Source: Halorhodospira halophila SL1 (GTDB lineage: Bacteria > Pseudomonadota > Gammaproteobacteria > Nitrococcales > Halorhodospiraceae). Taken from it: a stretch of 32,000 nucleotides of DNA. The stretch is from contig NC_008789.1 in the NCBI RefSeq assembly GCF_000015585.1, positions 1,680,001 through 1,712,000 on the forward strand. Direction: 5' to 3'. Both the position numbers and the translations under genes were made by a program. The notes under the pieces are model-generated. The model was not told the origin of the DNA and did no database searches. It was given only the letters and a program-made list of their open reading frames with translations. Shown here one piece after another: positions 1 to 32,000 of this stretch. Positions within the stretch are counted from its first letter, which is position 1; each line of letters opens with the position of its first letter.

Positions 1-7
1 CCCCCAA

Positions 8-1384
8 CTACTCCGGCTGATAGGCGCCCCAGAACGGCTCTGTACGCAGTTGCCCATTCCGGTCATGGCCTAGACCGGGGGGATCCTCCGGCAAGGCCAA
101 GGGGCGATCCTTGCGCAAGGCGTCGCCCTGCGGCCTCAGATCCAGATCGTCCAGACCAGCATCCGGAGCGCGTAACCGATCGGGCGCCTCAGCGAATCCG
201 GCGGTGAAGTTATCGTCATCCTCGGTGGCCTCGAGGTCCAGCGGCGGGTCGGCGAAGACCGCGTTGCCAGAGACAACCTGCTGGTAGCCTCGATCCGCAC
301 CCCGCAGGCGGATACCGAAGCCGCGGGCGACCACCGTATTGCGCAAGATCCGGATTTCCTTAGGCACGTCGTTATGCGGCCCAAGGACGACCCCATCTCC
401 ATCGCGGTTCACGAAGGCATTGTTATAGAGGGCGACATGACCCTCGCCCTGGAACAATCGCTCGTGCGGGTTCTCGTAGAAGAGGTTGCCGTAGATCAGG
501 TAGCGGTCGTTGGCGCCCGGACCGCGCTCCGGCCAATGGCCCACCAGCAGGTTCGGTCGGGCGCCATCACCGCTATTGCCACCCTCCGCCTTGCTGAAGG
601 TGTTGTCCCGAATCACGGTGTCCCGCCGATTGGTCGGCATGCCTTCAACCATCGCTCTCTCGTTCTGGTGCTTGATCTGGGCGTTGTAGCCGAGGGTCTC
701 CGCGATGTGATTGCCCTCGATGACTCCGCCAATAAAGGGCGCCTCACCGTCTGGTTGCCCGAGGTACAAGCCGGTGCCAACACCACGGATCTCGTTGTCG
801 CGGATGGTCCAGTCCCAGGCGGCGGAGCGTGTGGTTACAGCCGTGCTGCCCTGGCTGATGTCGTAGTTGCGGATGCGCAGGTTGGCGAGCGTGATGTTGT
901 GCGTGAACGTGCCCTCCGCCTCCGCCACGATCCCATTGGCGTTGGCGCTGCGCCCGTCCAGCTCCAGGCGTCGCAGCTCAATGTGGGCCGAGTCCTCAAA
1001 ACGCACCGTGTTGCGACCATCCTGCCCCACAAAGGTCGCGGAACCCGCTTCGCCCCGTGGCCCGGCGATGACAATCGGCTGCTTTTCGGTGCCCTGGATA
1101 CCGCGTAGGTCCAAGCCGCCTCGATACACCCCCGGAGCCAGCTCCAACCGATCACCCGGGCGCAGACCGCGGACAGCCTCCCGGTAGTTGCCGGGATCCA
1201 CCTCGACGGTCCGCCCTGCCGCTGGGAGAGCATCGCCAACCACGTTGGAGTCGGCTGCTACTGAGCCGGACAACAGGATCAATGCAAAGGCGATTCCGGC
1301 GCTGGCACCGGCCCGCGCAAGGGAACGAGATGAGGGGCCGCTGGCCGGACGCCTCCTGGATTCGATTGGCTTGGCCGGGGTCAT
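8..1384 (-). CDS. Secreted right-handed parallel beta-helix protein (pectate-lyase/NosD-like fold), probably a polysaccharide-modifying or -degrading enzyme
   Basis: ORF 8..1510(-). The likely start is the ATG at 1384, with GAGG 5 nt upstream. The N-terminus is signal-like (MTPAKPIESRRR...IAFALILLSGSVAAD). Repeated strand/turn units (IELRRLELDG, ITLANLRIRNYD, WTIRDNEIRG, GGVIEGNHI, VIRDNTF) are typical of beta-helix proteins. An alternative start lies at 1399. Confidence 0.7.
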   Translation of the reverse strand: MTPAKPIESRRRPASGPSSRSLARAGASAGIAFALILLSGSVAADSNVVGDALPAAGRTVEVDPGNYREAVRGLRPGDRLELAPGVYRGGLDLRGIQGTEKQPIVIAGPRGEAGSATFVGQDGRNTVRFEDSAHIELRRLELDGRSANANGIVAEAEGTFTHNITLANLRIRNYDISQGSTAVTTRSAAWDWTIRDNEIRGVGTGLYLGQPDGEAPFIGGVIEGNHIAETLGYNAQIKHQNERAMVEGMPTNRRDTVIRDNTFSKAEGGNSGDGARPNLLVGHWPERGPGANDRYLIYGNLFYENPHERLFQGEGHVALYNNAFVNRDGDGVVLGPHNDVPKEIRILRNTVVARGFGIRLRGADRGYQQVVSGNAVFADPPLDLEATEDDDNFTAGFAEAPDRLRAPDAGLDDLDLRPQGDALRKDRPLALPEDPPGLGHDRNGQLRTEPFWGAYQPE

Positions 1385-1463
1385 ACCCACCTCGTGCATT
1401 CCGGCTGGATGTGATGCGCTTGCCTCACCGCCCGGGATTGCCGACTGAACCCCGGCGGATGGT

Positions 1464-4400
1464 CTACGGTTGCCCAATCGGGGCACGGCGCCCGCTGCGC
1501 CTGCGCGCACGGCCCGAGACGCCCAGCAAAGCCACCAGATAGAACAGCAAGGCGATCTTCGGGTTAAAGAACACCGTACTGAACACTCCGATGGCCAAGA
1601 CTCCGAGCAGGGCGGCCAGCGCCGCTGCTGCGCCGACCTTGCCCTGACTCACGCGCCGCAGCAGGACCCCGACGACGGCGAGCAGGAACAGGGTAAAGGC
1701 CAGCAGTCCGAATACCCCCTGATCGAAATAGATCTCCAGCCACTGGTTCTCCGTCCGGTAGGGCCAAAGATAGTCGGTGGTGAAGTACCAGTGGCGGCCG
1801 GCCTGCTCGAATTCGGGGTTGCGCAGGTAGGCCGCGCCGTCCGGCCCAGTCAGCTTCGCCGACTGGATCTCCAGCATGGCCTCCTCGCCCCCACCGAGGG
1901 ACAGGGCAAAGACCAACCCCCGGCGCAGGCCCGGGAGGCCCGACGCCAGATCGTCGAGGCGGACGTCCCAGGAGAGGGCTTGTACCCCTTCACCCGCATC
2001 CAGGCGGAAGCGTTCCCACTGACAATCAAAGGAGTGACGGATGGGCTTTTCGCAGATGCTGGCATCCAGTCGGGCACCGGGCGGCCCTCGAACCTCGAGC
2101 TCAAGCTGCAGGGCCTCCGGGCGCTCCCCGTGGAACGGGCCAAAGAGGCGCTGATTCACGAACAGGGACGACCCCGCGCCAATGCGCAAAACCCCTTCAT
2201 CGCTGCCGGTACGCGCGAACTCGAAGTTGGCGGGCACCCCCTCCTGGCCCACCGCAGCGTATCGATAGTAGGCCGGGAAGGCACCCATTCCCCGCCCCCA
2301 GACCGGACTGCCCCCCTGCCCGGCAAGGGACCACGTCTCCTGCCAGTGGTCGATGCGCGATTGCAGATCCCGCTCGACGGCTGACCACCGCTCCACCGCC
2401 GTGCCCTCCATGACCAATGCAAAACCGGCACCTCCGGCCACCAGGAACGGAAGCGCAATCAACGCCTGGTGCACTGCCCAAAGGCCTCGCCCCGCAACGG
2501 GGCGACGAGAGGCCCAGAGGAGCGAAAGCCCTAGCACGCCGAGGGCCACCACCAACCCCAACCAACCGGCCCGGGAGTAGGTCACCACGACCAAGTAGCT
2601 GCCCAGTACCGCGACGACGCCGGCAGCGGGCACCGCGAGCCAGCGCCCGCTCACACGCCAGGCCGCGAGGATGGCGAACGGCAGGCTGATCACCAGGAAC
2701 GCCTCGACACTGGGGCCGCCGACCTGCATATCCGAGAACCAGCCGGAGATGCGATAGGCACTGTCGAAGTCCAGCAGCCCCGGGTAGACGATCCGCTCGC
2801 GCAGGATCACCAAGGCGGCAGCCAACCAACTCAGCGCCATGCCGGGCACCAGGCCGCGCTCGAATTGCTCACTGGGTGAATACGGACTGGCACGAACCAC
2901 CCACCAGAGCAGCGCAGCGAATAGAACCCCGGAACCCACGCGCAGGGCGTTCCAGCCGGTGGCATAGTGGCTTAGCAGCCCGCGCTCAAGCGGCGCCAGC
3001 GGCCAGAGGGCCACTGCGAGAGCGAGCACCGTTGACACCAGCAACAAGGCCCAGGCGGCACGGACTGTTCCGGGAAGCCAGCGGCCAGGACGCCCCGGCC
3101 ACCGCCCCGCAGCCAGGGTGACCGCCACGGTCATGCCGATGAAGAGATCGACCTCCCCGATATGCACCCAGCCGGTCCATACCCCCCAGTCGAGAACAGG
3201 CACCAGGGGCGGCAACACCCACAGCCACGCCAGCGGGTAGCGCCAGAGTAGCACTGCGTAGATCAAAAGCCCGGCGGCCAACCAGCCGGGCCAGGCCGGC
3301 CAGGCCCAAGCGGCGAGCCAAATCGCCACCGCGAGCAAGCCGCCACTGCTGCGGCGCACCACCTCTCCCGCGGTCCATCTCCTCTCATTCGTCGGACTCG
3401 TCCCTGCATAGGGCGGAACCGCTTGGGCCAAGCCGGGGTCCTGCCCCGGCTGAATCGGACCCGGCGGCGGACTTGCCAGCTCGCCGGCGGAGTCACCCGG
3501 CCCCTTGCGCGTGAGGGCGAAGGCCAACCATTCGAGCAGAGTGACGGTGGTCGCGGCTGCGATGCCTGCCAAAACCAAGGTACTGGAATCCGGCCGCCCC
3601 TCTTCCGTCAGCAACTTACCGATTTCCACCAACAACGCCAGCCCCACCGCCGCGCCAGCCGCCCAGGCCACAACCTGATTACGCGAGACCCGCACACGCA
3701 GCGCCAGGATCCAGGCGAACAGCCCCACCGGCGCATACATGAGCATATGGAAAAGCATGCTGCGCAGGGCCGCCACCTCGGCGATGTGATAGTGGTAGTA
3801 GAAGGGGAGTAACCGAGTGGCCTGCAGCGTCTCGATCGCCCGCTGCCCATCCCAGCGGTAGGGACCGAACTCGTGGTTGCCCAGGAGCAAGAGCAGGAGG
3901 TACGGAACGGCCACTCCGGCTACCAGGAGCGGCCCCCATTGTCGCAACCGGGCCAAAAGCCGGCTCGGATCGGCCAACAACAAGCCTGCAACCCCGAGCC
4001 CCAGGCCAATGCCAATGGCGCGCATCAGCGCTGAACGACCCTCTACGACCCCGGAGGCCACGAAAAGATTGAGCAACTCCAGGCTGACCGCCCAACCGAC
4101 TACTGCAGCCAGGCCGAACCGCCACGGGTCGTCTCGAACCTGCGGCACCGTCCACGCCAGCAACACGCCCAGCGGCAGACTGGCCGCCACTTCGGCGCCA
4201 CGGAATCCCACACAGGAGAGATCCCCCAGGCATCCCCCAGCCTGCGCCCAGGGGTTTAACGCGCTCGAAGTCAACCGGTCGGCGAGCGCCCAGGGGCTGA
4301 CCACGAGATCGAAAGGCAGCAGGACGATCCCGATATACGCTACGGCATACGCCGATAGAGCGATCCCGACGGCCACCGGGCCACCCTGACGTATCTCCGC

Positions 4401-4859
4401 AAGCCAGACGCCCAGACGACCGCGTAGGGTCAACCAGACCACCACCCCGATCACTCCACCCAGAAAGTTCCCGGACATATCGGCGATGGCCGGGTACCGA
4501 AAGGGCAGCCAGATCTGCAGGAACTCGATGGTCATCGTGGTTGCCAGGGCCACCAGGGCCGCCAGCAGGCCCATCACAACCTGCCCGGATCGGCTGCCGA
4601 CGCTGCGCGTTAGCCAGGCCGCCCAGAAGAACCCCAGGGGGGTGTACAGGAGGATGTTGGCCACCCATTGGGCGTAGTTGCCCCCGGTGAGCCCCGCAAA
4701 CCGAATCCCGGTATAGGCTTCCCAGGCCTGAGCGAGGCTGACATCCCGGAATTCGAACGGCAGGAGGGTGGCATAGGCAATGACTGCTAGACTCAGCGAT
4801 GCGCCCAAGACACAGGCACGGTAGCTCAGGGGGTGATCGGGTGTTGGGGTTGACGGCAT
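1464..4859 (-). CDS. Large polytopic membrane protein: three VanZ-like repeats fused to an O-antigen ligase/Wzy_C-like domain that carries an inserted soluble domain
   Basis: 1131-aa ORF; ATG at 4859 with AGGAA about 8 nt upstream. Three N-terminal units each have an LLPF.. signature plus hydrophobic helices (LLPFEFRD, LLPFDLVV, LLPFYYHY). A Pro/Gly-rich linker follows. The rest is a multi-TM region with SRAGWLGLVVAL and RIDHWQETW...GRGMGAF motifs like O-antigen ligases. About 200 aa of non-hydrophobic sequence sits before the final NQWLEIYFDQGVFGLL helix. Confidence 0.75.
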   Translation of the reverse strand: MPSTPTPDHPLSYRACVLGASLSLAVIAYATLLPFEFRDVSLAQAWEAYTGIRFAGLTGGNYAQWVANILLYTPLGFFWAAWLTRSVGSRSGQVVMGLLAALVALATTMTIEFLQIWLPFRYPAIADMSGNFLGGVIGVVVWLTLRGRLGVWLAEIRQGGPVAVGIALSAYAVAYIGIVLLPFDLVVSPWALADRLTSSALNPWAQAGGCLGDLSCVGFRGAEVAASLPLGVLLAWTVPQVRDDPWRFGLAAVVGWAVSLELLNLFVASGVVEGRSALMRAIGIGLGLGVAGLLLADPSRLLARLRQWGPLLVAGVAVPYLLLLLLGNHEFGPYRWDGQRAIETLQATRLLPFYYHYHIAEVAALRSMLFHMLMYAPVGLFAWILALRVRVSRNQVVAWAAGAAVGLALLVEIGKLLTEEGRPDSSTLVLAGIAAATTVTLLEWLAFALTRKGPGDSAGELASPPPGPIQPGQDPGLAQAVPPYAGTSPTNERRWTAGEVVRRSSGGLLAVAIWLAAWAWPAWPGWLAAGLLIYAVLLWRYPLAWLWVLPPLVPVLDWGVWTGWVHIGEVDLFIGMTVAVTLAAGRWPGRPGRWLPGTVRAAWALLLVSTVLALAVALWPLAPLERGLLSHYATGWNALRVGSGVLFAALLWWVVRASPYSPSEQFERGLVPGMALSWLAAALVILRERIVYPGLLDFDSAYRISGWFSDMQVGGPSVEAFLVISLPFAILAAWRVSGRWLAVPAAGVVAVLGSYLVVVTYSRAGWLGLVVALGVLGLSLLWASRRPVAGRGLWAVHQALIALPFLVAGGAGFALVMEGTAVERWSAVERDLQSRIDHWQETWSLAGQGGSPVWGRGMGAFPAYYRYAAVGQEGVPANFEFARTGSDEGVLRIGAGSSLFVNQRLFGPFHGERPEALQLELEVRGPPGARLDASICEKPIRHSFDCQWERFRLDAGEGVQALSWDVRLDDLASGLPGLRRGLVFALSLGGGEEAMLEIQSAKLTGPDGAAYLRNPEFEQAGRHWYFTTDYLWPYRTENQWLEIYFDQGVFGLLAFTLFLLAVVGVLLRRVSQGKVGAAAALAALLGVLAIGVFSTVFFNPKIALLFYLVALLGVSGRARRRSGRRAPIGQP

Positions 4860-4985
4860 AGGATCGTTCCTAGAAATCCACCCCGAGGCAAGCCGTTGCG
4901 ACAGTAAAGGCTCAACTTTCGGGTGAGCTGCCAGGAGGTTCGTCTTGGTACTTACACGCGATCAGCATAGCTGACCGACGGCTCC

Positions 4986-5910
4986 ATGCGCTCAAGGGAT
5001 TCGACAGTAAAAATGCCGCCACGGACCCAGGAAACGGGCAGCTCCGAGGAGGGACAGCCCCTAGTTGTGGACCTCGACGGCACTTTGCTCGACTCCGACC
5101 TGCTCGTCGAGTGTGCATTCGCCTATCTGCGCTACAACCCCCTGCGGTTTTTCTCCCTCCTGCTGTGGTTGCTGCGGGGAAGGGCCTATTTGAAGACCCG
5201 CCTGGCCCGAGAGGTCGACCTCGACGTCCAAGCTCTCCCGTACAACGGTGAACTCCTGGCAAAGTTAGAGGATGAACGCCGCACAGGGCGCCCCATCTGG
5301 CTGGCCACTGCTTCCGATCAGACACTCGCCGAGGCGATTGCCCAGCACATCAACCTCTTCGACGGGGTGATCGGTACCCAGGACGGCCTCAACTTGACAG
5401 GCGCCTACAAGCGCGACGCCCTAGAGCAGCGCTTTGGGAAAGGCGGCTTCGACTACGTGGGTAACGAAACGCGGGATCTACCCATCTGGGAGGCAGCCGC
5501 AACAAGCTGGGCCGTAAACCCTAGCCGGCGCGCCGAACGCGGGGTTCGCCGACTCGGCAACGCAGAGACCGTACTGCGAACGCGCCCCGGTTACCTGCGC
5601 ACCCCGCGCCCTGAGGCCGCACCAGTGGGCGAAGAACCTGTTGCTCTTCGTACCCCTGGCTACCTCCCATCAGTTCCTCGAACCGGAGCGGGTACTCCAG
5701 GCCCTCACTGCGTTCTTGGTCTTTAGCCTGGTCGCGTCGGCGGTCTATCTGATCAACGATCTGGTCGACCTCAAAGACGATCGGCAGCACCCGCGGGAGA
5801 CGCGCTTGGCCGTGGGCTTTATAGGGTCGGCGATCACGCCGAAGACGGGGACCTCTCCCTGCCGCCCATTCGCCAGCGCCGATTCCCGGTTGACCCGCCG
5901 ATCTCTCTGA
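4986..5910 (+). pseudogene. HAD-like phosphatase / UbiA-family prenyltransferase fusion (decaprenyl-phosphate phosphoribosyltransferase-like), frameshifted and 3'-truncated
   Basis: The HAD motif VVDLDGTLLDSD is in frame 0 (ORF 4986..5726). The UbiA start LRPHQWAKNLLLFVPLATSHQF...YLINDLVDLKDDRQHPRE is in frame +1 (from about 5605; ORF 5641..5910). The frames switch at the C4 run 5602-5605. UbiA similarity stops after HPRE (about 5798), only about 63 aa into an expected domain of about 290 aa. Confidence 0.65.
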
Positions 5911-6440
5911 TCAATCGGTGGAGCGTTCGCTGGTTCAACACCCTGTTCTACCGGCGCGGGCACGGCAGGGAACAGGCAACGCGCGTCGACTACCAGCCGT
6001 ATTTCTTCCCGCTGGACGCCATCCTCGAGTGGAACCGCGTCTACGGGCGCCGCGGCTTCCAGCAGTTCCAGTGCCTGCTGCCGGAGCCGCAGGCCCACGA
6101 CGCCTTGCGCGAAATCCTGCAGACCATCGCAACCAGCGGTAGCGGCTCGCCCCTGGCCGTTCTCAAACGCTGCGGGGATGCCCCGTCCCCCGGTTTCCTC
6201 TCCTTCCCGGCACCCGGGATCACCCTGGCGCTGGACTTTCCCAACACCAAGAGCCTGACGCACAGGACGCTTCCAAGGCTTGACGCCATCATCCGAGAAG
6301 CTGGCGGACGCCTCTACCCGGCGAAAGACGCCCACATGAGCGGGGCCGATTTCCGTACCGGCTATCCCCAGTGCGAGCGAGTCGAAGCCCTGCGCGATCC
6401 GGCCCTGATGTCCCGATTCTGGGAGCGCGTTCTACCATGA
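5799..6440 (+). pseudogene. C-terminal fragment (about 213 aa) of a DprE1-like FAD-dependent oxidoreductase (decaprenylphosphoryl-ribose 2'-oxidase family)
   Basis: My frame-0 translation reads DALGRGLYRVGDHAEDGDL..FPVDPPISLINRWSVRWFNTLFYRR..YQPYFFPLDAILEWNRVYGRRGFQQFQCLLP..SPLAVLKRCGD..GFLSFPAPGITLALDFP..AGGRLYPAKDAHM. This tracks the C-terminal half of DprE1-type enzymes. The FAD-binding N-terminal half is absent, and there is no start codon context. Confidence 0.65.
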
Positions 6441-7183
6441 GCAGACCGCGGATTGTCATCTTCGGCGCTACATCGGCGATCACCCAGGCCCTCGCTCGGC
6501 ACTATGCCGAGAGCGGCGCCGCCCTCACCCTGCTCGGGCGGAACGAGGAGCGCCTTCAGGAAGTCGCCGCGGACCTGCGGGCTCGCGGTGCCGCCGACAC
6601 GACGATCCTGCGCTTCGATGCCGACGACCCGCAGCAGCTGACAGCCGTCGTGGATCGATGCTGGCGCGAATCGGCGCCGGTGGATCTGGCGATCATCGGG
6701 TACGGGACCCTTCCCGATCAAGCAGCGTGCGAGCGCGAACCCGACCAGGCGGCCCAGGCCCTGGCGACAAACGGGGTCTCCGTCATCGTGCTGCTGCTCG
6801 CCCTCGCCCGCCATTTTGAAGGGCAAGACCACGGGTCCATCGCCGTCTTCAGCTCCGTGGCGAGGGACCGGGGCCGCCCCTCGAACGCCGTCTACGGGGC
6901 CGCCAAAGGGGCGGTCTCGATCTTCCTCTCCGGACTCCGGGCCCGGTTGCACAAGAGCGGCGTCCACGTGCTCACCATCAAACCGGGATTCGTGGACACC
7001 CCGATGACCCAGGGCCTGGCCCTGCCGCGGGTGCTGCTGACCACCCCGGAACGGGTCGCCGCCGACTTGCGCAAGGCCATTCAACGGCGCCGAAGCACGC
7101 TCTATACCCCTTGGTTCTGGCGCTGGATCCTGTTGATCATCCGGAGTATCCCGGAGCCACTTTTTAAGAGGCTGTCGCTATGA
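6437..7183 (+). CDS. Short-chain dehydrogenase/reductase, DprE2-like (decaprenylphospho-2'-keto-pentose reductase family)
   Basis: The ATG at 6437 overlaps the upstream stop (ATGA). Rossmann motif VIFGATSAITQALA and catalytic YGAAK are present. Its position directly after the DprE1-like fragment matches the DprE1/DprE2 gene order. Confidence 0.8.
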   Translation: MSRPRIVIFGATSAITQALARHYAESGAALTLLGRNEERLQEVAADLRARGAADTTILRFDADDPQQLTAVVDRCWRESAPVDLAIIGYGTLPDQAACEREPDQAAQALATNGVSVIVLLLALARHFEGQDHGSIAVFSSVARDRGRPSNAVYGAAKGAVSIFLSGLRARLHKSGVHVLTIKPGFVDTPMTQGLALPRVLLTTPERVAADLRKAIQRRRSTLYTPWFWRWILLIIRSIPEPLFKRLSL

Positions 7184-8137
7184 ACCGGCCAGACACGGAC
7201 CCACCCGCCCGGATCGTCCTGCCCGGCGGAGCGGGCCTCGTCGGTCAGAACCTGGTGGTGCGCTTGAAGGCGCAGGGCTACAGCGATCTGGTGGTCCTCG
7301 ACAAGCACAAAGCGAATGTCGCCACCATGCGCCGCCTTCATCCCGATTTGACCATCGAGGAGGCCGACCTGGCCGAGCCTTGGCGCCTGGACCGAGCATT
7401 TCCGGGGTGCGGATGCTGTGGTCATGCTCCAGGCCCAGATCAGCGCCAAGGACGAGCCCCCCTTTCGGCGCAACAACCTGACGAGCACCGAGCGGGTCCT
7501 CGAGGCGATCCAGCACCACCAGGTGCCGTACACCGTCCATGTCAGTTCCTCGGTGGTGCAGTCCGTCGCCGAAGACGCCTACGCCCGCACCAAGACCGAG
7601 CAGGAGCGGTTGTTCCTCGACAGCGGCGTCACGGGGATCGTTCTGCGCCCAACGCTGATGTTCGGCTGGTTCGACCGCAAGCACCTCGGCTGGCTCGCCC
7701 GGTTCGTGCGGCGAATGCCGATCTTCCCGATCTCGGGGCACGGCCGCTACCCGCGCCAACCGCTCTACGTCGGCGACTTCTGCGCGATTATCGCGCGCTG
7801 CCTGGAGCAGCGCCCGGTCGGCGGATGCTACGACATCTCCGGGCTGGAGTACGTCGACTACGTGGACCTCATTCGCGAATTACGCCGAGCAACCGGCGCA
7901 CGGTGTCGGATCGTCCACCTGCCCTATACGCTCTTCGCCGCACTCCTGCGGCTCTACGCGGTCTTCTCCAGCAATCCACCCTTTACCGTGGATCAGCTTC
8001 ACGCGCTGACCGCCGGGGATGAGTTCGCGGTCATCGACTGGCCGACGCGCTTTGGGGTCCAACCGACACCGCTTCGGGACGCGCTGGAAGAGACCTTCAA
8101 TGATCCGCGGTACAGCGACGTCGAGCTGAGCTTTTGA
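7180..8137 (+). pseudogene. NAD-dependent epimerase/dehydratase family protein interrupted by a +1 frameshift (or a sequencing error)
   Basis: The N-terminal Rossmann part (LPGGAGLVGQNL) is in ORF 7180..8022. The remainder (GADAVVMLQAQI...YARTK...) is in ORF 7418..8137. The frames switch at the G4 run 7404-7407. Removing one G gives a continuous ..DRAFPGADAVVMLQAQI... The ATG at 7180 overlaps the upstream stop (ATGA). Confidence 0.6.
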
Positions 8138-8139
8138 CT

Positions 8140-9447
8140 ATGGCCGAGAACACGCAACACACCCGCCCCCGGGTGGCGATCATCGGCGGCGGCCCGATGG
8201 GCCTTGCCGTCGCCTATGAGCTGCTGCTCCGCGGCCACCCTGTGGATATCTACGAGGCCGGCCCCGTGCTGGGCGGCATGTCGGCTGCATTCGAGTTCTC
8301 GGGCACGGCGATCGAACGCTACTACCATTTTATTTGTGCCACTGATGAGTCGATGTTCGCCCTGCTGCGAGAACTCGACCTGGAGGAGGCCCTGCACTGG
8401 CAGCCGACCGAGATGGGGTACTTCATTGACGGCGAACTGCACGACTGGGGTAATCCCGTTGCCCTGCTCAAACTGCCGCACCTCGATCTGATCTCGAAAT
8501 TCCGTTACGGCGTCCACGCGTACCTGAGCACTCAACGACGCAACTGGGCATCCCTGGATCGGCTCGAGGCCACACGCTGGCTGCGTCGCTGGGTCGGGGA
8601 CCGCGCGTACGATCTGCTCTGGCGGAAACTCTTCGAGTTGAAATTCTACGAACACACCGACCGGCTCTCCGCCGCCTGGATCTGGACACGGATCAAACGG
8701 GTGGGCACCTCCCGGTACAACTTGATGCAGGAAAAGCTCGGTTACTTGGAGGGCGGCTCACAGACGCTGCTCGATGCACTGCAAGCGCAGATCGAAGCGC
8801 GGGGCGGCCGTATCCATCTCAACAGGCCGGTCGAGGAGGTGGTGCTACGCGACGGGGCCGTTCAGGGGCTGCGCATCGCCGGTGAGGCGAGCCCGTACTC
8901 CACCGTTTTCAGCACCGTGCCCCTGCCGCTGCTACCAAGCATGATTCCGGATCTGCCGGCCTCCGTCCGGGAACAAATCCAGGCGCTGGAGAACCTTGCC
9001 GTGGTGTGCGTGATCTTCAAGCTCCGCCGGCCGGTCAGCGATAAGTTCTGGGTCAATATCAACGACCAGCGCATGGATATCCCCGGGATCGTAGAGTACA
9101 CCAACCTACGCCCGATGGATGCCCATATCGTCTATGTGCCTTACTACATGCCGGGCGACAACCCCAAATACCAGGACAACAACCAGGCTTTCATCGACCG
9201 CGCCTGGCGCTACCTGCAGATGATCAACCCGACCCTGCAGGAGGCGGATCGCCTCGACGCCTACGCCAGTCGGTACCGGTACTCCCAGCCGGTCTGCGAA
9301 CCCGGCCACCTGCAGCGGCTCCCTCCGGTGGACCTGCCCATTGCGGGGCTCTACGCGGCGGACACCTCCTACTACTACTACCCCGAGGACCGCGGGATCT
9401 CCGAGAGCGTGCGGTACGGCCGCGCCATGGCTCGATTCCTGGAGTAA
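8140..9447 (+). CDS. FAD/NAD(P)-dependent oxidoreductase (amine-oxidase / phytoene-desaturase-like fold)
   Basis: Dinucleotide-binding motif VAIIGGGPMGLAVAYEL followed by EAGPVLGGM. The ORF is 435 aa, and the ATG at 8140 lies 2 nt after the upstream stop. Confidence 0.8.
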   Translation: MAENTQHTRPRVAIIGGGPMGLAVAYELLLRGHPVDIYEAGPVLGGMSAAFEFSGTAIERYYHFICATDESMFALLRELDLEEALHWQPTEMGYFIDGELHDWGNPVALLKLPHLDLISKFRYGVHAYLSTQRRNWASLDRLEATRWLRRWVGDRAYDLLWRKLFELKFYEHTDRLSAAWIWTRIKRVGTSRYNLMQEKLGYLEGGSQTLLDALQAQIEARGGRIHLNRPVEEVVLRDGAVQGLRIAGEASPYSTVFSTVPLPLLPSMIPDLPASVREQIQALENLAVVCVIFKLRRPVSDKFWVNINDQRMDIPGIVEYTNLRPMDAHIVYVPYYMPGDNPKYQDNNQAFIDRAWRYLQMINPTLQEADRLDAYASRYRYSQPVCEPGHLQRLPPVDLPIAGLYAADTSYYYYPEDRGISESVRYGRAMARFLE

Positions 9448-9451
9448 CACC

Positions 9452-9883
9452 GTGCGCGACTTCTTCTCGCAGCAGTTCCTGCTCTTCCTGCTGACCGGGG
9501 GGATCGCGGCCGTCGTCAATTTCGGCAGCCGGATCGTCTACAGCCTGTTCATGGGGTATTCGGCGGCGATCGTTACCGCCTACATCACCGGCATGATCAC
9601 CGCCTACGTGCTGGCGCGCCTTTTCGTCTTCCGCTCCCCCCAGGTGCGTACGGTGCGCTCGGCGGTCTGGTTCACACTGGTCAACGTCGCCGCCGTCGCC
9701 CAGACCTGGGCCGTCAGTGTCGCCCTCGCCTACTACCTCCTACCGGCGGCCGGCGTGGAAGCATTCCGCGAGGAGATCGCCCACGCCGTCGGCATCGCGG
9801 TACCGGTCTTCTCCAGTTTCCTCGGGCACAAGTACCTCTCCTTCGCAACGCCAGCTGCACGGGACTCGAAGCAACCTCGCTGA
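9452..9883 (+). CDS. GtrA-family small membrane protein (polyprenyl-phosphate-sugar handling)
   Basis: The GTG at 9452 is 4 nt after the upstream stop. The 143-aa product has four hydrophobic helices, the N-terminal signature FLLFLLTGGIAAVVNFGSRIV, and a C-terminal ..FLGHKYLSF typical of GtrA. Confidence 0.75.
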   Translation: MRDFFSQQFLLFLLTGGIAAVVNFGSRIVYSLFMGYSAAIVTAYITGMITAYVLARLFVFRSPQVRTVRSAVWFTLVNVAAVAQTWAVSVALAYYLLPAAGVEAFREEIAHAVGIAVPVFSSFLGHKYLSFATPAARDSKQPR

Positions 9884-9908
9884 TCGCCCCACCGCGACCA
9901 TGCGGCGC

Positions 9909-11439
9909 TCAGTCCCGCGTGTAAAGCCGCACCGAAAGGTCCCGAAAATCCCGATGACGTTCCTCTTCGAACCCCAGTTCCGGCAGCCAGTCCAGCTCCT
10001 CGGAGCCGTCGCCCACGATCCAGATTCGGTTTGCCTCTTCGAAGCGGCTGTGCTTCCGGTGGCCGATGAAGATCTCCCGGCCGTTGGCGGCCACGGAGCG
10101 GGTTTTCCCTTCCAGTCGTAGACGCTCGCGCCAGGTCGCCCCGAGCTGCTCATAGATCTGCTCCCAACGCTCGCTGCCCGGCCACCCCTGAACCTCCATG
10201 ACCGACCCCCAGCGCGGACCGATCCAGTATCGGCTCACGCCCCAGAAGTAGGTATGATGCGGCGCGATAATCACATCCCCCGGCTCCGCATCCTCCTGCA
10301 TCCAGGCCACCGCACTGGGAAAATCCTGACCCTTGGAGCGGATCTCGTTATTCCAGAGCGTGGCCGCCATCAGGACCACGCTCACCCCCCCCGACCAGGG
10401 CGCCTTTTAGCATCGGACCGTGACGGGGTGCGAGCCCCCCTAGCCGATCCGCGAGCCAAACCAGGGTCGTCCCGGCGCCCAAAGCGATAAACGGCAGGAT
10501 GTAGAAAAGGGCACGGGGGTGCCAGACCGGACGCAAGCCGTAACTCAGGCCAAGCACCAGCAGGACCGGGAACACCACGTACGCAATGACGAGCCAACGG
10601 GAGCGCATCGGGGCGATTGCCGCCAAGGCCAACGCCCAGATCGCGAAGGCCAGCCCCATCATCAAACCCTCACGGACACCGATGCTGGACATCACCAGAT
10701 CGGTCAAGCCTATCCATATGTCCGCCAGCTCCGCGACCGCCGTATGGCCGATGCTGCGAACCAGCGTATCCCCCATCGCCGGCAGCGCCAGCACCACGAT
10801 GACGATCTGAGTCAACCCCCACGCACGGATCCGCGACCAGTCGGGCCGGTAAGCGGCGATCAGGACCAACCCGAAGAACCCTGCCGTCACCGGGATAAAG
10901 ATCCCCGTCGCGTGGGTGTAGATTGCCGCAACGCCAGCCGCCCCCAGTCCCCACAGCGCCTTGCGACTGGCCGCTTCGCTCAGCCACGCCGTGCTGAAGT
11001 GCCAGGTCAGCACCGCCAGCGCAGCCAACATGGGATACATCCGCAGCGTCTGACCAGCGGCAACGGCCGCGGGCAGGACTGCGAGCAACAGCGCAGCGAC
11101 CAATGCCTCCCGCTCACCGATGCGCCGGCGTCCACAGAAGTAGACCAGCGCGACCGTCAGCACGCCCCAGAAAACGGAGTTCAGGCGCAACCAAGTATCG
11201 GAGTCGTGGATCCAACCCCAGACCACCATCTGCATGGAGTGCAGGGGCGGGTGCAGATCAAAGCGGAGCGTTGCCAGGATGGCATCCAGCATGGACTGAG
11301 AGGCGTAGGTCGCCTGGAACATCTCATCGAACCAGAACCAGCGATCCGGCGGTAGCAGCGCAGGCAACCCTGCTGCCAGACCCAACACCACGGCCAAGGG
11401 CCCCCAGGCCCACAACGAAGTCCGTCCCGCGAAATCCAT
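9909..11439 (-). pseudogene. GT-C fold glycosyltransferase (family 39/83, ArnT/PMT_2-like) split by a +1 frameshift in a G8 tract
   Basis: The membrane part (ORF 10348..11517) most likely starts at the ATG at 11439 (MDFAGRTS). This start overlaps the upstream stop as TAATG and is preceded by AAGGAGG. It carries the first-loop FDEMF and HPPL motifs of GT-C enzymes. The soluble C-terminal part is ORF 9909..10385. With 7 rather than 8 G (plus-strand C8 at 10385-10392) the two read through as ..LVGGVSVVLMAATLWNN... Confidence 0.65.
10385..10392. repeat. C8/G8 homopolymer tract located exactly at the frameshift of the GT-C glycosyltransferase
   Basis: Direct reading gives ctca-cccccccc-gacc. The coding strand reads GTC GGG GGG GGT GAG. 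Confidence 0.9.
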
Positions 11440-12575
11440 TACCACGCCTCCTTTCGTTCGCGCCCCCTCTTTTGCAGGATCCGATCCCGGGCTGCGCGAA
11501 GTTGCCGCTCCAACCACAGCATCGGTCGCCGCCTCTGCAGGGAGACCCGCAGCATCTCTCCCTTCCCGCTAGCCAGGCTGCGCTTGTACTGGCTCTCACC
11601 AACGAGGAAATCGTAGCAGTGGACCCCGGTCTCCGCCGCGGCCGCCATGGCGAGGATATGGCTCACGAGCCCCGGCTTGCTGCGGGGATCTGCCTCATAA
11701 GCGAGGCCACTCTGGTAATTGCACTCATAGCCCCCCGCCCGCAGGTTGTAGAGATAGCCAATCACCCGCTCCGAGGTCTGCACCCGGATCATGCGAGCGC
11801 TACCATCCTGGGCGCCCGCCTCGATTAGGTGCTCATGGAATGCACGCATGAACGGATCGGCGAAAGCGCCGACCTTGCCCTGCGCCTGCCAGCGCGCTTG
11901 ATGCAGCTCGACCATATGCTCGAACCACCGCACGGCCATGGCCGGGTCCGTGGCGACCTCAAAGGCGAGGGCGTCGAGCCCACCGTACTGCCGGATCGAC
12001 CGCCGAATCTGTTGCCGCGTGTTGCTGCTGAGACTGCTGAGGAGTTGATCCGGCCTGGCATCCCGAGACTGCAACCCGCGAAAATAGTAGGGTCGACGAT
12101 CTATCACCACCGGCATCAGCGGCAAGTGGGAACACTCCAACCAGCACGCCCGCCAACGATCCGCCTCGACCCACCCCAGGCAGAGTTCGTCCCAGTCTGT
12201 GTCCGTGAGCAGACCCTCGACCATGCCGGCGAACGCCTTCGCCTCGGCCCCCACCGGGGCCAGCGGCGCGTTGTGCTCGACCGTCAAGTAGTCAAGGCGC
12301 GGATCGCCCGTCTCGTTGAGAAAGAGCATCCGACTGCTGAAAACAAGGGCCCGACGAACCCTGGCCCTGCCGAGCGTGGCCAAGGCTCTCGGCTCGCCGC
12401 CCCACTGGTACAGGACGGTTTCCAGGGCCGGGGGGACCGGGTCGTCTGGAGCTAATTTGTGGAGGGTTCGGTGCCAGGCCGTCGTCAGGAACGGATTCGG
12501 GAGAGCATCTTGCGCCAGGCGATCCCAGGCAGAGGCCACTTGCGCGAAAGGCTGTCGCTGAACCGAGGGCTCCAT
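11439..12575 (-). CDS. GNAT-fold acyltransferase of the CelD/BioF2-like (FemAB-related) type, as found in PEP-CTERM EPS loci
   Basis: 378-aa ORF. The C-terminal region IGYLYNLRAGGYECNYQSGLAYE...GLVSHILAMAAAAETGVHCYDFLVGESQYKRSLA resembles the CelD/BioF2-like acetyltransferase domain (DFL.G...YK). Confidence 0.7.
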   Translation of the reverse strand: MEPSVQRQPFAQVASAWDRLAQDALPNPFLTTAWHRTLHKLAPDDPVPPALETVLYQWGGEPRALATLGRARVRRALVFSSRMLFLNETGDPRLDYLTVEHNAPLAPVGAEAKAFAGMVEGLLTDTDWDELCLGWVEADRWRACWLECSHLPLMPVVIDRRPYYFRGLQSRDARPDQLLSSLSSNTRQQIRRSIRQYGGLDALAFEVATDPAMAVRWFEHMVELHQARWQAQGKVGAFADPFMRAFHEHLIEAGAQDGSARMIRVQTSERVIGYLYNLRAGGYECNYQSGLAYEADPRSKPGLVSHILAMAAAAETGVHCYDFLVGESQYKRSLASGKGEMLRVSLQRRRPMLWLERQLRAARDRILQKRGRERKEAW

Positions 12576-12617
12576 GCCACCTCACCAGGCGCTTACCTTA
12601 GGCGTAATAGCGCTACC

Positions 12618-12659
12618 GAATGCCCGATCCCGAATGGTTCCTCCTGCAACCGGGCATTC
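12618..12659. promoter_or_regulatory. 9-bp perfect inverted repeat (gaatgcccg ... cgggcattc, 24-nt spacer) in the divergent intergenic region 12576-12730
   Basis: Read directly: gaatgcccg at 12618-12626 and cgggcattc at 12651-12659. There is also a 7-bp direct repeat ccgaatg at 12616-12622 and 12630-12636. It lies between divergently transcribed genes, so it is a candidate operator or RNA hairpin. Confidence 0.3.
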
Positions 12660-12730
12660 CTTAATCCCTCTGCTATTCTGCCTTAGAGCGTAGCACAAAC
12701 GCGGGATTCGCCCCTCTGAGCGCGGCAAGG

Positions 12731-13711
12731 ATGGCACCGTACATGGTCATGGCTCGATTACCGGCCCGCGCGGCGTGGTTTGCCTTTCAGGCTCAGCCCC
12801 GACTATCGATTCTCATATACCACCGCGTCCGTCCCGCACCGGATCCGATGCGCCCCGATGATCCGGATGTTCAGCGGTTTGAGGAGCAGATTGCCTGGCT
12901 GCGTCACGCCTGCCACGTTTGGCCTTTGAAGGAGGCCATCCGCCACTTGTACGCCGGCACCCTGCCCCGCGGGTCCGTGGCCATAACTTTTGACGACGGC
13001 TACGCGGACAACCATGACTACGCCTTACCTGTGTTGCTCCGGCAGGGCGTCCCCGCAACCTTCTTCATCGCGACCGGATTTCTTAACGGCGGGCGGATGT
13101 TCAACGATACGCTCATGGAGGCGTTCGCGAACACGGAACAGCTGGCTGTCGAACTGCCCGAGTTGGGACTGCCGCACCTTCCCCTTGACGGGGTCGAGGC
13201 ACGCTGCCAAGCGAGCCGGCAGGTCACCAAGGGCATCAAGCACCTCCCCCCGCCGGAGCGAGCAGCCTCGGTGGAGCTGATCCTAGACCGCCTGGGGCGT
13301 CCCGATTGCGGCCAATCCCCCATGATGACGGATGCACAGGTCAAGGCGCTGTACGAACAGGGCATGGAGATTGGCGCCCACACCGTTACCCACCCCATCC
13401 TACGAACCCTGGATGAGGCCTCGGCACGCGATGAGCTCGCGCAGAGTCGAGACTACCTGCAGACACTGCTCGGTGCACCCGTTGGCCTGTTCGCCTACCC
13501 CAACGGCAAGCCGGGGCAGGACTACGGCCCCCGCGAACCGGGCCTCCTGCAGGAACTCGGCTTCAAAGCGGCGGTGTGCACTGCTCCCGGCGGGGCCAAC
13601 CGGGGTCGCGATCCCTATCAACTACCTCGTTACACCCCTCACGGCCGCACGCCCATGCGCTTCATGACCCAACTGATACGTTGCAGTCGCGAGGAGGCTG
13701 AGGCGGCCTGA
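12731..13711 (+). CDS. Polysaccharide deacetylase (NodB homology domain; PEP-CTERM-locus type)
   Basis: NodB motifs ITFDDGYADN and GAHTVTHP are present, along with LFAYPNG. 326-aa ORF. Confidence 0.85.
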   Translation: MAPYMVMARLPARAAWFAFQAQPRLSILIYHRVRPAPDPMRPDDPDVQRFEEQIAWLRHACHVWPLKEAIRHLYAGTLPRGSVAITFDDGYADNHDYALPVLLRQGVPATFFIATGFLNGGRMFNDTLMEAFANTEQLAVELPELGLPHLPLDGVEARCQASRQVTKGIKHLPPPERAASVELILDRLGRPDCGQSPMMTDAQVKALYEQGMEIGAHTVTHPILRTLDEASARDELAQSRDYLQTLLGAPVGLFAYPNGKPGQDYGPREPGLLQELGFKAAVCTAPGGANRGRDPYQLPRYTPHGRTPMRFMTQLIRCSREEAEAA

Positions 13712-13725
13712 CGCCGAATCCGCTT

Positions 13726-15144
13726 ATGGACCTTCGTGACATCGTCTTCGGCACCATCCTGATCTCCAGCCTGCCGCTGATCTTATACAGGCCCTGGATC
13801 GGGCCGCTGATGTGGTACTGGGTGGGCTTTTTTAATCCGCACCAGCAGGCGTGGGGGTTCTTTGCCGGTGCTCAGGTCGCACTCCCCGTCGCTATCGCGA
13901 CCCTCGCAGCCACCGCCTATACCCAGGAGAAGCGCTGGCCACCGATGACTCGGGAGATGTGGCTGGTCTTCCTTCAGGTCATCCTGTTCACGGTGATTAC
14001 GTTCGGCTTCGCCTGGCTCCCGGATGACGCGTTCGGGCTCTGGGATCAGCGGATGCGCATCATCTTGATGACCGTCATCACGGTAATACTGATCTACGGG
14101 AAGCAGCGCGTCATGGCGCTGCTGGCCATGATCACCCTGTCCATCGCCTACTTCGGCTTCAAGGGCGGCCCCTATACGCTCAGCACCGGATTCGGGGGGA
14201 TGGTACTCGGGCCACAGGGAACGTTCATCGGCGGCAATACCGATATCGGCCTGGCTCTGGTGATGATCCTGCCTCTCACCTTAATCCTCGCCCGCCAGGT
14301 CTATCACGGGCGTTTCGAACTCCCGATCCGCATCCCCGGCTTCGAAACCTGGCACCGGCTGATTGGGCTCGCCCTCTACGGCGGCTTCTGGATGACCCTG
14401 ATCTCGATCATTGGGACCCAGTCCCGCGGTGCCTGGGTAGCCCTGGCATGCACCTGGCCGTTCATCTTCTGGCGCCTGCGCTTCAAGTGGGCCCTGGTCG
14501 CCGCCGTCGTCCTCGCGGTTGGGGTCATCGGAGTCACGGTCCCGGACCGCGTGGCCCACGAGTGGCAGACCCTTGTCGAATACGAGGACGACGGGTCCGC
14601 ACAGGGCCGATTCCACGCGTGGGATGTGGCTTGGAACATTGGGGTGGAGCACCCGCTGACCGGTGCCGGCTTTGGTGCCCAACGCATCGACGCCGAGCTA
14701 TGGCGCTCCTACAGTAGCGATGGTGATGGCAGCCCGCTCGCACAGCACAGCATCTACTTCCAGACGCTGGCCGAGAACGGATTCCTGGGGCTCGGGCTGT
14801 TCCTGGCACTACTTGGCTTTACGCTGCTCACCCTGAACCGTCTGCGTCGCGACGCCGCTCAGCACCCGGATACGCTCTGGATCAGCGAGTGGTCGTGGGC
14901 CCTCGCCATCGGCCTGATCGGTTACTGCGTCGCGGGGGCCTTCTTGAGCCTCGCGTACTTCGACCTGATGTACGCCTTTATCGCCCTAGCCATCATCCTG
15001 CGCCGAGAATTTGAGGATGTCCGGGTCGCGGTACGGTACCCCAGCCCGACCACCGCCACAGCACCACAACAAACGCCGGTGGGCGAAGTCGGCTATCGTC
15101 CGGGTACTCCGCCGCGTGCCCTCTATCGACGCCCCCCTGCATAA
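13726..15144 (+). CDS. O-antigen ligase-like membrane protein (putative O-glycosylation ligase, exosortase A system-associated type)
   Basis: 472 aa and polytopic. The N-terminus LILYRPWIGPLMWYWVGFFNPHQQAWGF and the SRGAWVALA, RFHAWDVAW...HPLTGAGFG and HSIYFQTLAENGFLGL motifs follow the Wzy_C/O-antigen ligase pattern. Confidence 0.8.
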   Translation: MDLRDIVFGTILISSLPLILYRPWIGPLMWYWVGFFNPHQQAWGFFAGAQVALPVAIATLAATAYTQEKRWPPMTREMWLVFLQVILFTVITFGFAWLPDDAFGLWDQRMRIILMTVITVILIYGKQRVMALLAMITLSIAYFGFKGGPYTLSTGFGGMVLGPQGTFIGGNTDIGLALVMILPLTLILARQVYHGRFELPIRIPGFETWHRLIGLALYGGFWMTLISIIGTQSRGAWVALACTWPFIFWRLRFKWALVAAVVLAVGVIGVTVPDRVAHEWQTLVEYEDDGSAQGRFHAWDVAWNIGVEHPLTGAGFGAQRIDAELWRSYSSDGDGSPLAQHSIYFQTLAENGFLGLGLFLALLGFTLLTLNRLRRDAAQHPDTLWISEWSWALAIGLIGYCVAGAFLSLAYFDLMYAFIALAIILRREFEDVRVAVRYPSPTTATAPQQTPVGEVGYRPGTPPRALYRRPPA

Positions 15145-15155
15145 CGGGAGTTTGC

Positions 15156-16601
15156 ATGTACTGCCTGATCGATCAGCACGGTGCGATGTCCGGACACCCC
15201 TCCCATCAATTGGCCTTTGATAAGGCCGATGACGAGCCCACACTGTTGGCCTGGTGGGCTTTTGATGGCGAGTGTCTGCAGATCCAGGCTGACCGCCTCG
15301 GCGTCATCCCACTCTTCCATGGCGTGTTACCGACGGGAGGCTACGTCGTCTCGGACTCACTGCTCGAGGCTTGCTCTCTCGCCGGGCAACCGCTGGATCT
15401 TGACCATGCGGCGATCGCCGTTTTCCTCCGGTTGGGCTACTACCTGGGGGAGGATACCCCCTTCAGGGCGCTCCGGGTTCTAGCCCCCGGAGAGCGCATC
15501 CATTTCACACCGCGAAGGCTCACACGGCATGTTCCAGATTTACCCATCATGGCGCCGCGAGCGTTACCTCGAGACGCGGCAATCAGGGAGTACGATTCCC
15601 TTTTTTCGGAGGCCATTCGTGCACGATCCGTCGGCACTCAGCTAAAGACCCTCCCATTATCCGGGGGGCGCGACTCCAGGCACATCCTACTGGAACTGGA
15701 TCGCTTGGGCCGCCGACCTGAAAGGGCCGTGATCAGTGCTAGAAGCGGAACGGACGACACAGATCGCGCTGTCACTTTGGCGAAATACTTGGACCTTGAC
15801 ATCGACCTGGTCACCCAACCAGAAGACTTCTTCGCCCTCGAAAAGGAGAAAAACCGACGCAACCATTTCCTGACCGATGAGAACGCCTGGTACCTGCCTA
15901 TTGCGCAACACCTCCAGGGAACCGTACTAGACGGGTTGGGCGGCGATGTCCTGTCCAACGGTTATGGTTTCAAGCGTCGACTGGCCTCCCTGATGGCAGA
16001 CAACCGACTAAGCGAAGCCGCGTCGTTCTTGCTTCCATCCACAGCGAGCACCAAAGTCCTGAAACCCTTCTACCGCGACCAGTGGTCTCGGACAGTCGCA
16101 ATGAATAGGTTGCATGCAGAGCTCGCAAGGCATGCAAAGGCGCCCAACCCAGTCGCTTCCTTCCTATTCTGGAATCGCACTCGTCGTGAGGTGGCGCTTA
16201 TCCCCTTGACCCTAATCGCACCGCGGGCAGACGTCGCCTTGCCGTATCTCGACGCCTCCCTGCTGGACTTTTTCCTTTCCCTCCCGGCTGAGGACTTTGG
16301 AGAACCAGGTTTCCATGATGAGGTACTAGCTACCACCTATCCAAAAGCCTCCCAGCTCCCCTATGCCACGAAAAAAAAAGCCACGGGACAACGCTGGGCT
16401 CGCATCAAGCGCTCTCGCGCTTATCACCAGCAACTTCGCGCTGCGTTTGATCTTTACCGCCATGGGCATTTAGTCGGCCACGGGTGTCTGCCATATTTGC
16501 TCGAATCCTTCATTACGGGACACGACCGTCCTATCTCATGGCCGTTTCGTCCACTGCACCCCCTAGAACAACTGTTAGAGCATACCGCTGTACGAATGTA
16601 A
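15156..16601 (+). CDS. Asparagine-synthetase-B-like PP-loop adenylating enzyme with a truncated, Cys-less N-terminal domain
   Basis: The PP-loop LSGGRDS is present. DRLGVIPLFH and LRLGYYLGEDTPFRALRVLAPGE resemble the AsnB inter-domain region. The protein begins MYCLIDQ rather than MCG, and only about 100 aa precede the synthetase domain. It starts 12 nt after the upstream stop. Confidence 0.75.
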   Translation: MYCLIDQHGAMSGHPSHQLAFDKADDEPTLLAWWAFDGECLQIQADRLGVIPLFHGVLPTGGYVVSDSLLEACSLAGQPLDLDHAAIAVFLRLGYYLGEDTPFRALRVLAPGERIHFTPRRLTRHVPDLPIMAPRALPRDAAIREYDSLFSEAIRARSVGTQLKTLPLSGGRDSRHILLELDRLGRRPERAVISARSGTDDTDRAVTLAKYLDLDIDLVTQPEDFFALEKEKNRRNHFLTDENAWYLPIAQHLQGTVLDGLGGDVLSNGYGFKRRLASLMADNRLSEAASFLLPSTASTKVLKPFYRDQWSRTVAMNRLHAELARHAKAPNPVASFLFWNRTRREVALIPLTLIAPRADVALPYLDASLLDFFLSLPAEDFGEPGFHDEVLATTYPKASQLPYATKKKATGQRWARIKRSRAYHQQLRAAFDLYRHGHLVGHGCLPYLLESFITGHDRPISWPFRPLHPLEQLLEHTAVRM

Positions 16602-16805
16602 TGCCGACTACCTTAGGCCCTCGCAATCACCGTCTCACCCCGGTGACGGAATGCGGCGTCGCGCCCGGTCTATTAGCATGGCTGACGATGCACGCCAACG
16701 TGGCCAAGCACAGAACCAGTGCTTATCGAACGCAGAACCATCACCATAGCCACCACTCTAGTTTTATACCCCATCCTCCCGACTGATTGAATGCTCATCG
16801 ATTGG

Positions 16806-18008
16806 TCAGACCGAGGCATAACTTTCTCCCAGGGCTTCCGCAGCCACTACGTTCTCTGCAAAATCCCGTACCCGACCGATGATCTCGGGCTCAACCCAGG
16901 CCGCGCGGTGGCACCCCCAATCCCAGTTTCCTTCGATAAGGTAAGGCCCTTGTGGTGAAATAGCGATATCCCAACCGATCGTTCGAACACCTGGAAACAC
17001 GTCGCGGTGCGCGGCCTCCGCCACCTGCAGCACGCTGGTCCAGAAGGGGATCTTAACCCCCCCGAGCACTGCACCGCTATCCGGGTGTCTTTCACATGCG
17101 GTCACCTCAAAACCGTGAATCCAGAACCCAGTATCCCGCGTGGCTCCCCCGACTAGGTCAACGCCTATTATTACCCGCCCATCCCGGGCATTGTCTGTTA
17201 TCGCCCCCCGCGCCCCGATCCTTAGAACGGCAACAAGCGGGACCACATTACGGCTGCCATCGATTCCGGTGACGATGCGCAGCGTATTCAGGGAGTTTTT
17301 ATGGATTCGCTCGAGGACGGGGTGATTATAAATTTTCCTCTGCACAACAAATGGGCTATCGTAAGAGGCCATTTCTAACTCATTCGGGATGTCAAAAGAA
17401 GGCTGGCCATAATCAGAGCGCACACCGATGCAGAATATTTGCTTCCCTTGCTGACCGAACTGCGGCTTGGCAATAATTTCTTCACCCGAGAGCACATCGG
17501 GATCATTTTTGAAAAATGGTTCTTTGGCATGCTGACCATCCGGTACAAACGCCCCACGATGGAGCGTTCCTATAACCGGCGCGGTGGGCACCCCCTGCTC
17601 AGCCACCTTAAAGTAGAAGTCGAGTTTGTCAGTTAGGCTTTGGGCGTGCTCTTGGCCATTTCTGGAAGAGGTGTCCGCATAGCAGGTCCCCTGCCCGTAC
17701 GAATCACGGACACTGTGGAAATAGGCGGGCCGGAGGATACGTATACGTCGCCGTCGCAAATCACAGTTAAACGCTAGGTAAGCGTCCGGTGTATTCTTAA
17801 AAATGACGGTCGCGTACAAGAGCTCGAAAAACCGACGGGGCAACGGCTTCCGCTCCTGATAACAATGGCCGCGGGGGTTGCTCCTAGCCAGACGAATTAG
17901 TGGCCGGATATTTCTGCAAATAAATGCACCCCTCCAGTAGTAGGGCTGCGCCTTTGACCATAACCGTCCGAGCCAATGGCTTTTGGATATTTTATTTTTG
18001 TTAATCAT
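16806..18008 (-). CDS. ATP-grasp protein of the sugar-transfer-associated type (ATPgrasp_ST-like)
   Basis: 400-aa ORF in the lowest-GC part of the window; the ATG at 18008 has GGGAG upstream. The segment SLNTLRIVTGIDGSRNVVPLVAVLRIGARGAITDNARDGRVIIGVDLVGG...HPDSG resembles the conserved core of that family. The call rests on recollection of the family pattern only. Confidence 0.55.
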   Translation of the reverse strand: MINKNKISKSHWLGRLWSKAQPYYWRGAFICRNIRPLIRLARSNPRGHCYQERKPLPRRFFELLYATVIFKNTPDAYLAFNCDLRRRRIRILRPAYFHSVRDSYGQGTCYADTSSRNGQEHAQSLTDKLDFYFKVAEQGVPTAPVIGTLHRGAFVPDGQHAKEPFFKNDPDVLSGEEIIAKPQFGQQGKQIFCIGVRSDYGQPSFDIPNELEMASYDSPFVVQRKIYNHPVLERIHKNSLNTLRIVTGIDGSRNVVPLVAVLRIGARGAITDNARDGRVIIGVDLVGGATRDTGFWIHGFEVTACERHPDSGAVLGGVKIPFWTSVLQVAEAAHRDVFPGVRTIGWDIAISPQGPYLIEGNWDWGCHRAAWVEPEIIGRVRDFAENVVAAEALGESYASV

Positions 18009-18173
18009 TTACAGACTCCCATAACCTGCCGGTCTCAATCACAACATAACGTAATTCGGGCTTTCCAAAACAAAGGCCACTCATACTCAGCATATTCTCA
18101 GGCAGCAATAGCTTGGTCGTCGCCGGTGTGGAAGCGCGCGCTGATATGGCATCAGCCACGATCTACCTCTGTT

Positions 18174-19049
18174 TCAGTTTTTATAGCACTCCCGCAGGCC
18201 GAGCTGCGAGCAGACAGTTTCGAGATCATAATTATAAGACAAATCCTTACTTAAATCACGGCGGTCATCCTGGGGCGATTGTGGCACGTAGTCTTTTCGT
18301 CCGATTCGTGTACAATGCCCCTCCCTGACCCTCTTCAGATCAATAGGATGAACCTTACCCCCATGGATCTCATGCCACGCTAGAATACCGCCCCCGTGAT
18401 CGTAGTCATATTGACGCCGCAACCGAGCACGCAGAGAATCCGGGCAATTCGGATGCCTCCAGACGTTCCTCCACCAACCGGCACCGACTTCGAATTGTGA
18501 GCGGCTTGCCCCAGCCGTCGTGCAGCCGATGAGTTCCCAGAACCGATCACGTTTTCCGTACCACCTTTTGTACCATGGCCGACGACTGTCTAGTGCACTT
18601 ATGTGCCCGTCCGGTAAAGCCTCAAACCACTCGGCCAAATCCTGCAGGACCGATTGTCGCACCAACAAGTCTGAATGCCAGAACGCCAGCCGCCCGCAGA
18701 ACAGATGGGAAAATTCCACGGGAAACAGGAAGTGCATGATGGGATAGTTGAATCCGGCGTTGAAATCCACCCTCACCGCACCCTCCTCTAGCGGTGGCTC
18801 GCCGGAGCGCGGGTCACCCCCTACGACCGGGGTCCAATCGACGGACTTAACCAGTCGCTGCTGGACTCGACACCAGTCGGGATCGACATTCCAACACAGC
18901 CAAGGTTTCGCAACCCCCCGCAGCTGTTCCCGCCACTGCTGGGAGCACGCCTCGATCTCGGCGACCCGGCTTGCCGGAAACACATCCCAGTTCCCCTTTG
19001 CTTCGCGGAGCCACTGCCGCTGCTGGTCGGTGTAATCGCCTTCAGTCAC
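18174..19049 (-). CDS. Hypothetical protein, Trp/Arg-rich, no recognisable family
   Basis: 291-aa ORF with a GTG start at 19049. I saw no TM segments and no signal peptide. Composition is unusual (many W: WLREAKGNW, WLCWNVDPDW, WYKRWYG, GWWRNVW). It is co-directional with the flanking ABC exporter and ATP-grasp genes. Confidence 0.5.
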   Translation of the reverse strand: MTEGDYTDQQRQWLREAKGNWDVFPASRVAEIEACSQQWREQLRGVAKPWLCWNVDPDWCRVQQRLVKSVDWTPVVGGDPRSGEPPLEEGAVRVDFNAGFNYPIMHFLFPVEFSHLFCGRLAFWHSDLLVRQSVLQDLAEWFEALPDGHISALDSRRPWYKRWYGKRDRFWELIGCTTAGASRSQFEVGAGWWRNVWRHPNCPDSLRARLRRQYDYDHGGGILAWHEIHGGKVHPIDLKRVREGHCTRIGRKDYVPQSPQDDRRDLSKDLSYNYDLETVCSQLGLRECYKN

Positions 19050-19186
19050 GGTAGAACACCCCTACTACCCCGGTCATTCACCTTGGGCGCATACGCTCAA
19101 CCTCGGGCCAGCCGAGCCAGACGATGGCTGCCATTGCGTTCATCCACCTTCGCAAGAGCAGCCTTCTTGGAGCAGAGAGACATACG

Positions 19187-21016
19187 CTAGGCCATCCCTG
19201 CTGCGAGCTGCGTTAAGCGCCCATCCTGTGCGATCAAATCGTCCCAGGAGCCTTCTTCCACCAAACGCCCCTGCTCCAGGACGAAGAGCCGGTCGCAGTT
19301 CTTGACCGTTGTCAGACGGTGGGCGATCAGGATGATCGTTTTCTGGCCAGCCAGGTTGTGCACGGCACTCATGACGGACTTCTCGGTTGCGGTATCCAGC
19401 GCGCTGGTCGCCTCATCAAAGATGAGTACCGCCGGATCCCGGTACAGGGCTCGTGCGATACCGATTCGCTGCCTCTGCCCACCGGACAACCGGACCCCTC
19501 GCTCTCCGATCGGCGTATCGTAACCACTGGGTAACTGCGTTCTAACAAAGCCATCCAGATTCGCCAGCCGGGCGGCTCGTTCCACAGCAAGCTCATCGAT
19601 CTCCGAGGCTTTAAGCCCCAGGGCGATATTTCCGCGGACCGTGTCGTCCGCCAGAAAGATATGCTGTGGCACATACCCGATGCCGGCTTGCCAATCGCGC
19701 AGAGTCTGTTGACGCAGCGTGACCCCATCGACGCGCATCTCGCCGGAGTCAGGCGCCAGCAGTCCCAGCAGCAGATCGACCACGGTGCTCTTCCCTGCCC
19801 CCGAGGGCCCCACGATCCCCACTGTGGTATTGGCCGGGATCGCCAATGACAGTTGCTGCACAGCGTGCATCTCGGCGCCCGGGTACCGGAACGATACCTG
19901 GTCTAGCTCAATGGCCTGGCGCGGCACCATGGGCTCGGGCTGTCGTCGCTGGTGAACTAGGGGCACCACTTCCGAGCGATCATTGAGATCCTTCAAGAGC
20001 GTCTCCACCGCGGGCATGTTGAACCGTAGCTGAGCGAACGCTCCAAAGAGGCTCTGGAATGCCGGAATCAGACGCTTTACAGCCAAGGCGTAGAGACCAA
20101 TGATCGGCAGCGCCTGCGCAACCCCTCCCCCATCGGCCATCAGGTAAAGAACAAGGAGCAGTACACCACCGAAGGCGATCGCCTCGATGGCGTACTGGGG
20201 TAAGTTCTCAAGGATCTGCGAATTGGCCTGGTGCCGCGCGAACTGATGGGCCGCCCCTTTGTACCGCTCCAGGTAAGGACGCTCTCGGCCAAGCAGGCGG
20301 ATCTCCTTCGCCCCCGCGAAGGCCTCCCCGACCGCAGCAAAGCGCTTCTCGTTGGCGGAGACTCGCTCGGCACCGATCCGAGCCAACCATACCCGGGCAA
20401 CCAGGTAGATCACGCCGTAGGTCAAACCCAGCACGCTGGCAGCAAGCAGCGTCAACCAGGGCTCTACGAGAAGGAGCAAGCCCAAAATGGCCAAAGCCAG
20501 GATCCCGTTGCTGAGCAGCTTTAAAAGGGGCATCAGCCCGCCCCGGATAGCGTGATTGGTCTCCTCCAAGATCGACTTGGACAGATCCGCGGAGTTGCGG
20601 TTGAGGTAGAACGTGTAGGGGCGCCGGAGATAGTCGGCCATCAAGCGGCAGGAAACACTGTATCGGCGCATGTGCGTAAAGCGGGTTTCGGTCCATTTCG
20701 TCGCCGCTTGAACCGCATTGCCGATGACGATCAGGGCGAAGGCGGCCCCACCAAGAAAGAAGAGGAACGAACGGGCCGTCTCGAAGGGCAGCACCTCATA
20801 CGCCGCGCTTAGCCAGCGGTGTTCGTGAACGACCGATGGATCGCCCAGGACGGAGAGGAACGGCATAACCGAGGCGATACCCACCGTCTGGACGAAAGCG
20901 TTGACGACCATCAGCACGACGAGTCCAGCCGTCATATACTTCTCGCGTCGGGTCAGCAGGCTGAGTGTCTTGCGGGGAACCTCAACAAAGGAGCGCAGGA
21001 TCATTGCAGGAGACAT
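19187..21016 (-). CDS. Fused TMD-NBD ABC exporter (MsbA/PglK-like type I exporter)
   Basis: 609 aa. The N-terminal half has six helices. Motifs present: Walker A GPSGAGKST, signature LSGGQRQR, Walker B VLIFDEATSALD, H-loop IAHRL. Confidence 0.9.
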   Translation of the reverse strand: MSPAMILRSFVEVPRKTLSLLTRREKYMTAGLVVLMVVNAFVQTVGIASVMPFLSVLGDPSVVHEHRWLSAAYEVLPFETARSFLFFLGGAAFALIVIGNAVQAATKWTETRFTHMRRYSVSCRLMADYLRRPYTFYLNRNSADLSKSILEETNHAIRGGLMPLLKLLSNGILALAILGLLLLVEPWLTLLAASVLGLTYGVIYLVARVWLARIGAERVSANEKRFAAVGEAFAGAKEIRLLGRERPYLERYKGAAHQFARHQANSQILENLPQYAIEAIAFGGVLLLVLYLMADGGGVAQALPIIGLYALAVKRLIPAFQSLFGAFAQLRFNMPAVETLLKDLNDRSEVVPLVHQRRQPEPMVPRQAIELDQVSFRYPGAEMHAVQQLSLAIPANTTVGIVGPSGAGKSTVVDLLLGLLAPDSGEMRVDGVTLRQQTLRDWQAGIGYVPQHIFLADDTVRGNIALGLKASEIDELAVERAARLANLDGFVRTQLPSGYDTPIGERGVRLSGGQRQRIGIARALYRDPAVLIFDEATSALDTATEKSVMSAVHNLAGQKTIILIAHRLTTVKNCDRLFVLEQGRLVEEGSWDDLIAQDGRLTQLAAGMA

Positions 21017-21377
21017 CCTCGGTGTCGGCGATTTTTGCGGCTAACTCCGACGACGGCTATCACCGGACGAAACAACCCCATGTCTGTATTGGGCCTTAGA
21101 CCCCTGTACACCACCACTGACAGTGTAGACCGTGTGCCGAGCCCGTCATCCGTCTAGTCAGCGAAGGCACCCATTGCCGCCCCTAGCCACCTGGCTGAGC
21201 ACGCGGTCATAGTCAACCCAACCTAGAGGGCTCCGGGCCCTCAGCTGCGGCTACGCAACCACGCCACCCTTCCGCCATCGAATGCTTTCTGCTATAGGAC
21301 TTGAGGGGAAGGCCGATCATTGCTGCCGGCACCTCCGCCGATACGGGGCTTGGTCTTTCAAATGAAGCCACCTGGCA

Positions 21378-21389
21378 CTTGGTACCAAG
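21378..21389. promoter_or_regulatory. Perfect 12-bp palindrome cttggtaccaag 22 nt upstream of the sulfotransferase start, nested in a longer inverted repeat
   Basis: Read directly. The flanking 8-bp arms ttggtctt (21350-21357) and aagaccaa (21387-21394) are also reverse complements. It lies in the 394-bp divergent region between the ABC exporter and the sulfotransferase. Confidence 0.35.
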
Positions 21390-21410
21390 ACCAACGGGTA
21401 GATAGCCACT

Positions 21411-22379
21411 ATGGATCAAAAGCCGCCTCTCGTGCTCATCGTGGGCACTGGACGCTCCGGGACCACCTTTTTAGGCAAGCTTCTCGATAGCCATCCTCGA
21501 GTCCGGTACCGACATGAACCGGATTGGGCCTATGTCGACCCTTCACTTCCGTTCCTACCACGTCCAACAGAACAAGACGCTTACCGGCATCAGGCAGCGC
21601 AATACTTCCGCCGCCTTGCGGAGGTTCGAGCGGTGAAGGTCACCGGCAAGACACCGCTTTTCCGAAAGTCTTATCGTTCGGGCCCGAGAGAGGCCGCCCA
21701 CCGTCTGAACCTCGCCATAGGCCACGTCCTCGACTCCTTGGGGATCGCTAAGAAACGCGACCTCGTGTGGGACATGGTGCAAAAGGACGCCACCGATGAC
21801 CTGGTAACCGTCATCAAGAGCGTAAACTCCCTTGCTCGAGCGCCCCTATTCGCTCATGCGCTTCCCAACACACCGATTGTGCATATTATCCGGCACCCCG
21901 CCGGCGTCGTCGCCTCCCGACTCCGGGGGGCTAACCGAGGCTTGATGGGCTCTAAAACCTACATTGACAGCCTATTCGACGCGGGGTATGCGGAGGCATC
22001 AGGGCTGAAACGTGAACAAGTACAAGAATGGCCTCTAGAGAAGCAATTTGCCTTCGAATGGATGACGCTCAATGAAACCGTCTACCGGTCACTTCGGAAC
22101 CACGAACAATACATCTGCGTGACCCACGAAGCTCTTTCTCGCTCAACTGAAAAGACCACTCAGTCAATACTTGCCCACATCGGGATCGACTGGAACGAGC
22201 AGACGGCGCATTTCATTCGCTCCCTGCGCGCGAAAACCGCTTCCTCCGGCTTTTTCGACGTCCAGAGAGCCCCAGAACCTCAGATCGAGAGATGGCGTAA
22301 CGAAATGACTAACACGCAATTGAAATGGATCGAGGAGGTGATTGAACCTTCACGGGTCGGACAATGGTTTTTAAATTAA
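21411..22379 (+). CDS. Sulfotransferase family protein (PAPS-dependent)
   Basis: The N-terminal 5'-PSB-type P-loop LVLIVGTGRSGTTFLGKLL is present, followed by IIRHPAGVVASRL (3'-PB-like). 322 aa, with lower GC than the locus average. Confidence 0.8.
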   Translation: MDQKPPLVLIVGTGRSGTTFLGKLLDSHPRVRYRHEPDWAYVDPSLPFLPRPTEQDAYRHQAAQYFRRLAEVRAVKVTGKTPLFRKSYRSGPREAAHRLNLAIGHVLDSLGIAKKRDLVWDMVQKDATDDLVTVIKSVNSLARAPLFAHALPNTPIVHIIRHPAGVVASRLRGANRGLMGSKTYIDSLFDAGYAEASGLKREQVQEWPLEKQFAFEWMTLNETVYRSLRNHEQYICVTHEALSRSTEKTTQSILAHIGIDWNEQTAHFIRSLRAKTASSGFFDVQRAPEPQIERWRNEMTNTQLKWIEEVIEPSRVGQWFLN

Positions 22380-23115
22380 ATTCCTCGAGGGCTGTTTTTG
22401 AAAAAAAAAACACGCACAGACGTAAATCTTGTCTTTAAAAGCATATCGGCACTATCCCTTGACCTTTTTTAAACGCTTCTCTTCCGCACCCACGCCTCAC
22501 CCAAGCGCGGGCAACTTGCCACTGGGAAAAAACCCGCGACCACGGACTGCCCAGCTGTACGCCCGAGGTCTTCGCATAGCTTCGAAAAACACTTGAACAT
22601 GAATGCTGGCAGCGACAGGGCTGCGAAACCTCGTTTACAATAAAGACCATTTTCCGGGCCGCCCACCGCCGCCATCCCAAACGGTATTGATCTATTCGCA
22701 CTTGATGCCCAAACTGTAACAACTCAAATAGGCTGCGACGGCACGGACTCCATCATAGCGCCGGAGGGGTTTCTTTTAAATAGGCCGGATCAGAGCCTTT
22801 ATAGTTTTTTCAGGACCAAATAGCAAGGTTCTCCACCATCGGGAATAGCGATGATAGACAGCGACCGCCACAAACGAAGCGTTGGAGAACCCCACCTTCC
22901 AGGATCCGGGTGCACCGGGGCTGCCCTTCGCCCGCCCGGAGCACCACCGCACTCGACCGGCACGTTCCATCGATTAGTTGCCCGCACGCGCCCGCCCCGA
23001 GCAGGCGATGGAGAAATGGTGCAACTAGGCAGAGCGTTGAGCTTGCGCCCCCCCCGGTCAGCAACTACGCTCAAATTGTGAGTGGGATCCCTATACATGT
23101 GAGGCCGATCAATCG

Positions 23116-24705
23116 ATGCTACGCCTTTTCCCAGACCTTGTTTTCGCTTCCGCCAGGACGCGCCCCGAAAACATCGCGCTAACTCAAGCTGATCAGCGCT
23201 GGAGCTATCAACAGGTTGCGGAGGAAGTCGCATCATTAGCTACCGCCCTTCGCGGTTTCGGCCTTGAAGCCAACGAACGGGTCGCAATCTATTTGGAGAA
23301 GCGCCCAGAGGCCGTTATGGCACTTTTCGGTGCTAGCGCAGCTGGCGGCGTCGCGATTCCAGTCAACCCAGCGCTGAGACCGCACCAGGTCGCACACATC
23401 CTCGACGATTCCGGGGCAACTGTGCTGATCACCTCCGGTCCTCGCTTACAACAACTTTGGGATGCTCTAGACGGAGCACAGCCCTTCAAGGCCATCGTGG
23501 TAGGCGACTCGGATGCTGGAGAGCACCGGCCAAATCAACCCATCCCGTGGGGCGCGTGGCCTCGGGTGACATCCCCCCCCACCCCGCGGCGAATCGACTC
23601 CGATATGGCGGCAATCCTGTATACCTCAGGCAGCACCGGCCTACCCAAGGGGGTGGTGCTCTCCCACCGCAACCTCGTTACCGGCGCCATCAGCGTCAGC
23701 GAGTACCTCCAGAACGCCGCCTCAGACCGGATCCTCAGTGTCCTACCACTGAGTTTCGACTATGGCCTGAGCCAGATTACGACAGGCTTTGCCACAGGCG
23801 CCGAGGTTATCCTCCTCAACTACCTGCTACCCCAGGATGTCCCCCGCGCTGTGTCGCGTTACGAGGTTACCGGGCTGGCGGCCGTGCCTCCGCTGTGGAT
23901 TGAATTGGCCAATCTTGATTGGCCCGACGCTGCCCGCAGTACCCTGCGTTATATCACCAATTCGGGTGGCGCGATGCCACCTTCAACGCTTCAAAAACTC
24001 CGCGACCAATTACCCGGAACGGCACCCTATCTGATGTACGGGCTCACAGAAGGGTTCCGTTCCACTTACCTACCCCCAGAGGAGATCGATCGGCGACCCG
24101 GGTCGATCGGCAAGGCTATCCCCAACGCCGAGGTGCAGGTCGTGCGAGAAGATGGTTCGCCCTGCGCCCCCAATGAGCCCGGCGAGCTCGTTCATCGGGG
24201 TCCTTTGGTTAGTCTGGGATACTGGCAGGCCCCCGACACGACCGCTAAACGCTTCCGCCCAGCACCCGGACAACCTGCTGGACTCCCACTGCCGGAGATC
24301 GCGGTCTGGTCGGGAGATACGGTTTACGCTGACGAAGATGGCTACCTCTATTTCGTAGGCCGGAACGATGAGATGATCAAGAGTTCCGGCTACCGAATCA
24401 GCCCCCAAGAGATCGAGAACGTCCTCGACGGAACGCCTGGACTCACGGAGGCAGTCGCCATCGGTGTTCCGCATCACCGCTTAGGAGAGGCAATACTAGT
24501 CCTCGCTACCGTAGAGGAGGGGCCAGCCGGTGCATGTGAGGACGATTTGCGGGCGAGGTGCCGCCAACAACTCCCCCCCTTCATGGTGCCATCAGCCTTC
24601 CTCCTTTGGACGCAACCACTGCCACGCAATCCCAACGGTAAGGTCGATCGAGCAGGCCTTCGCCATCGTCACGCGGAGTTCTTTGCCGAGACGGAGGAAC
24701 CATGA
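23116..24705 (+). CDS. AMP-forming acyl-CoA/acyl-ACP ligase (exosortase A system-associated type)
   Basis: Adenylate-forming core motifs ILYTSGSTGLPKGVV, YGLTE and GDTVYADEDGYLYFVGRNDEMIKSSGYRISPQEIE are present, plus the terminal PRNPNGKVDR lysine motif. Confidence 0.9.
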   Translation: MLRLFPDLVFASARTRPENIALTQADQRWSYQQVAEEVASLATALRGFGLEANERVAIYLEKRPEAVMALFGASAAGGVAIPVNPALRPHQVAHILDDSGATVLITSGPRLQQLWDALDGAQPFKAIVVGDSDAGEHRPNQPIPWGAWPRVTSPPTPRRIDSDMAAILYTSGSTGLPKGVVLSHRNLVTGAISVSEYLQNAASDRILSVLPLSFDYGLSQITTGFATGAEVILLNYLLPQDVPRAVSRYEVTGLAAVPPLWIELANLDWPDAARSTLRYITNSGGAMPPSTLQKLRDQLPGTAPYLMYGLTEGFRSTYLPPEEIDRRPGSIGKAIPNAEVQVVREDGSPCAPNEPGELVHRGPLVSLGYWQAPDTTAKRFRPAPGQPAGLPLPEIAVWSGDTVYADEDGYLYFVGRNDEMIKSSGYRISPQEIENVLDGTPGLTEAVAIGVPHHRLGEAILVLATVEEGPAGACEDDLRARCRQQLPPFMVPSAFLLWTQPLPRNPNGKVDRAGLRHRHAEFFAETEEP

Positions 24706-25937
24706 ACCCGCACGTCGCTCACTTGCCCTGTATGGAGGTCTTCTCCATACAGGACGGTGAATTAACGCTACAAGGCGTCCCGGTCACACAGTTGGCCGAG
24801 AGCGCCGGACAGACGCCGTTCTTTGCTTATGATCGAGCCATGATCGACCACCGCGTGGCGGCATTGCGCGCTACGCTCCCGCCCGAGATCCATCTTCACT
24901 ACGCGATCAAGGCCAATCCTATGCCGGAACTCGTCCAGCACCTCGCCCGAATGGTCGACGGCTTGGACGTGGCGTCCGCTGGGGAGCTGGCGCTGGCACT
25001 TGAAACCGAGACCGCCCCGGCCGATATCTCCATTGCGGGGCCGGGGAAACAGGATCACGAGCTTGCTCGGGCATTGGAATCCGGCGTCACCATCAACTTG
25101 GAGTCTCCCGGCGAGCTGGAGCGCCTGGCCGAGCTGGCCAACCGGCACGGGCGCACCCCCTCTGTGGCGATCCGGATCAATCCCGATTTCACGCTCAAGA
25201 CGTCTGGTATGCAGATGGGCGGCGGCCCCAAGCAGTTCGGGATTGATACCGAGCAGGCCCCGGCAGTTCTGCATCGAATCGGCGAACTCTCTTTCGATTT
25301 TCGAGGTTTCCAGATCTTCGCAGGTTCCCAGAACCTGAACACGGACGCCCTCATCACTGCTCAGAACGGCATCTTCGAACTCTTCAACCGCCTTGCCGAC
25401 GAGGCTCCCGCTCCGGTCACTCTGCTCAACATGGGGGGAGGGCTTGGCATTCCCTACTTCGCCAACGATAGACCCCTGGACTTAGACCGCTACGGGGAAC
25501 ACCTGCACCGCCATGTCGCGGCTTGTCGCCAGAGGTTCCCGAATGTCCAGATCGTGCTTGAGCTCGGCCGCTACCTGGTGGGTGAGGCCGGAGTTTATGT
25601 CGTTCGCGTTATCGATCGTAAGGTTTCGCGCGGGCAGGTCTTCCTGGTCACCGATGGCGGCATGCACCACCACCTTGCAGCCTCGGGGAATCTTGGCCAA
25701 ACCATACGCCGCGACTACCCCATCGCCCTTGCCACGGCGATGGACCACCCCGCCGCGGAGGACGTGTCTGTTGTCGGTCCGTTGTGCACGCCGCTAGATG
25801 TTCTGGGTAGTCGCGTCCCTCTCCCCTACGCGAAGCCCGGGGATCTGATCGTGGTGTTCCAGTCCGGCGCTTACGGTCTGAGTGCGAGCCCAACCTATTT
25901 TCTTAACCACCCTAAGGCAGCGGAATTACTTGTTTGA
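24702..25937 (+). CDS. PLP-dependent decarboxylase, fold type III (Orn/DAP/Arg decarboxylase family; exosortase A system-associated type)
   Basis: The ATG overlaps the ligase stop (ATGA at 24702-24705) and GGAGG lies upstream. The PLP-lysine motif HLHYAIKANP is present. So are GGGLGIPY and the C-terminal PLCTPLDVLG...GDLIVVFQSGAYG typical of this family. Confidence 0.9.
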   Translation: MNPHVAHLPCMEVFSIQDGELTLQGVPVTQLAESAGQTPFFAYDRAMIDHRVAALRATLPPEIHLHYAIKANPMPELVQHLARMVDGLDVASAGELALALETETAPADISIAGPGKQDHELARALESGVTINLESPGELERLAELANRHGRTPSVAIRINPDFTLKTSGMQMGGGPKQFGIDTEQAPAVLHRIGELSFDFRGFQIFAGSQNLNTDALITAQNGIFELFNRLADEAPAPVTLLNMGGGLGIPYFANDRPLDLDRYGEHLHRHVAACRQRFPNVQIVLELGRYLVGEAGVYVVRVIDRKVSRGQVFLVTDGGMHHHLAASGNLGQTIRRDYPIALATAMDHPAAEDVSVVGPLCTPLDVLGSRVPLPYAKPGDLIVVFQSGAYGLSASPTYFLNHPKAAELLV

Positions 25938-26103
25938 CCCCGGACCAAGTCACTGCATTGCTGCGTGAGACCTGCTCCCGCCGGACTTTCCTGTCAGCCC
26001 AGAGCGCTTCATCCAGGGCGCTTGCCCAGCCCTTAGCCAATCGTAATAAAATAAAAGTTTAGAAACAGAATCCAAGAATCAAAAACACGAAGGCAGCTCG
26101 AAA

Positions 26104-27105
26104 ATGGCCAGCACCCCAAGCGTCTCCGTCATCATCCCCGCGCTGAACTGTGCGCCTTTTATTAGTGCCGCGATCGAGAGCGTCCTCAAACAGGGTGGTG
26201 ATCAGCTAGAGGTACTTGTCATTGACGACGGATCTACGGACGAGACCGCAAATATCGTCCGGAGCTATCCAAGCCCCGTGCATCTGCTCCGCACGCAGAC
26301 ACCTCGATCCGGCGCTGCTGCCGCCAGAAACGTGGGGCTGCGCCACGCACACGGCCGCCTCATAGCCTTCCTGGACGGAGACGATGTCTGGTTACCCGGG
26401 AAGCTAGCACTGCAGACCAGCACATTGGAGAACCACCCCGACGTAGCACTCGTCTGCACTCGCGGCGGAAGATGGGAACCGGACAACGAATCCTATGAAC
26501 AAGCCCATCAACGCTTCATCACTGCCGATGCCACCTCGGAACCAACTGACTTCTACCCCGCCGGCTGGATTTACCACATGCTTTTGCTGCGACCAGCCTG
26601 GGTGTGGACCTCTACAGTGGTAATGCGCCGAGAACTGGTGGAGAAGGTCGGTGAGTTTGACGAGTCTTTGCGCTTAGGCCAGGACTACGAGTATTGGCTT
26701 CGCTGCTCCCGCGAAACCCAAATTTTACGCGTGGCGAAAGTGCTAGCCCTCTACCGACAACACGCCAACAATTCCACCAATAAACCGCGCAACCGGAACT
26801 TTGAACTAGAAGTGGTTCAAAGAGCGCTCGATCGCTGGGGAAGGCATGGCCCCGATGGCCAAGCTGCTGATAAGAAACAAATCAAGAAGAGATTTGCACG
26901 AATGCATTTCCGTATGGGGTATCAGCATTTCTGGGCTGGAGACCCGCGCATTGCAGCAAAAGAATTCTATCACTCGATCCGCACCAACCCGAGAGCCTGG
27001 CGTGCGTGGGCCTATGCCAGCGCATCAGCAGTACGCGGTCTTTTCGTCCCCACCCCCCGGAACCAGAAACCTCCGAGCGGGGGCGAGCGCCGGCACGGAG
27101 AGTAG
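26104..27105 (+). CDS. Family 2 glycosyltransferase
   Basis: Motifs SVIIPALNCAPFISAAIESVL, VLVIDDGSTDET and the DxD motif FLDGDDVW. It is preceded by an AT-rich stretch (aataaaataaaagtttagaaacagaatcc). Confidence 0.9.
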   Translation: MASTPSVSVIIPALNCAPFISAAIESVLKQGGDQLEVLVIDDGSTDETANIVRSYPSPVHLLRTQTPRSGAAAARNVGLRHAHGRLIAFLDGDDVWLPGKLALQTSTLENHPDVALVCTRGGRWEPDNESYEQAHQRFITADATSEPTDFYPAGWIYHMLLLRPAWVWTSTVVMRRELVEKVGEFDESLRLGQDYEYWLRCSRETQILRVAKVLALYRQHANNSTNKPRNRNFELEVVQRALDRWGRHGPDGQAADKKQIKKRFARMHFRMGYQHFWAGDPRIAAKEFYHSIRTNPRAWRAWAYASASAVRGLFVPTPRNQKPPSGGERRHGE

Positions 27106-27107
27106 GC

Positions 27108-28340
27108 ATGCCCGCCATCGATCCCATTCCAAAGATGCCGCTACTCACACAAACGCTATGGCGCGGCACAGGCCGGGACAAACTGCATTATCCGTCGGTG
27201 CTTGATCGACCTAACCTGTACCACTTTAACTGGGCGCGGGAAGGACTCGAAATGGCCCTCCGCGCTTTGGGTCTCAAACCGAACGATGAAGTGCTGCTGC
27301 CCGCCTACCACTGTTTATCCATGATTACGCCGGTACTGCGCGCCGGCGGTCAGCCAACCTTCTACCCGGTCCAAGCCGATACACGCATCGAAGTCTCTGA
27401 ACTCAGTCGCCACATTACAGCGCGGACCCGCGTCGTCATAGCTCCCTACTTCTTCGGTTTCGACCAACCCATGAGCGCCATTAGGGAACTCTGTGATCGA
27501 TCCGGAGTGACCTTGATCGAAGACTGCGCCCACGCCCTGTACGGCACACCGGGGGGCCAACCCGTTGGCTCAATCGGTCACTACGCAGTGGCCAGCCCTT
27601 GGAAATTCCTACCCGTGACTCGGGGCGGCTGCCTGGTCGTGAATGATCCCGTCACCCATCCGGCCCCCAAGATGCCCGCCGGACCAACGGCCCGCGCCGA
27701 ACTTAAGGACGGCCTCAACACCCTTGAACGTTCCATGGACTATGGGCGACTGCCCCTGCTCAACCCCTTCTTGCGGCCTATCCTGTCGCTAAGCGAAGCG
27801 CTCTCGCGCCGCCGCCACTCCACTCAGGGGGTAGAAGCCGATTCACGCCCATTGGACGAATCAATCGCTTGGGCTGACCCGCCCCCGGCACCCCTGAGTC
27901 GCGTCGGTCGTTGGTTGCTACAACATAGCGACCGAATGGCTCAGTGCGAACTGAGGCGTGAATACTACCTGCGCCTGGCCGAGGCCTGGCGCGACCTGCC
28001 GGGGGCCACCCTCCTCCACAGACGATTACCCGACCATGTCGTTCCTCAGGTCGTACCCTTAACCACGCGGAACCCCCGGGACTTCGCGGCGGCGCTGCTT
28101 TCCGAGGGCATACCGGTTATCCGGTTCGGTGGGCAACTGTGGCCACGAACGCCCCCGCAGACATGCACGAATGCGCCCATGCTATCCGCTTGCGTATTCC
28201 AGTTTCCGTGCCACCCAAGCTTGACCACCGCGGAGGTCGACTCGATCGCAAGACGCGTGCGAGCAATCCTGCTCAACACCCCATCCGGTACCCCCTCGCC
28301 CCGGGATTACGGCCGATCAGCGGAGATGGAACAACCATGA
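27108..28340 (+). CDS. DegT/DnrJ/EryC1/StrS-like PLP-dependent sugar aminotransferase (or dehydratase)
   Basis: The ATG at 27108 is 2 nt after the GT2 stop. EVLLPAYHCLSMITPVLRAGGQPTFYPV, TRVVIAPYFFG, LIEDCAHALYG and VASPWKFLPVTRGG (candidate PLP Lys) follow the DegT pattern. Confidence 0.7.
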   Translation: MPAIDPIPKMPLLTQTLWRGTGRDKLHYPSVLDRPNLYHFNWAREGLEMALRALGLKPNDEVLLPAYHCLSMITPVLRAGGQPTFYPVQADTRIEVSELSRHITARTRVVIAPYFFGFDQPMSAIRELCDRSGVTLIEDCAHALYGTPGGQPVGSIGHYAVASPWKFLPVTRGGCLVVNDPVTHPAPKMPAGPTARAELKDGLNTLERSMDYGRLPLLNPFLRPILSLSEALSRRRHSTQGVEADSRPLDESIAWADPPPAPLSRVGRWLLQHSDRMAQCELRREYYLRLAEAWRDLPGATLLHRRLPDHVVPQVVPLTTRNPRDFAAALLSEGIPVIRFGGQLWPRTPPQTCTNAPMLSACVFQFPCHPSLTTAEVDSIARRVRAILLNTPSGTPSPRDYGRSAEMEQP

Positions 28341-29416
28341 GCACCAGATACCCGTGGACTGTCGAGCGACTCGACTTGAACTCCAACGAGCTTCTCCCCG
28401 ATGACTGGCAGCGACTCAATCAACGCTGTTGTGGCGCCCACCCGCTGTTATCCGCCGATTTCTTCACCGCTCTGCTCCGCCACTTTCCTGGCGAAGACGT
28501 CTACCTAGCCGCGCTGCATGATCGCGAGCTACCGATCGCTATGGCGCTGTTAACCCCCCTCACCGCGATGCGCTGGGCACTCTACCATCCGAGCCAGGCC
28601 CCTTTGGGACCCATCCTGCTCGATTCGTCACAAGTGGATCCCGATCGCGCCCTGGCAGACCTCCTCGATACCCTACCGGGGCAGACCCTGCAACTGGATT
28701 TAACTCAGCTAGATCCCACTTTTTTCCCTGTGGCGTTCGACTCGAATCGAGTCGAGAGGATCCACTATGTCACGACTATGGCGGTATCCCCTGAGGGCAG
28801 CTTCGAAACATACTTAAGCAACCGACCGCGCAAGTTACGCTCCAACCTGCGACGCTACCGGCGCCGACTCGAAGAGGCAGGCATGCAAATCGAACTGAAG
28901 TGCCTGACCGACCCGCAGGCGGTAGCAGAGACAGTCGATGAGCACGGCAGATTGGAGAGTTCCGGATGGAAGGGTGAAATCGGCACGGCCATGCGCCCGG
29001 ACAACTCTCAAGGACGATTTTATCGTGACTTGATGAAAGATCATGCATATGAGGGTAAGGGGTGGGTTTATTGTCTAAACGTCGACGGCAGCATTGCCGC
29101 CACTTGGCTGGTCATCCGAGGCGGTGGCATGATCTCGATGCTAAAAACCGCCTATGATGAATCCCTTGCCAAGTACTCAGTGGGTCGAGTCCTCCTAGTT
29201 GAGACCTTGGAGGAGTTGTTTAAGATCGATGGCGTCCAAAGCATAGAGTTCTACACGAATGCCAATGCGGATCAACTGGAGTGGGCGACGGATAGCCGTT
29301 CGATCGAGCACCTCAATTTTTACCGCCACCAGGCCGTACAGCGGTCACGTGCGGCGGCACGCCGGGCAAACCAGGTATTCAGGCAGATCCAGGCCGTTTG
29401 GAAGCGAAAACCTTGA
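28337..29416 (+). CDS. Second CelD/BioF2-like (FemAB-related) GNAT-fold acyltransferase
   Basis: The ATG at 28337 overlaps the upstream stop (ATGA). RKLRSNLRRYRRRLEE...HGRLESSGWKGEIGTAM...FYRDLM...IAATWLVIRGGGMISMLKTAYDES resembles the same domain as the 11439-12575 product. Confidence 0.65.
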   Translation: MSTRYPWTVERLDLNSNELLPDDWQRLNQRCCGAHPLLSADFFTALLRHFPGEDVYLAALHDRELPIAMALLTPLTAMRWALYHPSQAPLGPILLDSSQVDPDRALADLLDTLPGQTLQLDLTQLDPTFFPVAFDSNRVERIHYVTTMAVSPEGSFETYLSNRPRKLRSNLRRYRRRLEEAGMQIELKCLTDPQAVAETVDEHGRLESSGWKGEIGTAMRPDNSQGRFYRDLMKDHAYEGKGWVYCLNVDGSIAATWLVIRGGGMISMLKTAYDESLAKYSVGRVLLVETLEELFKIDGVQSIEFYTNANADQLEWATDSRSIEHLNFYRHQAVQRSRAAARRANQVFRQIQAVWKRKP

Positions 29417-30617
29417 GTGCCTTCCGCCCCACTTGGCGGGCCACCAACGCAGAGGAGGTGGACAAATTCTGCCACGCTGGCTGGACGTCTCGCCACGCCC
29501 ATAAGGCGTCCCGGGTGGAATTCACAAAATCCGCCCCGAAGGTGCCCACATCCTTTGCCGCACTGGCTAGTGATACTTCGCCTTGGGTCACGCCCGAGAA
29601 GAGCTCAGGCAACCGCCTCAGGTCTCCCCCTAGCCACCGCATACGTTGGCCAACCGGGTAGGAATCCGGAATCTCCGGCTCCTTGCCATGAAGTAGTTGC
29701 CAGGCATAGTAAGGGAAAGCAACTCCGCACTGGATCGGCAACCCAATCGACCCCCAGCAGCGGCCGTTGATCTCCATCAAAGCGGCCCGTCCAGATGCTG
29801 CATCATAGCGCATCTCCACCATCGCCAGCCCCTGCCACTCCAGCGCCTTCAGCAGTTCCACAGCGTAACTGCGCAACACTGGATCCGGCCTTTCACTAAC
29901 GCAACGCACCGCAACACCACCGCTGCGTGGGAGCTCCTTGAGACGGCGATGCTGAAATATCGTCACCGGTCTACCCCGGTCCATCAGCACCTCAACACCG
30001 ACCCCACTTCCCGGAACGTACTCCTGGACCATCCACTCGGTACCCCACGCGCTGTGGGCGTTCAGAAAATCCTGCAGCTCGCTGTGTCGATTAAAATAGC
30101 GGATGCGTACCGGACTGGGCCTGCCACGATCTGAGGGTTTAACCACAACCGGGAAATGCAGATTTTCAATCCAGCTCTCTGGCTCTTCATCGGCGCGAAT
30201 GTAAAGGGTCCGCGGCATAGGCACCCCGAGACGCTCGGCTACAGCTAGGGTTCCCGACTTATCCAGAACGCTTCGCGCCCGCTCTTTGTCCGGGTACATG
30301 CGCAGAATGCGCTCACCGAGTACGTCATCACAAGCCGCTAAAGCGCTAAGAGCACCATCGCCGACTGGCACTACGGTATCGATACCGTAGCGATCAACAG
30401 CCCCAAGGAGGCTCTCACAGAAAGCATCAAGCGAGTCATCTGGATGCTCGAGCGTCAGATATCCTTCGAGGGCTTTCGTTTTGATTGACGCTCCCTCGCC
30501 GGAAAAACAAGCCCCATAGACTGGGATTCCCTTGCCACTCAGACAACGCGCGACGGGCACCACAATCCGCGGGAAATGCCCCAGCAGCAGGGTGGCAGGC
30601 GGTCTGTCAATCTTCAT
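29379..30617 (-). CDS. ATP-grasp ligase (carboxylate-amine ligase type)
   Basis: 412 aa. It has a pre-ATP-grasp Rossmann-like N-terminus, then FPVVVKPSD, WMVQEYVPGSGVGVEVL and LAMVEMRYDAASGRAALMEINGRCWGS (Mg/ATP-binding E-x-N). Its ATG directly abuts the hydrolase 1 stop (TGAATG). Confidence 0.8.
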   Translation of the reverse strand: MKIDRPPATLLLGHFPRIVVPVARCLSGKGIPVYGACFSGEGASIKTKALEGYLTLEHPDDSLDAFCESLLGAVDRYGIDTVVPVGDGALSALAACDDVLGERILRMYPDKERARSVLDKSGTLAVAERLGVPMPRTLYIRADEEPESWIENLHFPVVVKPSDRGRPSPVRIRYFNRHSELQDFLNAHSAWGTEWMVQEYVPGSGVGVEVLMDRGRPVTIFQHRRLKELPRSGGVAVRCVSERPDPVLRSYAVELLKALEWQGLAMVEMRYDAASGRAALMEINGRCWGSIGLPIQCGVAFPYYAWQLLHGKEPEIPDSYPVGQRMRWLGGDLRRLPELFSGVTQGEVSLASAAKDVGTFGADFVNSTRDALWAWRDVQPAWQNLSTSSALVARQVGRKALKVFASKRPGSA

Positions 30618-31532
30618 TCAGCACCCATCACGACGGCTCGCTTCAAGCCACTGCAGCGTCCATTCCGCCACCTGATTGCGCCAGACGGCACGAGAGAAGG
30701 TGTGATCCGCTCCCTCCAGGCGGCGGGTAGTAACTCGTTCCTGATCAAGCAGCCCAAGCCACGAGTCGTTTCGTGTCGCCGTATCGACAAACTCGGCCGC
30801 AGTCAGGTCGTCTCCGCTAAGCACGAGCAGGATCGGCCCGTCGAAGCGGCGCCAGCCGGCTGCCATGCGCACCGGGAGAGGATCCCCAGGGGCCAAACCT
30901 GCTGACTGACCCTCCGGCCAATGGCCACGCCGCGCATTCGCCCGCAGGACAACAGCTACCTTTTCCATTAGCCCGCGGGCAGATCTCGTCAGACTGAGTC
31001 GCCCCGTGAGGAGGCGCATCCAGAAGTCCCCACTGAACAGTTGCCGCCAGTAGTAGTGGCGCAGATAAGCACTGGCAATCCCGGCCTCAGTGCGCACCCA
31101 AGGATTGAGGAGCACAAGCCCGCTGATTCGGCGATCCTGCGACGCATAGAGCAATGCCGCGGAGGCCGCATCACACAACCCCCAAACCACAACCTCGCGA
31201 ACCGCTGGAGTAAGCCGCTGAAACTCATCGATCGCGCAGCCGATATCCGTCTCTACAGCGTCGTAGCCGCGCTGCTCGCCACCCGCATCTCCCATGCCTC
31301 GATAGTCAAAACGAAAGACCGGAACCCCGTGCTCCGCTAGGTAGCGGGCGAGCAGGAGAAACTGTCGGTGACTACCGATCCGATACTGCGGACCACCGAC
31401 GACCAACAGAAGACCACGCTCAGCGCTTTGCAACGGGCGGTGGAGGATGCCGGGCAACTCTTCCCCTTCAATGCGGAAGACGGTCGCCTCCTCCAGTGCC
31501 TCAGCACAGGCTAGCCGTGTTGCACTTGCCAT
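30618..31532 (-). CDS. Alpha/beta-fold hydrolase (hydrolase 1, exosortase A system-associated type) with Cys in the nucleophile elbow
   Basis: 304 aa. The elbow is VVWGLCDAAS (Cys120, codon 31173-31175) where G-x-S-x-G is expected. Downstream are LVLSGDDL (acid) and EGADHTF (His). Confidence 0.75.
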   Translation of the reverse strand: MASATRLACAEALEEATVFRIEGEELPGILHRPLQSAERGLLLVVGGPQYRIGSHRQFLLLARYLAEHGVPVFRFDYRGMGDAGGEQRGYDAVETDIGCAIDEFQRLTPAVREVVVWGLCDAASAALLYASQDRRISGLVLLNPWVRTEAGIASAYLRHYYWRQLFSGDFWMRLLTGRLSLTRSARGLMEKVAVVLRANARRGHWPEGQSAGLAPGDPLPVRMAAGWRRFDGPILLVLSGDDLTAAEFVDTATRNDSWLGLLDQERVTTRRLEGADHTFSRAVWRNQVAEWTLQWLEASRRDGC

Positions 31533-32000
31533 CGCGTGGTTTCCTCAATCAAGGCAGGTGCCGTACCAATCTCCTGGGTTGCCCAAAACGGCTCCCCGGG
31601 GAGGGCTTGTGCCTCCACCCGCACTTCTTGACTGCGCCAGCCCTGAACGATCCGCTGGCTAGCCGGAGAGAGCGAAGCCCCGCTTCCCTCCTCCTCACTA
31701 GAGCCGGACACCTCCAACCACAGAACTGAATCAGCCGGCGGCTGAAGGCGCGCACGATTAAGGGCTGCAGCTAACTGCGGGTGCAGAGTGTAGCCGGCAA
31801 TCTCCAGGGGCTCGCCCTGTTCCAACCGCTCTCGCAACGCTCGCGTAGTCTCGGCCGCCTCGCCGTTGAGCATGCCAGAAGCCATCCTCAGGCGTAAGAA
31901 TTGAGTCAAAAAGTGCTGACCATTGACCACCGGCTGCCAGAGTATGACGCCCCGCAGCGAAAAAGGCAGCCGTTCGGCCAAGTCAACCGCCAGCAGACAT
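31511..32000 (-). CDS. C-terminal part of a second alpha/beta-type hydrolase (hydrolase 2, exosortase A system-associated type); the 5' end lies outside the window
   Basis: The reading frame stays open to the window edge. The listed M at 31981 is a TTG inside the frame (upstream codons read ..LLAVDLAERLPF). The call rests on its position upstream of and overlapping hydrolase 1, plus GVILWQPVVNG. Confidence 0.55.
   Translation of the reverse strand, partial: CLLAVDLAERLPFSLRGVILWQPVVNGQHFLTQFLRLRMASGMLNGEAAETTRALRERLEQGEPLEIAGYTLHPQLAAALNRARLQPPADSVLWLEVSGSSEEEGSGASLSPASQRIVQGWRSQEVRVEAQALPGEPFWATQEIGTAPALIEETTRWQVQHG

Follow-up and report, generated by a model that had tools for sequence, protein, structure and literature searches.

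O-antigen and capsule loci are mosaics in which lower-GC glycosyltransferase and modification genes, which are exchangeable, lie among conserved core genes, and a similar arrangement is probable for the exopolysaccharide locus of Halorhodospira halophila SL1 analyzed here. The window, a stretch of 32,000 nucleotides, contains a locus of the exosortase-A (XrtA)/PEP-CTERM type. In the profile search of the window, the XrtA-associated markers TIGR03097, TIGR03098, TIGR03099 and TIGR03100 scored above their curated cutoffs, and TIGR03101 matched a gene truncated at the end of the window. The exosortase gene itself was not found within the 45 kb examined around the locus. The initial annotation interpreted positions 15156-23115 as a horizontally acquired decoration and export cassette. 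The functional part of this interpretation was supported, but a single 8-kb import was not, given the right edge, the conservation of the ABC transporter gene and the differing histories of the genes. The block is probably the leftmost and deepest part of a lower-GC variable domain of ca. 18 kb (ca. 15.5-33.6 kb), assembled gene by gene and not in one import.

Gene content

Both anchors of the block lie outside it. The left one is a putative O-glycosylation ligase, exosortase A system-associated (13726-15144, plus strand; TIGR03097, 360 bits against a cutoff of 188). This O-antigen-ligase-like gene, below the ligase-like gene, is the last gene of a conserved deacetylase-ligase unit. The right anchor consists of the XrtA-associated acyl-CoA ligase and PLP-dependent decarboxylase genes (23116-25937, plus strand; TIGR03098, 710 bits against 592, and TIGR03099, 591 against 478), the orthologues of which are 58-59% identical in Thioalkalivibrio contig L016. 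Profile searches and reading of the open reading frames between the anchors recovered the gene content noted earlier, i.e. a Cys-less AsnB-like enzyme, an ATPgrasp_ST ligase, a Trp-rich protein, an ABC exporter, a sulfotransferase and a non-coding tail, and the family assignments supported their roles in polysaccharide decoration and export. The block likely comprises three transcription units distributed on both strands.

The AsnB-like gene (15156-16601, plus strand) starts 11 nt 3' of the ligase-like gene, with which it is probably co-transcribed. The product resembles an adenylating amidoligase without the glutaminase nucleophile (PF00733, 34 bits), and its scores were far below the cutoffs of TIGR03108 (41 bits against 817) and TIGR01536 (21.6 against 267). 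At E<1e-30 the family numbered 538 representatives, with identities of 35-47% for the best. An N-terminal Cys was present in none of the 13 sampled homologues nor in the query, these proteins starting with MA, MS, MP or V, and in the same set the PP-loop LSGGRDSRH was invariant.

The minus-strand unit ends with the gene for a sugar-transfer-associated ATP-grasp ligase (ATPgrasp_ST; 16806-18008, minus strand; PF14397, 131.5 bits against a cutoff of 31.4). The start of its 400-aa reading frame is uncertain because NCBI annotates a 345-aa product. Among 5.8 billion proteins, the best non-self match was 33% identical over 63% of the query.

The Trp-rich protein (18174-19049, minus strand; ca. 290 aa), encoded 3' of the ABC gene, belongs to an uncharacterised family with no Pfam or NCBIfam model. 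It had been regarded as an orphan, which is not correct, as 413 homologues were detected at E≤1e-3. The scan across species genomes yielded 150 confirmed relatives, and the family is present in the polysaccharide loci of at least 150 species. An alignment of 25 sequences contained 45 invariant columns, including the motifs PWLCW, WTP..G.DPR, AFWHSDL, GCTT..AS and EGHC. The fold of the AlphaFold2 model (pLDDT 94.2, pTM 0.91) resembled FKRP, heparosan and chondroitin synthases and glycogenin only weakly, and none of these matches was significant (E 0.008-0.07, TM about 0.3). The protein may be a putative nucleotide-sugar-dependent transferase.

The ABC gene (19187-21016, minus strand) encodes an ABCB-type half-transporter with a membrane domain (PF00664) and an ATPase domain (PF00005). 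Walker A (GPSGAGKST), signature (LSGGQRQR) and Walker B (LIFDEATSALD) motifs were all present in the translation. The best NCBIfam matches were PglK (311 bits), MsbA (298) and HepA (298), all below the equivalog cutoffs, and no Wzx gene (PF01943) was listed in the 45 kb around the ABC gene. Sub-threshold similarity and context together make the protein a candidate flippase or exporter of lipid-linked or nascent polysaccharide.

The PAPS-type sulfotransferase gene (21411-22379, plus strand) probably forms its own transcription unit. It was identified by PF13469 (74.5 bits against a cutoff of 27) and PF00685 (38 bits), and its translation includes the N-terminal GTGRSGTT of the 5'-phosphosulfate-binding loop as well as IIRHPAGVVAS. 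The 394-nt divergent intergenic region between this gene and the ABC gene (21017-21410; GC 0.596) probably carries the promoters of both, as suggested by the gene layout; the consensus scan gave no sigma-70-type match there.

The 736-nt non-coding stretch 5' of the acyl-CoA ligase operon (22380-23115) has two parts, an AT-rich one at 22380-22830 (GC 0.50) and a GC-rich one at 22831-23115 (GC 0.625), and is presumably a promoter and leader region. The only sigma-70-like matches in the scan of this stretch were located at 22612-22641 (plus strand) and 22780-22752 (minus strand). It contained no Rfam family even at E≤1, no reading frame with a significant Pfam match and no sigma-54 consensus site, and neither the fetched loci nor other parts of the window contained a sequence homologous to it.

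Base composition

The eight 60-nt GC counts made by hand in the initial annotation were reproduced exactly (41.7, 45.0, 51.7, 51.7, 53.3 and 61.7% in the block, 66.7% in the left flank and 63.3% in the right), the 63% line being unrepresentative of the right flank. The GC content was 0.649 over positions 1-15155 and 0.573 over the block, with a sharp step down just 3' of the ligase-like gene. The block thus lies 10 points under the genome average of 67% (PMC3746430). At the same edge the GC3 of the genes dropped from 0.75-0.82 to 0.58-0.64, and the best single GC change point, representing one dominant step, was placed at ca. 15.5 kb.

Of the two edges proposed, 15156 was supported by this step and by the synteny break described below, but 23115 was not, as the composition does not shift back at 23.1 kb. 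The GC content of the right flank (23116-32000) was 0.601, and the mean GC3 of the genes did not differ significantly between the block (0.64) and the right flank (0.66; Mann-Whitney, p=0.34), while the genes of the left flank differed from both (p about 0.001). When one block between equal flanks was modelled, the best fit was 15.5-30.8 kb, not 15.1-23.1 kb, and in the extended contig GC was back at 0.66-0.67 only at ca. 33.6 kb, beyond the window end. The right-anchor genes are XrtA core markers, yet they lie inside the same lower-GC domain as the block (GC 0.607 and GC3 0.640 for the acyl-CoA ligase, 0.612 and 0.721 for the decarboxylase). Low GC alone is here no mark of foreign DNA, because the domain also holds the hallmark XrtA-associated core genes TIGR03098, 03099, 03100 and 03101.

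The composition had been described as mosaic, which segmentation bore out and sharpened: GC was 0.549 at 15.5-18.8 kb, 0.607 at 18.8-22.0 kb, 0.504 at 22.0-22.9 kb and 0.602 thereafter. Tetranucleotide correlation with the native pool was 0.72 for the ABC gene, 0.47 for the AsnB-like, 0.42 for the Trp-rich, 0.30 for the sulfotransferase and 0.19 for the ATP-grasp gene, with native genes (those of similar length in the ATP-grasp comparison) ranging from 0.41 to 0.65. The ATP-grasp gene, which also has the lowest GC (0.543) and GC3 (0.584) of the window, is a true outlier, its composition being the most foreign in the block. The ABC gene (GC3 0.743) had the most native-like tetranucleotide signature of all genes tested. 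The GC3 of the sulfotransferase gene was 0.616. The origin of the AsnB-like gene is less clear than that of the others, its GC3 being low (0.633) and its tetranucleotide correlation yet within the native range.

These segments would also fit a smaller recent insertion, in which only ca. 15.2-18.8 kb (the AsnB-like, ATP-grasp and Trp-rich genes) and the AT-rich patch at 22.0-22.9 kb are foreign and the rest is native. The best multi-segment model isolates 15.5-18.8 kb and 22.0-22.9 kb, and the tetranucleotide usage of 15156-18800 is set apart, correlating with every other segment at only 0.35-0.52 when the others correlate with each other at 0.60-0.77. Gene by gene, however, the ATP-grasp gene alone stands clearly apart, with the AsnB-like and Trp-rich genes inside the native range, and the AsnB-like gene follows a core gene after 11 nt and is still at flank-like GC (0.62) over its first 345 nt. 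In addition, joint arrival of the Trp-rich and ATP-grasp genes is unlikely because the pairing of the former with the ABC gene extends to distant relatives. The smaller insertion is on the whole unlikely, and assembly of the domain gene by gene is preferred.

Comparison with related loci

Contigs of H. halophila with exact matches were all 100% identical, and the comparison was thus made across relatives and not between differing strains of the species. Orthologues of the ligase-like gene were 82% identical in L004, 76% in L005, 61% in L006, 55% in L008/L010 and 60% in L012, and with every one of these relatives synteny ended at the 3' end of this gene, after which other genes followed. With L004, the contig of the closest relative, homology could be followed up to 15017 in the nucleotide sequence and up to where the ligase-like gene ends in the protein sequence; this contig ends 680 nt past the gene. 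The genes that follow are a GT2 glycosyltransferase in L004, ATPgrasp_Ter and QueC-like genes in L005, a GT2, a p500-like gene, an ABC gene and a sulfotransferase in H. neutriphila, several glycosyltransferases in L008 and L010, and a GT2, further genes and then Wzx in L012. The gene set of the block was found in none of the relatives examined, and as judged from this gene content the region is lineage-specific.

For the ABC protein, identity was 65% with H. neutriphila, 59-60% with the other Halorhodospira contigs L008/L010 and 57-62% with the XrtA loci of Thioalkalivibrio, a conservation equal to or greater than that of adjacent core genes. In the soda-lake contigs L013/L014 it was 79-83% identical, with other neighbours. 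The gene looks native and belongs to what is conserved of the locus in this lineage, not to foreign DNA. The ABC gene followed by the Trp-rich gene is an order kept in the Thioalkalivibrio XrtA loci and in L013, and in L014 two genes lie between them; in L093 the Trp-rich family gene is preceded by a Wzx flippase gene instead of the ABC gene. Judged from these orthologues, the ABC gene is an old component common to Ectothiorhodospiraceae, its pairing with the Trp-rich gene probably also being old. The sulfotransferase was 45% identical to the one adjoining the ABC gene in H. neutriphila and 31% identical to that of L093.

That one cassette covering 15156-23115 was inserted between the ligase-like and acyl-CoA ligase genes in a single horizontal event is decidedly unlikely. 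The steps in GC and GC3 and the synteny break at the left edge, the low GC of the block relative to the genome and the AsnB-like and ATP-grasp genes, for which the examined loci of other Halorhodospira offer no equivalent, are what such an event would leave, but composition does not return on the right, the ABC gene is native and conserved, the closest relatives of each gene occur in different contexts, and two strands are used by the likely three units. As already noted in the initial annotation, no integrase or transposase was present, here among the gene calls, and neither a tRNA nor flanking direct repeats were found at the block, all of which also speaks against a single cassette. There was no Rfam match, and the plasmid search gave no match beyond the generic ABC ATPase domain.

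The GC dip recurred in the variable parts of the loci of relatives, down to 0.43-0.54 in L008/L010 and 0.56-0.60 in L016-L019. Together with the conserved XrtA core genes of lower GC3 inside the domain and the native-like tetranucleotide signatures at 23-33.6 kb, this is compatible with purely vertical inheritance, the low GC of 15.5-33.6 kb then resulting from mutational bias, expression level or selection favouring surface-polysaccharide genes that are AT-rich, weakly expressed or silenced. Absence of any transfer is nevertheless highly improbable: gene content 3' of the ligase-like gene differed in every relative, the ATP-grasp gene has an aberrant signature and no relative above 33% identity, and the Trp-rich protein has a 79% identical counterpart in a contig where the genes around it match the window at only ca. 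30% or undetectably. One older, large acquisition could also account for the reduced GC across all 18 kb. Within the gene-by-gene assembly that we favour, the ATP-grasp and sulfotransferase genes, which have the most atypical composition, are the likeliest later acquisitions.

Proposed function of the region

Judging from family membership, the glycosyltransferases of the locus would build a repeat unit on a lipid carrier, and the Trp-rich protein, possibly a divergent nucleotide-sugar-dependent transferase, may be one of them. From the domain composition and the intact motifs, three modifications are suggested: the PAPS-type sulfotransferase would transfer sulfate onto the unit, the AsnB-like enzyme would adenylate a carboxylate for amidation by ammonia or an amine, these being its predicted substrates because the glutaminase nucleophile is missing, and the ATP-grasp enzyme would join a carboxylate to an amino acid or amine. 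The PglK/MsbA-like half-transporter would then flip or export the unit, a role consistent with the lack of Wzx in the surrounding 45 kb and with the presence of a Wzx gene at the equivalent position in relatives without the ABC gene. The block probably represents the ordinary variable decoration and export region of an exopolysaccharide cluster, assembled piecemeal.

The exopolysaccharide locus

Four genes marking the XrtA system scored above the curated NCBIfam cutoffs. These were the XrtA-associated O-glycosylation-ligase-like gene, below called the ligase-like gene (13726–15144; TIGR03097, 360 bits against a cutoff of 188), the acyl-CoA ligase gene (23116–24705; TIGR03098, 710 against 592), the PLP-dependent decarboxylase gene (24702–25937; TIGR03099, 591 against 478) and the gene of hydrolase 1 (30618–31532; TIGR03100, 340 against 168). 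The gene of hydrolase 2 is cut by the window end and gave 140 bits with TIGR03101. Judged by these profile matches, the window sits in an exosortase-A (XrtA)/PEP-CTERM-type exopolysaccharide locus. The polysaccharide-synthesis gene setting matches the description of such loci in Haft et al. (2006, PMC1569441; TIGR03097–TIGR03101), but, unlike in the known XrtA/PEP-CTERM loci, the exosortase gene and the PEP-CTERM substrate genes are missing from the 45 kb seen here. No exosortase gene (EpsH/XrtA, PF09721) was present among the called genes between −3.4 kb and 41.5 kb in window coordinates, and no PEP-CTERM substrate gene was found in the 45 kb, of which the ORF search covered the window. The exosortase gene may be located elsewhere in the genome.

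Over 21.4 kb the window was 100% identical to contigs of Halorhodospira halophila (GCA_016583685.1) and to two sequencing-run assemblies, and no same-species variant of the locus was found among the matching contigs.

Some genes in the left part of the window also deserve mention. A protein of 1131 aa (1464–4859, minus strand) combines VanZ-like and Wzy_C (O-antigen-ligase/polymerase-like) regions; it has relatives of 45–71% identity, some of them shorter, and is matched by no NCBIfam model. The ORF at 8–1510 (500 aa) is absent from the record at that length, and its start differs from the annotation because the annotated product has 463 aa. The mechanically called ORF 7180–8022 has a GC3 of only 0.54 together with a GC1 of 0.83 and is therefore in the wrong frame; the annotated gene within 7180–8137 encodes a 237-aa epimerase-like protein at about 7424–8137.

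Composition and edges of the lower-GC domain

The initial annotation had read positions 15156–23115 (the block) as one acquired cassette of 8 kb, lower in GC than both its flanks. All eight of its 60-nt hand counts were exact on recount, and its gene inventory was as stated: an AsnB-like gene (15156–16601, plus strand), an ATP-grasp gene (16806–18008, minus), a gene of a Trp-rich protein (18174–19049, minus), an ABC exporter gene (19187–21016, minus) and a sulfotransferase gene (21411–22379, plus), followed by a non-coding stretch. Also the left edge was recovered. GC falls from 0.649 (1–15155) to 0.573 (15156–23115) and gene GC3 from 0.75–0.82 to 0.58–0.64, the ABC gene with 0.74 being the GC3 exception in the block, and an unconstrained change-point search in 100-nt bins placed the dominant GC step at about 15.5 kb.

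The right edge at 23.1 kb did not hold, as no compositional boundary is present there and the GC of 23116–32000 averages 0.601. Mean gene GC3 was 0.78 to the left of the block, 0.64 within it and 0.66 to the right, with p-values of 0.0009 for left against block, 0.0001 for left against right and 0.34 for block against right. A single block between equal flanks fitted best at 15.5–30.8 kb. In the extension of the sequence on the same contig, a GC of 0.66–0.67 was not reached again before about 33.6 kb in window coordinates. As GC stays lowered past 23.1 kb up to this point, the block is the leftmost and deepest part of a lower-GC domain of about 18 kb, which also includes XrtA-associated core genes. 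GC is 57–60% here against 67% for the whole genome of H. halophila SL1 (PMC3746430). In the extension (L094), the domain takes in, at about 32–33.6 kb, the gene of hydrolase 2, a small gene of 84 aa and a portion of a GT1 gene; genes of a sigma-54-dependent activator and of a PAS-GGDEF protein come after the recovery.

The mosaic character of the block was borne out by the best segmentation, which gave GC values of 0.549 (15.5–18.8 kb), 0.607 (18.8–22.0 kb) and 0.504 (22.0–22.9 kb), and 0.602 thereafter. For each feature, the composition-normalised tetranucleotide usage was correlated with that of pooled native genes, the composition baselines being drawn from the 45 kb. Native genes correlated with the pool at r = 0.41–0.65, save one short gene of 741 nt at 0.22. 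The ABC gene had the highest value of all (0.72), and the AsnB-like (0.47) and Trp-rich (0.42) genes were followed by the non-coding stretch (0.33), the sulfotransferase gene (0.30) and, as a clear outlier, the ATP-grasp gene (0.19). In codon usage the genes right of the block were as atypical as the block genes, with the ABC and decarboxylase genes as native-looking exceptions.

Comparison with the loci of relatives

Loci of relatives were fetched around orthologues of the ligase-like gene, and the ligase identities below are to the protein of the window. In the closest relative contig, L004 (ligase 82%, left flank 75–81% at the nucleotide level), nucleotide homology with the window ends at 15017, and the place of the AsnB-like gene after the ligase-like gene is taken by a GT2 gene 48% identical to the GT2 gene of the window at 26104; the contig ends 680 nt past the ligase-like gene. 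In a sequencing-run assembly (L005, ligase 76%) the ligase-like gene is followed by ATPgrasp_Ter/LMWPc and QueC-like genes. In H. neutriphila (L006, 61%) there follow a GT2 gene, a homologue of the first ORF of the window, an ABC gene (65%), a sulfotransferase gene (45%) and further glycosyltransferase genes. In two other Halorhodospira loci (L008 and L010, 55%) several glycosyltransferase genes follow and an ABC gene (59–60%) lies upstream in divergent orientation, and in Thioalkalivibrio ALJ7 (L012, 60%) a GT2 gene follows, with a Wzx flippase gene further downstream and no ABC gene.

The gene content after the ligase-like gene thus differs in each relative and is lineage-specific, as had been proposed. 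As far as the compared sequences indicate, the junction between conserved and variable DNA lies directly after the ligase-like gene in every lineage, which supports the left boundary of the block. The more distant congeners retain the ABC gene, and H. neutriphila retains a sulfotransferase gene too. The conservation of the ABC exporter equals that of the core genes, which contradicts its arrival within a foreign cassette. The dip in GC is present also in the variable parts of the relatives' loci, with 0.43–0.54 in L008 and L010 and 0.56–0.60 in the Thioalkalivibrio loci L016–L019, against 0.63–0.70 nearby.

In L004, L006 and L012 the GT2 gene directly after the ligase-like gene is 46–49% identical to the GT2 gene of the window at 26104–27105. 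In the window these two genes are separated by 11 kb (15145–26103), consisting of the block and the acyl-CoA ligase and decarboxylase genes, so the rearrangement may exceed the reported block. Of the congeneric loci, L010 belongs to an assembly that bears the name H. halophila (GCA_016653405.1), and the protein P0013 (L008, GCA_022227925.1) is labelled as common to several Halorhodospira species. The ligase-like orthologues of both have only 53–55% identity with that of the window, and the locus layouts are quite different. Either the name H. halophila spans very divergent genomes or the locus is hypervariable. A scan of species genomes with the ligase-like protein as lone query confirmed no relatives, which is a limit of the pattern method.

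The ABC exporter and gene organisation

The ABC exporter belongs to the lineage's own locus and is native by signature. Its protein is a half-transporter with a membrane domain and an ATPase, in which the Walker A, Walker B and signature motifs are intact. It aligned over its full length to PglK, MsbA and HepA (E 1e-92 to 1e-88), with scores below the equivalog cutoffs of all three (311 bits against 1000, 298 against 602 and 298 against 725, respectively). The likeness to PglK (the Campylobacter lipid-linked-oligosaccharide flippase), MsbA and HepA is thus one of general ABC exporter architecture only, and the protein is a member of none of the three. Unlike them, it forms a conserved group of its own in the XrtA loci of Ectothiorhodospiraceae, where its gene is usually followed by a gene of the Trp-rich family. 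Among the genes listed for the 45 kb there is no Wzx gene, which leaves the ABC protein as the only candidate flippase or exporter there and hence with a core rather than an accessory function.

The AsnB-like gene begins on the plus strand 11 nt past the ligase-like gene. On the minus strand the ABC, Trp-rich and ATP-grasp genes follow one another at distances of 137 and 165 nt, and the sulfotransferase gene diverges from the ABC gene over 394 nt. By this layout, the block likely contains three transcription units; scans for consensus promoters and terminators were uninformative for them.

The AsnB-like, ATP-grasp and sulfotransferase genes

The AsnB-like protein belongs to a family whose members have approximately 470–530 aa; 538 representatives were matched at E < 1e-30, the best of them 35–47% identical. 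It had been described as Cys-less, and the N-terminal Cys nucleophile was indeed present in no member of the sampled alignment. Of the glutaminase half only a truncated and degenerate form is left, and the alignment to TIGR03108, the usual amidotransferase of the XrtA system, begins at profile position 128. That amidotransferase is absent from the block: the AsnB-like protein reached only 41 bits against a cutoff of 817, and with the glutamine-hydrolysing asparagine synthase model TIGR01536 21.6 against 267. The Asn_synthase domain and the invariant SGGxDS PP-loop, which reads LSGGRDSRH throughout the sampled alignment, are shared with AsnB and related adenylating enzymes, and there is weak similarity to lasso-peptide and macrolactam cyclase models. 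In contrast to glutamine-dependent AsnB, the protein lacks the Cys nucleophile and belongs to a separate family. The predicted reaction would be ATP-dependent adenylation of a carboxylate, followed by attack of ammonia or an amine.

The ATP-grasp protein exceeded the threshold of ATPgrasp_ST (PF14397) with 131.5 bits against 31.4. It is nevertheless a very isolated member: its best non-self match among 5.8 billion proteins was 33% identical over 63% of the length. None was closer, and a donor lineage cannot be named. The ORF has 400 aa and the NCBI annotation 345 aa, so the first 55 codons may be untranslated. PDB sequence searches with the AsnB-like and ATP-grasp proteins gave no usable match.

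The product of 21411–22379 scored above the thresholds of two sulfotransferase models (PF13469, 74.5 bits against 27; PF00685, 38.2 against 22), and both PAPS-binding loops, GTGRSGTT and RHPxxxxxS, were read from the translation. It is predicted to be a PAPS-dependent sulfotransferase.

The non-coding stretch

The 736-nt stretch between the sulfotransferase and acyl-CoA ligase genes (22380–23115) is bipartite, with a GC of 0.50 up to 22830 and 0.625 thereafter. No Rfam family matched it even at E ≤ 1, and a Pfam search of its eight internal ORFs gave one non-significant DUF match (E = 0.013, below cutoff). Sigma-54 consensus sites were not found in the stretch, matches across the window being at or below chance, and tblastx and blastn against all the fetched loci and the window gave nothing credible. 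The acyl-CoA-ligase operon probably has its promoter and leader in this stretch. In Thioalkalivibrio the region upstream of the acyl-CoA ligase gene is only about 250–350 nt.

The Trp-rich protein family

The Trp-rich protein (about 290 aa) had been called an orphan; this was corrected, as a search at E ≤ 1e-3 gave 413 homologues. When a single genome for each species was scanned with the family alignment as query, 150 relatives were confirmed, and the family is thus present in no fewer than 150 species genomes. They belong to Gamma-, Alpha- and Betaproteobacteria, to many Acidobacteriota, to Planctomycetota and Gemmatimonadota, and to further groups. Also two Alteromonas mediterranea plasmids of about 600 kb (NZ_CP018025.1 and NZ_CP018028.1) carry a homologue, 41% identical over 93% of the query and annotated as hypothetical. 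No Pfam or NCBIfam model matches the protein, and a PDB sequence search with the family profile gave no usable match.

The alignment of 25 family members has 45 invariant columns, a pattern that looks enzymatic; H125, D127, E112 and C246 are among the invariant residues. The AlphaFold2 model is confident (pLDDT 94.2, pTM 0.91), and its Foldseek matches were weak and non-significant (E 0.008–0.07, TM about 0.3). They showed a weak fold likeness to FKRP (6kak), heparosan synthase (8vh7), chondroitin synthase and glycogenin, at a level that does not establish membership. The family has an invariant His-Ser-Asp after a beta strand, where nucleotide-sugar and CDP-alcohol transferase folds have DxD. 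That the protein may be a divergent transferase is a lead from the model, not a finding.

The immediate neighbours at 65–71 loci were varied polysaccharide-synthesis genes: glycosyltransferases of families 1/4 and 2, Wzx flippases, ABC exporters and Asn-synthase-like genes, and furthermore O-antigen-ligase-like genes, deacetylases and exosortases. An obligate partner gene was not found among them. The order of an ABC gene followed by a Trp-rich gene recurs within Ectothiorhodospiraceae. In the Thioalkalivibrio XrtA loci L016, L018 and L019 the ABC proteins are 57–62% and the Trp-rich proteins 50–53% identical to those of the window, and two of the three have an AsnB-like gene (31–34%) 1.2–1.3 kb further on. 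The two genes are adjacent in the soda-lake contig L013 (ABC 79%, Trp-rich 65%) and separated by two genes in L014 (83% and 54%). These two soda-lake sediment contigs (PUMZ01000339.1 and PUMZ01000313.1, respectively) are binned as "Candidatus Brocadiaceae" and look like mis-binned Ectothiorhodospiraceae DNA.

A fixed module of AsnB-like, ATP-grasp and Trp-rich genes was considered and rejected. Locus L093 has all three families nearby, with only the Trp-rich protein close to that of the window (79%). Its gene there overlaps the end of a Wzx flippase gene, and its neighbours are distant from those of the window (sulfotransferase 31%, ATP-grasp 30%; the Asn-synthase-like gene was undetected by tblastn). 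A homologue of the ATP-grasp gene of the window was present in none of the 80 loci from the species-genome scan. Read from these neighbourhoods, the pattern is that of gene-level shuffling and not of transfer of a fixed module.

Tentatively, and with more doubt than confidence, the Trp-rich protein may be taken to found a new family of transferases building or modifying polysaccharides. Its partner in Ectothiorhodospiraceae would be the flippase of the gene directly upstream, ABC in some loci and Wzx in another, and it would act on the lipid-linked repeat unit at about the time of flipping.

Mobility and origin of the block

A tRNA scan found no tRNA, Rfam at the gathering threshold gave no match, and a search for flanking repeats at 14.5–24 kb found only chance-level short repeats. 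The remark that no integrase or transposase is visible stands, none being present among the called genes. At the DNA level only a generic ABC ATPase domain was matched in the plasmid collection. The mobility hallmarks of an island, i.e. an integrase or transposase, a tRNA target and flanking direct repeats, were thus not found. Neither is the composition that of an island, which would be uniformly atypical with the native level on both sides: GC remains low beyond 23.1 kb, and the ABC gene looks native. The reading of the block as a single acquired cassette is not supported, because its right edge is absent, its ABC gene is native-like and its genes are shuffled individually. The decoration and export functions assigned to its genes hold.

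The block is probably an ordinary variable region of a polysaccharide locus, built piecemeal around the lineage-conserved ABC exporter, although some room is left for other readings. It has the features of such a region: conserved anchors, glycosyltransferase and modification genes that differ in each relative, and a GC below that of the genome. Of its genes, that of the ATP-grasp protein is the most plausible later acquisition, probably together with that of the sulfotransferase.

In O-antigen (rfb) and capsule (cps) clusters, conserved anchors flank exchangeable glycosyltransferase, modification and flippase genes, and the content differs between close relatives. These clusters have a GC below the genome average and no dedicated mobility genes, and Wzx and ABC exporters are interchangeable in them. 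The present region resembles their variable centres in its anchors, low GC, differing content, absence of mobility genes and exchange of Wzx and ABC. It differs from them in being an XrtA/PEP-CTERM exopolysaccharide locus of a haloalkaliphilic phototroph instead of a lipopolysaccharide or capsule locus, and in its core marker genes, which are reshuffled from one relative to another and in part have the lower GC themselves.

Sharp-edged low GC in polysaccharide loci is not by itself a sign that one cassette was imported; the present lower-GC domain has over twice the reported length and contains hallmark core genes and a native exporter. The most useful by-product is the Trp-rich family, which is widely distributed, well conserved and unannotated and has a confident structure model. 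It occurs in the polysaccharide loci of numerous phyla and would be a sensible candidate for biochemical work. For the extreme halophile H. halophila SL1 the region predicts a sulfated and amidated or amino-acid-substituted exopolysaccharide, the export of which would follow an ABC-type and not a Wzx-type route.

Follow-up and report, generated by a model that had tools for sequence, protein, structure and literature searches.

A carrier-protein module in an exosortase A-associated locus of Halorhodospira halophila that probably decorates exopolysaccharide

What chemistry do the protein families labelled ‘exosortase A system-associated’ (TIGR03098–TIGR03101) perform? The curated set (GenProp0652 context) names four function-unknown proteins, and, in line with the original prediction, we found no published function for any of the four in the literature. 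We analysed these genes in a 32,000-nucleotide stretch of the Halorhodospira halophila SL1 genome (the window), and took the sequence past its end from H. halophila contig NRRO01000018.1. To the curated description we add an acyl or peptidyl carrier protein (ACP/PCP) as a fifth constant member, a predicted non-catalytic role for hydrolase 2, and a specific biochemical hypothesis: a β-alanyl or GABA-like unit on the carrier probably decorates the exopolysaccharide (EPS) here.

Layout of the locus

22380–23115, no strand: non-coding gap of 737 bp preceding the ligase gene, presumably promoter or leader of a ligase-to-GNAT operon
23116–24705, + strand: ligase (TIGR03098); profile match 710 bits, cut-off 592
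24702–25937, + strand: decarboxylase (TIGR03099); 591 bits, cut-off 478
25938–26103, no strand: junction of 166 bp, sequence read directly
26104–27105, + strand: GT2 glycosyltransferase; generic GT2 matches only
27108–28340, + strand: divergent PLP enzyme of the DegT/DnrJ/EryC1 fold (DegT-like); Pfam PF01041, N-terminal half only
28337–29416, + strand: Acetyltransf_6 (FemAB/CelD-like) GNAT; PF13480, 108.6 bits
29379–30617, − strand: ATPgrasp_Ter-type carboxylate–amine ligase (ATP-grasp); PF15632
30618–31532, − strand: hydrolase 1 (TIGR03100); 340 bits, cut-off 168
31511–32000, − strand: hydrolase 2 (TIGR03101), C-terminal 163 codons, continuing past the window end
Equivalent of 32337–32591, outside the window (L001 8942–9196), − strand: carrier protein (ACP/PCP), 84 amino acids; PP-binding

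All features of the original prediction lie where it had placed them. The four families that it named score above the curated NCBIfam model thresholds for TIGR03098–TIGR03101, hydrolase 2 only as the full protein: its in-window codons cover profile positions 116–264 and reach 140 bits, under the cut-off of 202.75 because the gene is cut at the window end, and the full protein of 272 amino acids, read past that end, scores 288.6 bits. With E-values of 1e-86 to 1e-213, the complete proteins of the set are not chance matches, and the locus is a bona fide member of these families.

The predicted coupling of ligase and decarboxylase through ATGA is present as the overlap of stop and start codons at 24702–24705, and the tight packing proposed for the − strand is likewise borne out, with a 22-nt overlap between hydrolases 2 and 1 and the ATP-grasp abutting hydrolase 1. 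GT2, DegT-like and GNAT genes are also closely packed (a 2-nt gap, then a 4-nt overlap). The AT-rich junction described before the GT2 gene shrinks to the 3′ part of 25938–26103, approximately 26041–26103, which is visibly AT-rich; the junction contains no terminator-like site. The gap at 22380–23115 has no credible open reading frame, no Rfam family and no sigma-54 sites above chance, and gives a single weak sigma-70-like match (22612–22641). Surrounding genes are those of EPS production (TIGR03097, Wzy_C, glycosyltransferases and an ABC exporter); neither xrtA nor PEP-CTERM genes were seen on the approximately 42 kb of contig examined.

A carrier protein as the fifth core member

The original prediction had seen no ACP-like small open reading frame, which is correct for the window and fails just beyond its edge. 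Approximately 340–590 nt past the window end, and 8 nt upstream of hydrolase 2, lies a gene for an 84-amino-acid PP-binding protein with a DSM motif. It scores 22.3 bits on the PP-binding model (cut-off 20.8), matches the AmcB and AsbD carriers as well, and aligns with PDB 2LKI at E = 1.4e-20; the DS motif is kept in all 73 sequences compared. Related loci were compared as a set of 80 species representatives and as a set of 44 that are flanked on either side by 8 kb or more. The carrier gene is directly upstream of hydrolase 2 in 72 of the 80 (about 90%) and present in 42 of the 44. Five genes rather than four make up the conserved core: those for the ligase and decarboxylase, for a carrier protein standing on its own, and for hydrolases 2 and 1.

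The ligase–decarboxylase pair always stays together, and its position relative to the ACP–hydrolase 2–hydrolase 1 trio varies. Just 15 of the 44 flanked loci have it within 10 kb of the hydrolases; where pair and trio are close, they mostly occupy opposite strands, 26–6,235 bp apart. The ‘split’ once considered peculiar to this locus is thus the normal layout. In some loci the trio accompanies a different AMP-ligase, with no decarboxylase nearby. Given this, and a pair that is close in about one-third of loci, the carrier may bear different acyl groups in different genomes.

Proposed pathway

By analogy, we infer that the five-gene core works along the lines of VinN/VinL/VinO and BtrJ/BtrI/BtrK; the chemistry of carrier-bound loading and decarboxylation has precedent (PMC11350588 section 3.1.3, PMC11284099). 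Judged by homology, the VinN-like ligase would adenylate an acidic amino acid at its side-chain carboxyl and pass it as a thioester to the holo-carrier protein, and the BtrK-like PLP decarboxylase would strip the free α-carboxyl of the carrier-bound substrate, giving β-alanyl-S-ACP or, if the substrate is Glu, 4-aminobutyryl-S-ACP. Active-site anatomy and gene fusions suggest that the aminoacyl group would then move to the invariant Cys of hydrolase 1 and on to an acceptor, hydrolase 1 acting in complex with hydrolase 2, whose probable task is the docking of the carrier protein, the glycosyltransferase or both. In the last and weakest step, the acceptor would be a sugar in the lipid-linked repeat unit of the EPS, built with the linked GT2, so that the polymer would gain a primary-amine substituent.

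The loading and decarboxylation half is well supported by homology, and we infer the acceptor; for the whole route, from Asp or Glu loaded by its side chain to Cys-hydrolase transfer into GT2-coupled EPS assembly, we put the chances at about even. To our knowledge, no β-alanine- or GABA-bearing EPS is known from an XrtA organism.

One hydrolase with a nucleophile and one without

Hydrolase 1 has a Cys–Asp–His triad (G-L-C, D and H) that is invariant in 81 of 81 sequences. In its AF2 model (pLDDT 84.9), Cys120 sits between strand 113–119 and helix 121–130, at the modelled nucleophile elbow. Comparison by hhalign places an Arg of hydrolase 2, invariant in 76 of 76 sequences, opposite this Cys, and the same sequence set has no conserved His in hydrolase 2. 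Of the two hydrolases that were said to be capable of acyl transfer, only hydrolase 1 is thus predicted to be so; we propose that hydrolase 2, lacking nucleophile and His, is a nucleophile-less paralogue serving as a docking or adaptor subunit. Four protein clusters show it fused to hydrolase 1, and in four further clusters its fusion partner is an orthologue of the GT2 of the window.

We propose that hydrolase 1 is an α/β-fold acyl-S-enzyme transferase; neither BtrH nor VinK, the known transfer enzymes, has a homologue here. The transferase role is read from the Cys triad, and hydrolase 1 could be simply a thioesterase, which, with the same carrier chemistry, would release a small molecule (β-alanine, GABA or a short peptide) or proofread the carrier, so that the polysaccharide receives nothing. 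Such an enzyme would fit the fold search, in which the matches listed are all generic hydrolytic esterases or lipases, and the fact that type II thioesterases are common alongside carrier proteins; the transfer route, for its part, depends on a proposed acceptor. We nevertheless consider it unlikely. That the nucleophile is always Cys and never Ser speaks for a stable acyl-enzyme and for transfer, the hydrolase 2–GT2 fusion and hydrolase 1–GT2 adjacency tie the hydrolase pair to glycan assembly, conservation is confined to EPS loci, and β-alanine made in this way would duplicate PanD.

Loading and decarboxylation on the carrier

The best PDB matches of the ligase are adenylation (A) domains of NRPSs and VinN, and VinN is the sole PDB match of its pocket fragment. 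Four pocket residues (D/Y/S/R) align without gaps to VinN D230/F231/S299/R331, with equal loop length and Tyr in place of F231; the roles of the VinN residues have been described (PMC11253843 section 2.3, PMC7756342). Within the family, the FD motif, the amino-group binder of amino-acid-activating A domains, and the loop Arg are each kept in 24 of 24 sequences. On this evidence the ligase is classed as VinN-like rather than as a fatty-acid or CoA ligase, with a pocket that appears to favour L-Asp, Glu being the alternative.

The best solved relative of the decarboxylase is BtrK, the L-glutamyl-[BtrI ACP] decarboxylase (290 bits, E = 3e-85, full length; 40% identity over 380 amino acids). Diaminopimelate (DAP) decarboxylases reach at most 155 bits, placing BtrK above every free-substrate decarboxylase by approximately 135 bits. 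Its likeness to BtrK makes an acidic amino acid tethered to the carrier, not a free one, the probable substrate, the presumed ACP dependence being based on a single characterised relative with 40% identity.

These assignments bear on the original prediction of an N-acyl or aminoacyl amine built with the two hydrolases and the ATP-grasp, spelled out here as a scheme in which free DAP, Lys or Orn would be decarboxylated to an amine and the ligase would activate a fatty or other acid. The decarboxylase does belong to the DAPDC/ODC fold-III superfamily, with 258 bits on the LysA model, and the ligase scores 280–305 bits on fatty-acyl-CoA ligase models; N-acyl amino acid synthases were reportedly noted as neighbours of PEP-CTERM loci by Craig et al. 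in 2011. Yet the acyl-CoA ligase scores are all far below their cut-offs, as the LysA score is below its own (298), and the BtrK margin, the FD motif and VinN-type pocket, the nearly universal carrier protein and the apparently non-catalytic hydrolase 2 all speak against it. We regard the free-amino-acid scheme as distinctly improbable. The originally suggested aminoacyl unit on the polysaccharide comes close to the pathway that we prefer; the N-acyl amine is less likely because the decarboxylase is BtrK-like and the ligase VinN-like.

Neighbouring genes and the acceptor

The GT2, DegT-like and GNAT genes had been taken for a block separating two halves of the set. However, in the Alkalilimnicola lineage GT2 orthologues (42–44% identity) form the C-terminal part of a fusion with hydrolase 2, in Thioalkalivibrio loci L005, L007, L008 and L010 they come directly after hydrolase 1, and the GT2 is functionally linked to the carrier-protein module. 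The DegT-like protein falls below all NCBIfam cut-offs and retains the PLP lysine when aligned with TlmJ; its homologues occur within 10 kb of the trio in 11 of the 44 flanked loci, often directly upstream of the ACP. The GNAT, paired with the DegT-like gene in 8 of the 44, has only a weak BspF match in NCBIfam, not TIGR03019, and no PDB match by sequence. With DegT-like and GNAT genes beside the ACP in many genomes, the block is a recurrent neighbour rather than a foreign spacer. The two may form a separate EPS-decoration pair that prepares or further modifies the acceptor.

The locus carries extra amide-forming enzymes, as predicted. The ATP-grasp (AF2 model pLDDT 92.9) gives generic fold matches, biotin carboxylase and L-amino-acid ligases, and most of its relatives are fused to a low-molecular-weight phosphatase domain. 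Its coupling to hydrolase 1 does not extend across loci: it adjoins hydrolase 1 in none of the 80 species-representative loci and is conserved only in Halorhodospira (other members of the genus included), Thioalkalivibrio AKL17, where it overlaps hydrolase 1 by 4 nt, and Alkalilimnicola, where it follows the ligase–decarboxylase pair. It is an accessory specific to the Ectothiorhodospiraceae lineage. In Halorhodospira and its relatives, the hydrolase 1-coupled enzyme would form one further amide, perhaps by acylating the newly made amine in the manner of BtrJ and VinM, or by coupling that amine to a carboxylate.

An alternative acceptor is a membrane lipid, yielding an aminolipid, or a protein, in which case PEP-CTERM proteins themselves would be modified. 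The families co-occur with exosortase A by curated definition, archaeosortase substrates are lipid-anchored via an amine-bearing lipid, and monoacylglycerol lipases are among the fold neighbours of hydrolase 1; but fusions and adjacency implicate a glycosyltransferase, not lipid enzymes, and the conserved neighbourhood is without lipid-synthesis genes, which leaves this acceptor a slim prospect. Slimmer by far is a PhaC-like polymerase making a poly(β-alanine)- or poly(GABA)-type polyamide: PHA synthases do pair an α/β fold with a Cys nucleophile and a thioester-activated monomer would be supplied, but hydrolase 1 (304 amino acids) is half the size of PhaC, no PHA synthase is among the 17 PDB sequence matches or 50 fold-search matches listed, and we know of no precedent for such an enzyme.

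Comparison with known systems

The preferred pathway, from carrier loading to EPS decoration, resembles the triads VinN/VinL/VinO (vicenistatin), FlvN/L/O (fluvirucin) and BolO/BolC/BolN (bolagladin). Shared with the locus are an ANL adenylating enzyme whose pocket is of the D230/F231/S299/R331 type and a carrier protein of approximately 85 amino acids, both of them stand-alone proteins, as well as a PLP decarboxylase. In those systems an acidic amino acid is loaded by its side chain and then α-decarboxylated on the carrier (PMC11284099, PMC7756342). They feed PKS/NRPS lines in antibiotic clusters and use a VinK-type acyltransferase, a second A-enzyme (VinM) and the peptidase VinJ. The present locus has neither PKS nor NRPS, and homologues of VinK and VinM are likewise missing. 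The core enzymes are instead accompanied by a Cys α/β hydrolase and its apparently dead paralogue, in an exopolysaccharide/exosortase locus of Proteobacteria.

Butirosin side-chain (AHBA) synthesis by BtrI/BtrJ/BtrK/BtrH/BtrG has in common the 40% identical decarboxylase and the use of a carrier protein, and its final acceptor, an amino sugar-type molecule, can be likened to the one proposed here. Transfer in that pathway, to which BtrG also belongs, is the work of BtrH, a papain-like Cys enzyme, whereas hydrolase 1 is of the α/β fold. BtrK acts on γ-Glu-S-BtrI, and the ATP-grasp BtrJ takes part in amide formation (PMC11350588). Loading is by an ATP-grasp there and by an ANL ligase here, the ATP-grasp being missing from most related loci; this locus has no homologue of the BtrO/V hydroxylase or BtrG.

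For hydrolase 1, a likeness by description, not sequence, can be drawn to the acyl-shuttling α/β-fold enzymes CmaE, SyrC and CouN7, the first two of which have Cys as active-site nucleophile. Each takes up an acyl or aminoacyl group from a carrier-protein thioester on its active-site nucleophile and delivers it elsewhere, CouN7 to a sugar hydroxyl (PMC8748450). Hydrolase 1 differs in its obligate-looking inactive partner, hydrolase 2, no counterpart of which is described for them.

NRPS A domains and VinN are nearer relatives of the ligase than is DltA, which is absent from the best 60 of 106 PDB matches (E ≤ 1e-30), and the Dlt system has no decarboxylation and uses an MBOAT protein (DltB) and DltD. 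The concept of DltA/DltC D-alanylation is nevertheless the one proposed here: an ANL ligase loads an amino acid onto a small carrier, and the aminoacyl group passes to a cell-envelope polymer, in that case teichoic acids, adding a primary amine.

Organization of the locus

The window lies within a large exopolysaccharide locus of H. halophila, which is an ordinary member of the widespread and already catalogued exosortase A-associated gene set. The four families of that set predicted here (ligase, decarboxylase and hydrolases 1 and 2) all exceed their curated NCBIfam cut-offs in HMM searches. Hydrolase 2 does so as the complete protein: its in-window fragment scores 140 bits because the gene is cut by the window end, whereas the full 272-amino-acid product, read from the source contig (NRRO01000018.1), scores 288.6 bits against a cut-off of 202.75. 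A 2.68-Mb contig encodes identical proteins.

Genes of the module and its surroundings, with window coordinates, strand and assignment
23116–24705, +, AMP-forming ligase (TIGR03098, 710 bits against an NCBIfam cut-off of 592)
24702–25937, +, PLP decarboxylase (TIGR03099, 591 bits against 478)
Between decarboxylase and GT2, junction of 166 bp with an AT-rich 3′ part
26104–27105, +, GT2 (family scans)
27108–28340, +, divergent DegT-fold PLP enzyme (family scans)
28337–29416, +, Acetyltransf_6 GNAT (Pfam)
29379–30617, −, ATPgrasp_Ter protein (PF15632, family scan)
30618–31532, −, hydrolase 1 (TIGR03100, 340 bits against 168)
Stop at 31511 and start beyond the window end, −, hydrolase 2 (TIGR03101)

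Coordinates and overlaps agree with the gene arrangement of the original prediction, whose interpretation holds up in part. The ligase and decarboxylase genes overlap as ATGA, the GT2, DegT-like and GNAT genes that follow on the plus strand are tightly coupled, and the minus-strand genes for hydrolase 2, hydrolase 1 and the ATP-grasp protein, with a 22-nt overlap between the first two and a gap of 0 nt between the last two, converge on the plus-strand genes from ligase to GNAT. Upstream of the ligase lies a gap of 737 bp (22380–23115) that includes an A10 run; it shows neither an Rfam family nor a sigma-54 site, and an ORF search within it found no credible or ACP-like ORF.

Additional amide-forming enzymes had also been predicted; the ATP-grasp protein is present and more occur elsewhere in the locus, which is unusually rich in them. 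The window also encodes a second Acetyltransf_6 GNAT (11439–12575, −), an Asn-synthase-like protein (15156–16601, +) and an ATPgrasp_ST (‘sugar-transfer associated’) protein (16806–18008, −). Within 4986–11517, a group comprising a UbiA/HAD-like protein (4986–5726), a DprE2-like SDR (6371–7183; 181 bits, below cut-off), the FAD oxidase PRK07233 (8134–9447; 547 bits) and a GT-C PMT_2 protein (10348–11517, −) resembles a polyprenyl-phospho-pentose (decaprenyl-phospho-arabinose-like) donor pathway within the exopolysaccharide (EPS) locus. A 1131-amino-acid protein (1464–4859, −) with an N-terminal VanZ-like and a Wzy_C (O-antigen ligase/polymerase) domain has no NCBIfam match. In another Halorhodospira (L084), a Wzy_C gene stands just 3 nt from the ligase.

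A carrier protein and a five-gene set

The ACP-like ORF that was reported as missing escaped notice because the window edge excludes it. On the source contig, an 84-amino-acid gene lies 8 nt upstream of hydrolase 2; its product matches PF00550 (PP-binding, 22.3 bits against a threshold of 20.8), the AmcB and AsbD carrier models and PDB 2LKI (E = 1.4e-20), and carries a phosphopantetheine motif, LDSMAV, of which the DS is invariant in all 73 ACP sequences. The conserved set is five genes including the ACP, not four.

With hydrolase 1 as the anchor, we gathered 80 loci from species-representative genomes and used tblastn to map homologues of each H. halophila gene in them; 44 are flanked on both sides by 8 kb or more. 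ACP, hydrolase 2 and hydrolase 1 form a near-invariant co-directional trio, with the ACP found in 72 and hydrolase 2 in 77 of the 80 loci (42 and 43 of the 44 well-flanked ones) and the pairing of the two hydrolases kept in 77/80. The ligase always adjoins the decarboxylase (22/22). In only 15 of the 44 loci is this pair no more than 10 kb from the trio, usually on the opposite strand, on either side and 26 to 6235 bp away. The split layout, originally taken as a peculiarity of this locus, is therefore the norm.

Nor is the GT2/DegT-like/GNAT block a mere spacer. DegT-like homologues occur near the trio in 11/44 loci and Acetyltransf_6 homologues in 9/44, and many loci of Oxalobacteraceae and Nitrosomonadaceae have them immediately upstream of the ACP (for example, L014, L033, L056, L066, L074). 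Such recurrence, together with gene fusions that include one of GT2 to hydrolase 2, argues against a foreign insertion.

Several related loci vary around the trio. L022 (7810–8523) and 15 other loci, of Nitrosospira and its relatives, encode a conserved ~240-amino-acid protein with no Pfam or NCBIfam match; its gene immediately precedes the ACP in the same orientation, where the DegT-like/GNAT pair stands in other genomes. Four Thioalkalivibrio loci (L005, L007, L008 and L010) have the order ACP, hydrolase 2, hydrolase 1, GT2 and GNAT (Acetyltransf_1), followed by a different AMP-ligase with ~27% identity to that of the window, and have no decarboxylase within 10 kb, which suggests that the trio could receive another acyl unit there. 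In a relative of Alkalilimnicola ehrlichii (L088; 11520–14144 and 14221–18865), a hydrolase 1 homologue without its first ~72 residues lies beside a DDE transposase, and, besides a hydrolase 2::GT2 fusion, a second AMP-ligase and an amidinotransferase/DDAH-like gene accompany the ACP.

Ligase and decarboxylase

The decarboxylase had been predicted to act on a free amino acid; its relationships point elsewhere. Its best solved relative is BtrK, annotated as ‘L-glutamyl-[BtrI acyl-carrier protein] decarboxylase’, which it matches over the full length at 40% identity (290 bits, E = 3e-85), whereas all other solved fold-III decarboxylases, true DAP decarboxylases included, reach at most 155 bits. 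The two share the motif GPLCTPLD, where DAP decarboxylase carries CESGD. An assignment as LysA fails at the TIGR01048 equivalog cut-off (257.9 bits against 297.9).

Among the PDB matches listed, the ligase is nearest to NRPS adenylation domains and VinN, and a PDB search with its pocket segment alone (motifs A4 to A5) gives VinN as the sole match at E ≤ 1e-8. The pocket aligns without gaps, placing D, Y, S and R of the ligase on D230, F231, S299 and R331 of VinN, and the shortened β13–β14 loop is shared; across 24 family members these residues are conserved in 24, 22, 21 and 24 sequences, respectively. In VinN, D230 holds the amino group and S299 and R331 the free α-carboxylate of 3-methyl-Asp, whose side-chain carboxyl is the one activated (PMC11253843 sec. 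2.3; PMC7756342). In the established route, Asp or Glu is joined through its side chain to a stand-alone ACP, and a PLP enzyme strips the α-carboxyl on the carrier, which yields β-alanyl- or GABA-S-ACP (PMC11350588 sec. 3.1.3; PMC11284099).

On the strength of this carrier chemistry and the homology to BtrK and VinN, we interpret the ligase, ACP and decarboxylase of the exosortase-associated set as a triad of the VinN/VinL/VinO–BtrK type that would make an ω-aminoacyl carrier. The ligase would load the side chain of Asp or Glu onto the ACP, and the decarboxylase would act on the carrier-bound substrate to give β-alanyl- or GABA-S-ACP. The VinN-like pocket favours Asp as the probable substrate, and hence a β-alanyl unit; the only solved relative of the decarboxylase, BtrK, is Glu-specific, which leaves the chain length either way.

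Hydrolases and glycosyl transfer

Of the two active hydrolases originally proposed, one stands. Hydrolase 1 keeps an elbow Cys (G-L-C-D-A), an Asp (SGxD) and a His (xHTF), all invariant in 81 sequences, and in its AF2 model (pLDDT 84.9, pTM 0.82) Cys120 lies between strand 113–119 and helix 121–130, at the modelled nucleophile elbow. Hydrolase 2, by contrast, presents an Arg opposite this Cys (hhalign profile–profile alignment, probability 97.6%); the Arg (WGLRxG) is invariant in 76/76 sequences, in which no His is conserved. Hydrolase 2 is therefore a nucleophile-less paralogue, and we reject it as a catalytic α/β hydrolase.

Gene fusions tie hydrolase 2 both to hydrolase 1 and to a glycosyltransferase. 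In four protein clusters of 579–623 amino acids, with Telluria and Halioglobus among the sources, it is joined to hydrolase 1 (hydrolase 2::hydrolase 1) and the motif of each is retained. Another four, of 596–597 amino acids and from the Alkalilimnicola lineage, are hydrolase 2::GT2 fusions, the GT2 half of which is 42–44% identical to the GT2 of the window, and a GT2 of this type lies directly 3′ of hydrolase 1 in Thioalkalivibrio loci. From the fusions, the GT2 adjacency and the unequal active sites, we infer a complex of hydrolases 1 and 2 coupled to glycosyl transfer, in which the Cys enzyme would take the aminoacyl group from the carrier and deliver it within the glycosyl-transfer step. 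Precedents are CmaE, SyrC and CouN7, α/β-fold proteins that shuttle acyl or aminoacyl groups off carrier proteins, including to sugar hydroxyls (PMC8748450). Alternatively, hydrolase 1 may be a plain thioesterase: the fold search with its model returned generic esterases and lipases only (TM about 0.6).

In about a third of the loci (L028, 946–2235, and 26 others), a GT4-like glycosyltransferase of ~430 amino acids, recognized by Glyco_trans_4_4 only, is encoded directly 3′ of hydrolase 1 on the same strand, which is another link of hydrolase 1 to glycosyl transfer.

The ATP-grasp protein and a second decoration module

The link of the ATP-grasp gene to the module is real but confined to one lineage. 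Two more Halorhodospira genomes and a metagenomic relative with 78% identity also carry the gene 3′ of hydrolase 1; it overlaps hydrolase 1 by 4 nt in Thioalkalivibrio AKL17, and follows the ligase–decarboxylase pair in Alkalilimnicola ehrlichii. Across the 80 representative loci, however, no homologue adjoins hydrolase 1, and in two (L011, L023) one lies within 10 kb; we therefore reject a general partnership with hydrolase 1.

Relatives of this PF15632 protein are named ‘carboxylate-amine ligase’ in their sources, and the majority carry an LMW-phosphatase domain fused at the C terminus. A paralogue with this fusion (695 amino acids, 42% identity) lies just beyond the window at 5329–7416 (−) of L001, the source-contig locus. 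The model of the ATP-grasp protein (pLDDT 92.9) retrieves generic biotin carboxylases and L-amino-acid ligases in a fold search, and a PDB sequence search gives weak Ddl matches only. In Nitrospira bockiana, an ATP-grasp::phosphatase fusion stands beside three FemAB-like GNATs, a DegT-like enzyme and several GT2s, at a locus with no ACP or hydrolase gene. ATP-grasp, LMW-phosphatase, Acetyltransf_6 and DegT-like proteins therefore form a second, separable EPS-decoration module, which in H. halophila is interleaved with the carrier-protein module. More speculatively, the ATP-grasp protein could acylate the newly exposed amine, as BtrJ and VinM do.

The GNAT at 28337–29416 matches BspF alone in NCBIfam (63 bits, E ≤ 0.001) and Acetyltransf_6 alone in Pfam, and has no matches in a PDB sequence search. 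TIGR03019 (FemAB-related, PEP-CTERM system-associated) is absent from its matches at E ≤ 0.001, and we discarded that assignment.

Exosortase context and regulation

Neither XrtA/EpsH nor PEP-CTERM proteins were seen on the ~42 kb of contig examined, and none of the ORFs scanned in the window and L001 has a credible PEP-CTERM tail. Indirect support for them comes from TIGR03097, which scores above cut-off at 13726–15144 in the window, and from a sigma-54 activator outside it (L001, 2865–4064). The best match of this activator is PrsR, the PEP-CTERM-box regulator (429 bits, under the cut-off of 502); it covers profile positions 139–445 only, so it is without the receiver domain. An Rfam scan of the whole window returned nothing, the sigma-54 promoter pattern occurs at or below chance, and sigma-70 and terminator scans gave nothing informative.

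Sortase uses a FemXAB-built pentaglycine bridge, and archaeosortase an ethanolamine lipid. It is conceivable, though we consider it improbable, that in parallel to these a β-alanyl or GABA amine installed on the polysaccharide is the nucleophile for XrtA, with PEP-CTERM proteins cleaved and joined to it by transpeptidation. Were XrtA to join proteins to such an amine handle, the close association of these genes with xrtA and the abundance of FemAB-like GNATs at the same loci would both be accounted for.

Significance

The four families are spread over thousands of environmental Proteobacteria, with 7948 relatives of hydrolase 1 at E ≤ 1e-10 among the candidates scored, and many of their carriers are nitrifiers, methanotrophs and floc-formers. 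To our knowledge, no substrate has been proposed for these ‘exosortase A system-associated’ TIGRFAM families. The literature searched assigns them no function, as originally stated, and holds nothing relevant in the way of functional work on them or on NE2163. As far as we found in that literature, three things are uncatalogued: the five-gene carrier-protein pathway, its homology to the VinN/VinL/VinO–BtrK route, and a Cys α/β hydrolase paired with a dead partner, which in some genomes is fused to a glycosyltransferase. With five genes, this chemistry and one Cys enzyme beside its dead partner, ‘function unknown’ becomes a proposal testable by mass spectrometry. Should the product be an EPS substituent that bears an amine, the charge and cohesion of flocs and biofilms would be affected, and the substituent could be the acceptor still missing from the picture of exosortase-mediated protein sorting.

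Comparison with known systems

What we propose is antibiotic assembly-line chemistry redeployed to envelope polysaccharide. The stand-alone carrier, the VinN-type pocket and the BtrK-type decarboxylase of the VinN/VinL/VinO and BtrI/BtrK pathways are all matched here. The place of VinM and BtrJ, the second amide-forming enzymes of those pathways, could fall to the ATP-grasp protein, which is found only in Ectothiorhodospiraceae relatives and has generic fold matches. Family scans annotate no VinK-type acyltransferase or BtrH-like protein among the locus proteins, and for the transferase role of VinK and BtrH we propose hydrolase 1.
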